DNA of 64,000 bases from assembly GCF_055900595.2 (NCBI RefSeq), contig NZ_CM148325.1; one strand, written 5' to 3'. The notes below the pieces were generated by a model. The model had not been told where the DNA came from. It saw only the letters and a program-made list of their open reading frames with translations, and did no database searches. Of this stretch, positions 1-64,000 are shown one piece after another (positions within the stretch are counted from its first letter, which is position 1; each line of letters begins with the position of its first letter). A program made the translations under genes and the position numbers.

Positions 1-519
1 CGTTGATCCGCCCGCCTGCGCCGTGACCGGTTCATCCCAGTCACGCAAGATGATCTCTTGTCCGGCTGCGTGATGGTAATAAACATGATCCTGTTCAGCT
101 TCACGAGGAAGACTACGGGCGAAACGATCAGGGAAGATCTGATAAAAAATCTGATCCGCAGCCCATTGTGGGCCGATATCCGGGACATCGACGGCAAACT
201 GCTCCAGTCGTGCTGGCGGCATTCGGCTGAAGCCCTGCGGTGTAAACCAACGCTGGCGATCGTGCCACAGTAATTTGAAACTATAACGCCGCCGAGGTTG
301 CCCGCTGGAGAGATCGATCGCCGCCCGCCATGCGGTGACACCAGGCTGGGGCTGACTGCGCTGCTTATGCATCGGTACTGACGTTTCTTCGTTATCGTTT
401 TCTGTACGTAGCATAATCCGCTGCGGTGGGTCTTCGCCTGTCAGCCACAGTGTAATGAGTAGTTGATCTTTGCTTTGTTTAACAAATGGGGGCACCGGCA
501 GGTGCCATGCATTTAACAT
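1..519 (-). CDS. malZ: maltodextrin glucosidase MalZ, N-terminal 173 codons only (gene runs off window start)
   Basis: Reverse complement of 481-519 reads ATG TTA AAT GCA TGG CAC CTG CCG = MLNAWHLP, the MalZ N-terminus; frame stays open to position 1. Not in ORF track because no stop lies in the window. Confidence 0.85.
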
Positions 520-632
520 CATAATTCCCCTGTGATGAAAATCTGATCACCTTGCCATAGCCTAATGCAGGATCACTCATCATCTGAAGGATATTTGGGG
601 GAGGAGGACGGGGGCGGATAACTTTCGGAATA

Positions 633-660
633 GCCGGATCAGGGCTTGCCTTGATCCGGC
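633..660 (-). terminator. possible proY terminator hairpin (9-bp perfect inverted repeat gccggatca / tgatccggc)
   Basis: Inverted repeat seen just downstream of the proY stop; the following U-tract is weak. Confidence 0.35.
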
Positions 661-676
661 TTACAGAACGCAGTGA

Positions 677-2050
677 TTAGTGATTTTCAGCCAGCTGACG
701 ATCGTGGCGGCGTTTAAACATCCAGCCAATCAACAGCAGAACAATCCACGCGAAACCAACGTACAGCGAGATACGTGTGTCCGGATGATAACCAATCAAT
801 CCGATAATAAAGAGCAGGAAAATCAAACCGCCGATGGTCGTTGCTACCCCACCTGGTACTTTAAATTTCAGTGCCTTCACTTCTTCTGGCGGCAAACGGC
901 GACGGAAAGCAATTTGCGACAGCAGGATCATAATCCATACCCACACCGTGGCGAAGGTTGCCAGCGAAGCGATCACCAGGAAGACATTTTCCGGCATGAT
1001 GTAGTTCAGATATACCGCAAACAATAGCGCGGTAGTCATCACCAGCACCGTGACCCACGGAATACCGCGACGCGAGGTTTTGCTGAAAATTTTCGGCGCG
1101 CTACCCTGCTCTGCCATGCCGTGAAGCATACGACCTACGCCAAATACGTCACTGTTAATTGCTGACAGCGAAGCGGTCAGCACAACAAAGTTAAGAATGC
1201 TGGCGGCAAAGGTAATGCCCATATGCTGGAACGTCAGCACGAACGGGCTACCGGCAGTGCCAACCTGATTCCACGGATAGATAGACATAATGACGAACAG
1301 CGTACCGACGTAGAACACCAGAATACGCATCGGCACGGAGTTAATCGCACGCGGAATCGATTTTTCCGGATCTTTCGCTTCCCCGGCGGTAATCCCGATA
1401 ATTTCGATCCCGCCGTAAGCAAACATTACCATTTGCAGCGACATCACCATGCCAAGCCAGCCGTTGCTGAAGAAGCCGCCGTTGCTCCAAAGATTATGGA
1501 TACCGGTCGGTTGCCCGCCGTTGCCAATCCCCCAGATGATGATGCCGAAACCGGCGACAATCATGATGATGATGGTGGCGACTTTAAAGAACGAAAACCA
1601 GAACTCAAGCTCACCAAATACCTTCACGCTCATCAGGTTTACGGCGCAAATGATCAGCACCACGCTCAGTACCCAAATCCAGTGCGGCACCGTCGGGAAC
1701 CAGACGCCCATATAGATACCGAACGCAGTCACATCGGCGATGGCGACAATAAGGATTTCAAAGCAGTAGGTCCAGCCAGTGATATAACCTGCCAGTGGAC
1801 CGAGGTTTTCCTGCGCATAGCGCGAGAAAGAGCTGGCTGCCGGGTTATGTACCGACATTTCCCCCAGCGCACGCATAATGATATACGCCGCGATACCACC
1901 GATAATATAGGCCAACAACACGCTCGGACCGGCCATTTTGATGGCGTCTGCCGAACCGTAAAACAACCCGGTGCCAATTGCTGAACCCAGTGCCATAAAG
2001 CGTATGTGTCGGGTACTTAGCCCACGCTTTAGCTTGTTCTTACTTTCCAT
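677..2050 (-). CDS. proY: proline-specific permease ProY (APC family)
   Basis: ORF track 677..2053; protein [26 protein letters not shown] matches ProY; start placed at the second Met. Confidence 0.95.
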
Positions 2051-2125
2051 CAATTCCTAACCCATCAACACAATAAAAAACCACGGGGCATCGCAGCCCC
2101 GTGGTTAAAACAAATGTTCAGTGAT

Positions 2126-3445
2126 TTAGTGAGCGCTGGAGGTCACCTGACGACCTGCCGCGCGATCCCAAATAATGGCCAGAACCACCATCACCACTGT
2201 TGGCATTAACCACGCAAGACCTTGTTCGGCCAGCGGTAAGCGCTGCGCCCAGGACGGTAAGATATCGCTGAATGCAGATGCTTTGATCCCGTCGAGAATA
2301 CCAAAAAGCAGGCTGATAAACATCGGCGGAGCAATCACGCGGGACGAACTATGCCACCATGAGCGTGTAAAACTTAATACAACCAGTGCGATACACGGCG
2401 GATAAATAGCGGTCAGCACCGGTACGGAGATCTGAATCAGCTGGCTCAAGCCGAGGTTAGACACCACCATCGAGAAGCCGCCGAGGATAAACACCAGCGT
2501 ACGATAGGAGAGCGGTACGTACTGAGCAAAGAATTCTGCACAAGCACAGGTCAGGCCAACCGCCGTGACCAGGCAGGCGATAAAGATTAACGCCGCCAGC
2601 AGGAAGCTACCGCCGCCGCCAAAGGTGTGCTGAACGTAGGCATGCAGAATAGCCGCACCGTTTGCAGACTGATCGACCAGCGACGCGCTGTCTGAACCCA
2701 GACGGAACAGTGCAAGGTACAGCAGAGTCAGACCAACACCCGCCATCAGGCCAGCCCAGACGGTATAACGGGTCAGCAGACGCGCTTCAGTAACGCCACG
2801 AGAACGCGCCGCGTTAACAATAACGATACCAAACACCATTGCGCCCAGCGTATCCATGGTCAGATAGCCATTAACGAAGCCGTTAGAAAACGCGGCGTTT
2901 TGATAAGCCTCAGTCGCCGTGCTGATAGAGCCTGCTGGCCAGACAATTGCCGCAACAGACAGGATGACCAGCGCGATAATTTTCAGCGGTGCCAGGAAGT
3001 TACCGACGGTATCCAGCAGTTTGCCCGGATAGAGCGAAACCAGAATAACGATAGCGAAATAGACCAGGCTGTAGATAAACAGCGGCAGCGCGGAGTCACC
3101 CGTCAGGGGCGCAATGCCCACTTCAAAGGAGACGGTGGCTGTACGCGGCGTGGCGAACAACGGCCCTACAGCCAGGTAGCAAACCGTTGCCAGCAGTACG
3201 CCAGCGACTTTACCAATTGGCGTGCTGAGGCTGTCAACACCACCGCCAACTTTCGCCAGCGCCACCACCGTTAATACCGGCAGGCCAACGGCAGTAATGA
3301 GGAAGCCGAATGCCGCAGTCCAGACGTGTTCGCCTGCCTGCAAGCCGACCATTGGAGGGAAAATGATGTTACCTGCGCCGACGAACAACGCAAATGTCAT
3401 AAAGCCCAGAGCGATGATATCGCGCGATCTTAATTGATGGGTCAT
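2126..3445 (-). CDS. brnQ: branched-chain amino acid transporter BrnQ
   Basis: ORF track, 439 aa, [31 protein letters not shown] matches BrnQ. Confidence 0.95.
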
Positions 3446-3799
3446 AAATCATACTGCCTGTGGATGTGGTGTTGTAACGTTAAATTTTTGTGCCAATCCC
3501 TGGGGATGATACAGCGGTATATTTAAACAATTTTAGCGGGAAATACTCCCAACCAGGCGCGGCGAAGAATAGTTTTTCGATTTACCGCGTGAATGCAGTC
3601 AGTATGACAGCACCTGAAGCGCAATTTAAACGCTTATAACGTTTTAAAGCAAGAAGGGATCTAAAAACCAGAGGTATATAGCGATAAGAAATCACCAACC
3701 AGTATAAAACACTATTTCCGTGAAAAAGACATGGCTAATCATGCGAACAAAAAATCACCAACCGTTGTAAAATCTAACGCCCGTATTTTGACTGCAAAG

Positions 3800-3830
3800 A
3801 AAATAAGCCAGCATCAGCTGGCTTATGGCA
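3800..3830 (-). terminator. possible phoBR operon terminator hairpin (agccagc..gctggct) followed by a T-rich stretch on the minus strand
   Basis: Inverted repeat about 25 bp downstream of the phoR stop. Confidence 0.4.
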
Positions 3831-3851
3831 ATAAAAGATGACAAAGGCGGA

Positions 3852-5147
3852 TTATTCGCTGTTTTTGGCAATTAAACGTTCCGGGATAACAAAACTGAAA
3901 CGCGTACCTTTTCCCACCGTACTCTCAATATGCAGGCGACTTTCGTGATGATTCACCGCATGTTTCACGATCGCTAACCCTAATCCGCTACCGCCAGTTT
4001 GTCGGGAACGTGCTTTATCAACGCGATAAAAACGCTCGGTCAGGCGCGGAATATGCTCCGGTGCGATGCCCGGTCCATTATCTTCAACGCTAAATTCGGC
4101 ACCGTGCGGCACTCGCTGCCAGCGTACGGTGATATGCGTACCTTCCGGCGTATGATTCACGGCGTTATATACCAGGTTAGAAATCGCGCTGCGAAGTTGG
4201 TCTTCGTTGCCAGACACCTTGAGGTCGTTATCTATTTCAAAGGTAAATGTCTGTTTCTGCTGGCTCAGAGTCTGGGCCTCACGCTCAACGACCCGCAGCA
4301 TCATCGGCACATCAACCTTTTCATTAAGCAACTGCGTTGGCGCGGCTTCTATTTTTGACAGCGTCAGTAACTGCTTCACCAGCCCTTCCATCCGCTGGGT
4401 CTGCTCGCGCATGGTGTGCAACGCTTTTTCACGTACCGCACCTTGCAGTGGTTGCTCATCCATCATCTCCAGGTAACCCTGTAACACTGTCAATGGCGTA
4501 CGCAACTCATGGCTCACGTTGGCAAAAAAGTTACGCCGCGCCCCTTCCAGTTGATGCATTTGCGTGACATCACGCGCCACCATCAGCAACTGTTTGTGGG
4601 TATAAGGCATGACGCGAATTTCCAGATGCCGCCCGGTATTGAGCACCAGATTGAGCGGGCGAGAAAAATCACGCGTTTTCAGATATTGCGTAAACTCCGG
4701 ATAACGAAGCAGATTAAGGATGTTCTGCCCGTTATCTTCCGGCCAGCGCAAACCAAGAATTTGTTGCGCCAGACCATTACACCAGAAAATACCGCCCTCT
4801 TCCGTGGTCAGCACCACCGCATCAGGCAGCGACTCCGCGCCGCTACGAAAGCGTTTAATCAGATTGCCCAGTTCGCGGCGACGTTTTTTATTACGCAGCT
4901 GCATCTGGTGTAAGCCGTATAGCAGCGGTTCCCAGCTACCACGCCCCGGAGGCGGGGTCATACTGCGATCCACCCACAGCCACCATGAAAGGCGCAATAA
5001 ATTCCAAAAATGCCAGATAAGCAGTCCTGTTACCGATGCCAGCAAAAACCAAGGCAGGTAACCAAAAAATGCACCCAGGATGAAAGCCGGGAGGCAGCAA
5101 AGTAGCAGCTCCAGCACCAGCCTTTTCCACGACAGCCGTTCCAGCAC
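3852..5147 (-). CDS. phoR: phosphate regulon sensor histidine kinase PhoR
   Basis: ORF track, 431 aa; N-terminal membrane segment, HELRTPLT H-box and ATPase motifs. Confidence 0.95.
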
Positions 5148-5204
5148 GTAAGATACTCCAGTTAAGAAATCATAAGCCCTGCTCTGCGTCCGATGAGCAA
5201 GGCG

Positions 5205-5894
5205 TTAAAAGCGGGTTGAAAAACGATATCCTGTACCGCGTACGGTCTGCACCATGCGGTCATGTCCGCCGGGCTCCAGTGCCTTACGCAGGCGACGAAT
5301 GTGAACATCGACCGTGCGGTCTTCCACATATACGTTGGTTCCCCAGACGTGGTTTAACAGCTGCTCGCGGCTGTACACGCGCTCGGGATGCGTCATAAAA
5401 AAGTGCAGCAGTTTAAATTCTGTCGGCCCCATCTCCAGCGGTTCTTCGCCCGCCATCACCCGGTGAGATGTCGGGTCGAGACTGAGCCCCTGCATCTCGA
5501 TCACCTCTTCCACCGCCATTGGCGAAATACGGCGCATTACCGCTTTGATTCGCGCCACCAGTTCCTTCGGCGAAAATGGCTTGGTGATATAGTCATCCGC
5601 ACCGGTTTCAAGGCCGCGCACGCGATCTTCTTCTTCCCCTCTGGCGGTCAGCATCACCACTGGAATATCTCGGGTCATCGACTCGCGCTTGAGGTGTTTG
5701 ATGAACTGGATACCGGAGCCGCCAGGTAACATCCAGTCAAGGAGAATTAAATCCGGCCAGGGTTCATTCAGTTGATTCACAGCACTGTCATAATCTTCCG
5801 CTTCGACCGGCTGAAAGCCATTTTGTTCGAGCACGAAGCAGACCATTTCGCGAATTGGAGCTTCATCTTCTACGACCAGAATACGTCTCGCCAT
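5205..5894 (-). CDS. phoB: phosphate regulon response regulator PhoB
   Basis: ORF track, 229 aa, [18 protein letters not shown] matches PhoB. Confidence 0.97.
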
Positions 5895-5944
5895 GATTTG
5901 CCCTGTTGTAATAAATAGGTTGCGATCATTAATGCGACGTCATT

Positions 5945-5985
5945 ATGCGTCAGATTTATGACAGATTTATGAAAAGCACGTCGCA
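5945..5985 (-). promoter_or_regulatory. Pho box of the phoB promoter (direct repeats ctgtcataaatctgtcataaatctgacg on the minus strand)
   Basis: Reverse complement of about 5951-5975 gives tandem CTGTCAT-type repeats upstream of phoB. Confidence 0.7.
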
Positions 5986-6083
5986 CATATCTTCAGGTAG
6001 TTGATTTCCGTGGCGCAGAAAAAAGCAAATGGCACATCTGTTTGGGTATAATCGCGCCCATGCTTTTTCGCCAGGGAATCGTT

Positions 6084-7286
6084 ATGCGCATCCTTCACAC
6101 CTCAGACTGGCATCTCGGCCAGAACTTCTACAGTAAAAGCCGCGAAGCTGAACACCAGGCCTTTCTTGACTGGCTGCTGGAAACAGCGCAAACCCATCAG
6201 GTGGATGCGATTATTGTTGCCGGTGATGTTTTCGATACCGGATCACCGCCCAGTTACGCCCGCACGTTATACAACCGTTTTGTTGTCAATTTACAGCAAA
6301 CGGGCTGTCATCTGGTGGTACTGGCAGGAAACCATGACTCGGTCGCCACGCTGAATGAATCGCGCGATATCATGGCGTTCCTCAATACTACCGTGGTCGC
6401 CAGCGCCGGACATGCGCCGCAAATCTTGCCTCGTCGCGACGGGACGCCAGGCGCAGTGCTGTGCCCCATTCCTTTTTTACGCCCGCGTGACATTATTACC
6501 AGCCAGGCGGGGCTTAACGGTATTGAAAAACAACAACATTTGCTGGCGGCTATTACCGATTATTACCAACAACATTATGCCGATGCCTGCAAACTGCGCG
6601 GCGATCAGCCTCTGCCCATCATCGCCACGGGGCATTTAACGACCGTTGGTGCCAGCAAAAGTGACGCCGTGCGTGACATTTATATTGGCACGCTGGACGC
6701 CTTCCCGGCACAAAACTTTCCGCCAGCCGACTACATCGCGCTCGGGCATATTCACCGCGCACAGATTATTGGCGGCATGGAACATGTTCGCTATTGCGGT
6801 TCCCCCATTCCACTGAGTTTTGATGAATGCGGAAAAAGTAAATATGTCCATCTGGTGACATTTTCAAACGGCAAATTAGAGAGCGTGGAAAACCTGAGCG
6901 TGCCGATAACGCAACCGATGGCGGTACTGAAAGGCGATCTGGCGTCGATTACCGAACAGCTGGAACAGTGGCGCGATGTATCACAGGAACCACCTGTCTG
7001 GCTGGATATCGAAATCACTACTGATGAGTATCTGCATGATATTCAGCGCAAAATCCAGGCATTAACTGAATCACTGCCTGTCGAAGTATTGCTGGTACGC
7101 CGCAGCCGTGAACAGCGCGAGCGTGTGTTAGCCAGCCAACAGCGTGAAACCCTCAGCGAACTCAGCGTCGAAGAGGTGTTTAATCGTCGTCTCGCACTGG
7201 AAGAACTGGATGAATCACAGCAGCAACGTCTGCAACATCTTTTCACCACGACGCTGCAGACCCTCGCCGGAGAACACGAAGCATGA
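6084..7286 (+). CDS. sbcD: DNA hairpin nuclease subunit SbcD
   Basis: ORF track 6042..7286; start placed at [13 protein letters not shown] (400 aa, Mre11-like phosphoesterase motifs). Confidence 0.95.
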
Positions 7287-10200
7287 AAATTCTCAGCCTG
7301 CGCCTGAAAAACCTGAACTCGTTAAAAGGCGAATGGAAGATTGATTTCACCCGCGAGCCGTTCGCCAGCAATGGGCTGTTTGCGATTACCGGCCCAACCG
7401 GCGCGGGGAAAACCACCCTGCTGGATGCCATTTGCCTGGCGCTGTATCACGAAACTCCGCGCCTTTCTAACGTTTCACAATCGCAAAATGATCTAATGAC
7501 CCGCGATACCGCCGAATGTCTGGCGGAAGTGGAGTTTGAAGTCAAAGGTGAAGCGTACCGTGCATTCTGGAGCCAGAATCGGGCGCGTAACCAGCCAGAC
7601 GGTAATTTGCAGGTGCCGCGCGTAGAGCTGGCGCGCTGTACCGATGGCAAAATTCTCGCTGACAAAGTGAAAGATAAGCTGGAACTGACGGCGACGTTAA
7701 CCGGACTGGATTATGGGCGTTTCACCCGTTCGATGCTGCTTTCGCAGGGGCAATTTGCTGCCTTCCTGAATGCCAAACCAAAAGAACGCGCGGAATTGCT
7801 CGAGGAATTAACCGGCACCGAAATCTACGGGCAAATCTCTGCGATGGTCTTTGAGCAGCACAAATCGGCCCGCACTGAGCTGGAGAAACTGCAAGCGCAG
7901 GCCAGCGGCGTCGCGTTATTAGCGCCAGAACAAGTGCAATCGCTGACAGAAAGTTTGCAGGTACTCACTGTCGAAGAGAAACAGTTACTCGCCGCGCAGC
8001 AGCAAGAACAACAATCGTTAAACTGGTTAACGCGTCTGGACGAATTGCAGCAAGAAGCCAGCCGCCGTCAGCAGGCATTGCAACAGGCGTTAGCCGAAGA
8101 AGAAAAAGCGCAACCTCAACTGGCGGCGCTCAGTCTGGCACAACCGGCGCGAAATCTTCGTCCGCACTGGGAACGCATCGCAGAACACACTGCGGCACTG
8201 GCGCATACTCGCCAGCAGATTGAAGAAGTAAATACTCGCTTACAGCGCACAATGGCGCTTCGTGCGAGCATTCGCCACCACGCGGCGAAGCAGTCTGCAG
8301 AATTACATCAGCAGCAACAAAGCCTGAATGCCTGGTTACAGGAACACGACCGCTTCCGTCAGTGGAACAACGAACTGGCGGGTTGGCGTGCGCAATTCTC
8401 TCAACAAACCAGCGAACGCGAGCATCTGCGGCAGTGGCAGCAACAGTTAACCCATGCAGAGCAAAAACTTAATTCACTTCCGGCGATCTCGTTGACGTTA
8501 AGCGCCGATGAAGTTGCTAGCGCCCAGGCGCAACATGCTGAGCAACGCACGCTGCGTCAGCGCCTGGTCGCGCTGCATGGGCAGATTGTTCCCCAACAAA
8601 AACGCCTGGCGCAATTACAGGTTGCTATCCAGAATGTCACGCAGGAACAGACGCAACGTAACGCCGCACTTAACGAAATGCGCCAGCGTTATAAAGAAAA
8701 AACGCAACAACTTGCCGATGTGAAAACCATTTGCGAGCAGGAAGCTCGTATCAAAACGCTGGAAGTTCAACGTGCGCAGTTACAGGCGGGTCAGCCTTGC
8801 CCACTTTGTGGTTCCACCAACCACCCGGCAGTAGAGGCGTATCAGGCACTGGAACCGGGTGTTAATCAGGCCCGCTTACTGACGCTTGAAAACGAAGTGA
8901 AAAAGCTCGGGGAGGAAGGCGCGGCGCTGCGCGGGCAACTGGACGCCTTAACGAAGCAGCTTCAGCGTGATGAAAACGAAGCGCAAAGCCTCCGACAAGA
9001 TGAGCAAGCACTTACTCAACAATGGCAAGCTGTCACGGCCAGCCTCAATATCACCTTGCAGCCACAGGACGATATTCAACCGTGGCTGGATGCACAAGAT
9101 GAGCACGAGCGCCAGCTGCGGATACTCAGCCAACGGCATGAATTACAAGGGCAGATTGCCGCGCATAATCAGCAAATTATCCAGTATCAACAGCAAATTG
9201 AACAACGCCAGCAGCAACTCTTAACGGCATTGGCGGGTTATGCACTGACATTGCCACAGGAAGATGAAGAAGAGAGCTGGTTGGCGACGCGTCAGCAAGA
9301 AGCACAGAGCTGGCAGCAACGCCAGAACGAATTAACCGCGCTGCAAAACCGTATGCAGCAGCTGACGCCGATTCTGGAAACGTTGCCGCAAAGTGATGAA
9401 TTCCCGCACAGCGAAGAAACTGTGGCGCTGGAAAACTGGCGGCAAATTCATGAACAATGTCTCGCGTTACAAAGCCAGCAGCAGACGTTACAGCAACAGG
9501 ATGTTCTGGCGGCGCAAAGTCTGCAAAAAGCCCAGGCGCAGTTTGACACCGCGCTACAGGCCAGTGTCTTTGACGATCAACAGGCGTTCCTTGCGGCGCT
9601 AATGGATGAACAAACACTAACGCAACTGGAACAGCTCAAGCAGAATCTGGAAAACCAGCGCCGTCAGGCGCAAACGCTGGTCACTCAGACAGCTGAAACG
9701 CTGGCACAGCATCAGCAACACCGACCTGACGGCCTGGATCTCAGTGTGACGGTGGAGCAGATTCAGCAAGAGTTAGCGCAAACTCACCAAAAGTTGCGTG
9801 AAAACACCACGAGTCAGGGCGAGATTCGTCAACAGCTGAAACAGGATGCGGAAAACCGTCAGCAACAACAAACCTTAATGCAGCAAATTGCTCAAATGAC
9901 GCAGCAGGTTGAGGACTGGGGATATCTTAATTCGCTAATAGGTTCCAAAGAGGGCGATAAATTCCGCAAGTTTGCCCAGGGGCTGACGCTGGATAATTTA
10001 GTCCATCTCGCTAATCAGCAACTTACCCGGTTACACGGGCGCTATCTGTTACAGCGCAAAGCCAGCGAGGCGCTGGAAGTCGAGGTTGTCGATACCTGGC
10101 AGGCAGACGCGGTACGCGATACCCGTACCCTTTCTGGCGGCGAAAGTTTTCTCGTCAGTCTGGCGCTGGCGCTGGCACTTTCAGATCTGGTCAGCCATAA

Positions 10201-10426
10201 AACGCGTATTGACTCGCTGTTCCTCGATGAAGGTTTCGGCACGCTGGATAGCGAAACACTGGATACCGCCCTTGATGCCCTGGATGCTCTGAATGCCAGT
10301 GGTAAAACTATCGGCGTGATTAGCCACGTTGAAGCGATGAAAGAGCGTATTCCGGTGCAGATCAAAGTGAAAAAGATCAACGGACTGGGATACAGCAAAC
10401 TGGAAAGTGCGTTTGCAGTGAAATAA
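7283..10426 (+). CDS. sbcC: SbcC (Rad50-like SMC ATPase, long coiled coil with CPLCGS zinc hook)
   Basis: ORF track, 1047 aa; Walker [10 protein letters not shown], glutamine-rich coiled coil, 4-bp overlap with sbcD. Confidence 0.95.
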
Positions 10427-10551
10427 CTATTCAGCAGGATAATGAATACAGAGGGGCGAATTATCTCTTGGCCTCGCTGGTCGTTATCCTGCAAGCTATC
10501 ACTTTATTGGCTACGGTGATTGGTAGCCGTTCTGGTGGTTGTGATGGTGGT

Positions 10552-11736
10552 ATGAAAAAAGTTATTTTATCTTTGGCTCTGGGCACGTTTGGTTTGGGAA
10601 TGGCCGAATTTGGCATTATGGGCGTGCTTACGGAGCTGGCACATAACGTAGGTATTTCGATTCCTGCCGCCGGGCATATGATCTCGTATTATGCGCTGGG
10701 GGTGGTGGTCGGTGCACCAATCATCGCACTCTTTTCCAGCCGCTACTCACTCAAACATATCTTGTTGTTTCTGGTGGCGTTGTGCGTCATTGGCAACGCC
10801 ATGTTCACGCTCTCTTCGTCTTACCTGATGCTCGCCATTGGTCGGCTGGTTTCCGGCTTTCCGCATGGTGCATTTTTTGGCGTCGGGGCGATTGTGTTAT
10901 CGAAAATTATCAAACCCGGCAAAGTCACCGCCGCCGTGGCGGGGATGGTTTCCGGGATGACAGTCGCCAATTTGCTGGGCATTCCGCTGGGGACGTATTT
11001 AAGTCAGGAGTTTAGCTGGCGTTACACCTTTTTATTGATCTCTGTGTTTAATATCGCGGTGATGGCATCGGTCTATTTTTGGGTGCCGGATATTCGCGAC
11101 GAGGCGAAAGGAAAGCTGCGCGAACAATTTCACTTTTTGCGCAGCCCGGCCCCGTGGTTAATTTTCGCTGCCACGATGTTTGGCAACGCGGGTGTATTTG
11201 CCTGGTTCAGCTACGTAAAGCCATACATGATGTTTATTTCCGGTTTTTCGGAAATGGCGATGACCTTTATTATGATGTTAGTTGGGCTGGGGATGGTGTT
11301 GGGGAATGTGCTAAGTGGCCGGATTTCAGGACGTTATTCACCACTACGCATTGCGGCAGTGACTGATTTCATTATTGTGCTGGCATTGCTGATGCTCTTT
11401 TTCTTCGGCGGCATGAAAACAACGTCGCTTATTTTTGCTTTTATTTGTTGCGCGGGATTATTTGCCCTCTCTGCACCGCTGCAAATATTGTTACTGCAAA
11501 ATGCCAAAGGTGGAGAATTATTAGGTGCCGCAGGTGGGCAAATAGCGTTTAACCTCGGTAGCGCCGTCGGCGCATATTGCGGAGGTATGATGCTGACGCT
11601 GGGGCTGACTTATAATTACGTGGCGCTGCCTGCCGCCCTGCTTTCGTTTGCTGCGATGTCGTCGTTGCTGCTGTATGGTCGCTATAAGCGCCAGCAAGCG
11701 GCGGATAGTCCGATGCTGGCGAAACCACTGGGATAG
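10552..11736 (+). CDS. araJ: MFS transporter AraJ
   Basis: ORF track 10468..11736; start placed at MKKVILSLALGTFGLGMAEFG (394 aa). Confidence 0.9.
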   Translation: MKKVILSLALGTFGLGMAEFGIMGVLTELAHNVGISIPAAGHMISYYALGVVVGAPIIALFSSRYSLKHILLFLVALCVIGNAMFTLSSSYLMLAIGRLVSGFPHGAFFGVGAIVLSKIIKPGKVTAAVAGMVSGMTVANLLGIPLGTYLSQEFSWRYTFLLISVFNIAVMASVYFWVPDIRDEAKGKLREQFHFLRSPAPWLIFAATMFGNAGVFAWFSYVKPYMMFISGFSEMAMTFIMMLVGLGMVLGNVLSGRISGRYSPLRIAAVTDFIIVLALLMLFFFGGMKTTSLIFAFICCAGLFALSAPLQILLLQNAKGGELLGAAGGQIAFNLGSAVGAYCGGMMLTLGLTYNYVALPAALLSFAAMSSLLLYGRYKRQQAADSPMLAKPLG

Positions 11737-11749
11737 GTTGCAGTCACTG

Positions 11750-11850
11750 CTTGTTGTCGGATGCGGCGCGAGCGTCTTATCCGACCTACGCGAGCTGCTC
11801 ATTTTGTAGGCCTGATAAGACGCGGCAAGCGTCGCATCAGGCATGATGCA
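11750..11850. repeat. REP (repetitive extragenic palindromic) elements between araJ and mak
   Basis: Motifs gtcggatgcggcg...cttatccgacctac and gtaggcctgataagacgcg...gcatcaggc. Confidence 0.7.
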
Positions 11851-11868
11851 CCAATTGCCTGTTTTTTT

Positions 11869-12777
11869 TTACTCTTGTGGCCATAACCACGCAGCGCCGC
11901 GTACGCCGCTGGAATCACCATGTTTCGCCTTACGCACCGGCGTTTCACATTCGCCGCCGAAGACAAATTGTTTAATCAACTGCGGAACCGTTTGATATAA
12001 ACGATCTACATTGCTCATCCCGCCCCCCAACACAATCACATCCGGATCGAGAATATTCACGACATGTGCCAGCGATTTTGCCAGCCGCAGCTCGTAGCGA
12101 CGCAATGCCAGTTCCGCTACCGGATCGCTTTCTTCTACCAGGCGGATAATTTCACTGCCTTTCAGCGCATGTCCGCTCAAACGACGATAATCCGTCGCGA
12201 ATCCCGTGCCCGAAATAAAGGTTTCAATACAACCTTGTTTACCGCAATAACAAGGGACTTCCTCGCGATAACGCAGTTCATCTTCGTCCATCCACGGTAG
12301 CGGATTGTGTCCCCACTCGCCTGCCGTGCCATTGCCGCCGATATGCGCTCGACCATTGAACGCTACGCCCGCGCCGCATCCCGTGCCGATAATCACGGCA
12401 AATACCGTCTGCGCTCCCGCTGCTGCGCCATCTACCGCTTCCGAGACCGCCAGACAGTTGGCGTCATTTGCCAACCGCACTTCCCGTTGCAACCGCGCGC
12501 TTAAATCTTTATCAAATGGCTGACCGTTAAGCCAGGTTGAATTGGCATTTTTCACCACGCCAGTGTAAGGCGAAATCGAGCCTGGAATGCCCATGCCTAC
12601 CGTTCCGCGCTGCCCTGTCGCCTGCTCCGCCATATCAACCAACGTGGCGATCGTTTCGATGGTCTGATGGTAATCATCACGCGGCGTGGGCAGACGATGA
12701 CGATACAACTGCTCCCCTGCATCGCCCAGTGCAATCACTTCAGTTTTGGTGCCGCCTAAATCGATACCTATACGCAC
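11869..12777 (-). CDS. mak: fructokinase/manno(fructo)kinase Mak (ROK family), GTG start
   Basis: ORF track 11869..12915; Mak begins at [14 protein letters not shown], placing the start at a GTG codon (302 aa). Confidence 0.9.
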
Positions 12778-12901
12778 GGTACTCTCCTTATTTTTTTCAA
12801 TATCAATAGCGTAGAGACGGACAACCGGATTGGCAATGCAAGGCCGCCGACAATTCGTTATCATGCCCGCTAAATTTAACGACAAGGCCGTGGAAATTAT
12901 C

Positions 12902-13813
12902 ATGCTGTGGTTCAAAAATTTAATGGTTTACCGTCTTAGCCGCGAGATTTCGCTGCGTGCAGAAGAGATGGAAAAACAGCTAGCCTCGATGGCATTTACC
13001 CCATGCGGCAGCCAGGACATGGCGAAGATGGGCTGGGTTCCTCCGATGGGATCGCACAGCGATGCGTTAACGCACGTTGCCAATGGTCAAATTGTTATCT
13101 GCGCGCGCAAAGAAGAAAAAATCCTCCCGTCTCCGGTGATTAAACAGGCGCTGGAAGCAAAAATCGCCAAGCTGGAAGCGGAACAGGCGCGCAAGCTGAA
13201 GAAAACCGAAAAAGATTCGCTGAAAGATGAAGTGCTGCACTCTCTTCTGCCGCGCGCTTTCAGCCGTTTCAGCCAAACCATGATGTGGATCGACACGGTA
13301 AACGGTTTGATTATGGTGGACTGCGCCAGTGCCAAAAAAGCAGAAGATACGCTGGCATTACTGCGTAAAAGCCTGGGGTCGTTACCGGTTGTACCATTGA
13401 GCATGGAAAACCCGATTGAACTGACGCTGACCGAATGGGTACGCTCTGGTAGTGCGGCACAAGGCTTCCAGCTGCTTGATGAAGCCGAACTGAAATCGTT
13501 GCTGGAAGATGGCGGCGTGATCCGCGCGAAGAAACAAGATTTGACCAGCGAAGAAATCACCAACCACATTGAAGCAGGAAAAGTGGTGACTAAACTGGCG
13601 CTCGACTGGCAGCAGCGCATTCAGTTTGTGATGTGCGACGATGGTTCACTCAAGCGTCTGAAGTTCTGCGACGAGCTGCGCGATCAAAACGAAGATATCG
13701 ACCGTGAAGATTTTGCCCAACGTTTTGATGCCGATTTCATCCTGATGACCGGTGAACTGGCAGCATTAATCCAAAACCTGATCGAAGGATTAGGTGGCGA
13801 AGCACAACGTTAA
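12902..13813 (+). CDS. rdgC: recombination-associated protein RdgC
   Basis: ORF track 12830..13813; start placed at [16 protein letters not shown] (303 aa). Confidence 0.92.
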
Positions 13814-13824
13814 TTGCTGATTTG

Positions 13825-13900
13825 CCTTTAATGCCGGATGCGACGCCTGCGGCGTCTTATCCGGCGTACGAATCCACACCAGGCATATAATCATTCGCTA
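13825..13900. repeat. REP element downstream of rdgC
   Basis: tgccggatgcgacgcctgcggcgtcttatccggcgtacg palindromic unit. Confidence 0.6.
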
Positions 13901-14036
13901 CGGCGGGCAATAATTTTTAGCGCAGCAATATTATGCGTTTTACGCCGTAACTGATCCAACCGTCTCATCCCTATTCGCCTGTCAGCGGCACGCAGAATAT
14001 TCACTAACCCCCATTTATCGCTGGTAAATTGTTTCG

Positions 14037-14345
14037 TTAACAGCTCCGCTTTTGGGTATCAATATATTCACGCAATAAATCAGAAATTGAACAAATATCC
14101 GTCAGATAAGGATACCAGCAAGTTTCACCATGAAAATTACGCACTCCACCATTGCCTGCCATAAAGTCTTTTGGGTAATCCCAGATCACGTCTTTATCCA
14201 ACGTGATCCAATAACGCGGTAAATCGGTGCTTCCACCATTTTGGCTGCGCATGGGATAACGGGTACAGTGAATTTGCAGGTTGATCGTTGGCGTCAGTAA
14301 GTCATAAATCTCCCTCTGTAACTTGCTCCAGGGGCGTTGTGTCAT
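14037..14345 (-). CDS. hypothetical 102-aa protein, translationally coupled (ATGA overlap) to the upstream 762-aa ORF; no signal peptide
   Basis: ORF track; start codon overlaps the stop of the large ORF; sits in the position of the K-12 ykiA locus but identity to ykiA is unverified. Confidence 0.6.
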
Positions 14346-16630
14346 TGTTTTTCCTCAAGCCGGTTACGCGCTTCACTGCGAATTTGCCGCGTTGCCCCGG
14401 TTTTCACTAAATCACGTAACTGCGAAAGATCGGGCTGATCGACAAATAAGATTAATGATGGATCCTCTTTTAACCACGCCGTTTTCACATCGGCAGCCAA
14501 CTGTGGATTATTAATAGCCAGCGCCCGATCCTGTGACTCAGTCAATGTCGTTAACAAAGAGGCTGGGGTATGTACATTGCGCAACGCCGTCTGCCGCAAA
14601 TGATCATTGTGACTTTTCAGCAATCCGCACCACCATTCATCATCTGATTTATCTTTTATCGTATCCAGCTCCGCAAAAATATCGCTTTCCTCATGATTCC
14701 AGCGGTGTAATCCTCTTTCACTTTGTCTACGGGTGCTATTTTTCATACTGACAACAGACAACGCCCAGTCAGAGTTAAAACGATACTGTTGATCGAGTTT
14801 GTTGATAATTCCGGAGGGTAAATCTTTATTATCAAATAACTGGTTTCGCATCCGATAGCGGTATTCAGCAGGTAAATAAACCAGTAAATCGATAGCATTA
14901 TTAAGCATCTCTTCGTCAATAATACCATTATCAATCAGCGCCAGCTGTACTTCGTAGGCTTGCTCTTGATCTTCTTGCCGTTTACTCATCATTAATTTTA
15001 AGGTGTGTTGCCATAATTGTTTCTTATACTCCAGAGGTAACAATTTATCGCGTGCCAGCTCATACCAGATGCTGGGAATGTCATGCTGATTCAGTAGATA
15101 ACTAATCACTTCCTTCGAGGTCAGATAACGCATGCCGTCACGTAAATTGTGCACATCTTCTTTTGCCAAAGTCAGTTGACGCGACTCCGGCAAAGCGACC
15201 AATAACGCCTTCACGATATTTTTATTTTCTTTATTATCCAGATACATTTGTTCTGCGATACGTTCAACATCCTCTGTCCTCAGGGTCGCTGACAGTTGGG
15301 TGATTTTTAGTTCAGTAAGCGTCCGGGCTAATGCTTGACGAACTTTCAGCGATTTATCTTTACTCAACAACACCGCTTGTTGTGCGGTTAAATCGGTTCC
15401 GGTAATTCTTTCGCGTAACTCCAGATCTTCGCTATTTATCAATTCATCAACCACTGCAGTTGGAACCAGCCAGGCGTAATCGTAATGGCTGATTAATGTC
15501 TTGCGCACACTGAGAAAAGGGCTTTGACTTAACGATACAACAATATCAGGAGAAAGATTATCCTGTCTGGCCTGCTCCAGCTGTACGCTCTCGACGGGTA
15601 CAGACATTAATTTTTTATTCACTTCGGCGGATATATTGCTGTTTTTAACCAGTCCTCTGGCAACAGCTTCATCTTTAATTAATTCATCGGTAAGCAAATG
15701 CATGTGTTGAGCAGGCCAGGACTGCGCCATTGATTCACGCGTCTGGTCATCGGGGTGCTGTAACAGTTGCAGCATAACGGCGGTTGACAAACTTTCTATA
15801 TGAGTCAGAAAACGTGCCACCAGTGGATCTTCATGCTTTATTTTATCCGCAAGGAAATTATCGAGTTTCCCCGTTTCAATCCATTTTAATTTCTCATTAA
15901 TTTCAGGAGCAGCTTTATCTCGAAAAAGAGGTAAACCCTGAACGATATTGTCTACGACGCTATCATAGTCAGGATACGCATTGGAAATATTATCGGTTTC
16001 GATTTCACTATGATCATAAAGATTAGGCGTCACCAGTGAATAGGCTTTTTGAATATTCTCGTCCCAGTTATATTCTTCACCGCTTTCATCTTCATTGATA
16101 TAAAACTCAGCTTTGATGACCTCAAATTGCGTTGCTTTATCGGAAACAATAATGCCTCGCGCGTTAATTCCTTTCATCACTTCAAAGTTGTGATCATTAT
16201 AATCAGCATAAACTAAACCTTTTGCTGTCATCTGCCCTTTGACATACGCGAAATCATGATTAATAAAGTTATCGACAATAACATTACCTAATACAATCAG
16301 ATGACCATTACCTGACAGATAATCATCATAATCGCCGGAAATCGTTAAATTACCGTTCACCACCAGTTTATGCTGATTGCTGAAGTTAGTGGGTAATGAT
16401 AGGTCACCATTATGATAATACCAGCGGATATTATCTTTTAGCATATAAGCAGCTTCCATACTATCGTTGGTTGCCGCTTTAACCACGTTGCGCTCATCTG
16501 CCGTCATAAGATGAAAGTCAGAGGTGATAAGGTCCTCGCTACTGATCCACTCTGTGGCACATGCATTGCCAGTCATAAAAAATACGACCATACAGATGAC
16601 CAATATATTAATTCTATTCATAATCTTCAC
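14342..16630 (-). CDS. hypothetical secreted 762-aa repeat protein (Sec signal peptide; N-terminal Asn/Gly/Asp-rich beta-type region; C-terminal HEAT/LRV-like helical repeats)
   Basis: ORF track; N-terminus MKIMNRINILVICMVVFFMTGNACA has n/h/c regions of a Sec signal peptide; repeated motifs such as HLRQTALRNVHTPASLLTTLTES and DRALAINNPQLAADVKTAWLKEDPSL; locally AT-rich DNA. Confidence 0.75.
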   Translation of the reverse strand: MKIMNRINILVICMVVFFMTGNACATEWISSEDLITSDFHLMTADERNVVKAATNDSMEAAYMLKDNIRWYYHNGDLSLPTNFSNQHKLVVNGNLTISGDYDDYLSGNGHLIVLGNVIVDNFINHDFAYVKGQMTAKGLVYADYNDHNFEVMKGINARGIIVSDKATQFEVIKAEFYINEDESGEEYNWDENIQKAYSLVTPNLYDHSEIETDNISNAYPDYDSVVDNIVQGLPLFRDKAAPEINEKLKWIETGKLDNFLADKIKHEDPLVARFLTHIESLSTAVMLQLLQHPDDQTRESMAQSWPAQHMHLLTDELIKDEAVARGLVKNSNISAEVNKKLMSVPVESVQLEQARQDNLSPDIVVSLSQSPFLSVRKTLISHYDYAWLVPTAVVDELINSEDLELRERITGTDLTAQQAVLLSKDKSLKVRQALARTLTELKITQLSATLRTEDVERIAEQMYLDNKENKNIVKALLVALPESRQLTLAKEDVHNLRDGMRYLTSKEVISYLLNQHDIPSIWYELARDKLLPLEYKKQLWQHTLKLMMSKRQEDQEQAYEVQLALIDNGIIDEEMLNNAIDLLVYLPAEYRYRMRNQLFDNKDLPSGIINKLDQQYRFNSDWALSVVSMKNSTRRQSERGLHRWNHEESDIFAELDTIKDKSDDEWWCGLLKSHNDHLRQTALRNVHTPASLLTTLTESQDRALAINNPQLAADVKTAWLKEDPSLILFVDQPDLSQLRDLVKTGATRQIRSEARNRLEEKQ

Positions 16631-16725
16631 TGATATTTATATCAACCTTGATGAATTATGAATATATCGGAAATCGAAAAAATCGCAGCAAAGGAAATAT
16701 TATTATGGGTTAAAGAGAGGATATT

Positions 16726-16760
16726 TCAGAAAAATGCCCTCCCGTTCATGGGGAAGGCGA
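16726..16760 (-). terminator. possible ppnP terminator hairpin followed by a T-run
   Basis: Minus-strand CCUUCCCC..GGGAGGG stem followed by AUUUUUCUG, about 10 bp downstream of the ppnP stop. Confidence 0.4.
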
Positions 16761-16764
16761 GGAA

Positions 16765-17049
16765 TTACAGATAGCGGCACAGATAAGAGGTGGGTTCGGC
16801 AACTTGCAGATGAAACTCGCTGTGACCGGGAACATTAAACACCGAACCGGCTTCATACACTTGCCAGTCGGTCGCGTCAGGCAGTAAAACATTCAGCGCG
16901 CCACTGATTACCGTCATCTCTTCCGGTTCAGCGGTGCTGAAGGTGTATTCGCCTTCAACCATAACACCTACGCTGGCGCGGCCAGTGCTACTGCTGGAAA
17001 AGCCGATCGATTTCACTTTGCCGGAAAAGTACTCATTACTTTGAAGCAT
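16765..17049 (-). CDS. ppnP: pyrimidine/purine nucleoside phosphorylase PpnP (YaiE)
   Basis: ORF track, 94 aa, [17 protein letters not shown] matches YaiE. Confidence 0.9.
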
Positions 17050-17120
17050 AAACTGGCCCTGTCTGGTAGTTGAACATCTACTTCACTATAGGGGCCAGAG
17101 GCGCTGGCTGTCACGCAAAA

Positions 17121-17798
17121 TTACACCAGCAATTCCGCTGCCAGCCTTGCAATCAATACGTTAGAGAGCAAGACAGGAACATTGAGCTGTTTTTGCAGTA
17201 AATCGCGATGACGCTGGTTAAATCCCAAACAATCCAGCATGATGACATCTGCGCCTTTTGCCAGTAATTCTTTCCCGGCATCAATGATTTTTTGTTCCGA
17301 ATCATGAATGGGGTTACCCAATGAAAATACCGGCGATTTCTGCAAAATTTGCCATTTTTGCGCCTGAACGGGCAGCATCTCCTCAACCGGAACGATAACC
17401 CCCACCTGATGATCTTCAATAATAGAGGAAACCAGCGGTGGCAATATTCGCGACGGCTCAAGAAAGATCGTATTACGCGCGGTCATACTACTAATGTTTG
17501 CCGTACTCATTAATATAATGACGTCGTAACCCTGATTATCGAGCACTTCAACCACACCTTGCAGGTCTCGCTCCACTTTGCGACGCGAAACATGGGCCAG
17601 CTGGTTGTCATTTAATAATGTGAGAATTGTGTCTTCGCCTGCTTCTGGCGCGTACTCCGCCATCACTTCTTCGCGGCTTAACTTCCCCAGCAGGCTATGA
17701 TGGGAAATATTATCTTCGTCAATGTATTCTGTCAGGAGCGGCAAAACTTCCTGCATAGGTACAATGCCGATGGTCAGGATCGCCAACGACGCACTCAT
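17121..17798 (-). CDS. aroM: AroM protein
   Basis: ORF track, 225 aa, [22 protein letters not shown]. Confidence 0.92.
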
Positions 17799-18055
17799 TG
17801 TTCTTCCACCTTACTTTTATTTCGTCGTTAATTACCAGGCAAGCGCTAAGCACCACTGCCGACACTTACCTGTGCTACAAATGACAAAAAGCGTAGCAGC
17901 AGACCTGCACGGCATAATGTAAAGATTCCAAATGATTCCAGTAATGGATTGTTATTGTTTAATATTCTAATTATTTGAAAAACATGAATTGTGAAAAATG
18001 TGACGCAGATCCCTTGTGGTGGCACTCAGAATCCCTTCCGAGCAGTCTGATGCGG

Positions 18056-18256
<201 letters not shown>

Positions 18257-18296
18257 TTATTTCACGGGATGAACGTTAAGTATAGGCGCTCGAAAA

Positions 18297-18821
18297 TCAA
18301 CAATTGATCGTCTGTGCCAGGGCGCTGCGAATTTCAGAAATCACCTGGCTGGGTTCGTTTGTTGCGTCGATGATAATATGCGCAACTTCGCGATATAGCG
18401 CATCGCGTTCTTCCAGCACTTCCTGAACTTCTTCGCTCAGCGGTTTCCCCGTTAAGGTTGGCCGTAAATCTTCTTCCGGTGCAGCTTGCAGTCGGTTAAC
18501 CAGGACTGATACTGGCGCACACAAATAAACCACGATCCCGTTATTTTGCATAAAGTGACGATTAAATTCCGTCAGGATAATGCCGCCGCCCGTGGCGATA
18601 ACGGTGGATGGCGCAGTTACCGCTTCCAACGCCGCCGTTTCTCTGGCGCGGAATCCCGCCCACTCTTCCCTTTCGACGATCTCCGCGACCGTCATATTGA
18701 GCTGTGATTGCAACCACTGGTCGGTATCGACAAATCGACGGTTAAGCGAATCGGCAAGGGCCATTCCGACCGTTGTTTTACCACAGCCCCGAGGCCCGAT
18801 CAGAAAAAGAGGTTGTGTCAT
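18297..18821 (-). CDS. aroL: shikimate kinase II AroL
   Basis: ORF track, 174 aa, Walker [10 protein letters not shown]. Confidence 0.95.
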
Positions 18822-18849
18822 CGTGGGTTTTCCCCAATAGGTCGCAATG

Positions 18850-19000
18850 CGGCGAAAGCCGGTGTCATGAGAATAGCGATCATACCATCAAACTAGTACA
18901 ATTTCGATTGTAAAGAAAAAATTCCACTTAAAGTGAAAATTTTAATACATCCCTTACTATACCAATAAATTTTCAAGAATGAAGTGTAAATAATAAATTA
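18850..19000 (-). promoter_or_regulatory. aroL promoter region with TyrR-box-like (TGTAAA-N6-TTTACA-like) and TrpR-like (actagtac) motifs
   Basis: tgtaaataataaattaca and tgtaaagaaaaaattcca motifs plus caaactagtacaat seen upstream of aroL; assignment rests on known TyrR/TrpR control of aroL. Confidence 0.45.
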
Positions 19001-19003
19001 CAT

Positions 19004-19462
19004 TCAGCCACGACTACGTTGCACTTCCAGCCACCACTTCTCCAGCTCCGCGGCAAAGGCCTGGCGGTCACGTTGTGTAAGGCTATCTGGTCCCCCGGTC
19101 TGGATCCCACTGGCGCGTAAGGTATCCATAAAATCGCGCATCGTCAGGCGCTCACGAATGGTCGCTGGTGTGTAACGTTCGCCGCGTGGATTAAGCGCCG
19201 CAGCGCCTTTCTCGATGGCTTCAGCAGCCAAAGGAATATCTGCGGTGATCACCAAATCGCCAGCTTCACACTGCCGGACAATTTCGTTATCGGCAACGTC
19301 GAAACCTGCCGCGACGCGCAGCGTTCGAATAAATCGCGAAGGCGGTACGCGTAAACTCTGGTTTGCTACCAGTACCAGCGGCATCTGCATACGTTCAGCC
19401 GCGCGATACAAAATCTCTTTAATTACATTGGGACACGCGTCGGCATCCACCCAAATTGTCAT
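19004..19462 (-). CDS. yaiI: YaiI (UPF0178 family)
   Basis: ORF track 19004..19582; start placed at [13 protein letters not shown]. Confidence 0.85.
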
Positions 19463-19581
19463 AAAGTCATCCTTTGTTGGGTAATTCTCTATTGTGTCGC
19501 GCTTTTGCCTTCCGGCATAGTTCTGTTTATGCTTCTGCCAGCGATTATCAAAACAATGAATTTCACGGCAGGAGTGAGGCA

Positions 19582-20391
19582 ATGGAAAAGAAAATCGGTT
19601 TTATTGGCTGCGGCAATATGGGAAAAGCCATTCTCGGCGGTCTGATTGCCAGCGGTCAGGTGCTTCCAGGGCAAATCTGGGTATATACCCCCTCCCCGGA
19701 TAAAGTCGCCGCCCTGCATGACCAGTTCGGCATCAACGCCGCAGAATCGGCGCAAGAAGTGGCGCAAATCGCCGACATCATTTTTGCCGCCGTTAAACCA
19801 GGCATCATGATTAAAGTGCTTAGCGAAATCACCTCCAGCCTGAATAAAGACTCTCTGGTCGTTTCTATTGCAGCAGGTGTCACGCTCGACCAGCTTGCCC
19901 GCGCGCTGGGCCATGACCGGAAAATTATCCGCGCCATGCCGAACACTCCCGCACTGGTTAATGCCGGGATGACCTCCGTAACGCCAAACGCGCTGGTAAC
20001 CCCAGAAGATACCGCTGATGTGCTGAATATTTTCCGCTGCTTTGGCGAAGCGGAAGTAATTGCCGAGCCGATGATCCACCCGGTGGTCGGTGTGAGCGGT
20101 TCTTCGCCAGCCTACGTCTTTATGTTTATCGAAGCGATGGCCGACGCCGCCGTGCTGGGCGGGATGCCACGCGCCCAGGCGTATAAATTTGCCGCTCAGG
20201 CGGTAATGGGTTCCGCAAAAATGGTGCTGGAAACGGGAGAACATCCGGGGGCACTGAAAGATATGGTCTGCTCACCGGGAGGCACCACCATTGAGGCGGT
20301 ACGCGTACTGGAAGAGAAAGGCTTCCGTGCCGCAGTAATCGAAGCGATGACGAAGTGTATGGAAAAATCAGAAAAACTCAGCAAATCCTGA
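19582..20391 (+). CDS. proC: pyrroline-5-carboxylate reductase ProC
   Basis: ORF track 19474..20391; start at [14 protein letters not shown] with RBS ggagtgagg upstream (269 aa). Confidence 0.95.
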
Positions 20392-20407
20392 TGATTTTTG
20401 CCGGACG

Positions 20408-21523
20408 TCAGGCCGCCACTTCGGTGCGGTTACGTCCTGCTTTCTTTGCTTTGTAGAGCGCCAAATCTGCCGATTTCAACCACTCCCGATAGTGACTCAT
20501 TTGTGGATTCAGCGGCGCAACCCCCACACTAATCCGTAATGTTACCTGTGGCGTATTCGGCAAACGTAACGTGTTTAGCCCTTCATGCACCCGTAACATG
20601 GCGGTAATGGCGCTCTCAGCTGGCGTACCGGACATGATCACCGCAAACTCATCGCCGCCAAACCGACCAATCACATCGCTACCGCGCAGGGTTATTTGTA
20701 ACTGTCGGGTAAGCGCCACAATCGCTTCATCGCCCACATCATGGCCCCAGGTATCGTTGATGCTCTTGAAATGGTCGATATCGATAATCAGTAATGTCGC
20801 ATCGCGGTTATGCCGCCGACAGTTATCAAATTCATTGCGTAACATCGTTTCCCAATGACGTCGGTTATACACGCCCGTCATACCGTCGCGGGTACTCATG
20901 ACCTGCAACCTGCGTTTATGTTCCGCCAGTTTAGTCGCCGTCTGGTAGCTGACCCAGCCAAACAGCAGAGGATAAATGACGATAATGGGAAGGGAGAGCC
21001 ACCATTCCAGCGGCGCACTATTGAACGACACGGTGATACCCGTCAGTTCGAGGGTGACAAGGCAGGAAACCACCATCAACACCAGACCCGCGACAAACAA
21101 ACGGGGGCCGCCTGCCCCCATCAAATTCAGACACATAATCATCAACATCGCGGTGGAAGGCAGCACGTTTACGCCCATTACGCCTACCCACATTCCCGCT
21201 AATACTGCATCGGTTTTTAAGTTATAAATTTCCCGGCTAAGCGGATCGACAGCCCTACTCGCAATCTGCCAGGCTAAATGCGGCCAGACGAACGCCCAGC
21301 CGACCAACACCAGCCACCACCAGCCCGGCGGCGGGTGCGAAACCAGCGTTGAAGCAATCGGTAAGAACATGCCAGCCAGGCCAACCGCGCGGGGTAGTCT
21401 GACGCGACGGGCGAAGCGCAGCCCGGACCGCTGATGTTCGTTTTGAGGAGTTAAAGGAGGTTCCTCCCCATGCGCCGCCGCTTTTTTGAAAAAGTTTTCA
21501 TCATTCATTATTTTTGGGAACAT
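20408..21523 (-). CDS. dgcC: diguanylate cyclase DgcC (AdrA/YaiC), MASE2 + GGDEF
   Basis: ORF track, 371 aa; GGDEF motif RFGGDEF present. Confidence 0.92.
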   Translation of the reverse strand: MFPKIMNDENFFKKAAAHGEEPPLTPQNEHQRSGLRFARRVRLPRAVGLAGMFLPIASTLVSHPPPGWWWLVLVGWAFVWPHLAWQIASRAVDPLSREIYNLKTDAVLAGMWVGVMGVNVLPSTAMLMIMCLNLMGAGGPRLFVAGLVLMVVSCLVTLELTGITVSFNSAPLEWWLSLPIIVIYPLLFGWVSYQTATKLAEHKRRLQVMSTRDGMTGVYNRRHWETMLRNEFDNCRRHNRDATLLIIDIDHFKSINDTWGHDVGDEAIVALTRQLQITLRGSDVIGRFGGDEFAVIMSGTPAESAITAMLRVHEGLNTLRLPNTPQVTLRISVGVAPLNPQMSHYREWLKSADLALYKAKKAGRNRTEVAA

Positions 21524-21624
21524 TCAGAAACAATTTTCCCAAATTATAGAGACGGGGCTAAAGGCAGAAGTATGAAATTTCGGGTGAGCCATTTTCGTAG
21601 CTCACCCGTTAGCACTATCAGGTA

Positions 21625-21945
21625 TCACGCGGCTTTCTTGAGGCAGGCACTCATAAACTTATTACGATCATCACCTTTCAGAGATTGTTGCGTTGCTTGA
21701 TTATTACATTCGCGCATCTTTTGCTGCTGTGGCGTCAAACTTTTTTCATCAGACGCAGACTTGCTGTTCTTCAGGCAATCACTCATGTAGGTCTTACGAG
21801 CATCCCCTTTCAACGCCTGCGCCGTCGCCTGCTGATTACAGGAGGTCATACGCTGTTGTTGCGGGGTTAAGGTTCTCTCGGCAGCGCCGACGGTGGTTAA
21901 AAAAACCAGTCCGAAAAGCAAGGTAACCAGTAATGTTATTTTCAT
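21625..21945 (-). CDS. psiF: phosphate starvation-inducible protein PsiF
   Basis: ORF track 21625..21963; start placed at MKITLLVTLLFGL; duplicated LTPQQQ..C..QA motif. Confidence 0.9.
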   Translation of the reverse strand: MKITLLVTLLFGLVFLTTVGAAERTLTPQQQRMTSCNQQATAQALKGDARKTYMSDCLKNSKSASDEKSLTPQQQKMRECNNQATQQSLKGDDRNKFMSACLKKAA

Positions 21946-22063
21946 AGCACCATCCCTCTTCATGTTTTAACCATGAGCGTTTGCGCCCGTGATCTGCCAT
22001 TAAGTCTGGTTGCTAACCGCAAAAAAACCACCCGACAGCGAAAATTCACCGCCGGGCGCGGTT

Positions 22064-23479
22064 TTATTTCAGCCCCAGGGCGGCTTTCATGGTGTAGAAG
22101 AGATCGGTCTGGTCGGTCAGTCCAACGACATTGGCGGCATGTGGGCCATACGCCGCAATACGCAGCTGACTACCGGTATGTTCTTGTGAATCCTCTTCGG
22201 AGTTCCCGTAACTCATTACCATCACCGCGCCATCTTTGGTATTTAGCGCCTGGGTGAGGCCCGGCGCTTTGGTGTCCGGCGCGACAATCTGGCTGGCGTG
22301 GGCGTGATCAGCGGTGACTATGACCAGCGTGTTGCCATCCTTTTTAGCGAATTCCAGCGCCCGTTGTACGGCTTCGTCGAGATCGACCGTCTCGCCAATT
22401 TGCCCACAAGGATTCGCCGCGTGATCCTGTTTATCGATTGATGCACCTTCAACTTGCAGGAAAAAGCCTTTCTCATTTTTACTCAACAATTCAATGGCTT
22501 TATCAGTCATCTGCGCCAGGGTCGGTACGCTGTCATTACGTTGCGGATTAGGCGTACAGGTAACTGCGGGCTTGTCGATATTGCCGTGGTACGTTGCTTT
22601 CGGTCCTTGCCTGCGCACTGGCATATTGCCGTCAGCAAACAGGCCAAGCAGGGGTTTTTGCTGGTTCGCTTCCGTCACTGCGTTCAGCGAGGCAGCGTCG
22701 TTCACTAACTGATAACCACGCACCTGCGCCTGTTCACGCAGCGTTTTTCCCTGCCATTCACCAGCGGTTGCCGTTTCCGCAAAGGTTTTTGCGCCGCCGC
22801 CAAGCGTAACATCGGCACGGGCGTTAAGCAGCTGTTCGGTAATCGATCCTTTTCCGCCTTTTTCCAGCGCGTTACCCGGACATTTTTCACTGGTCGCGCT
22901 CGGACCGTAGCATTTGCGCGAAGTCACATGCGCCACCAACGCGGCGGGAGTGGCATCCTGCAACTCTGCGGTAGAAACGTTACCGGTCGCCAGCCCTGCG
23001 GCTTTTGCCATTTCCAGAATCGTTGGGTGATCTTTTTCATGAATATCGACACCCAATGCGCCGTTATAGGTTTTGACACCGGTTGACCAGGCAGTTGCGG
23101 ATGCAGCCGAGTCGGTAACGTAGTCCGGTTTGCCGGTTTTTTTATTCAGCGCATAGTGAGTGTATTGCCCGGTAAGCGGTAAGGCATCAATACCTTTAAA
23201 AAAGCCGCCCGCACCTTCGGCATAATTACGTGCGGCAGTAATTTCCGAATCCCCCATCCCATCGCCAATCAGCAAAATAATATTTTTTGCAGGCTTATCG
23301 CTAAGAGAATCACGCAGAGCGGCGCTCTGATCACCCGTTAAGCGGCGAGCACCGCCGGGTGCAGTAATATCGCCCTGAGCAGCCCGGTTTTCCAGAACAG
23401 GCATTTCTGGTGTCCGGGCTTTTGTCACAGGGGAAAACAGTAACGGTAAGAGTGCCAGTGCAATAGTGCTTTGTTTCAC
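22064..23479 (-). CDS. phoA: alkaline phosphatase PhoA, GTG start
   Basis: ORF track, 471 aa; [15 protein letters not shown] signal peptide; near-identical to K-12 PhoA as I recall it. Confidence 0.97.
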
Positions 23480-23534
23480 TTTATTTTCTCCATGTACAAA
23501 TACATTAAAAATAAAAACAAAGCGACTATAAGTC

Positions 23535-23565
23535 TCGGCCGTGACAGCTTTATGACAGCTGTTGA
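23535..23565 (-). promoter_or_regulatory. Pho box of the phoA promoter (ctgtcataaagctgtcac on the minus strand)
   Basis: Reverse complement of about 23541-23558 gives the CTGTCATA-A-A-G-CTGTCAC direct repeats. Confidence 0.7.
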
Positions 23566-23578
23566 AAAGATTACCTTT

Positions 23579-23839
23579 TTACTGACGAGGATGCTTCAAT
23601 AACTTCTTTACATAATTGCGCAGCAGCTCCGTATCGTCGTCAGGAATGCTGGCATCGGGCTTTACCTCGTAAAGTGCCCCCTCTACCTGATCAATCAACC
23701 GCTGTTGGTCATTTTGCGCCATATTACGAAGCATTGCAGTGACGATAATCTCCAGTGCTTCTACCTGCGCGCACAGTTCTTTCGACTCTTCTTCTTTTTG
23801 GGCAAGCTTAAATAACAACTCAGCAATGAGATTTTTCAT
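23579..23839 (-). CDS. iraP: anti-adaptor protein IraP
   Basis: ORF track, 86 aa, [22 protein letters not shown]. Confidence 0.9.
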
Positions 23840-24301
23840 GTCTGTATTTCCTTATCCAAAGTATGGAGAAGTTAACATTATGCTTCACAACTTCATAGTG
23901 TCTGGAGGTAGTATTTTTATGACGAATGAAATACTTTGCACAAATATTTTTTCCATATTTATCAGCGAAACGTTTCTCTTATTTAAATAAGTAACCATAC
24001 AAAGTATAGGTTTTTAATTATCAACCTTTATTATAAGTAAAAGTTATGAAATATATTCTCTTTGCTAACTTATAATTAAGAGAAAAAAACTCACTGCATG
24101 GCCATTTAAACCAGGAATAAATTAGCTTCCCGTTCATCATTTTTGTGATCTTGCGCACATCTTTGAGATAACGCACTTTCTTCACCAGTACGTTGCACAC
24201 TTTGTCAGTAGAAGATTGCAACATTCTGTCATAAGGCCGCGAATCCCCCGTTTTGTCGTGGTAATGTATGCACTTTGTGTTAGACGGGATAGGTTTTCAA
24301 G

Positions 24302-25396
24302 ATGGAAAAACTGCGGGTAGGAATCGTTTTTGGTGGTAAATCAGCGGAACATGAAGTGTCTTTGCAATCGGCAAAAAACATTGTCGATGCCATTGATAAA
24401 AGTCGCTTCGACGTTGTGCTGCTGGGCATTGATAAACAAGGGCAATGGCACGTCAGCGATGCCAACAATTATCTGCTAAATGCAGACGATCCTGCCCATA
24501 TTGCGTTGCGCCCTTCGGCGACCAGTCTTGCGCAGGTGCCTGGTAAACATGAGCATCAGCTTATCGACGCGCAAAACGGTCAGCCATTGCCGACGGTGGA
24601 TGTCATTTTCCCGATTGTTCACGGTACGCTAGGCGAAGATGGTTCCTTGCAGGGAATGCTGCGGGTCGCCAATTTACCGTTTGTGGGTTCTGATGTTCTG
24701 GCGTCAGCAGCCTGTATGGATAAAGATGTCACCAAACGTCTGCTACGCGATGCCGGGCTGAACATTGCGCCATTTATTACCCTGACACGCACCAATCGTC
24801 AAAACATCAGTTTTGCCGAAGTGAAGTCAAAACTGGGGTTACCGCTGTTTGTAAAACCCGCTAACCAAGGCTCTTCTGTTGGTGTCAGCAAAGTAACCAG
24901 TGAAGAAGAGTACGCAATTGCCGTCGATCTGGCGTTCGAGTTCGATCATAAAGTGATCGTTGAGCAAGGGATCAAAGGTCGTGAGATCGAATGCGCGGTT
25001 CTGGGCAACGACAATCCGCAAGCCAGTACCTGTGGCGAGATCGTACTAACCAGCGATTTTTATGCCTACGACACCAAGTACATTGACGAAGATGGCGCGA
25101 AAGTGGTAGTTCCGGCAGCCATTGCGCCAGAAATCAACGATAAGATCCGGGCGATTGCCGTTCAGGCTTATCAGACGTTGGGATGCGCAGGCATGGCGCG
25201 TGTAGACGTGTTTTTAACCCCAGAGAACGAAGTGGTGATCAACGAGATCAACACACTGCCAGGCTTCACCAACATCAGTATGTATCCGAAGCTGTGGCAA
25301 GCCAGCGGTTTGGGTTACACCGACCTGATCACACGTCTGATCGAGTTGGCGCTGGAGCGTCACGCTGCGGATAACGCATTGAAAACCACAATGTAA
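24302..25396 (+). CDS. ddlA: D-alanine--D-alanine ligase A
   Basis: ORF track, 364 aa, [20 protein letters not shown]. Confidence 0.95.
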
Positions 25397-25434
25397 TTTT
25401 TAAATGCCCAATAACTGTAATTGGGCATTTAAGA

Positions 25435-25535
25435 TTGTAAGATTGCCTGATGCGCTTTGCTTATCAGGCCTACAAGATAATTGCAATATACTGATTTTGT
25501 AGGCAGGATAAGGCGTTCGCGCCGCATCCGGCAAA
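25435..25535. repeat. REP elements downstream of ddlA
   Basis: gcctgatgcgctttgcttatcaggcctac ... gtaggcaggataaggcgttcgcgccgcatccggc. Confidence 0.6.
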
Positions 25536-25578
25536 AACAACGAGCACTTTGTCAGCCCCCAGAACGCCCAGTCCTCTG

Positions 25579-25791
25579 TTATTGGGCGTTTTCAGTTTCT
25601 TCATCGCGACGACGAATAATCAGCCCCGCGAGCCAGAAACTAATCACCCACGTCACCAGACCAACGGCATAGGTCTGCCAACCTTTTGCTTCAAATCCCA
25701 GTAACCCCACCACGCCATTAAGAATGAATATCAGGCCAATGGCGAACGCATAGTAGTGCCAGTCACGGCGAATTTTTACAGGCAGACTCAT
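25579..25791 (-). CDS. yaiZ: small membrane protein YaiZ
   Basis: ORF track 25579..25818; start placed at MSLPVKIRRDWHYYAF. Confidence 0.8.
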   Translation of the reverse strand: MSLPVKIRRDWHYYAFAIGLIFILNGVVGLLGFEAKGWQTYAVGLVTWVISFWLAGLIIRRRDEETENAQ

Positions 25792-26050
25792 GGCAGCTCC
25801 GTTAACGAAAAATAACATCTTCGCATAATCGATAACTTACGTCTGTGGGGTAGACAGCATTTCCCGTATCGTTAAAAAATTTAACTTAAAGTTACCGTTT
25901 TGTGACTCGTGACAAATATTCCCGCTTCGGGAATATTCCCAACATCAATTTACCATGATTCTGATATTGACAATCTAAATGTCCTGTCAGACTTGCCATA
26001 AGCCGCTGGTATGACACCAGAAGAGAAGCAGATGACTTCCGGAGGTTTTT

Positions 26051-26359
26051 ATGGCTGATTTCACCCTGTCAAAATCGCTGTTTAGCGGAAAATATCGCAA
26101 TGCCTCTTCTACGCCTGGCAACATTGCCTATGCGTTGTTTGTGCTGTTTTGCTTTTGGGCTGGGGCGCAATTGCTGAACCTGTTAGTGCATGCGCCCGGC
26201 GTCTATGAGCGTTTAATGCAGGCTCAGGAAACAGGCCGCCCACGGGTGGAAATTGGTTTAGGTGTCGGTACCATTTTCGGGCTGATCCCATTTTTAATTG
26301 GCTGCTTCATTTTTGCAGTGGTGGCGCTATGGCTGCACTGGCGACATCGCCGCCAGTAA
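26051..26359 (+). CDS. yaiY: inner membrane protein YaiY
   Basis: ORF track, 102 aa, [17 protein letters not shown]. Confidence 0.85.
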
Positions 26360-26417
26360 GATTTACGTTTCCAGATGCCGCCTAAAACGCCTTATCTGGC
26401 AAGACGTTCCTGTTTGA

Positions 26418-27512
26418 TCACTGTTTCATACAACTCGCCCGCCGTTCGTCTACGCGCTTCGCAAACCAGGCCGTAGTCAGATTGCGGGTAATTTTCGGGC
26501 TTTCCAGTTGGATGCCGGGCAACATTTCGCGGGGTAGTGATCTACCCGTTTTCGCTTCGGCAAGTTGATAAACTTTCTTGTACAGCGCAGTCTCCTCAAA
26601 AGAGAAGCTGTCCCCTTTCTCTAACTGACGGCGAATTTCGCTGTCGCTCATCCCCAGTTTGCCTGCCAGTTTGCGCGTTGCCAGCTCTGTTTTCCCAGGT
26701 TCTTTACTGTCGTAACGAATTAAATCACCGTCCAGCGCCAGCTTCATGCCAGTGGCCTTACTGACCGCGTTCTGAAAAGCGGCATTACGGCTGGCGTACC
26801 AGCCAGCGTTAAAATCGGCAAAACGGTATATCGGCGCGCTATAACTGGCGGGATAATTCAGTAAATGGTAAGTTCCGAACCACAATCCGCCGCGGCGACT
26901 GAAGACTTCCTGACGGACTGTACCGTCCATTTTCCACGGATACCCTTTGGTATGCTGTTCGGCAAACGCAATGCTGACCTGCATCGGTCCACCGGTACGC
27001 ACTGGATTAAGCGAACCAAACAGCGTCTGCCCCATTGGCACCATGCTGATCAAATCGTCAAAAATCGCGCTTAATTGCTTTTCTGTACGCACAGAATCTA
27101 ACCGCTCACTATAACTTTTGCCGTTTGGCGATTTGATTTTTAGCGCGGTATGAACCAGAAAAGCAGGGATGTGCATCCGTTCGGCACGACGGTCAATCTC
27201 TTGCCATGCTATCTTGCTTAAGCCCGGAACGGGCGGATCTGCCTGATAATTTGACTCCTGTTGCGCCACCGCCAGCACCGAGCAGACATTTTCCAGCGTC
27301 GGTGCCAGCCCCTGACTTTCAAACGTGGTGGCAAGATCTTTCGCCCAGGCATCGCGGTCTTTCACACTCGCGGGCATCTTCTGCCGCACGACGCTCGCCA
27401 CATCTATCGCTTTTTCGCCCTTTTTCAACGGTTGCGGAGCCTGACTACTACACCCTGCTAAAACCAGAACCGCCAACAACGAAAGCGAAGATAGATGATT
27501 GACGCGCGACAT
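26418..27512 (-). CDS. yaiW: lipoprotein YaiW
   Basis: ORF track, 364 aa; lipobox LAGCSS after the signal peptide. Confidence 0.9.
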   Translation of the reverse strand: MSRVNHLSSLSLLAVLVLAGCSSQAPQPLKKGEKAIDVASVVRQKMPASVKDRDAWAKDLATTFESQGLAPTLENVCSVLAVAQQESNYQADPPVPGLSKIAWQEIDRRAERMHIPAFLVHTALKIKSPNGKSYSERLDSVRTEKQLSAIFDDLISMVPMGQTLFGSLNPVRTGGPMQVSIAFAEQHTKGYPWKMDGTVRQEVFSRRGGLWFGTYHLLNYPASYSAPIYRFADFNAGWYASRNAAFQNAVSKATGMKLALDGDLIRYDSKEPGKTELATRKLAGKLGMSDSEIRRQLEKGDSFSFEETALYKKVYQLAEAKTGRSLPREMLPGIQLESPKITRNLTTAWFAKRVDERRASCMKQ

Positions 27513-27524
27513 TACTTCTCCTTT

Positions 27525-28745
27525 TTAACTCAAGGTATGGGTTACTTCCTGAATTTTGTCACCATCCAGCTCATGTTCAAAGCTGCGCAGACGTTTGTAG
27601 ATAGACATCAACTCAACCAGCGTGGTCCATGAGTTAATCAGGTACTGAAAAGCACCGCGAACCTGACCAAAAACGTTGGTAATCTGCGTCATCAGGCCGA
27701 GCGTAATCGTACCGGCAACAATCGACGGAAACAGCAAGAACAAACCGAAAACGTTATCGACCTGCAAATAGAGAATGCGGGCGATGTTGAAATACATATA
27801 GTGAAAATAGAGGCGGAAATAGTTTTTCCGCACGGCGCTAAACAGCTCGCGTACCGTAGGCGGCGTCGCGCGCGATGCATCGTCTTCACCATAAACCAAC
27901 TCTTTACGGTAGGCAGCTTCTACACGCTGATTTTTAAACTCCAGTCCCGGCAGTTTGATCCCAACCACTGCCAGTAATCCGGTCCCCATCAACGACCATA
28001 CGATAGCAGCAATCACCAGACCATACGGAATATGCCCGACAATCGGCAGCTCTGGCACATGCGCAGAGAGCGTTACCAGTACCGGCAGGAAGGCGATCAA
28101 CGTCATAATAGCGTTGATAAAACTGACGCCCATATTCTCAAGCGTTGAAGCAAAACGCATGGTGTCTTCCTGCACACGCTGGGCGGCACCTTCGATATGA
28201 CGCAGTTGTTGCCAGTTCGCCATGTAATATTCGTTCATCGCCGTACGCCAGCGGAACACGTAGTGACTGACAAAGAAGTTGTTCAGCACACTGATCACCA
28301 CCGCGATCAGCGCAATCCCCAGAAAGACGCCCACTTCGCGGTAAAATTGTTCGATAGTGACTTTATGCGGCGAACTTAGCGCAGTTTGAATCAGATCATA
28401 AAACGGCGCATACCAGGCGTTGACGGCAACTCCAACTTCCACCAAAAACCAGGTGACGAAGATTATCAACGCAGTACCGAGTATTGACCAGTATTGCCAA
28501 CGATGCGGGCTATAAATAAACCAGAACAGTGCAAAAAGCCCTACGCAAACAATGTAGTAAGCGTAAAAAATCAGGAAATCTAACGACCAGAAACGCGCGG
28601 CGCTAATTGGGATCTGCCCGGAAGCTCCGGTGATGCGCGCCACCCAATCCCCCCCACCGGCTTGCCAGAAGATAACGGCAATCAATGCCCAAACAAAGGC
28701 CGAGAGAAAAAACGTTCCCGGCTTTGGGAAAAAAGACTTAAACAT
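27525..28745 (-). CDS. sbmA: peptide antibiotic transporter SbmA
   Basis: ORF track 27525..28751; start placed at [17 protein letters not shown] (406 aa). Confidence 0.93.
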
Positions 28746-29096
28746 ATGCACTCCTGCTAACTTCTTATCGTTTTAACAACTGCTGTGTATTAACCGCATG
28801 ACCGCTACAAAGAATCAGCCAAATGAAACCGCCCATTGTGACCCATAGCAAGGCGCATAGTTCGCCAGCCTGACCATAAGAATTGTTTCGACGGATTTCA
28901 CAAACCAAAGATTGTTTACATTAGCGGATTAACACGCGCAGGATCACAAATGCAGGCATTGGTGAGCAGGAAAAAGATCGTGTTTACGCGCCGTTACGTT
29001 TTTAACACTATTATTGCACTAATTCGCCCTTTGCAATCCATCAATGAGTAGTATAAATACGCTCAGTTACCTTCATTCAATCTATGGACACCACCG

Positions 29097-30254
29097 TTGA
29101 AACGTAGTCTGCTTTTTTCTGCCGTGCTTTGTGCGGCGTTATTGACCCCCGTCCATGCGGCGCAGCCGATCACTGAACCGGAGTTCGCCTCTGATATTGT
29201 CGATCGTTATGCCGATCATATTTTTTATGGCAGTGGTGCCACGGGGATGGCGCTGGTTGTTATCGACGGTAACCAGCGCGTCTTTCGCAGTTATGGCGAA
29301 ACGCGCCCGGGTAATAATGTTCGCCCGCAGCTGGATTCGGTCGTGCGTATTGCTTCGCTTACCAAGCTAATGACCAGTGAGTTGCTGGTGAAATTGCTCG
29401 ACCAGGGGACCGTGAAGTTAAACGATCCGCTAAGTAAATATGCTCCACCAGGCGCACGCGTGCCGACTTACAATGGCACGCCTATTACCCTGGTGAATCT
29501 GGCAACCCATACCAGTGCCCTGCCCCGTGAACAGCCGGGAGGTGTGGCACATCGTCCAGTGTTTGTCTGGCCAACGCGCGAGCAACGCTGGAAATACCTT
29601 TCTACGGCGAAGCTGAAAGCCGCGCCAGGCAGTCAGGCGGCATACTCTAACCTTGCGTTCGACCTGCTGGCAGATGCACTGGCGAATGCTTCCGGCAAGC
29701 CTTATACCCAGTTGTTTGAAGAGCAGATTACCCGTCCATTGGGGATGAAAGACACCACCTACACCCCCTCGCCGGACCAGTGCCGCCGTTTAATGGTTGC
29801 AGAGCGCGGTGCCAGTCCATGCAATAACACGCTGGCGGCAATTGGCAGCGGCGGAGTCTATTCCACGCCTGGCGATATGATGCGCTGGATGCAGCAATAT
29901 TTGTCATCTGATTTTTATCAGCGCAGTAACCAGGCAGATCGTATGCAGACGTTGATTTATCAGCGCGCGCAGTTTACGAAAGTGATTGGCATGGATGTCC
30001 CCGGCAAAGCGGATGCGCTTGGTTTAGGCTGGGTATATATGGCCCCGAAAGAGGGTCGTCCGGGGATTATTCAGAAGACAGGTGGTGGTGGCGGTTTCAT
30101 TACCTATATGGCGATGATCCCGCAGAAGAATATTGGCGCGTTTGTGGTGGTTACTCGTTCGCCATTGACGCGCTTTAAAAATATGAGCGATGGCATCAAT
30201 GACCTGGTGACTGAACTGAGCGGGAATAAACCGTTGGTCATCCCCGCGTCCTGA
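29097..30254 (+). CDS. ampH: D-alanyl-D-alanine carboxypeptidase/endopeptidase AmpH (class C beta-lactamase fold), apparent TTG start
   Basis: ORF track, 385 aa, MKRSLLFSAVLCAALLTPVHA signal peptide, SLTK active-site motif; start codon read as ttg. Confidence 0.92.
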   Translation: MKRSLLFSAVLCAALLTPVHAAQPITEPEFASDIVDRYADHIFYGSGATGMALVVIDGNQRVFRSYGETRPGNNVRPQLDSVVRIASLTKLMTSELLVKLLDQGTVKLNDPLSKYAPPGARVPTYNGTPITLVNLATHTSALPREQPGGVAHRPVFVWPTREQRWKYLSTAKLKAAPGSQAAYSNLAFDLLADALANASGKPYTQLFEEQITRPLGMKDTTYTPSPDQCRRLMVAERGASPCNNTLAAIGSGGVYSTPGDMMRWMQQYLSSDFYQRSNQADRMQTLIYQRAQFTKVIGMDVPGKADALGLGWVYMAPKEGRPGIIQKTGGGGGFITYMAMIPQKNIGAFVVVTRSPLTRFKNMSDGINDLVTELSGNKPLVIPAS

Positions 30255-30937
<683 letters not shown>

Positions 30938-30951
30938 AACCTATTTCTTCA

Positions 30952-33912
<2,961 letters not shown>

Positions 33913-34437
33913 TTGTCATCCCTCCTCAGGGACGTAATAAGTTGATCCATCAATTATCAATGCATAGAAAACATATTATGTTTCGCGTTTACGATTATGC
34001 GGCGTTATAGAGGAATGGTTCAATTATTCTTTCCCCTAAGTCCGATTGCGGACATATATAAAGCACGTGAACACACACACAGAAAGAAATAACAAAAACA
34101 CAATATTTCAATACGTTAATGAAAGCGTTAATTTTAAAACATAGACCATGAAAATATAAAACAACTAAAACAGACAAATAATCTATCAATAACCAATGAA
34201 CTTTACGTTATTCACTTTTTGAAAACGTCACCAAATCCCCAAAAACAATAATCTATAGCTATAAATAAAAATTAAAAATATTTTCAATGAATATAAATTT
34301 ATTGCTATTTCTATTACAAAGATGTCCTGACCTCTCATTCATTCTCTTCTTATCAACATCACGACAACTTTCGTAAAACATCCCCACCCTGCTTCAGGTA
34401 TACTATGCTCCTCGATTCCACAAACATCAGGCAGACC

Positions 34438-35412
34438 ATGACAGACCTAATCCAACGCCCTCGTCGCCTGCGCAAATCTCCTGCGCTGCGCGCTATGTTT
34501 GAAGAGACAACACTTAGCCTTAACGACCTGGTGTTGCCGATCTTTGTTGAAGAAGAAATTGACGACTACAAAGCCGTTGAAGCCATGCCAGGCGTGATGC
34601 GCATTCCAGAGAAACATCTGGCACGCGAAATTGAACGCATCGCCAACGCCGGTATTCGTTCCGTGATGACTTTCGGCATCTCTCACCATACCGATGAAAC
34701 CGGCAGCGATGCCTGGCGGGAAGATGGTCTGGTGGCGCGTATGTCGCGCATCTGTAAACAGACCGTGCCAGAAATGATCGTCATGTCAGACACCTGCTTC
34801 TGTGAATACACTTCTCACGGTCACTGCGGTGTGCTGTGTGAGCATGGCGTGGACAACGACGCGACCCTGGAAAATTTAGGCAAGCAGGCCGTGGTTGCAG
34901 CTGCTGCAGGTGCAGACTTCATCGCCCCTTCCGCCGCAATGGATGGCCAGGTACAAGCGATTCGCCAGGCGCTGGACGCTGCGGGCTTTAAAGATACGGC
35001 GATTATGTCGTATTCGACCAAGTTCGCCTCCTCCTTTTATGGCCCGTTCCGTGAAGCTGCCGGAAGCGCATTAAAAGGCGACCGCAAAAGCTATCAGATG
35101 AACCCAATGAACCGTCGTGAGGCGATTCGTGAGTCACTGCTGGATGAAGCCCAGGGCGCAGACTGCCTGATGGTTAAACCAGCCGGAGCGTACCTCGACA
35201 TCGTGCGTGAGCTGCGTGAGCGTACTGAATTGCCGATTGGTGCGTATCAGGTGAGCGGTGAGTACGCGATGATTAAGTTCGCTGCGCTGGCGGGTGCTAT
35301 AGATGAAGAAAAAGTGGTGCTCGAAAGTTTAGGTTCGATTAAGCGTGCGGGTGCGGATCTGATTTTCAGCTACTTTGCGCTGGATCTGGCTGAGAAGAAG
35401 ATTCTGCGTTAA
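34438..35412 (+). CDS. hemB: porphobilinogen synthase HemB
   Basis: ORF track 34405..35412; start placed at [18 protein letters not shown] (324 aa). Confidence 0.95.
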
Positions 35413-35420
35413 TGATCATT

Positions 35421-35446
35421 ATGCCGGGTTATCCAACCCGGCATTT
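35421..35446. terminator. hairpin between convergent hemB and tauD (gccgggtt-atcc-aacccggc), likely bidirectional terminator
   Basis: Perfect 8-bp inverted repeat with 4-nt loop in the 39-bp gap between the convergent stop codons. Confidence 0.55.
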
Positions 35447-35451
35447 CCCCC

Positions 35452-36303
35452 TTACCCCGCCCGATAAAACGGTTTATCCCCAAGAATCGTCGCCCGATGC
35501 ATAATCCGCCGCTGTGGCAGGTAATCCGCATTGGCATAGTGCTGGGTCACGCGGTTATCCCAAATCGCGATATCATTTGGTTGCCAGCGCCAACGCACCT
35601 GAAACTCCGGTTTAATGATGTGGGCAAACAAAAAACCTAACAAGGCTTCGCTCTCTTTCTCGCTGACATCAACAATTCGTGTGGTAAAACCTTCGTTCAC
35701 AAACAGCGCCTGTTTACCGGTCACCGGATGCGTTCGCACAACCGGATGGAGTAACGGTGGATTTTTCGCGACCGCCTCGCGCCAGCGTTGATGCTCCTCC
35801 TCCGTTTTGCGGTATTTGTATTCCGGGAACGATTTACGGAAATCATGCTCCGCACGCAGCCCGCTCAACAGCTGGCGGAAGGGAACAGAGAGCGCCTCAT
35901 AGGCCGCAATGCCGCTGGTCCAGAGCGTATCGCCGCCAGTCGAGGGTAACTCTTTCGCCGCCAGAATCGCCCCTGCGGGTGGCGTTTCAATAAATGTCAC
36001 ATCGGTGTGCCAGTTGTCGTTATCCGGCGGATTATCGTTATGGGTATCCAGGACGATGATCTCGTCAACCCCTTCGGCATGAGGGTAAACAGGATGAATA
36101 TGCAGTTCGCCAAAACGCTGGGCCAGCGCGCGTTGCTGCTGCGGTGTAATGGCTTGTTCACGCACAAATACCACCTGATGGCGCAGTACCGCATGGTAAA
36201 GCTGTTCAAACTGATTATCGCTTAACGGACGCGTCAGGTCGGCACCCGAAATTTGTGCACCGATATACGGCCCCAGCGGGGTAATGCTCAGACGTTCACT
36301 CAT
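35452..36303 (-). CDS. tauD: taurine dioxygenase TauD
   Basis: ORF track, 283 aa, [23 protein letters not shown]. Confidence 0.95.
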   Translation of the reverse strand: MSERLSITPLGPYIGAQISGADLTRPLSDNQFEQLYHAVLRHQVVFVREQAITPQQQRALAQRFGELHIHPVYPHAEGVDEIIVLDTHNDNPPDNDNWHTDVTFIETPPAGAILAAKELPSTGGDTLWTSGIAAYEALSVPFRQLLSGLRAEHDFRKSFPEYKYRKTEEEHQRWREAVAKNPPLLHPVVRTHPVTGKQALFVNEGFTTRIVDVSEKESEALLGFLFAHIIKPEFQVRWRWQPNDIAIWDNRVTQHYANADYLPQRRIMHRATILGDKPFYRAG

Positions 36304-37127
36304 TGTACTTCTCCATGCCAGGGCGTCAGGCGGCGCTGTAACGCGCGCAGACCCAGTTCTAAAAGAAAGGCGATAATCGCAATCACCGCGATCCCCGCCA
36401 GCACCACGTCAGTCGCGAGAAATTCACCCGCTGACTGGACCATAAAACCCAAACCGCGCGTCGCGGCAATCAACTCCGCCGCCACCAGGGTAGACCAGCC
36501 CACACCCAGACCAATGCGTAATCCAGTGAGAATTTCCGGCAGCGCACCGGGCAAAATAACAAACCACAGTACCTGTGTGCGGCTGGCCCCCAGCGACTGA
36601 GCGGCACGAATGCGAACCTGCTGCGCGCTTTTCACCCCCGCCAGCGCCGACATCGCCACAGGTGCAAAAATCGCTAAATAGATCAGTAAGATCTTCGAGG
36701 TTTCACCAATACCAAACCAGATCACCATCAGCGGCAAATAAGCCAGCGGCGGCACCGGACGATAAAGCTCGATTATCGGATCCAGAATGCCGCGCACCGT
36801 CGGGCTTAGCCCCATGGCGATCCCGACCGGAATACCGATCAACACCGCCGCGAGTAGCGCCAGCAAAATGCGCGTCAGGCTGGCTGCCAGATGCTGCCAC
36901 AGCGTGGCATCCATAAATCCCTGCGGCCCGGCAATGGTGAGCAGTTTTGCCAGTACCTGTTGCGGCGGCGGCAGAAACAGCGGGCTAATCAGTTGCAGCG
37001 CCGCCACCGCCCACCATACCGTGAGTAAAACCGCTAACGTGCCAATGCTTAAGGTCACCTGACGCGAGAGCGGCCAGCGCCATTTCAGCCGATGCGAATG
37101 CAGTTTTTCATTAATGAGCACACTCAT
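36300..37127 (-). CDS. tauC: taurine ABC transporter permease TauC
   Basis: ORF track, 275 aa; 4-bp overlaps with tauB and tauD. Confidence 0.93.
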
Positions 37128-37891
37128 GAGAACGCCTCCCGTTGCTCAAATACGCGGCTTAAAACATATTCGCGCATGGCGATGAATTGTGAATCGGACT
37201 TGATGCTGCGGCTCGACTCTCCCGCAACAAAGCGGCGAGCAAAGTTGAGCGGCAGCCGTTCCAGCACACGACCTGGACCAGGCGACAGCAAAACCAGTTC
37301 GGTTGCCATAAACACTGCTTCTTCTATATCGTGGGTAATCAACAGCACCTGCTTTCCCGTCTCCTGCCAGAGTTTCAGCAGCAGGGTTTGCATCTGGTCG
37401 CGGGTGAAGGCGTCCAGCGCACCAAACGGTTCGTCGAGTAATAACAGCTGGGGATTTGCCGCCAGCGCGCGGGCAATCCCTACCCGCTGACGTTGACCGC
37501 CGGAAAGCTGCCAGATATAGCGTTTTTCTGCGCCTTCCAGCCCCACTTTTTTCAGCATCTGGTGCGCGATTTCCAGGCGCTGTACTTTCTCTACACCTGC
37601 CAGTTGCAGGCCGAATGCCACGTTGTCTACCACATTACGCCACGGCAACAGCCCTTCATTCTGAAAAACCACGCCCCGCTCTGCGCCCGGTCCCTCAATG
37701 CACTTACCCGCCAGTTGAATGCTGCCATGCTGATAAGGCACAAAACCGGCAATCAGATTCAGCAAGGTGGTTTTGCCGCAGCCAGACGGTCCCAGAACCA
37801 CCAGAAGCTCGCCGCTTTCCAGCGTCAGGTTGATATCTTCCAACGCCGGTTTGCCGCCATAATCGGCGTAAAGATGAGAGATTTGCAGCAT
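37124..37891 (-). CDS. tauB: taurine ABC transporter ATPase TauB
   Basis: ORF track, 255 aa; Walker [10 protein letters not shown], signature LSGGQRQR. Confidence 0.95.
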
Positions 37892-37903
37892 CTGCGCCTC
37901 CTT

Positions 37904-38866
37904 TTATTGCACGAAGCGCGAGGTCACGTACTGGCTGTAATCATTCGCCACGGCAGGGACTTTGCCCTGATCTTTCAAAAACTGCGCGGTATCGATGATC
38001 GCTTTATTCACCGGTCCGGTCAGTTCTGCCGTTTGCTGCTGCGGTGTCAGATAGGTATTCCCCTTCACAAGCCCCGGAACGTCACCTTCCGGCACACCGC
38101 TTAAACGCGCCAGTTTGCTGATGTTTTCCGGCTGTTTCAGCCACGCGTCTGGGTTAGCAATGTACGGTTGCTGAGCATCGATGGCGCTTTTAGCGAACGC
38201 TTTCACGACTTCAGGATGTTTCTCGGCAAAATCTTTCCGCACGACCCAGACGTCCAGTGTCGGCGCGCCCCACTGCCCGACCTGTTCGGAATCAGTCAAC
38301 ACCTTGCCGTCTTTTTCCAGTGCGTTAACCGCCGGTGCCCAGACATAAGCACCATCAATGTCTCCCCGCTGCCAGGCGGCGATAATCGCAGGCGGCTGCA
38401 GGTTCACAATCTCCACTTGCCCGGGTTTAATGCCCCAGTGTTTCAGCGCCGCCAGCAAGCTGTAATGCGTGGTGGAGATAAACGGTACGGCAATGCGTTT
38501 GCCAATGAGATCTTCGGGTTTGCTGATGGTTTTCTTCACCACCAGCGCTTCGGAGTTACCCAGTTTTGACGCCAGCAAGAAGACCTCAATCGGCACCTGT
38601 TGGCTGGCTGCAACCGCTAATGGGCTGGAACCGAGGTTGCCGATTTGCACATCGCCAGAAGCCAGTGCCCGCACGATGCTGGCCCCGCTGTCAAACTTAC
38701 GCCAGTCCACGGTCGCCCCGCTCTCTTTAGCAAAGGTGTTATCGGCCTGAGCCACTTTCGCCGGTTCGGCGGAAGTTTGATAGGCCACGGTGACGTTCAC
38801 TGCCTGCACCTGAAAAGCGATGAATACCAGTGCGGCAAGAAGTGTGTTACGCGATGAAATTGCCAT
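37904..38866 (-). CDS. tauA: taurine-binding periplasmic protein TauA
   Basis: ORF track, 320 aa, MAISSRNTLLAALVFIAFQVQA signal peptide. Confidence 0.95.
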   Translation of the reverse strand: MAISSRNTLLAALVFIAFQVQAVNVTVAYQTSAEPAKVAQADNTFAKESGATVDWRKFDSGASIVRALASGDVQIGNLGSSPLAVAASQQVPIEVFLLASKLGNSEALVVKKTISKPEDLIGKRIAVPFISTTHYSLLAALKHWGIKPGQVEIVNLQPPAIIAAWQRGDIDGAYVWAPAVNALEKDGKVLTDSEQVGQWGAPTLDVWVVRKDFAEKHPEVVKAFAKSAIDAQQPYIANPDAWLKQPENISKLARLSGVPEGDVPGLVKGNTYLTPQQQTAELTGPVNKAIIDTAQFLKDQGKVPAVANDYSQYVTSRFVQ

Positions 38867-39168
38867 GATTGTCTGCTCCCCTGTCTTGTTATGGGAGCAG
38901 TATTTCGTTGCGGGTCAGTTTGATAAAGGAATTAAAACGTCTTGTTAAGAACAAAGCGTTTTTAGAAAAAAACTGGCAATGGTTAGCGAGTTTACGCATT
39001 TTGCAGCTTGGGCGAATGTAGCATGCCGATTCACAAACCAGATCAGATGTTCGCTCTCCGGCAAATTATTGCCATTTTGTTACATCCATTCCATATCTGT
39101 CGCTGGTAGATTGCCAGCGCCGCGCCGTGATGCATGATAGGAGAATGAGATAATAAGAGAAGAAAAGT

Positions 39169-39798
39169 ATGATTAGGGTTGTGCTGGTGGATGACCATGT
39201 GGTGGTGCGCTCTGGCTTCGCACAGTTACTCTCTCTGGAAGACGATCTGGAGGTCATTGGTCAGTACAGTTGTGCCGCGCAGGCATGGTCGGCATTAACT
39301 CATAATGACGTTAATGTTGCCGTCATTGATATCGCCATGCCGGACGAAAATGGCCTCAGTCTGCTTAAGCGTCTGCGTGCACAAAAACCGCAATTCCGCG
39401 CCATTATTCTTAGCATTTATGACACGCCAACCTTTGTACAAAGCGCTCTGGATGCTGGTGCCAGCGGCTATTTGACCAAACGCTGTGGGCCGGAAGAGTT
39501 AGTGCAGGCGGTGCGCTCGGTCGGGATGGGCGGGCATTATCTCTGCGCCGATGCAATTCGGGCTTTACGCGGCGGCGGGCAACCCGCCCAGGCGTTGGAA
39601 ATTCTCACCCCACGAGAACGTGAAGTGTTTGATTTATTAGTCAAAGGCGACAGTGTCAAAGAGATCGCCTTTAAGCTCGAACTCAGCCATAAAACGGTAC
39701 ATGTACATCGCGCCAACGTGCTGGGAAAACTGAACTGTCATAGCACCATTGAGCTGGTGCATTTTGCACTCAATCACCATCTGCTGGCGGGGCATTAA
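39169..39798 (+). CDS. UhpA-like NarL/FixJ-family response regulator (paralog, not the canonical uhpA)
   Basis: ORF track, 209 aa; receiver domain with conserved Asp residues and C-terminal LuxR-type HTH; close resemblance to UhpA from memory. Confidence 0.85.
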   Translation: MIRVVLVDDHVVVRSGFAQLLSLEDDLEVIGQYSCAAQAWSALTHNDVNVAVIDIAMPDENGLSLLKRLRAQKPQFRAIILSIYDTPTFVQSALDAGASGYLTKRCGPEELVQAVRSVGMGGHYLCADAIRALRGGGQPAQALEILTPREREVFDLLVKGDSVKEIAFKLELSHKTVHVHRANVLGKLNCHSTIELVHFALNHHLLAGH

Positions 39799-41339
39799 TG
39801 TCGCGTAACCTTCGTCATTGGGTGATTTCGCTGTTTATTGTGCTGGCCTGGGGAAGCGGCTGGCTGATGTTGTGGACGCTCAGCTTTTATCTGACCAATA
39901 ACGGTCAACAGGCAGTGTTATTTCTGCCGCACGGAGTTTACCTCGCTCTTCTTATTTTGCTCTCTCGCCGTTACTGGCCTGCGTTGGTGCTCCCCCCTTT
40001 GCTGATGATGTTCTGGCTGCACAGCGAGCAACTGTTGAACGGCTATCTCATGCTGGCAACGCCGGTTATTAGCCTGCTTCCTGCCATCCTTGCACAAAAC
40101 GTCTGGCACCGTTTTCCACTTTACTGGCAGCGTCTGACGTTGCTGTTAGCCTCAGTAACAGCAGCTTCATTGCTGAATACAGCCATGCTAACCCCTTTTA
40201 TGTCAGGCCCAATAATGCTGCCCGGTCTGACCTCATTTACCGGCGGCGTATTGTTGACGCCGTTTGTCTATCTCATCTTTGAGTTTCTGCGCCAGCAGCA
40301 TCGCTATCAGCTTCTGAGACTCGATACGCATAATCCCCCCTTGCGAACCTCTTTAATCATCTGGTGTAGCCTATTTTTTATTATTGGTATCGGCACCCAG
40401 ATGGTGTTGTCGCCTGAAATCGAACGCCTGCTGCTGATCGTGGTATTTCTACCCAATGTGGTCATGGCCTGGAAATTTGGCTGGCAAGGTGGCGTACTCT
40501 CGGGGCTTTTGGGCAGCATGATGATCACTATTGCCCGCCAGATTGGCGTGGGCTTTAGTAACCTGGTGGAACTGGAGATTTTTCTCGCAACCCAGGCATT
40601 GCTGGGAATTGGCCTGGGCATTGCCATCAGTCGCCAGCAACATCTGGCGCTAAACCTGCATCATTACCGTCAGCGACTGGAGGCAGAACTGGCAGCACGG
40701 CGGGCATTGGCTGAAAAGCTGATCCACACCGAGGAAGACACGCGTAAAAGCCTGGCTCGCGAGCTGCACGACGAAATCGGTCAGAACATTACCGCCATTC
40801 AGATCCAGTCGCAACTGGTGACGCGGGCACGCGATCCGGCGCAAGTTCATTCCGCAGCCAGCCAAATCAACGAACTCGCCCGCCGCATTCATCTCTCCAC
40901 CCGCCAGTTGCTGCGCCAGTTGCGGCCACCCGCGCTTGATGAACTGACATTCCGCGAAGCATTACTTCATCTGATTAATGAATTTGCCTTTAGTGAACGC
41001 GGCATTCATTGCCAGTTTACCTATCAACTAACCACCACGCCAGAAAACGAAACGGTTCGCTTTACACTGTATCGGTTATTGCAGGAGTTACTCAATAACG
41101 TCTGTAAACACGCCGAAGCCAGCGAAGTGACGATTATTCTGCGCCAGCAGGGAGAGATATTGCACCTGGAGGTCAGCGACAACGGTATAGGAATCGCCAG
41201 CGGGAAAATGACCGGATTTGGCATTCAGGGGATGCGTGAACGCGTCAGTGCCCTGGGCGGCGACTTAACGCTCGAAAAACATAACGGTACGCGAGTAATT
41301 GTTAACCTGCCCACATTTTTGCAACAAATCGCCGGATAA
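39798..41339 (+). CDS. UhpB-like sensor histidine kinase (multi-pass membrane N-domain + HisKA_3/HATPase)
   Basis: ORF track, 513 aa; H-box LARELHDEIGQ; 1-nt start/stop overlap (TAATG) with the upstream regulator gene. Confidence 0.85.
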   Translation: MSRNLRHWVISLFIVLAWGSGWLMLWTLSFYLTNNGQQAVLFLPHGVYLALLILLSRRYWPALVLPPLLMMFWLHSEQLLNGYLMLATPVISLLPAILAQNVWHRFPLYWQRLTLLLASVTAASLLNTAMLTPFMSGPIMLPGLTSFTGGVLLTPFVYLIFEFLRQQHRYQLLRLDTHNPPLRTSLIIWCSLFFIIGIGTQMVLSPEIERLLLIVVFLPNVVMAWKFGWQGGVLSGLLGSMMITIARQIGVGFSNLVELEIFLATQALLGIGLGIAISRQQHLALNLHHYRQRLEAELAARRALAEKLIHTEEDTRKSLARELHDEIGQNITAIQIQSQLVTRARDPAQVHSAASQINELARRIHLSTRQLLRQLRPPALDELTFREALLHLINEFAFSERGIHCQFTYQLTTTPENETVRFTLYRLLQELLNNVCKHAEASEVTIILRQQGEILHLEVSDNGIGIASGKMTGFGIQGMRERVSALGGDLTLEKHNGTRVIVNLPTFLQQIAG

Positions 41340-41411
41340 CCAGGAAAAAGTCTTAGGCATCCCGGATTTTCTCTCATCCTCTTTCACTTTCATTTTCATA
41401 TAGTCAGCAAC

Positions 41412-42728
41412 ATGGAGACGACCATGCACGCACGTTCAGCGAGAGAGATTAATCAATGCTACCGGACATTACGTCCGCGATTGCTGATGTGCATGATTAT
41501 TGGCTACGCCGCATTTTATCTGACGCGAAAAAGCGTGAATTACGTCCTTCCGGCGCTGCAAACCGACCTCGGACTGGATAAAGGCGACATTGGCCTGCTG
41601 GGTTCGCTGTTTTATCTCAGCTACGGATTGTCGAAATTTACCGCCGGACTGTGGCATGACAGCCACGGACAACGCGGTTTTATGGGCGTCGGCTTGTTCG
41701 CCACTGGGCTATTGAACATGGTGTTTGCCTTTGGCGAATCACTTACGCTTCTGCTTGTGGTCTGGACACTGAACGGTTTTTTTCAGGGCTGGGGATGGCC
41801 ACCGTGTGCCCGCTTACTGACCCATTGGTACTCCCGTAATGAACGTGGTTTCTGGTGGGGCTGCTGGAATATGTCGATCAACATTGGCGGAGCGATTATT
41901 CCGCTGATTAGCGCCTTTGCCGCCCACTGGTGGGGCTGGCAGGCCGCGATGCTGACACCGGGGATTATCAGCATGGCATTAGGGATCTGGTTAACGCTAC
42001 AGCTTAAAGGCACACCCCAGGAAGAGGGATTACCGACGGTGGGTCAGTGGCGTCACGATCCGCTGGAATTACGTCAGGAACAACAAAGTCCGCCGATGGG
42101 GCTGTGGCAAATGTTGCGAACCACAATGCTGCAAAATCCGATGATCTGGCTGCTGGGTGTCTCTTATGTACTGGTTTATGTGATCCGGATTGCGCTAAAC
42201 GACTGGGGCAATATCTGGCTGACGGAAAGCCACGGCGTCAACCTACTCAGCGCCAACGCCACGGTAATGCTGTTTGAAGTGGGCGGCTTACTCGGCGCGT
42301 TATTTGCCGGATGGGGTTCGGATTTGCTGTTTAGCGGGCAGCGAGCCCCCATGATTTTGCTGTTTACCCTTGGGTTGATGGTTTCGGTCGCTGCACTCTG
42401 GTTGGCACCGGTTCATCACTATGCCCTTCTGGCTGTGTGCTTTTTTACTGTGGGCTTTTTTGTCTTTGGCCCGCAAATGCTGATTGGACTTGCGGCAGTG
42501 GAATGTGGACACAAAGCTGCGGCGGGTTCAATTACCGGATTTCTCGGCCTGTTCGCCTATCTCGGTGCGGCGCTGGCAGGCTGGCCGTTGTCGCTGGTTA
42601 TCGAACGCTACGGCTGGTCAGGAATGTTCAGTTTACTCTCGGTCGCCGCAGTACTTATGGGTTTACTGCTGATGCCGTTACTGATGGCGGGCATCACCAC
42701 CACTCACGCTCGAAGGATAAAACAATGA
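41412..42728 (+). CDS. UhpC-like MFS sugar-phosphate sensor/transporter (organophosphate:Pi antiporter family)
   Basis: ORF track, 438 aa; strong resemblance to UhpC/UhpT (e.g. FFQGWGWPPCARLLTHWYSRNERG). Confidence 0.85.
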   Translation: METTMHARSAREINQCYRTLRPRLLMCMIIGYAAFYLTRKSVNYVLPALQTDLGLDKGDIGLLGSLFYLSYGLSKFTAGLWHDSHGQRGFMGVGLFATGLLNMVFAFGESLTLLLVVWTLNGFFQGWGWPPCARLLTHWYSRNERGFWWGCWNMSINIGGAIIPLISAFAAHWWGWQAAMLTPGIISMALGIWLTLQLKGTPQEEGLPTVGQWRHDPLELRQEQQSPPMGLWQMLRTTMLQNPMIWLLGVSYVLVYVIRIALNDWGNIWLTESHGVNLLSANATVMLFEVGGLLGALFAGWGSDLLFSGQRAPMILLFTLGLMVSVAALWLAPVHHYALLAVCFFTVGFFVFGPQMLIGLAAVECGHKAAAGSITGFLGLFAYLGAALAGWPLSLVIERYGWSGMFSLLSVAAVLMGLLLMPLLMAGITTTHARRIKQ

Positions 42729-43756
42729 AAATGCCCCTTACCTCTACTCTGATTGCTTCTGCCGTTGCGCTGGCAACCTTAACGGGTGCCGCACAAGCGA
42801 AAGGTCGACTGGTGGTCTATTGCAGCGCCACTAATGAAATGTGTGAGACCGAAACCAAAGCGTTTGGCGAGAAATATGATGTGAAAACCTCGTTTATCCG
42901 CAACGGCTCCGGTAGCACCCTGGCAAAAGTCGATGCTGAAAAGAAAAACCCACAGGCTGACGTCTGGTACGGCGGCACCTTAGACCCGCAGTCGCAGGCC
43001 GGCGAGATGGGCCTGTTACAGGCATATAAATCGCCTAACCTTGAACAGATCATGGAAAAATTCCGCGATCCGGCAAAAGTGAAAGGAAACCTTTCCTCCG
43101 CCGTTTATGTGGGGATCCTCGGGTTTGGCGTCAACACAGAGCGTCTGAAAGAGAAAAACCTGCCTGTGCCGAAGTGCTGGAAAGATCTCACCAAACCTGA
43201 ATATAAAGGCGAAATTCAGATTGCCGATCCACAAAGTTCCGGTACCGCCTACACCGCGCTGGCTACCTTTGCGCAGCTGTGGGGGGAAGATCAGGCCTTT
43301 GATTATCTAAAACAACTTAACACCAACGTCTCCCAGTACACCAAATCAGGCATTGCCCCGGCACGTAACGCCGCCCGCGGCGAAACGGCGATTGGTATTG
43401 GCTTCCTGCATGACTACTCGCTGGAAAAAGAACAGGGTGCGCCGCTGGAGTTGATTTCCCCGTGTGAAGGTACGGGCTACGAAATTGGCGGCGTCAGCAT
43501 TCTGAAAGGCGCGCGCAACCTCGACAACGCCAAACTGTTTGTGGACTGGGTATTATCAAAAGAAGCTCAGGAACTGGCGTGGAAGAAAGGGAAGTCTTAT
43601 CAGATCCTGACCAATACCACCGCCGAAACGTCGCCAAATTCGCTGAAGCTCGACGACCTGAAATTAATCAACTACGACATGGATAAATACGGTTCCACGG
43701 ATGTTCGTAAGGCATTGATTAATAAATGGGTCAGCGAAGTGAAGATGGGTAAATAA
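42725..43756 (+). CDS. afuA: AfuA/FbpA-type periplasmic substrate-binding protein of an ABC importer
   Basis: ORF track 42437..43756; start placed at MKMPLTSTLIASAVALATLTGAAQA (signal peptide); ATGA overlap with the preceding gene. Confidence 0.85.
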   Translation: MKMPLTSTLIASAVALATLTGAAQAKGRLVVYCSATNEMCETETKAFGEKYDVKTSFIRNGSGSTLAKVDAEKKNPQADVWYGGTLDPQSQAGEMGLLQAYKSPNLEQIMEKFRDPAKVKGNLSSAVYVGILGFGVNTERLKEKNLPVPKCWKDLTKPEYKGEIQIADPQSSGTAYTALATFAQLWGEDQAFDYLKQLNTNVSQYTKSGIAPARNAARGETAIGIGFLHDYSLEKEQGAPLELISPCEGTGYEIGGVSILKGARNLDNAKLFVDWVLSKEAQELAWKKGKSYQILTNTTAETSPNSLKLDDLKLINYDMDKYGSTDVRKALINKWVSEVKMGK

Positions 43757-43824
43757 ACCCGCATTGCGTGCATTTGCCGGGCGCAGCACAAACGCCTGCC
43801 CCGGCCAACCATACCGGAACTGCT

Positions 43825-45903
43825 ATGTCACAGACACTTGCACTCCATCCCGTGAAAAAGCGGGATGCGATTTTCCTTTGGGTTTTGCTGGGCTGGCTGG
43901 CATTTATCCTGTTGCCGAGCTGGAGCCTCGATTATGGCCTGCTGGAGTCCACGAGTGATGAGATCCTCGAGGCTTATGGCTGGTCGCATTTTAATATCAG
44001 CTGGCTGTGGTATTTATTACCGAGTCTGTTGCTGGTTCGTCCGTTTCGTGAGGCCACACGCGAACAGCGTAGTCGTCATTATTTTGATGCCAGTTGGGCA
44101 TTGCTCTGTATGGCGTTTATCGTCATCAGCGCCACCGTGGCTGGACGCGGTTTAGGCTACGCCGCCATCGTGCTGTTTATCGAATTAAGCGCGATAATGA
44201 CGCTGGCCTTAACCCGCCTCGAATGGCTGGGTGGCGACCGCTTTGTGATCGGCTCGCTGATTGCGATTGTGGCGCTGATTGGCATTTTTATCGTCTGGCC
44301 GAGCATCGCCATTTTTATCCCGATGTTCACCAACGACGCGGGAGAGTTCGCCCCACTGGCGTTTATGAATGTGCTCTCGCAGGCCCATATCATTCAGGTG
44401 ATCGTCAACTCTATCGTCTTATCGATAGCGGTGGGTATTGGCTGTACTTTCTTCGGTCTGGTGCTGGCGATATATACCACGCGCATCGCTAAACGCAGCG
44501 CCGTAATCGGCCGCATCTTTTCCATTCTGCCAATTGTCACGCCACCGTTTGTGGTCGGCTTAGGCGTTACGCTCATGATGGGGCGCTCCGGCTACATAAC
44601 GGAATTTATGGTGGAGTGGTTTGGGCTGACCAACACCAACTGGCTGTATGGTTTTACCGGGATCTGGCTGGCACAGGTCCTGGCATTTACGCCAATGGCT
44701 TTTATGATCCTCGATGGGGCCATTAAAACCATTCATCCCTCGCTGGAAGAAGCCTCCTACACCCTGCGCGCCAGCCGCTGGCAAACCTTTAACGGTGTGT
44801 TTGTGCCGTTGTTAAAGCCCGCGCTTGCCAATGCCTTTTTAATCGTTGTGGTGCAGTCACTGGCTGACTTCAGTAACCCGCTGGTGCTTGGCGGCAACTT
44901 CGACGTACTGGCGACGCAAATTTACTTCTACATTACCGGCTCGCAGCTGGATTATCAGGCCGCCAGCACCCTTGGCGCTTTCCTGCTGCTGTTCTCGCTA
45001 CTGGTGTTCTGCGTCCAGTATATGTGGATTGGTAAACGCTCTTACGTCACGGTTTCCGGAAAGTCCTACCGCGGCGATGTCCAGCCACTACCGGTCACCC
45101 TGGTGTGGAGCGTGGTCGCCATACTTGCGATATGGATTGCCTTTAACGCCCTGCTCTATGGCAGCATTTTCTACGGCAGCTTCACTGTGAACTGGGGCGT
45201 TGACTACACCCTGACGCTGGATAACTTTATCAAGTTATTTGGTCAGGGGATGAGCGACGGCGCGTGGCCTTCACTGTTAGATACCTTGCTCTACGCCGGG
45301 ATTGCCGCCCCCATTACCGCTATCTTTGGCCTGCTCATCGCCTGGGTGGTGGTGCGCCAACAATTCAAAGGCAAAAAGACCATAGAGTTCACCACCATGT
45401 TGTGCTTTGCCGTACCGGGTACAGTGGCGGGTGTCTCGTATATTCTTGCCTTTAATAGCGCCCCGGTCTATCTCACCGGAACGGCAGCAATTGTGATTAT
45501 TTCGATGGTGATGCGCAACGTTCCGGTGGGTATTCGCGCCGGGATTGCAGGTCTGGGGCAGATCGACAAATCGCTGGATGAAGCCTCACTTAGCCTGCGT
45601 GCGGGTTCCCTGCGAACCATTACGCACATTTTACTGCCGTTGTTACGCCCAGCTATTCTCTCGGCCCTGATTTACAGCTTTGTGCGGGCTATCACGACGG
45701 TCAGCGCCATCGTCTTTCTCGTCACGCCGGACACACGCGTGGCAACCGCCTACATCCTTAACCGCGTAGAAGACGGCGAATATGGCGTAGCCATCGCCTA
45801 CGGTTCGATTCTGATCGTGGTGATGCTGGCGATTATTTTCCTCTTTGACTGGCTGATCGGTGAAGCACGTATTTCCCGTTCTAAAGCCAAAAACCAGGCG
45901 TAA
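43825..45903 (+). CDS. afuB: AfuB/FbpB-type fused two-domain ABC permease
   Basis: ORF track 43768..45903; start placed at MSQTLALHP (692 aa); many transmembrane segments. Confidence 0.85.
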
Positions 45904-45914
45904 TGGAGCGCACT

Positions 45915-46961
45915 ATGAGTCAGAAAAATTTTGTGGAACTGCGCAACGTCACTAAACGATTCGGCAGTAATAGGGTTATCGACAATATCAATCTCACCAT
46001 CCCACAAGGGCAAATGGTGACGCTGCTCGGTCCTTCCGGATGCGGCAAAACCACCATTCTGCGTCTGGTTGCCGGGCTGGAAAAACCGAGCGAAGGGCAA
46101 ATTTTTATAGATGGCGAAGATGTCACGCATCGTTCCATTCAGCAACGCGATATCTGCATGGTGTTTCAGTCATACGCTCTGTTCCCACATATGTCGCTGG
46201 GCGAAAACGTTGGCTATGGGCTGAAAATGCTTGGCGTGTCGCGTAGTGAAGTGAAGCAGCGGGTGAAAGATGCGCTAGCAATGGTGGATCTGGAAGGATT
46301 CGAAGACCGCTATGTCGACCAGATTTCCGGTGGTCAGCAACAGCGTGTGGCTCTGGCCCGTGCGTTGATCCTTAAGCCTAAAGTGCTGCTGTTTGATGAG
46401 CCGTTAAGTAACCTCGATGCCAACCTGCGTCGCAGCATGCGCGATAAAATCCGCGAGCTGCAAAAGCAATTTAACATCACTTCGCTCTATGTGACTCACG
46501 ATCAAAGTGAAGCTTTCGCGGTGTCCGACACCGTGTTGGTGATGAATAAAGGTCACATCATGCAGATTGGTTCACCGCAGGATCTCTATCGTCAGCCCGC
46601 CTCCCGCTTTATGGCAAGTTTTATGGGCGACGCCAACCTGTTCCCGGCGAACTTTAGCGAAGAGTATGTCGATATCTACGGTTATCGCCTGCCGCGCGCG
46701 GCGCATTTCCCGGCGCAAGGTAGCGGCACCGTCGGCGTTCGCCCGGAAGCCATCACCTTAAGCAATCACGGCGAAGAGAGTCAGCGTTGTGTTATTCGCC
46801 ATGTCGCCTACATGGGGCCGCAGTACGAAGTGACCGTAGAATGGCATGGTCAGGAGATTTTATTGCAAGTCAACGCCACCCGTTTACAGCCCGATATTGG
46901 TGAGCACTATTACCTCGAAATCCATCCTTACGGGATGTTTGTTTTAGCGGATGCGGCATAA
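45915..46961 (+). CDS. afuC: AfuC/FbpC-type ABC ATPase
   Basis: ORF track 45903..46961; start at [12 protein letters not shown]; Walker [10 protein letters not shown], signature ISGGQQQRV. Confidence 0.88.
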
Positions 46962-46973
46962 AAATAGCACATA

Positions 46974-47003
46974 AACGGTCCCAACCTGTCTTGAGGGACC
47001 GTT
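46974..47003 (+). terminator. possible afuC terminator hairpin (aacggtccc ... gggaccgtt)
   Basis: 9-bp perfect inverted repeat 13 bp after the afuC stop; trailing T-run is weak. Confidence 0.45.
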
Positions 47004-47042
47004 CACCTGTTTAGACGTCGGACAACAATTATTCTCAGGTGT

Positions 47043-47097
47043 TATATACTATAGGGGGGTATGCATTGACATATAGCATACCCCCCTATAGTATATT
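47043..47097 (+). promoter_or_regulatory. frmR promoter/operator: long perfect palindrome atatactataggggggtatgc ... gcatacccccctatagtatat
   Basis: About 21-bp inverted-repeat arms around a central attgacatata, immediately upstream of frmR; consistent with a FrmR operator. Confidence 0.7.
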
Positions 47098-47120
47098 GCG
47101 TGCAGATGATGAGGTGCGAA

Positions 47121-47396
47121 ATGCCCAGTACTCCGGAAGAGAAGAAAAAGGTCCTTACTCGAGTTCGTCGTATTCGGGGGCAAATTGATGCTCTGGAACG
47201 GTCGCTGGAGGGTGATGCCGAATGCCGTGCCATACTCCAACAGATCGCTGCCGTTCGGGGCGCGGCTAACGGGCTGATGGCAGAAGTGCTTGAAAGCCAT
47301 ATCCGGGAAACGTTTGACCGAAATGACTGCTACAGCCGCGAAGTCAGCCAATCCGTTGACGACACTATTGAACTGGTTCGTGCCTATCTTAAATAG
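47121..47396 (+). CDS. frmR: formaldehyde-responsive repressor FrmR
   Basis: ORF track 47100..47396; start placed at [21 protein letters not shown] (91 aa). Confidence 0.92.
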
Positions 47397-47400
47397 CTGA

Positions 47401-48540
<1,140 letters not shown>

Positions 48541-48632
48541 TTTCCCGCAGGTTTTACCCCGTCCAGTTCAGGCGGGGTTATTAATACTCTCCCCGGGCAG
48601 CCGTCCGGGGATTAACCATGAGATAATGACTG

Positions 48633-49466
48633 ATGGAACTCATTGAAAAACATGCCAGCTTTGGCGGCTGGCAAAATGTGTATCGGCATTATTCCCAATT
48701 ACTGAAATGTGAAATGAATGTCGGCGTCTATCTCCCACTAAAAGCCGGGAATGAAAAATTGCCGGTACTGTACTGGCTTTCGGGCCTGACCTGTAACGAG
48801 CAGAATTTCATTACTAAATCGGGGATGCAACGTTACGCGGCTGAGCACAACATTATTGTTGTTGCGCCAGACACCAGTCCGCGAGGCAGTCATGTCGCAG
48901 ATGCCGACCGTTATGATCTCGGGCAAGGTGCCGGGTTTTACCTGAACGCAACGCAAGCGCCGTGGAATGAACATTACAAAATGTATGATTATATCCACAA
49001 CGAGCTGCCGGATTTAGTGATGCAACATTTTCCGGCAACGGAAAGAAAGTCAATCGCGGGTCATTCAATGGGCGGCCTGGGCGCGCTGGTGCTGGCGTTA
49101 CGTAACCCAGATGAATATGTCAGCGTCTCGGCATTTTCGCCCATTGTCTCCCCATCGCAAGTACCGTGGGGACAGCAAGCCTTTGCCGCGTATCTTGGTG
49201 AAAATAAAGAAACCTGGATGGATTACGATCCGGTGAGCCTTATTTCACAAGGTCAACGCGTTGCGGAAATCATGGTTGATCAAGGATTGAGTGATGATTT
49301 TTACGCAGAACAGCTGCGGACTCCAAATCTTGAAAAGATCTGCCAGGAGATGAATATCAAAACGTTAATCCGTTATCACGAGGGTTATGATCACAGCTAT
49401 TATTTTGTCTCCAGTTTTATTGGCGAGCATATTGCCTACCACGCCAATAAACTGAATATGCGTTGA
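48633..49466 (+). CDS. frmB: S-formylglutathione hydrolase FrmB
   Basis: ORF track, 277 aa, MELIEKHASFGGWQNVYRH; GHSMGG esterase motif. Confidence 0.95.
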   Translation: MELIEKHASFGGWQNVYRHYSQLLKCEMNVGVYLPLKAGNEKLPVLYWLSGLTCNEQNFITKSGMQRYAAEHNIIVVAPDTSPRGSHVADADRYDLGQGAGFYLNATQAPWNEHYKMYDYIHNELPDLVMQHFPATERKSIAGHSMGGLGALVLALRNPDEYVSVSAFSPIVSPSQVPWGQQAFAAYLGENKETWMDYDPVSLISQGQRVAEIMVDQGLSDDFYAEQLRTPNLEKICQEMNIKTLIRYHEGYDHSYYFVSSFIGEHIAYHANKLNMR

Positions 49467-49790
49467 GCATCCGCGCACGCCAGCCGGATGCGGCGTGAAC
49501 GCCTTATCCGCCTACATTTCGCCCATAAACCGTAGGCATGATAAGACGCGCATAGCGTCGCATCAGGCATCTGCGCACAGCTGCCGGATGCGGCGTGAAC
49601 GCCTTATCCGCCTACATTTCGCCCATAAACCGTAGGCATGATAAGACGCGCATAGCGTCGCATCAGGCATCTGCGCACAACTGCCGGATGCGGCGTGAAC
49701 GCCTTATCCGGCCTACATTTCGCCCATGAGCCGTAGGCATGATAAGACGCGTCAGCGTCGCATCAGGCATCTGTGCACGGCTTATCGATG
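49467..49790. repeat. BIME-type array: about three tandem copies of a ~100-bp unit, each with paired REP palindromes
   Basis: Unit ctgccggatgcggcgtgaacgccttatccgcctac...gtaggcatgataagacgcg...gcatcaggcatctgcgcaca repeated with a few substitutions. Confidence 0.8.
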
Positions 49791-49791
49791 A

Positions 49792-50331
49792 TTACCACAT
49801 CAAATCATCAGGCACTTTAAAGTCGGCATACGGATCGTCTTCATCCTGCTCTTCGGCGCTGAGCGCGCTGTGCAACACAATACTGCTGGCATCACGCTGA
49901 GCAATTTTATCGGCAACGCTGGCGGGAATAATGGCGTATTCACCTTCGCTATTGTTATCGACCAACAAGCGGGCAATCGCCAGACGACCATTAATCAACT
50001 GCGCTTGCGTGAGCTTATCGACAAAGATTTTCTTAATCAGATTACCGTCAATGAAGTTAAAACCAATATCGCCATTAGCAATGGTGATCCGGTTCATTTC
50101 AATGAGCTGCTTCACCTGGGCTTTATATTCTTTCGCCAACGCCGCTTGTTTTTGCTGCTCGCTAAGCTGTTTATCACGCTCAAGCTGTGCCTTTTTATTT
50201 TCTTCTACCGCCGCCCGAGCTTCACGCGCCTGAACGCGCGATTTTTTCGCCGTTCTCTCGACCTTCGCCGCTTTTTTGCTGGTGACTAATCCTGCTTTGA
50301 GCAACTGCTCTTGTAAGGTAAGTTTTGCCAT
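49792..50331 (-). CDS. yaiL: YaiL (DUF2058 family)
   Basis: ORF track 49792..50343; start placed at MAKLTLQEQLLKAGL. Confidence 0.85.
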   Translation of the reverse strand: MAKLTLQEQLLKAGLVTSKKAAKVERTAKKSRVQAREARAAVEENKKAQLERDKQLSEQQKQAALAKEYKAQVKQLIEMNRITIANGDIGFNFIDGNLIKKIFVDKLTQAQLINGRLAIARLLVDNNSEGEYAIIPASVADKIAQRDASSIVLHSALSAEEQDEDDPYADFKVPDDLMW

Positions 50332-50432
50332 CTTTGTTTCCAAACCCGCTGAATAATTTTTAGCGAGTATACCTGTAAACGCCGTAGGTGTATTGGGGGC
50401 AAGTCCCTTTCGCCCCTACCTAATAAGGCGCG

Positions 50433-51644
50433 TCAGGCATCGGCGCACGGCTGCATTCGTGATTTTCGACTCATCAAAATAAACACCGCTAATCCAGCAA
50501 CAAGAATACCCGGCGCAGATGCGGCCATTACGCCAACCGTGCCAGTGCCTAATGCCAGCATTTTCCCTGCCAGCAACGGGCCGCTCATGGCACCCAGACG
50601 CCCAATCGCCACGGCGGTTCCCACGCCGGTTGCGCGGATCTGCGAACTGTAAAACAACGGAGCCAATGCATACAAAACGCTTTGCCCACCTGTTGCAAAC
50701 AACCCTGCGACGAATCCCGCCAGCAACATACCGTTAAATGATGACACTGTTCCCAGCGCTAACAGCGAAGCTAACATACCGCTATAAATCAGTAGCGACA
50801 TGGTCATTGGACGCAGTTTATCCATCAGTGCGCCCAATATTAACGTCCCGCTTGCCGCCCCCATTTGTAGTGCAAACATCACCCCTGCCGCCTGCGATGG
50901 CTGGAATCCTTGTTCCACTAAAAGCAGCGGTAGCCAGTTGATCAACATGTAGACCACCAGCAAAGTGAAGAAATAACACAACCACAGCAGCAGCGTTGCG
51001 GTTGCCGTGTCGGGCGCAAATAACGCACGCAGCGGCGGCGCAGCCTGTTTTTCGCCAGCGAACACCATCGACTCCGGCAGCCAGCGCATTAACAGCGGCA
51101 CCAGAATCAACGGCACCACACCACCTACCCAAAACACCGTTTGCCAGGCTAAGTTTGCCCCCGCGAAACCCAGTGTCGCCGCCAGCGCCGCGCCAATGGG
51201 AACACCGCAATACATCAGGCTCACTGCCCTCCCACGAAAACGTGGACCCGCGGCTTCAGACGTCAGGGCGATAAGATTCGGCAACGCCGCCCCCAGCCCG
51301 ACACCGGTCATCAGCCGCGCAAAGACCAGTGAGGGGAAATCCCAGGCAATCGCCGTTGCCAGTGAGAACAAACCAAACAGCGCAACTGAGCCAATCAAAA
51401 TGCGCTTGCGACCATAACGGTCCGCCAGCATTCCACCAACCAACGCGCCGGGTAGCAAACCGAGTATTCCGGCGCTGAATATCCAACCCATTTGCATTTT
51501 ATCGAGTGCAAAAGCCTGGGCGATGCCACCCGCCGCAATGCCAGCCGCCTGAAGATCCAGTCCTTCCATCAGAGCGACCAAAAAACAAAGCCCGATGGTC
51601 AGCATCAGGCGGGATGAAGATGATGAAGGGGTACGAGTCGACAT
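50433..51644 (-). CDS. mhpT: 3-(3-hydroxyphenyl)propionate MFS transporter MhpT
   Basis: ORF track 50433..51713; start placed at MSTRTPSSSSSRLMLT (403 aa). Confidence 0.9.
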   Translation of the reverse strand: MSTRTPSSSSSRLMLTIGLCFLVALMEGLDLQAAGIAAGGIAQAFALDKMQMGWIFSAGILGLLPGALVGGMLADRYGRKRILIGSVALFGLFSLATAIAWDFPSLVFARLMTGVGLGAALPNLIALTSEAAGPRFRGRAVSLMYCGVPIGAALAATLGFAGANLAWQTVFWVGGVVPLILVPLLMRWLPESMVFAGEKQAAPPLRALFAPDTATATLLLWLCYFFTLLVVYMLINWLPLLLVEQGFQPSQAAGVMFALQMGAASGTLILGALMDKLRPMTMSLLIYSGMLASLLALGTVSSFNGMLLAGFVAGLFATGGQSVLYALAPLFYSSQIRATGVGTAVAIGRLGAMSGPLLAGKMLALGTGTVGVMAASAPGILVAGLAVFILMSRKSRMQPCADA

Positions 51645-51714
51645 AAGATGAACCTCGTTGCGAATGCAGGTGAATCGCGGCTGATACATTGCCAGCCGCG
51701 TAATCAAAACCATT

Positions 51715-51835
<121 letters not shown>

Positions 51836-51843
51836 GCACGTTG

Positions 51844-52865
51844 TCAGCAGTCACATGATTTGTTGTTGCGCAGATCCAGCGCCACGTCGACGATCATATC
51901 CTCCTGGCCGCCGACCATCCGGCGTTTACCCAGCTCAACGAGAATATCCACCGCGCTTAAACCATAACGCGCCGCCGCCGTTTCACAGTGACGCAAAAAG
52001 CTTGAGTAAACACCAGCGTATCCCAGCGCCAGCGTTTCGCGGTCGACACGTACCGGACGATCCTGCAACGGACGCACCAGGTCGTCAGCGGCATCCATTA
52101 ACGCATAGAGATCGGTCCCATGCTGCCAGCCCAGTTTATCCGCGGCGGCAATAAACACTTCCAGCGGTGCGTTACCTGCACCCGCGCCCATCCCCGCGAG
52201 GCTAGCGTCGATGCGGTCACAGCCCTCTTCCACCGCCGCGATAGAGTTCGCCACACCAAGACTCAGGTTATGGTGAGCATGCATGCCAGTTTGCGTTTCC
52301 GGTTTGAGCACCGCTTTCAGGGCGCGGAAACGGTCGCGGATATCGCTCATGTTCATCGCACCGCCAGAATCCACCACATAAATACAGGTCGCACCGTAGC
52401 CTTCCATCAGCTTTGCCTGCTTTGCGAGATTCTCCGGCGTGGTCATGTGGCTCATCATCAGAAAGCCAACGGTATCCATTCCGAGTTCGCGGGCATACTG
52501 AATATGCTGAGCGGAAACATCAGCTTCGGTGCAGTGCGTAGCCACACGCACCACCCGCGCGCCAGCCTGCCAGGCATTTTTCAGATCGTGAATAGTGCCA
52601 ATTCCTGGCAGCAACAACGTCGCGATTTTGGCGTGCTTCACCACATCCGCCGCCGCTTCAATCCATTCAAGGTCGCTATGTGCGCCGAAACCATAGTTAA
52701 AGCTGGAACCCTGCAAACCATCGCCATGGGCCACTTCAATCGAATCCACGCGGGCATCATCCAGTGCTTTGGCAATCTGGCGGACATTTTCAAGTGAATA
52801 CTGATGACGAATGGCGTGCATACCGTCACGCAACGTGACGTCTGAAATATAAAGTTTTTTACCGT

Positions 52866-52869
<4 letters not shown>
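51844..52869 (-). CDS. mhpE: 4-hydroxy-2-oxovalerate aldolase MhpE
   Basis: ORF track, [19 protein letters not shown]. Confidence 0.95.
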
Positions 52870-54631
<1,762 letters not shown>

Positions 54632-55498
54632 TTAAGGACGTGCGAGGAAATTCAGTACCAGTTGATTGAAAGCGTCGGCATGTTCCCACTGAGCCCAGTG
54701 ACCACAGTCGCGGAAGATATGCAGCTCAGAACCGGCGATGCCAGAAAGCAGACGCAGCCCTGCGTCCATCGGCACAAAACGGTCGTTACGCCCCCAGACA
54801 ATCAGAGTTTGCGCTTTGATTTCCGCCAGACGTGGGCCAAAATCCGGGAACTGTTTCGGATTGGCTTCCAGGCTCTTAACGAAGTTTTCCAGGTGATCGC
54901 GACGCGACAGCATATTATTCAGGCGCGCTTCAAACAGGGCGTCAGTCAAATCGCTGGTATCGAAAACGAAGATATCCATCATCAGCTTCAGATTTTCGAT
55001 AGTCGGCTGGCGATAAAGCTGATTCAGTCGCTTAATGCCTTCAGTTGGCATCGGCGTAAACAAACTCATGCCACCTGTACCGCCGCCCATCAGCACCAGT
55101 TTGCCGACGCGCTCCGGCCAGTTAAGGGTGAACGCCACAGAACTGTGGCCGCCCATCGAGTTGCCCAGCAGGTGGATTTTGGCGATATCCAGTTGATCCA
55201 CCACGCTTTTCAGGATGCGCGCATTGAGATCCGATCGCGAACCACTGTTAACGATCGAATCGCTCTTACCCCAACCAGGACAATCCAGCAGGATCACCCG
55301 ATAACCCGCTTCTACCAGCGGATCGATATTGCGGCTGAAGTTCGCCCAGCCCGTAGCCCCCGGGCCGGAGCCGTGCAGCAGGACAACGGTTTCGTCGCCT
55401 TGACCGCAGTCATTAAAATGGATGCGCAGCGTTTTACCCGCTTCTTCTACATTTAGAAAACGGCTGGTGGCGGCTTCGGTTTGTGGCTGATAACTCAT
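54632..55498 (-). CDS. mhpC: C-C hydrolase MhpC (alpha/beta hydrolase)
   Basis: ORF track 54632..55561; start placed at [14 protein letters not shown]; GNSMGG motif. Confidence 0.9.
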
Positions 55499-55515
55499 CA
55501 TCTTCTCCTGCATAT

Positions 55516-56460
55516 TCAGTTCTCTGTTCTGGCGCTTAACGAGCCAAATCCGGCAATCCACTCCGGGATCGGGCGGTAATAACGCCCTTCGCTACGCCAG
55601 TTGCCAAACGCAGAAATAGCGGCAAAAGCAGCGACCCAGGTTTTGATTTCATGTGTCGACTTTCCTGCAATGGCGGAAAGCTCTTCGTTACTGACGGCAT
55701 CCAGTTCCTGTATGCGTCCCTGCTCCAGCAAAGACATGAACTGGTTATCCCAAATCGGGTTGAGCGGATGCAGAGTTCTCTGATCCTCAACAAACCTCTC
55801 AGCGGCGCTAATCACCCGTTGCTGGCGCATTTCGCGCTCATTGGCGGGCAAATCTTTCCCGCTACCCAACAGACGATCGCGCATATGGGCATCCGCTTTC
55901 GCCAGTTCTGGCACTGGCGGCTGATGGGAAAGCCCACCGGAACCCAGGAACAGCACGCGCTTATTCAGCGTGCTGGTGAAACGTCCAATGGCTTCACCCA
56001 ACATGCGGGTACGCTGAAAACCAGGTAGCGGCGTGGCGACACCGTTGATGAATACAGGTAGGACCGGCACCTTATCCAGCCCACCGAGCAAGAACTCCAG
56101 CGGCTGGGCGAACCCATGATCCACCTGCATACAGTAAGAAACGGCAAGATCAATCCCGCTCTTCATGACGGCATGTGCACAATCCTCCGCCAACTCCACA
56201 GGCACAGGAAGCTCTCCTGCCGCACTGCCGAAATCGCCAATTGCCGTCGCCCCAACGCCTAAACAGAAGGGTGGCATCACGTCATAGAAAAAACCGTTGT
56301 AATGATCTGGCGCAAACAGCACCACCAGTTCAGGGGAGAAGGCCGCAATACGCTCGCGGGCACTGGCAATCACGCCATTGACCTCATCGAGTATCTCTTG
56401 CGCCGGGTCGACATACCCTACCAGCGGCGAGTGGGAAAGACAGTGAAGATAAGCGTGCAT
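55516..56460 (-). CDS. mhpB: extradiol dioxygenase MhpB
   Basis: ORF track, 314 aa, [19 protein letters not shown]. Confidence 0.95.
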
Positions 56461-56461
56461 A

Positions 56462-58126
56462 TCAGGCTACCTTTTCGACAGAAACGTCGACATCAGGGCG
56501 GTTGAGTGTCATCACGGACGCCAGTTTATTCAGCGTATTACCCAGAGTTTGCGGAATGGCGATGGCGGCAACAAAGCGATCCGGGCGCATCACCACTAGC
56601 GAAGCATTATGTTGTGCGAACCAGCTACGCATGCGACCTTGCGTATCGCCCACGCGCAGCACGCCGTCGTAGTTATCCTGCGCGGTATGAATTTGCACAT
56701 CCGGCACCACCTGAATGAAGCGAGTACCCAGCGCGCGCCATTGCTGGATTTGCTCATCGCTCATCCCCCACAGTGGATTGCATCCCCAGCCAATTACCGC
56801 GAAGTTCGCGCCGATCGCGTTATCGAGCAACGTCACGTCGCCGTTTTCCAGCGTAACTTTCGGCTGAATAAACATCTTGCCGACCGGAGAGTGTTTCGCT
56901 TCGCCTTCACGCACCAGCGCACCGGCGTAATATTGCGGCATCGGCTTGAAGCGCATTTCGAGAAAGTAGCGTTTTACTGGCGGCAGATAATTCAGCAGCC
57001 AGGAAACACCGTCACGTAACGTACCCTGCCAGCGTTTCGGCGGAGCCAGTACGTTGCCCGCCGTCACCGACAGATCAATCATCGCTTTGGCGTGATCGCG
57101 ACGTTCTTGTTGATAGGTATCGAGCAGCGCATCGCGAGCTTTCCCCTGGATAACCAACGCCAGTTTCCAGGCGAGGTTAAAGGCGTCGCGCATACCACTG
57201 TTATAGCCCTGCCCCTGCCACACCGGCATGATATGTGCGGCATCGCCCGCCAGCAGTACGCGGTCAATACGAAAACGTTGTGCCAGTCGCGCGTTGTGGG
57301 TGTAGACACGCTGGCGAATCAACTCGACGTTGTCCGGATTAGGCAGCACTTTGCTTAACAGCTTGCGCATATTTTGCGGCTCGCGGAGCTGTTCTTCGGT
57401 TTCGCCCGGCATCACCATAAATTCAAAGCGACGTACCGCATGAGGCAGAGCCGCAGAAACATACGGGCGCACCGGATCGCAACACAAATAGATATGCGGC
57501 GTACTTAACGGATCGTTGGCGATATCCACCACAATCCACTGATTTGGTGCGGTTTTACCTTCAAACGGCACATTCAGGGTGCGCCGGACAAAACTTGCTC
57601 CACCGTCACAGGCTACCAGCCACTGGGCTTTGACCGTTTCCCGCTGCCCTTCTGCCGTTTTCAGATACAAGGTCACTTCGTCATCTTGCTGGCTGAAGGC
57701 CTCCAGCTCGCGGGAAAACAGGCAGCGCACATTCGGAAACCGCGACAACCCTTCCAGCATCACCGCATCGACCTGCGGCTGAATAAAGGCGTTACGACGC
57801 GGCCAGCCAAATTCATCGGTCATTGGCTGAATATCAGCAAAACAGCGGCCTTTTGGGGTAAGAAAACGCATCGCATGCCACGGCGTAGTGTGCGGCAGAA
57901 CATTATCGACAAGGTCAACCGACTGCATGGTGCGCAGCGCCTCGTCATCAATTCCAATCGCGCGTGGATAGTCGATCAACTTATCGAGTTTCTCCACCAC
58001 CAGCACGTCAATGCCCATCTGGCCGAGATAGTTCGCCATCATCAGCCCGACCGGACCGGCACCAGCGATCGCCACCTGAACGCAATGGTTAATAGCAGGC
58101 TGGATGTCAGGGTGTTGTATTGCCAT
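56462..58126 (-). CDS. mhpA: 3-(3-hydroxyphenyl)propionate hydroxylase MhpA (FAD monooxygenase)
   Basis: ORF track, 554 aa, [27 protein letters not shown]. Confidence 0.95.
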
Positions 58127-58265
58127 TTCAGTACCTCACGACTCGGAAAAAATGCCGTTGCGCGCACAGTTCAACGCAACTTATTTTGTTAAAAACATGT
58201 AAATGATTTTTTATTGTGCGCTCAGTATAGGAAGGGTGTTTTCGGCTACAATCAAAACATGCCTG

Positions 58266-58286
58266 AGTGTGCACCAGGTGCACAAC
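58266..58286. promoter_or_regulatory. candidate MhpR operator palindrome (gtgcacc-a-ggtgcac) in the mhpR-mhpA divergent region
   Basis: Near-perfect 15-17 bp palindrome seen between the divergent mhpA and mhpR starts. Confidence 0.5.
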
Positions 58287-58316
58287 GTTGTTTTAAATAT
58301 AGAAATGTCAATTAAT

Positions 58317-59150
58317 ATGCAGAAAGATGAGCAGACGGAATACAAAACCGTGCGCGGCTTAACCCGCGGTCTAATGTTATTAAATATGTTAAATAAACTC
58401 GATGGCGGTGCCAGCGTCGGGCTGCTGGCGGAGCTCAGCGGCCTGCATCGCACCACTGTGCGGCGACTGCTGGAAACGCTGCAGGAAGAGGGATATGTCC
58501 GGCGCAGTACCTCCGATGACAGTTTTCGTCTGACCATCAAAGTGCGGCAATTAAGCGAAGGATTTCGTGACGAACAATGGATTTCTGCACTGGCAGCCCC
58601 GCTGCTGGGCGATCTGTTGCGCGAAGTGGTATGGCCGACAGATGTGTCCACGCTGGATGTTGATGCAATGGTGGTACGCGAAACCACCCACCGTTTCAGC
58701 CGTTTATCTTTTCACCGGGCAATGGTCGGACGGCGTTTACCGCTCCTGAAAACCGCCTCGGGACTGACCTGGCTGGCCTTTTGCCCGGAACAAGAACGCA
58801 AGGAGTTAATCGAAATGTTAGCCGCCCGCCCCGGTGATGACTATCAACTGGCACGGGAACCGTTAAAGCTGGAAGCCATTCTGGCGCGCGCACGCAAAGA
58901 GGGTTACGGACAGAACTACCGTGGCTGGGATCAGGAAGAGAAGATCGCCTCCATTGCCGTGCCCCTACGCAGTGAACAACGGGTGATTGGCTGTCTGAAT
59001 CTGGTGTATATGGCAAGCGCAATGACCATCGAACAGGCAGCGGAAAAGCATCTTCCGGCGCTACAACGGGTAGCAAAACAGATCGAAGAAGGGGTTGAAT
59101 CGCAGGCTATTCTGGTGGCCGGACGGCGAAGCGGCGTGCATTTACGCTAG
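58317..59150 (+). CDS. mhpR: IclR-family activator MhpR
   Basis: ORF track 58203..59150; start placed at MQKDEQTEYKTVRGLTRGL (277 aa). Confidence 0.9.
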   Translation: MQKDEQTEYKTVRGLTRGLMLLNMLNKLDGGASVGLLAELSGLHRTTVRRLLETLQEEGYVRRSTSDDSFRLTIKVRQLSEGFRDEQWISALAAPLLGDLLREVVWPTDVSTLDVDAMVVRETTHRFSRLSFHRAMVGRRLPLLKTASGLTWLAFCPEQERKELIEMLAARPGDDYQLAREPLKLEAILARARKEGYGQNYRGWDQEEKIASIAVPLRSEQRVIGCLNLVYMASAMTIEQAAEKHLPALQRVAKQIEEGVESQAILVAGRRSGVHLR

Positions 59151-59264
59151 TTGCGCCAATGTGTAATTTGGCCCATTCTCATCGTTATTCGCCCATTTGC
59201 CCACATGCACAGTACGGGCTGCACGCTACGCTAATGCCATCAATACTGTGATGTGGAGCAAATC

Positions 59265-60041
59265 ATGAAAATTACTCAAATTCGTAATGCCACCCAAATT
59301 ATCCAATACGCTGGCAAAACATTTCTTATTGACCCGTTACTCGCGCCTAAAGGAAGTTATCCGGGTTTTGCCGGAACGGCACGCGCAGAAATCCGCAATC
59401 CAACGGTAGAATTACCGTGCGATTTAACAACGTTACTCAACGTTGACGCCCTAATAGTGACCCATTTGCATGAAGATCATTGGGACGAAACAGCCTCCCG
59501 CGTCGTCCCCAAAGATAAACAGATTTATGTGCAAAATGAGCAAGATGCTGAATCACTGCATAAACAAGGATTTACGCATCTTACCGTACTTGCCGACGAG
59601 ACTAAATTTGGCGATATTACTCTGCATAAAACGACAGGGCAGCACGGCTCCGATCGCACCTATGCAGACCCGGCTATGGCGAAGCGTTTAGGCGCAGCCT
59701 GCGGCGTTGTTTTCCAGCACCCGACAGAGAAAACGCTCTATCTGGCTGGCGATACCCTCTGGCGTGATGACGTCGAGGCTACAATGCTAACTTTCCAACC
59801 AGAAGTGGTGGTGTTGAATGCCGGATTTGCGCATGTTCTGGGGCATGGCGCGATAATTATGGGAGCTGAAGATATTCTCAAAACACATTTTACCCTGCCA
59901 GAAGCGCAAATTGTCGCGACACATATGGAGGCCGTAAACCACTGTTTGCTGACGCGTGATGCGCTCAAGGAATACGCCAGAGATAATCAAATTATCGAAT
60001 TTGTGAACGTACCAGAAGATGGTGAAACGTTGACATTCTAA
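59265..60041 (+). CDS. metallo-beta-lactamase-fold hydrolase (HxHxDH motif THLHEDHWD), function unknown
   Basis: ORF track 59253..60041; start placed at MKITQIRNATQ with a GGAG RBS upstream; motif seen directly. Confidence 0.8.
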   Translation: MKITQIRNATQIIQYAGKTFLIDPLLAPKGSYPGFAGTARAEIRNPTVELPCDLTTLLNVDALIVTHLHEDHWDETASRVVPKDKQIYVQNEQDAESLHKQGFTHLTVLADETKFGDITLHKTTGQHGSDRTYADPAMAKRLGAACGVVFQHPTEKTLYLAGDTLWRDDVEATMLTFQPEVVVLNAGFAHVLGHGAIIMGAEDILKTHFTLPEAQIVATHMEAVNHCLLTRDALKEYARDNQIIEFVNVPEDGETLTF

Positions 60042-60060
60042 TTCGGAGATAAAGAGTGTT

Positions 60061-61014
60061 ATGCGCCCGCTAACTGTTGCCATTATCGCCGTTGCCGGTT
60101 TTAGTCCTTTTCACCTTTCCGTACCGTTTATCGTGTTTAGCGAAAAAATGGCGGAGAAAAAACGCTTTCATGTAATTATCTGCGCTGAAAAGCCGGGAAA
60201 TGTGGACTCTGCCGATGGGTTTTCCGTAACCGCCACCCATGACTATACGGCAGTCATCCAGGCGGATATTGTGATAATTCCTTACTGGGGAACAATTACA
60301 CAAAAACCGCCACAAAAACTGCTGGAAGCCTTAACGATCGCACGAGATAACGGGGCACAGATTGTCGGGCTTTGCCTGGGCACGTTTGTGCTCGGCTATG
60401 CAGGTTTACTGAACAATAAGCGTGCTGCCACGCACTGGGAGTTCGAGCGTGAATTTCAGGCACGTTTTCCACAAACACATCTGGATATTAACGCGTTGTA
60501 TGTAGACGATGATGGCATTATTACCTCTGCCGGTACTGCCGCGGCGCTGGATTGCTGTTTGTATATTGTTCGGCAACATTTTGGCAGCGACTATGCTAAC
60601 CATATTGCCCGACGGATGGTCGTACCGCCATATCGCACCGGCGGTCAGGCGCAGTTTATAGAGCAACCGGTGCCGAAAAATACCCATGATGAACGCATTA
60701 ACCTCCTGCTGGATTACCTGCGGCAAAACATTGCGCAACAGCATGATCTCGACTCGCTGGCTCAGCGAGTAATGATGAGTCGCCGCACACTAACCCGTCA
60801 TTTTATGAAAGCGACCGGTTCGAGTATCGCCGAATGGCTCATCACTGAACGCTTACGCCGTAGCCAGGAACTGTTGGGATCCAGTCAGTTGCCCGTTGAG
60901 CGGATAGCGGCTGAGGTGGGTTTTCTCTCACCTGTGACCTGGCGTCAGCATTTTAAATCTCACTTCGGCGTCAGCCCCGCAGAATGGCGCAAAACCTTTC
61001 GTGGTATGGCATGA
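60061..61014 (+). CDS. GlxA-type regulator: N-terminal DJ-1/PfpI-like domain + C-terminal AraC-family HTH
   Basis: ORF track, 317 aa; C-terminal AraC signature (...SPVTWRQHFKSHFGVSPAEWRK); RBS ggagataaag upstream. Confidence 0.85.
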   Translation: MRPLTVAIIAVAGFSPFHLSVPFIVFSEKMAEKKRFHVIICAEKPGNVDSADGFSVTATHDYTAVIQADIVIIPYWGTITQKPPQKLLEALTIARDNGAQIVGLCLGTFVLGYAGLLNNKRAATHWEFEREFQARFPQTHLDINALYVDDDGIITSAGTAAALDCCLYIVRQHFGSDYANHIARRMVVPPYRTGGQAQFIEQPVPKNTHDERINLLLDYLRQNIAQQHDLDSLAQRVMMSRRTLTRHFMKATGSSIAEWLITERLRRSQELLGSSQLPVERIAAEVGFLSPVTWRQHFKSHFGVSPAEWRKTFRGMA

Positions 61015-61015
61015 T
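60987..61015 (+). promoter_or_regulatory. lacI promoter (-35 gcgcaa, -10 catgat) lying inside the last ~10 codons of the upstream GlxA-type gene
   Basis: Sequence gaatggcgcaaaacctttcgtggtatggcatgatagcgcccggaag matches the classical lacI promoter region (site of the lacIq -35 change) from memory; here it is the 3' coding end of the upstream ORF. Confidence 0.7.
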
Positions 61016-61050
61016 AGCGCCCGGAAGAAAGTCAATTCAGGGTGGTGAAT

Positions 61051-62126
61051 GTGAAACCAGTAACGCTATACGATGTCGCGGAGTATGCCGGTGTCTCTTA
61101 TCAGACCGTTTCCCGCGTGGTGAATCAGGCCAGCCACGTTTCAGCGAAAACGCGGGAAAAAGTGGAAGCGGCGATGGCGGAGCTAAATTACATTCCCAAC
61201 CGCGTAGCACAACAGTTAGCGGGCAAACAGTCGTTGCTGATTGGCGTTGCCACCTCCAGTCTGGCCCTGCACGCACCGTCGCAAATTGTCGCGGCGATTA
61301 AATCTCGCGCCGATCAACTGGGTGCCAGCGTGGTGGTGTCGATGGTAGAAAGAAGCGGTGTCGAAGCCTGTAAAGCGGCAGTACACAATCTTCTCGCGCA
61401 ACGCGTAAGTGGTCTGATCATCAACTATCCGCTGGATGACCAGGATGCCATTGCTGTGGAGGCAGCCTGCGCTAATGTTCCGGCGCTATTTCTTGATGTC
61501 TCTGACCAGACTCCCATCAACAGTATTATTTTTTCCCATGAAGACGGTACGCGGCTGGGCGTAGAGCATTTGGTCGCATTGGGTCACCAGCAAATCGCGC
61601 TGTTAGCGGGCCCATTAAGTTCTGTCTCGGCGCGTCTGCGTCTGGCGGGCTGGCATAAATATCTTAAACACAATCAAATTCAACCGATAGCGGAACGGGA
61701 AGGCGACTGGAGCGCCATGTCCGGTTTTCATCAAACCATGCAGATGCTGAATGAGGGCATCATTCCTACCGCGATGCTGGTTGCCAACGATCAGATGGCG
61801 CTGGGTGCAATGCGCGCCATTACCGAGTTCGGGCTGCGCGTCGGCGCGGATATCTCGGTAGTGGGATACGACGATACCGAAGACAGCTCGTGTTATATCC
61901 CGCCATTAACGACCATCAAACAGGATTTTCGCCTGCTTGGGCAAACCAGCGTGGACCGCTTGCTGCAACTCTCTCAGGGCCAGGCGGTGAAGGGCAATCA
62001 GCTGTTGCCCGTCTCACTGGTGAAACGAAAAACCACCCTGCCACCCAATACGCAAACCGCTTCTCCCCAGGCGTTGGCTGATTCCTTAATGCAGCTGGCG
62101 CGACAAATTTCCCGACTGGAAAGCGA

Positions 62127-62133
<7 letters not shown>
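61051..62133 (+). CDS. lacI: lactose repressor LacI, GTG start
   Basis: ORF track 61042..62133; canonical start GTG AAA CCA GTA (MKPVTLYDVAEYAGVSYQTV), 360 aa. Confidence 0.95.

Positions 62134-64000
<1,867 letters not shown>

Follow-up and report, generated by a model that had tools for sequence, protein, structure and literature searches.

What are two genes doing between mhpR and lacI, and did they enter that position in some strains of Escherichia coli or leave it in others? The question is raised by a 64-kb stretch of E. coli DNA (the window, which is the whole of what was analyzed), in which mhpR and lacI are separated by two intact ORFs, themselves separated by 19 bp (60042–60060). One encodes an MBL-fold hydrolase of 258 residues, with GGAG 6 nt upstream of its ATG; the other encodes a regulator of 317 residues. 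In K-12 strain MG1655, by contrast, mhpR (367587–368420) and lacI (366428–367510) lie 76 bp apart, and there is no gene in between. An initial annotation of the window had described the two intact genes as additional to K-12, had given the 19-bp gap, and had placed mhpR next to lacI in K-12; all of this is borne out. The region is 100% identical to the corresponding part of E. coli Z0117EC0005, where PGAP calls the same two genes. Coordinates are collected in Table 1.

Table 1. Features of the mhpR–lacI region (window coordinates).
Feature	Position	Strand	Basis or remark
mhpR, left neighbor, IclR-type activator of the mhp operon	58317..59150	+	PGAP annotation, transferred from the identical record; ORF
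Conserved operator-like element, TTGGCCCATTCTCATCG-N5-CGCCC-N4-GCCCAC	59168..59204	+	Putative regulator binding site; overlaps the −35 region of the hydrolase promoter
Putative weak −10 hexamer of the hydrolase promoter, TACGCT	59227..59232	+	Cross-genus alignment; inference
MBL-fold hydrolase gene, saxA-family, orthologue of z0443 / ECs_0400	59265..60041	+	ORF, ATG at 59265, 258 aa
ovrA (z0442 / ECs_0399), GlxA/SaxC-type regulator	60061..61014	+	ORF, 317 aa; Pfam
lacI promoter and leader, overlapping the last 33 nt of ovrA	60982..61050	+	Read directly from sequence
lacI, right neighbor	61051..62133	+	PGAP annotation; ORF; start GTG at 61051

O-Island 19 and OvrA

Neither the locus nor its regulator is new to the literature. 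In enterohaemorrhagic E. coli (EHEC) O157:H7 strain EDL933 they constitute O-island 19, with z0443 and z0442 (ovrA) at the same locus between the same mhpR and lacI flanks; the Sakai counterparts are ECs_0400 and ECs_0399. The O157:H7 proteins are 98% (hydrolase) and 99% (regulator) identical to those encoded in the window, and the DNA is 97.7% identical. The size also corresponds: about 1831 nt in the window replace 7 nt of K-12, compared with a published 1834 bp for the island. The lineage of the window, however, is not O157, and its sequence matches that of a dog isolate exactly. Newer PGAP records carry the label "ovrA: OI-19-encoded virulence regulator OvrA" on copies of the segment that are 97.7–99.8% identical.

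The product of z0442 has been described as activating the LEE virulence genes. According to reviews that summarize Liu et al. 2020, OvrA binds LEE1 and activates ler directly, and deletion of ovrA reduces both adherence and mouse colonization; for deletion of z0443, the same reviews report no virulence phenotype. In this literature z0443 has "unknown function" and the island is acquired; our evidence instead assigns z0443 to the SaxA family and identifies the island as ancestral. These two points, along with a candidate natural signal for OvrA, are what the present analysis adds. Literature searches on saxA with O157, saxC/AraC, and ECs0399/ECs0400 (the last matched Z-tags only) found no published link between z0443 and SaxA.

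A Hydrolase of the SaxA Family

The initial annotation left the MBL subfamily of the hydrolase open. Searching the PDB with phmmer places it in the SaxA family: residues 1–258 align with residues 1–259 of the crystallized isothiocyanate hydrolase SaxA (PDB 6BRM; E = 2.8e-87), followed by a match to 3RPC (E = 1.8e-72). Pfam finds Lactamase_B_2 (2.7e-11). The protein resembles SaxA from Pectobacterium (6BRM) and from P. syringae (PSPTO_3100) in its MBL fold, its equal length, and its co-linearity over all 258 residues. It also has the same set of metal ligands as 6BRM and, like 6BRM, lacks a signal peptide; Pseudomonas-type members differ in possessing one at the amino terminus. In an alignment of 13 sequences that includes 6BRM and 3RPC, seven residues are invariant: H67, H69, D71, and H72, which make up the THLHEDHWD motif that had been read correctly as intact; and H127, D163, and H220. 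All catalytic ligands, together with 63 family-invariant positions, are retained in the E. coli protein.

The likeness is not complete, in that identity to 6BRM is 53–54% and the E. coli protein belongs to a separate chromosomal enteric clade. A neighbor-joining tree, rooted on the Veillonella protein 3RPC and drawn without bootstrap or other support values, sets a clade from E. coli, Citrobacter, Enterobacter, and Klebsiella inside the family. The E. coli/Citrobacter clade has the 6BRM group on one side and the Pseudomonas/P. versatile group on the other, a position that we regard as moderately supported.

SaxA hydrolyzes isothiocyanates to an amine and carbonyl sulfide, and its catalytic properties are kept in all five enterobacterial saxA clusters; moreover, deletion of saxA from P. 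versatile or P. odoriferum lowers virulence on Brassicaceae (PMC7036374). On the strength of this homology, it can be proposed that the E. coli protein is an isothiocyanate hydrolase. Isothiocyanate is thereby put forward as candidate substrate for an enzyme whose substrate the initial annotation had called unknown.

Might the enteric enzymes instead act upon something else: a different electrophile, an ester or lactone, or another host- or diet-derived compound, which the regulator would then sense? Several observations could be accommodated in this way: the 53–54% identity to the characterized enzyme; the "UlaG-like" label in the JGI annotation of relatives; a weak NCBIfam match to a generic metal-dependent hydrolase; and the remark that saxA of non-plant-associated Enterobacterales "may serve additional purposes" (PMC7036374). 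In addition, z0443 is well expressed, in an RpoS-dependent manner, in EDL933 grown without isothiocyanate, so its expression is not strictly ligand-dependent. Against another substrate stand the reported preservation of activity across the five enterobacterial clusters, the bracketing of the E. coli clade by clusters with characterized enzymes, and the retention of every catalytic ligand and all 63 family-invariant positions. Furthermore, in herbivores and humans, E. coli in the gut do encounter dietary isothiocyanates. We consider a different substrate unlikely.

A Regulator Adjoining the Enzyme

The regulator has the architecture first assigned to it, a DJ-1/PfpI-like amino-terminal domain followed by an AraC helix-turn-helix: Pfam detects DJ-1_PfpI (PF01965; 3.8e-11; residues 6–171) and HTH_18 (PF12833; 3.4e-19; residues 233–311). 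This fusion of sensor and DNA-binding domains is shared with SaxC and with the broader group of GlxA/GATase1-like AraC regulators, including FtrA, GbdR, and CdhR. Although related to FtrA, the regulator scores below the curated cut-off for that protein (NCBIfam equivalog NF006902, 323.2 bits versus 425) and is not counted as FtrA; membership in GbdR was likewise rejected (126 bits versus 480).

In the Pseudomonas sax cluster, the regulator gene saxC lies beside saxA, and the regulator gene here likewise adjoins a saxA-family gene. The arrangement differs: in Enterobacterales the regulator gene follows the enzyme gene on the same strand, whereas in Pseudomonas the two genes are divergent. Neighborhoods were surveyed in the best 80 species-level loci among at least 600 candidate matches from a scan of genome contigs. 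Within these best 80, a GlxA-family gene adjoins the hydrolase gene in 74: on the same strand and downstream in 64 (51–83% identity), and divergent and upstream in 10 loci of Pseudomonas/Stutzerimonas type (44–45% identity). The comparison with Pseudomonas SaxC refers to these latter neighbors of saxA homologues. Six of the 80 loci have no adjacent regulator gene; among them are one cloning vector and two truncated contigs. Species representatives of Escherichia are not among the best 80, which carries no information given this selection, and relatives in that genus were found separately through exact-protein look-ups.

Conserved pairing, together with the SaxA-family homology, supports the original suggestion of a regulator–enzyme pair with a detoxification-type role. 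It does not favor the accompanying hint of a tie to aromatic catabolism. In Enterobacter, Klebsiella, Pectobacterium, Aeromonas, and others, no mhp gene lies within 6 kb of the pair; since most genera have the pair but not mhp beside it, a functional link to mhp catabolism is rejected.

Where might the regulator bind? Homology between the upstream regions of E. coli and Citrobacter starts exactly at the operator-like element, which contains two TGNCC-type half-sites about 21 bp apart. The pattern TTGRCCNNATNNCATCG, allowing at most one mismatch, was found upstream of the hydrolase gene in 53 of 66 same-strand loci, versus none of 1620 shuffled controls. It is unique within the window, and the element is kept from Escherichia to Aeromonas, Marinomonas, and Pseudomonas. 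Downstream of it, the putative −10 hexamer has TACGAT as its counterpart in Citrobacter and Klebsiella, and TATACT or CATACT in Pectobacterium and Aeromonas; a σ70 consensus scan called no + strand promoter in 58900–61300, and this assignment comes from the cross-genus alignment. At LEE1, the OvrA site given in the literature (GACATTTAATGATAATG) bears only a weak resemblance to the conserved element, although by eye its reverse complement shares CATTnTCAT.

What might the regulator sense? All 73 regulator orthologues compared have C105, H125, W126, and C165, and 71 have C166. Among solved structures, the sensor domain is most similar to isonitrile hydratase InhA (E = 5e-13), and in the alignment Cys105 falls opposite the Cys of the VCTG motif of InhA. 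That Cys is the InhA nucleophile, Cys101, which attacks an electrophilic carbon. InhA is an enzyme, whereas the regulator is a transcription factor without known catalysis. As a hypothesis, Cys105 could capture isothiocyanate covalently; alternatively, the invariance of Cys105 may only reflect the architecture of the DJ-1 fold. Speaking against ligand-dependent induction, saxC of P. viridiflava is not induced by an isothiocyanate, and saxA is induced only slightly.

Ancestry of the Gene Pair

The initial annotation spoke of genes "inserted" between mhpR and lacI. Comparison across genomes points the other way. The order mhpR–hydrolase–regulator–lacI is found, at 93.5% nucleotide identity over 9.7 kb, in contigs resembling E. 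marmotae and, at 95.1% nucleotide identity, in cryptic-clade Escherichia. Citrobacter has mhpA-mhpR, the hydrolase–regulator pair, and lacI in the same succession, with a few extra genes interspersed. Within E. coli, a survey of the lacI–mhpR region found the pair in 435 of 5426 genomes. A K-12-type junction, present in 4458, keeps the last 33 nt (10 codons) of the regulator gene before lacI; a B2-type junction, present in 487, keeps 99 nt of the regulator gene and has a different left junction, at yaiL. Because of this synteny in divergent Escherichia and in Citrobacter, and because of these regulator remnants, the pair is not an insertion. Comparative sequence data thus indicate that it is ancestral here in both Escherichia and Citrobacter, and that most E. 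coli, including K-12, lost it by deletion. The label "acquired island" is corrected accordingly, to ancestral genes lost in K-12. A search on both flanks of the K-12 deletion junction (TGACACCATC) for microhomology or filler yielded no convincing source.

The view taken in the EHEC literature is that this is a horizontally acquired island of EHEC type, with OvrA a dedicated LEE activator and the hydrolase gene a passenger without known function. That view comes close to the "insertion" of the initial annotation. It draws on the definition of an O-island by absence from K-12 and on the reviews' term "horizontally acquired OIs"; on the reviewed accounts of LEE1 binding, ler activation, and impaired adherence and colonization upon deletion of ovrA but not z0443; and on the base composition, which dips modestly from 53–57% GC in the flanks to 47.5–50% in the pair. 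Absence from K-12, however, is matched by remnants of the regulator gene in both K-12-type and B2-type genomes, and the pair occupies the same position in divergent Escherichia and also in Citrobacter. The annotation contains no mobility genes, tRNA, or att site, and a repeat search found no flanking direct repeats, only an 8-bp inverted match at the two edges. Furthermore, the pair and its upstream element are kept in many genera without the LEE. Horizontal acquisition as a virulence island therefore seems improbable. Activation of the LEE may be real and yet secondary; under the ancestral reading, the most plausible view of LEE1 activation by OvrA is that the regulator has been put to a secondary use.

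The lacI Promoter

The regulator gene does not end before lacI expression signals begin. The lacI −35 hexamer, GCGCAA (60987–60992), lies within ovrA codons W-R-K, and the −10 hexamer, CATGAT (61010–61015), spans the ovrA stop codon, TGA (61012–61014); lacI transcription is expected to start near 61023. The identities of these hexamers are established (Calos 1978). They are consistent with the promoter description in PMC7049694. The lacI promoter and leader together form the sole part of the region kept by K-12-type genomes. The classic weak lacI promoter lies within the 3' end of a gene lost from K-12 by deletion. There is no terminator-like site between ovrA and lacI, so transcripts probably run on from ovrA into lacI.

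A Model and Its Implications

Together, these results make it probable that the two genes are a detoxification module, comprising a SaxA-family hydrolase and OvrA, that is ancestral at this position, deleted in most E. coli, and probably self-regulated. The first gene encodes an MBL-fold enzyme, cytoplasmic and metal-dependent, from the SaxA family, whose characterized members hydrolyze isothiocyanates, the mustard-oil toxins of crucifer plants. The second encodes a DJ-1/PfpI–AraC activator of the kind that adjoins saxA across Gammaproteobacteria, known in EHEC as OvrA. Presumably, the regulator binds the tandem element overlapping the −35 region and, in the presence of an electrophilic ligand, would turn on the hydrolase–regulator operon, with transcripts continuing into lacI.

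A more speculative extension, which we put forward tentatively, is that OvrA itself is an isothiocyanate (electrophile) sensor, acting through capture at Cys105 or through a DJ-1-like pocket, and that it switches on both the hydrolase and the LEE type III secretion genes of EHEC. If so, OvrA sensing would link diet, in the form of crucifer mustard oils, to EHEC colonization. As a corollary, the lacI promoter would be a relic of the 3' end of ovrA, and in strains bearing the pair lacI would be co-transcribed with an isothiocyanate-responsive operon.

The analysis gives z0443, an "unknown" gene of O157:H7, a predicted function that is cheap to test. If confirmed, this function would bear on EHEC survival on Brassicaceae produce and in crucifer-fed animals, and on the use of isothiocyanates as food antimicrobials.

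Gene content of the locus

Two intact, co-directional genes with a spacing of 19 bp lie between mhpR and lacI (see table). The first encodes a metallo-β-lactamase (MBL)-fold protein, assigned by Pfam to Lactamase_B_2; the second encodes a regulator with DJ-1_PfpI plus HTH_18/HTH_AraC domains. The E. coli Z0117EC0005 chromosome is 100% identical to the window across this region, and PGAP gives its order as mhpR, "MBL fold metallo-hydrolase", "GlxA family transcriptional regulator", lacI. K-12 MG1655 has 76 bp between mhpR and lacI, with no gene in between. The initial annotation, which described two genes extra to K-12, is thus borne out, and the ORFs and Pfam matches confirm every detail it gave for the pair: protein lengths, domains, MBL motif, and spacing. 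The longest mhpR ORF (315 aa, ATG 58203, used in Sakai) differs from the 277-aa form of PGAP and K-12 as an annotation discrepancy only.

Features of the mhpR-lacI interval and of comparison loci from other genomes (window coordinates unless a locus is named)
Feature	Position	Strand	Remarks
mhpR	58317-59150	+	277-aa form, PGAP/K-12 start; annotation, ORF
MBL gene	59265-60041	+	ATG start; 258 aa; motif THLHEDHWD
Regulator gene (ovrA)	60061-61014	+	317 aa
lacI promoter/leader region	60982-61050		K-12 counterpart, L093 1512-1587
lacI -35, GCGCAA	60987-60992	+	within ovrA codons Trp-Arg-Lys
lacI -10, CATGAT	61010-61015	+	across ovrA stop codon
lacI	61051 (start)	+	GTG start; right neighbour
Methyltransferase-like gene region	L012 7747-7890		Citrobacter comparison locus

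The locus is already known as O-island 19, the island that carries ovrA. In O157:H7 genomes the segment is 97.7% identical at the DNA level, and the encoded proteins are 98% (MBL) and 99% (regulator) identical. Sakai lists the two genes as ECs_0400 ("hypothetical protein") and ECs_0399 ("transcriptional regulator"); their EDL933 names are z0443 and z0442, together the 1834-bp O-island 19. According to two reviews, z0442 is ovrA, encoding an AraC-like regulator that binds the LEE1 promoter at a 17-bp site, switches on ler, and favours adherence and mouse colonisation; z0443 is labelled as of unknown function, and its deletion leaves virulence unaffected (PMC8565820, PMC10877973). The RpoS dependence of Z0443 in EDL933 is about tenfold (PMC2907692). 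Newer PGAP records on segment copies of 97.7-99.8% identity carry the label "ovrA: OI-19-encoded virulence regulator OvrA". The MBL protein is named in public databases as "MBL fold metallo-hydrolase", and nothing more specific.

An ancestral pair, deleted in K-12

The pair had been described as inserted. Synteny, remnants, and the lack of a mobility signature show instead an ancestral pair, with K-12 reaching its arrangement by deletion. The window is co-linear over 9.7 kb (93.5% identity) with contigs that bear E. marmotae-labelled proteins, and over 8.9 kb (95.1%) with "unclassified Escherichia" contigs; both sets have the order mhpCBA / mhpR - MBL - regulator - lacIZY. Eight species of the Citrobacter freundii complex share mhpA-mhpR, 1.6-2.6 kb of variable small genes, MBL-regulator, and lacI. 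Most of these also carry a 202-aa methyltransferase-like gene between regulator and lacI (L007 7743-8351, minus strand; L009 7756-8364). This gene is internally deleted in C. youngae ATCC 29220, where 143 bp separate regulator and lacI.

Strains without the pair retain pieces of it. K-12-type genomes keep GAATGGCGCAAAACCTTTCGCGGTATGGCATGA directly 5' of lacI: the last ten codons of the regulator (EWRKTFRGMA) plus the stop. B2 strains such as UTI89 and DSM 30083 (the type strain) keep 99 nt of the regulator gene, annotated by PGAP as a GlxA pseudogene and abutting yaiL (UTI89 locus L003, 2395-3136); the remnant is joined to yaiL because B2-type genomes lack the whole mhp cluster along with the pair. 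Two different left junctions combined with the same right-hand sequence rule out insertion. Annotation and a repeat search revealed no mobility genes or flanking direct repeats at the pair, and its GC dip is only modest. Among 5426 complete E. coli genomes, 4458 have the K-12-type junction (mhpR next to lacI), 487 have the B2-type junction (yaiL, remnant, lacI), and 435 have the intact pair, counts subject to sampling bias since the intact set is rich in O157:H7 and O145:H28 genomes.

The two ends of the segment that K-12 lacks share a perfect inverted match of 8 bp (TTGCGCCA / TGGCGCAA, window 59151-59158 and 60985-60992), whose right copy contains the lacI -35. This match could be chance, because 11 similar pairs occur within 2.8 kb. 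The filler at the K-12 junction is CACCATC, for which no source is obvious. One E. marmotae-like assembly (L088 5797-6751) has two ORFs, of 42 aa and 280 aa, in place of an intact regulator, through a frameshift or sequencing error; possibly this is decay in progress. Separately, E. coli MB06232 from Galapagos seawater (L085 3212-10285) has a lacIZY copy that shares only 93% identity with that of E. coli and adjoins an integrase and ISEc33, not mhpR; this lac operon looks like an acquisition on a mobile element.

A SaxA-family hydrolase

In a search of all PDB sequences, the MBL protein matches 6BRM, the "metal-dependent isothiocyanate hydrolase SaxA" (E = 2.8e-87; residues 1-258 versus 1-259; 53-54% identity), and the Veillonella protein 3RPC (E = 1.8e-72; 47%). 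The MBL motif is intact, as first described: all 13 aligned family members share H67, H69, D71, H72, H127, D163, and H220. Neighbour joining, with 3RPC as the root, places the E. coli protein with Citrobacter, next with Enterobacter/Lelliottia and Klebsiella/Raoultella, in species-tree-like branching; this enteric clade lies within the family, with the Pseudomonas/P. versatile group on one side and the 6BRM group on the other. The full-length match, invariant ligands, and tree position make membership of the SaxA family well supported. Like 6BRM, the E. coli protein lacks a signal peptide, whereas Pseudomonas-type SaxA members have one.

SaxA catalyses R-N=C=S + H2O -> R-NH2 + COS; saxA is widespread in Enterobacterales, in five clusters that all retain catalytic activity, and its deletion makes two Pectobacterium species less virulent on Arabidopsis and cabbage (PMC7036374). 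The enzyme here is an uncharacterised member of this known, structurally solved family. Judged from its sequence, it probably hydrolyses isothiocyanates.

Conserved partnership with the regulator

A scan of 100,044 species genomes with the family alignment extended the comparison. Among the best 80 loci of the matches listed, 74 have a GlxA-family gene adjoining the hydrolase gene. The regulator lies directly downstream on the same strand in 64 (51-83% identity to the E. coli regulator), and upstream and divergent in 10 of Pseudomonas/Stutzerimonas type (44-45%); the six without such a neighbour include one cloning vector and two truncated contigs. The Pseudomonas sax gene set likewise includes a transcriptional regulator, saxC (PMC12903958); PSPTO_3100 is saxA. 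Proximity to mhp had hinted at a role in aromatic catabolism, a link left unsupported because most genera carry the pair without mhp.

Several individual loci depart from the common arrangement. In Citrobacter amalonaticus (L015 6774-7746), the C-terminal residues 189-316 are all that is detectable of the regulator downstream of the hydrolase gene, so the genome representing this species may have a broken regulator gene. The IncY plasmid pTET-GZEC065 (L094 5001-7192) carries a second saxA-like gene (63% aa identity), then an HTH regulator and an "ester cyclase". Matching plasmid records number 367, with 128 from E. coli and others from Salmonella, Cronobacter, Providencia, and Pantoea, so a plasmid copy may be present in some E. 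coli whose chromosomal pair is gone. A contig labelled "MAG: Nitrospira sp. CR1.2" (WIAG01000136.1; L067 2850-3826) encodes a product 100% identical to 6BRM, with a tet-operator promoter and T7-type RBS (TTTGTTTAACTTTAAGAAGGAGATATACAAATG) directly 5' of the gene. On these grounds a Nitrospira origin was rejected: the metagenome-assembled genome is contaminated with expression-vector sequence.

Upstream of the hydrolase gene, the E. coli and Citrobacter sequences become homologous abruptly at TTGGCCC (window 59168) and stay so up to the start codon. The core pattern of this stretch, TTGRCCNNATNNCATCG then TGNCC and GCCAC, has one mismatch or none in 53 of 66 same-strand loci, which range from Escherichia to Aeromonas and Marinomonas, and one to four mismatches in most Pseudomonas-type loci; none of 1620 shuffled controls reached one mismatch or fewer. 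The 64-kb window holds a single copy of the element. Its two half-sites, about 21 bp apart, lie just 5' of a weak -10-like hexamer. This spacing and position, together with co-conservation with the regulator, fit a putative AraC-type class II activator site for the adjacent regulator.

What might the regulator sense? Residues C105, H125, W126, and C165 are invariant in 73 of 73 orthologues, and C166 in 71. Among solved structures, the sensor domain is closest to isonitrile hydratase InhA (E = 5e-13); C105 aligns with the Cys of the InhA VCTG motif, the catalytic nucleophile. Isothiocyanates react with thiols, which makes covalent sensing through C105 attractive as a hypothesis. Confidence in such capture is nevertheless low, and C105 may be conserved for fold reasons alone. 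Sulforaphane suppresses type III secretion in P. syringae, and a LysR-type sulforaphane sensor controls saxF in Xanthomonas. That OvrA senses dietary isothiocyanates, and so couples detoxification to LEE expression, seems unlikely.

The lacI promoter

We take the lacI promoter hexamers to be -35 GCGCAA and -10 CATGAT (Calos 1978). An NheI site created by an A-to-C change overlaps the lacI -10 (PMC7049694), which fits these hexamers. In the window, the classic lacI promoter sits inside the ovrA 3' end. Citrobacter has the W-R-K codons at the regulator 3' end; a GGCATCAT/GGCATGAT-AGCGC block stands apart, just 5' of lacI, so that the -10-like GGCATCATAGCGC block adjoins lacI. In this alignment, with the -10-like block beside lacI and the W-R-K codons apart, the Escherichia promoter looks like a fusion formed when intervening DNA was lost. 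With no terminator-like structure found between ovrA and lacI, read-through is likely in strains with an intact pair, and there lacI may share the pair's transcript.

No paper among those searched ties z0443 or OvrA to the sax system, describes the operator-like element, or treats OI-19 as ancestral instead of acquired. Rather than a new kind of system, the sax link, the element, and the ancestry of OI-19 represent modest refinements.

Follow-up and report, generated by a model that had tools for sequence, protein, structure and literature searches.

Between mhpR and lacI, the analyzed stretch (64,000 nucleotides of contig NZ_CM148325.1, hereafter the window) carries two complete genes that K-12-type genomes lack, one for an MBL-fold metallo-hydrolase and one for the regulator OvrA (Table 1). 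The mhpR gene ends with TAG at 59148-59150. The gap between the MBL gene and ovrA is 19 nt, that between ovrA and lacI is 36 nt, and a terminator scan of the window revealed no terminator-like site between MBL, ovrA, and lacI. The window regulator shares 99.4% protein identity with OvrA (z0442, O-island 19) of O157:H7 and, like it, is encoded between mhpR and lacI. The MBL gene lies directly 5' of the regulator in 26 listed outgroup loci (L005-L030) and in Citrobacter rodentium. When 15 upstream regions from Escherichia coli, Citrobacter, Kluyvera, Erwinia, and Aeromonas were aligned, the motif TTGGCCCATTCTCATCGTTATTCGCCCATTTGCCCACAT stood out as conserved; it may act as an operator or promoter of the MBL-ovrA pair, from which transcription could read through into lacI.

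Table 1. Features of the mhpR-lacI region in window coordinates
Feature	Position	Strand	Description	Basis
mhpR	58317..59150	+	IclR-type regulator	Transferred RefSeq annotation; NCBIfam NF007341, 346 bits; junction alignments
Segment absent from K-12-type genomes	59149..60981		O-island 19, 1,833 nt	BLAST boundaries 59146/59148 and 60982; junction printout
Conserved motif TTGGCCCATTCTCATCGTTATTCGCCCATTTGCCCACAT	59168..59206	+	5' of MBL gene	Alignment of 15 upstream regions
MBL-fold metallo-hydrolase gene	59265..60041	+	z0443 ortholog; conserved ovrA partner	
ovrA, intact	60061..61014	+	317 aa; GlxA/FtrA-like regulator, DJ-1/PfpI domain and AraC HTH	
ovrA 3' remnant, mhp-less E. coli	60916..61014	+	99 nt; order yaiL / C / remnant / lacI	PGAP pseudogene
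ovrA 3' fragment, Klebsiella-type lac plasmids	60929..61014	+	86 nt, frameshifted, 5' of lacI	1,279 plasmid records
ovrA stump, K-12-type genomes	60982..61014	+	33 nt (E308-A317 and TGA); starts 5 nt 5' of the -35	
lacI -35 hexamer GCGCAA	60987..60992	+	Last base of W309, whole of R310, first two bases of K311	
lacI -10 hexamer CATGAT	61010..61015	+	Last two bases of A317, TGA stop, one further base	
lacI	61051..62133	+	GTG start at 61051; lac promoter/operator next, then lacZ from 62257	

The ovrA reading frame (60061-61014) terminates in ...SPAEWRKTFRGMA-TGA, with its last 10 codons reading EWRKTFRGMA before the stop. Pfam identifies a DJ-1_PfpI domain at residues 6 to 171 (3.8e-11) and an HTH_18 domain at residues 233 to 311 (3.4e-19), an HTH_AraC match covers residues 275 to 311, and NCBIfam family matches reach residues 312 to 315. 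Assignment as an FtrA equivalog (NCBIfam NF006902) was rejected at 323 bits, below the curated cutoff of 425 bits, and the protein is FtrA-like only. All 80 OvrA orthologs examined, which span Citrobacter, Kluyvera, Erwinia, Aeromonas, Geomonas, Pseudomonas, and Marinobacter, end in an SPxx(W/Y)RxxF-type sequence in which the arginine (R310) is invariant, and the tail beyond G315 varies among them. A tblastn search of the flanks did not find lacI beside the non-Citrobacter ovrA loci L019-L030. Because the W/Y-R-x-x-F end is kept in all 80 orthologs, including genera without a detected adjacent lacI, the coding role of the ovrA tail is, judged from these sequences, older than its promoter role. 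Liu et al. reportedly published a study of OvrA in EHEC O157:H7 (J Infect Dis, 2020). In O157:H7, OvrA has been reported to bind a motif of the LEE1 promoter and to activate ler (reviews PMC8565820, PMC10877973).

The lacI promoter and the 3' end of ovrA

Alignment of the window with the K-12 reference (MG1655, NC_000913 365500-369500; locus L001) showed that positions 60982-61053 correspond to the lacI promoter and leader of K-12, with 70 of 72 bases identical and mismatches at 61002 and 61029. The string gaatggcgcaaaacctttcgtggtatggcatgatagcgcccggaag is located at 60982-61027. On this alignment, the match is one of direct homology and not a chance resemblance to a consensus. The sequence-only reading had recognized the K-12 lacI promoter, with its -35 GCGCAA, in the DNA 5' of the lacI GTG, and the alignment bears this out. 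The interval that it had assigned to the promoter region, 60961-61055, does contain the homology but begins too early: the K-12 mhpR-lacI spacer starts to match the window exactly at 60982 (GAATGG...), 21 nt further on.

The promoter elements follow the codons of the regulator. The -35 hexamer falls at the end of the HTH_18 domain of OvrA, the 17-nt spacer begins at the third base of codon K311 and ends at the first base of codon A317, and the ovrA stop, TGA at 61012-61014, is followed by an in-frame TAG. GCGCAA and CATGAT are the reported hexamers of lacIp (Calos 1978). Transcription of lacI presumably starts at 61023 on the + strand, 28 nt 5' of the GTG, by homology to K-12. The position of the -35 has been described together with two up-mutations, lacIq, a single C:G-to-T:A change at the -35, and IQ1, a 15-bp deletion that produces TTGACA 18 bp from the -10 (PMC4217526). 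Both changes agree arithmetically with the present sequence, and the lacIq C-to-T change at 60988 would give R310C in OvrA. The TTGACA used by IQ1 in K-12 is made up of the mhpR stop and scar filler and is absent from the window, which reads CGCTAGTTGCG.

The generic promoter scan missed the lacI promoter, whose hexamers, GCGCAA and CATGAT, are too weak to reach its threshold, and the scan provides no independent support. No signal of dual constraint at synonymous sites was seen when promoter and nonpromoter ovrA ends were compared by eye, over a stretch that is short and highly conserved in both. A literature query on the lacIq hexamer retrieved primer sequences only.

Deletion scars and gene order in E. 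coli and other genera

The full MBL-ovrA segment is kept by 435 of the 5,426 complete E. coli genomes surveyed, always on the chromosome and in single copy, as two alleles that differ by 2.1 to 2.8%. EDL933, Sakai, and Z0117EC0005 have this full layout, and Z0117EC0005 is 100% identical to the window. A further 4,460 genomes carry the K-12-type scar, in which 1,833 nt are replaced by the 9-nt filler GACACCATC and 33 nt of ovrA are left. Read in the ovrA frame, this stump encodes EWRKTFRGMA followed by two stops, and it is without annotation. In K-12-type genomes mhpR ends with TGA, since the deletion begins directly behind the T of TAG. The same scar is present on a more divergent Escherichia-like contig that is only ~92% identical to K-12, so that either the K-12-type deletion is old or recombination has spread it, and to say that the K-12 lineage lost ovrA is too narrow. 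A second, independent deletion of 10.5 kb (487/5,426) removed window positions 50397-60915, including the mhp operon. The 99-nt remnant that it left is labeled by PGAP as a GlxA family transcriptional regulator pseudogene, incomplete and missing the N terminus; this automatic call recognizes the ovrA fragment and makes no link to the promoter. In a scan of one genome per species, 80 loci were kept, none of them from Escherichia, and retention of ovrA within this genus is documented in E. coli only.

These scars bear on what had been proposed from the sequence alone. The GlxA-type gene from which the promoter was thought to derive already has a name, OvrA of O-island 19. The promoter is in frame as the end of that gene, as claimed, but K-12 keeps 10 codons and the stop (33 nt) rather than about 11 codons. 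The description of the promoter as a fossil of the regulator C terminus holds, since the K-12 stump encodes the AraC-type HTH end conserved in 80/80 orthologs. A deletion of the MBL gene and most of the regulator is supported by Citrobacter synteny, congruent distances, and the second E. coli truncation, but it is not specific to K-12: 4,460 of 5,426 genomes and the divergent contig share this single scar.

Neither strand of the deleted segment provides a source for the filler GACACCATC, the matches being no better than those of shuffled sequence; the ACGTTGACA match of the filler to the 3' end of the MBL gene was dismissed as chance. Direct microhomology was not detected at the deletion endpoints (P = 0.60). 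The two ends of the segment carry an inverted 8-mer, TTGCGCCA/TGGCGCAA, in the window allele (P ~0.0125), which is weaker in the O157 allele. It was rejected as a deletion mechanism on this ground and because its geometry does not account for the endpoints.

The arrangement of the window recurs outside E. coli. Citrobacter sedlakii has the order mhpR-MBL-ovrA-(36 nt)-lacI-lacZ, with ...RGMA-TGA and CATGAT, and C. rodentium has MBL-ovrA-(33 nt)-lacI-lacZ-lacY; in both species and in the Citrobacter freundii complex, the segment sits between mhpR (or its equivalent) and lacI. The identity matrices of OvrA and LacI, which are pairwise distances only, are congruent and place E. coli outside Citrobacter diversity in both. 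Besides the plasmid fragment listed in Table 1, ovrA stumps remain in Citrobacter koseri (~48 nt) and Salmonella bongori (~33 nt), and Pseudenterobacter is also truncated. In Citrobacter sp. MGH106, the DNA upstream of lacI matches the ovrA end of C. sedlakii at 34 of 38 bases, counted by eye. Within genomes of the C. freundii complex, no repeat was found between the ovrA end and the lacI-proximal copy at an 8-nt seed; the "second copy" of the ovrA end in this complex rests on cross-genome homology.

These gene orders weigh against the view that O-island 19 was inserted horizontally into the lacI promoter of a K-12-like ancestor, so that the regulator reading frame runs on into the promoter by accident. 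The segment is presented as an O157 island of 1,834 bp (reviews PMC8565820, PMC10877973; the former with 0 occurrences of lacI) and is called an "O island" missing from K-12, its G+C content is slightly below that of its flanks (0.47-0.53 versus 0.53-0.58), and the weak inverted repeat lies at both of its boundaries in the window allele. However, the run-on encodes the EWRKTFRG motif of the family in frame, which accident could not produce, and C. sedlakii and C. rodentium have this gene order too. The ovrA 3' fragments kept by the 99-nt E. coli class and by the lac plasmids are longer and differ in their left ends, and the K-12 filler of 9 nt is what a deletion scar is expected to contain. 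The segment itself holds two genes only and no integrase or transposase, no flanking direct repeats were found, the O157 allele has the boundary repeat in a weaker form, and the OvrA and LacI distances are congruent. An insertion is therefore highly improbable. In contrast to its description in the reviews as an O157 island, the present evidence makes the segment ancestral, because the order MBL-ovrA-lacI-lacZ is also found in C. sedlakii and C. rodentium; it is common to Citrobacter and was lost in ~91% of E. coli genomes.

The 5' DNA of more distant lacI genes raises a different question, that of where the ovrA tail ends. Among the lacI orthologs examined, down to 68% protein identity, most have the conserved block GTGGCAT(G/C)AT on their 5' side; Pectobacterium has a degenerate form of it. 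In Salmonella enterica, Klebsiella oxytoca, and Tatumella, the -10 block is conserved and the -35/EWRKTF block is not. Because these three keep the -10 block only, the -10 and the leader may be DNA of lacI itself rather than of the ovrA tail. The promoter could then be a hybrid, its -35 and spacer contributed by ovrA and its -10 and leader by lacI, joined when lacI landed beside ovrA, with the variable ovrA tail (MA and the stop) merely reading into the lacI DNA. Such a junction would fit the presence of GTGGCAT(G/C)AT before lacI in Tatumella, K. oxytoca, and Salmonella with nothing ovrA-like in front of it, as well as the variability of the OvrA tail after G315. On the other hand, Kluyvera ovrA, with no lacI detected within 4 kb, ends in GGGATGGCGAGCGAGCGC, compared to GGTATGGCATGATAGCGC in E. 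coli, and the two match at 13 of 18 bases. Past the shared G-M-A codons they still match at 6 of 9 bases (P ~0.01), which suggests that the ovrA tail spans the -10, and the short remnants of distant genera are equally explained by a deeper truncation and a new -35 from a new neighbor. We consider a hybrid junction unlikely, if well short of negligible.

Origin of the lacI promoter

Our preferred reading, to which we assign a probability of roughly 85%, is that the 3' end of ovrA itself serves as the lacI promoter, and that the "intergenic" promoter of K-12 is an exapted coding fragment. It draws on homology, the reading frame, family-wide conservation of the motif, outgroup synteny, and the structures and frequencies of the scars. 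The ancestral layout, which survives in the window, has lacI 36 nt behind ovrA, and RNA polymerase would use a weak sigma-70 promoter written within the last ovrA codons. The same bases would thus have been under two constraints, as the lacIq up-mutation would change the invariant Arg310 to Cys. Later deletions took ovrA from most lineages, each surviving one ending before the promoter. In strains with the full layout, initiation would occur at the K-12 start site, and selection for LacI expression may explain why every surviving truncation kept the promoter.

A different account of the full layout is that lacI was mainly the distal gene of a (mhpR-)MBL-ovrA-lacI transcript, the embedded promoter becoming the main one only after the deletions. 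The short gaps and the lack of a terminator-like site in this region would suit such a transcript, and z0443 and mhpR are RpoS dependent in EDL933, so that regulated transcription is directed towards lacI. Against it, lacI is absent from the main text of the EDL933 RpoS study, in which z0443 changes 10-fold, and the promoter bases are equally well conserved in full-layout and deleted genomes. Moreover, the promoter survived all of the independent truncations, implying that it was already functional. This account is quite unlikely as the main one, and, as judged from the gene arrangement, read-through may modulate LacI in full-layout strains.

Promoters that lie in the coding end of an upstream gene, or that survive as gene remnants after a deletion, are a well-known bacterial arrangement, and the overlap of the lacI promoter with ovrA is a new example of this kind. 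As in embedded promoters generally, a sigma-70 promoter sits in the last codons of the preceding gene, and after loss of that gene the fragment persists because of its promoter function. Unlike in the general case, a textbook promoter is found in nature both inside an intact gene and as a remnant, the latter in several independent truncation lengths, and the -35 coincides with an invariant residue of a DNA-binding domain. K-12 lacIp, including lacIq and lacIQ1, is the same DNA, with the same GCGCAA, 17-nt spacer, and CATGAT; it has been described as intergenic, its coding origin unannotated, whereas in the window it lies within an intact gene. A search that left most subscription journals outside its reach found no paper that connects the lacI promoter with ovrA/z0442, GlxA, or mhpR, so that this absence is not proof.

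A broader proposal, which we advance tentatively and hold to be somewhat less probable than its opposite, is that all lacI-lacZ(Y) operons of the Enterobacterales, chromosomal and plasmid borne, descend from one locus, in which a promoterless lacI lay directly behind ovrA and its promoter was carved from the conserved C-terminal codons of the AraC-type HTH. If so, the ovrA stump would, by its length and sequence, be a heritable scar marking each horizontal transfer of the lac operon, and the Klebsiella plasmid copy would have come from an Escherichia-like donor with at least 86 nt of ovrA. Genomes that keep ovrA could not strengthen the promoter in the manner of lacIq without destroying the regulator.

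The finding would give a concrete origin to one of the most used promoters of molecular biology, and a promoter that overlaps an invariant HTH residue would be a modest natural example of coding and regulatory constraint on the same bases. Stump lengths may serve as markers of lac operon transfer, including that of the Klebsiella plasmid lac region. OvrA and O-island 19 would change from a presumed O157 acquisition to a segment ancestral to Escherichia and Citrobacter and since lost from ~91% of sequenced E. coli, and the virulence role of OvrA would have to be reread as that of an old regulator recruited to the LEE, not an imported one.

The lacI promoter and the 3' end of ovrA

The window is E. 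coli DNA, and its positions 59100 to 61100 match strain Z0117EC0005 (NZ_CP098223) with 100% identity. The regulator upstream of lacI shares 99.4% identity with the O157-type protein, which RefSeq names "OI-19-encoded virulence regulator OvrA" in O157-type genomes. In two reviews, O-island 19 (OI-19) is presented as a 1,834-bp O157 island with z0442 (ovrA) and z0443 (the ortholog of the MBL gene), and OvrA is reported to be an AraC-type activator of LEE1/ler (PMC10877973; PMC8565820). Neither review links OI-19 to lacI, and "lacI" occurs 0 times in PMC8565820.

Features of the mhp-lac region, with window positions except where a locus is named
Feature	Position	Strand	Remark
mhpA	56462-58126	-	
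mhpR	58317-59150		gene order mhpA, mhpR, MBL, regulator, lacI, lacZ
Conserved motif TTGGCCCATTCTCATCGTTATTCGCCCATTTGCCCACAT	59168-59206		39 nt, upstream of MBL gene
MBL-fold hydrolase gene	59265-60041		
ovrA, GlxA-family regulator gene	60061-61014		317 aa
lacI promoter -35, GCGCAA	60987-60992		last base of W309, whole R310, two bases of K311
lacI promoter spacer			17 nt
lacI promoter -10, CATGAT	61010-61015		overlaps ovrA stop TGA, 61012-61014
lacI	GTG 61051, end 62133		
lacZ	from 62257		
202-aa methyltransferase-like gene	L011 4948-5556; also L005, L007-L010, L012-L014, L016, L018	opposite	between ovrA and lacI in outgroup loci

The sequence-only reading had recognized the K-12 lacI promoter upstream of the lacI GTG and had placed it in frame as the C terminus of the regulator, and both observations were borne out. 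The string that it quoted lies at 60982-61027. Pairwise alignment shows that homology to K-12 MG1655 ends on the mhpR side at 59146-59148 and restarts exactly at 60982 (GAATGG...), from where 70 of 72 bases up to the lacI GTG are the same, with mismatches at 61002 and 61029. The regulator ORF ends in ...SPAEWRKTFRGMA-TGA at 61014, and the K-12 stump (the surviving 3' end of ovrA) reads EWRKTFRGMA followed by two stops in the ovrA frame. Two in-frame stops, TGA TAG (61012-61017), also close ovrA in the window. GCGCAA and CATGAT are the hexamers that we take to be assigned to the lacI promoter (Calos 1978). According to a review, one C:G to T:A substitution at the -35 gives lacIq, and in IQ1 the loss of 15 bp creates a TTGACA located 18 bp from the -10 (PMC4217526); both descriptions agree arithmetically with the promoter sequence.

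Pfam places HTH_18 at residues 233 to 311 and HTH_AraC at 275 to 311 of the regulator, and NCBIfam family matches extend to residues 312 to 315; codons E308 to K311 are therefore part of the DNA-binding domain. A scan of one genome per species returned 80 ovrA loci, including those of Kluyvera, Erwinia, Aeromonas, Geomonas, Pseudomonas, and Marinobacter, and C termini were read for all of them. All 80 terminate in ...SPxx(W/Y)RxxF.., mostly EWR(K/R)TF(R/G)G, and all carry Arg at the position of R310. No lacI was found by tblastn in the flanks of the non-Citrobacter loci listed (L019 to L030). Because of the HTH domain extent, the motif of the 80 orthologs, and the translation of the K-12 stump, we regard as settled a coding origin of the -35 and spacer, rather than an ORF running on into a promoter. 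It follows that the coding role is the older one and does not depend on lacI, and that the lacI promoter lies within this older ovrA coding sequence. The proposal that this promoter is a fossil of the regulator's C terminus thus stands.

Layouts within E. coli

Three layouts account for 99.2% of 5,426 complete E. coli genomes. The full segment is retained in 435 (8.0%), always chromosomal and in single copy, either as an O157:H7/O145:H28-type allele (97.2 to 97.9% identical to the window) or as the window's own ovrA-MBL allele, present at an identity of at least 99% in only 18 complete genomes. The K-12 junction is found in 4,460 genomes (82%), and 487 (9.0%) carry a yaiL junction and no mhp operon.

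At the K-12 junction (...CATTTACG(C/T)T, then GACACCATC, then GAATGGCGC...), a 9-nt filler replaces 1,833 nt (59149-60981); the breakpoints fall within the mhpR stop codon on the left and 5 nt upstream of the -35 on the right. In K-12, TTGACA is assembled from three pieces, namely the final base of the last mhpR codon, the TGA stop, and two bases at the start of the filler, and the IQ1 deletion moves it to 18 nt from the -10. Since this hexamer is partly made of scar filler, the strongest classical lacI promoter owes its -35 to a deletion scar. The window reads CGCTAGTTGCG at the matching point, and TTGACA is absent, as in full-layout genomes. An imperfect inverted repeat with a perfect 8-nt core, TTGCGCCAATGTG / CAGAATGGCGCAA (59151-59163 and 60980-60992), lies at most 3 nt from both deletion endpoints (empirical P of about 0.0125); the O157 allele has a weaker version of it, TTACGCCA.

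The yaiL junction joins DNA upstream of yaiL, through a single C, to window position 60916 onward. This loss of 10,519 nt (50397-60915) took the mhp operon, mhpR, the MBL gene, and ovrA codons 1 to 285, and the remaining 99 nt are annotated by PGAP as a GlxA-family pseudogene.

The K-12 scar (mhpR, GACACCATC, GAATGG) also occurs in a Logan contig from ERR3985422 (L096 3880-4040) with about 92% DNA identity to K-12 and a LacI 87% identical to the window's; this contig is a noisy assembly or else stems from a divergent Escherichia lineage. The presence of the scar there means that the K-12-type deletion either dates far back or was spread through recombination, and that it is no peculiarity of K-12.

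The mhp-lac region of the window (56000-64000) is unusually divergent for E. coli, with DNA only about 94 to 96% identical to K-12 and to O157-type genomes. Identity drops to 89 to 93% in parts of lacZ, whose translated N-terminal segment (62257-63990, 578 aa) shows about 84% protein identity. The lacZ promoter spacer differs from that of K-12, although inspection by eye shows an intact O1 operator core, AATTGTGAGCGGATAACAATT. Elsewhere, about 8 kb between the tauA and frmR regions (39005-47028) are missing from strain SC455.

Outgroup gene order and lacI-linked stumps

Citrobacter sedlakii has the order mhpR-MBL-ovrA-(36 nt)-lacI-lacZ, with ovrA ending in ...RGMA-TGA and CATGAT, as in the window. 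C. rodentium has MBL-ovrA-(33 nt)-lacI-lacZ-lacY, an ovrA ending in ...RGVAS-TAG, and a -10 of CATCAT. Its locus (L088, about 3960-3967) reads TCA TAG (Ser, then stop) where ovrA of the window has TGA TAG, and this C/G difference therefore alters the length of the OvrA protein and the -10 hexamer together.

In the C. freundii complex, MBL-ovrA is followed by a methyltransferase-like gene on the opposite strand (see table) and then lacI, which carries a decayed copy of the promoter segment directly upstream. In Citrobacter sp. MGH106 this copy (ATGACGAAAAACCTTTCATGGTGTGGCATGATAGCGCG) agrees with the end of C. sedlakii ovrA at 34 of 38 positions by visual comparison, and its Trp codon has become a stop. 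The methyltransferase-like gene's stop overlaps the ovrA stop in this complex, ovrA tails are RGD, RGV, or RGA before the stop and not RGMA, and in C. youngae ATCC 29220 the gene is mostly deleted again.

The identity matrices of OvrA (73 to 80% between E. coli and Citrobacter, 75 to 94% within Citrobacter) and LacI (78 to 84% and 81 to 96%) are congruent, place E. coli outside Citrobacter diversity, and give no sign of recent ovrA import. Neither a mobility gene nor a flanking direct repeat was found in the 1.8-kb segment, whose G+C content is only mildly below that of its flanks. An insertion in the window lineage was rejected, given that Citrobacter outgroups share MBL-ovrA beside lacI, the matrices are congruent, and mobility gene and direct repeat are lacking. 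The suggestion that K-12 lost the MBL gene and most of ovrA agrees with the outgroup order; the deletion is not specific to K-12, as 4,460 complete E. coli genomes carry the scar.

Stumps of ovrA also lie before lacI in 1,279 plasmid records, mostly Klebsiella IncF, as an 86-nt end starting at window position 60929, about 92% identical and frameshifted, with unrelated genes as left neighbours. The C. koseri stump has about 48 nt and a spacer 1 nt shorter, and that of S. bongori about 33 nt. In Pseudenterobacter, both the -35 and the -10 block survive around a diverged spacer. Only the GTGGCAT(G/C)AT block is left in Salmonella enterica (acnB-yacL site), K. oxytoca, and Tatumella, and the lacI upstream region of Pectobacterium cacticida has diverged further. 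This conservation of the -10 block alone in distant lacI orthologs speaks for a hybrid junction, in which only the -35 and spacer come from ovrA and the -10 block and leader are lacI's own upstream DNA. An origin from the ovrA tail is favoured by the Kluyvera ortholog end, GGGATGGCGAGCGAGCGC-TAG (GMASER-stop), where 13 of 18 bases agree with E. coli GGTATGGCATGATAGCGC, including 6 of 9 past the shared codons (P of about 0.01). We consider the hybrid junction the less likely reading. Several truncations with differing left ends all retain the promoter, for which selection for LacI expression would be the simplest explanation.

The lacI promoter, the OvrA regulator, and OI-19 were already known separately. 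Promoters within an upstream gene's 3' end and promoters persisting as gene remnants are both familiar. No paper within our search, which did not reach the primary OvrA paper or the older lac-evolution literature, describes the overlap, the segment's ancestral status, or the stump family.

Possible consequences for lacI expression

The conserved motif TTGGCCCATTCTCATCGTTATTCGCCCATTTGCCCACAT is nearly unchanged in all Citrobacter loci and partly recognizable in Kluyvera, Erwinia, and Aeromonas (GGCCC.AT...ATCG....GGCC); it probably serves the conserved MBL-ovrA pair as operator or promoter. No terminator-like site was found between the MBL gene, ovrA, and lacI, so upstream transcription could in principle enter lacI, in line with the read-through proposed in the sequence-only reading. 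In an array study of EDL933, z0443 was 10-fold RpoS dependent, and mhpR was RpoS dependent too (PMC2907692), a hint that strains with the full layout have stationary-phase transcription directed at lacI. Yet lacI itself goes unmentioned in the main text of the paper, which counts weakly against strong read-through.

In this genome, lacI is most likely driven by a weak sigma-70 promoter inside the last codons of ovrA, with transcription presumably starting near 61023, by homology to K-12. A lacIq-type change, C to T at 60988, would give R310C in ovrA, at the residue invariant in the 80 orthologs. Since the -35 coincides with W309-R310-K311, promoter and protein would constrain each other in full-layout strains.
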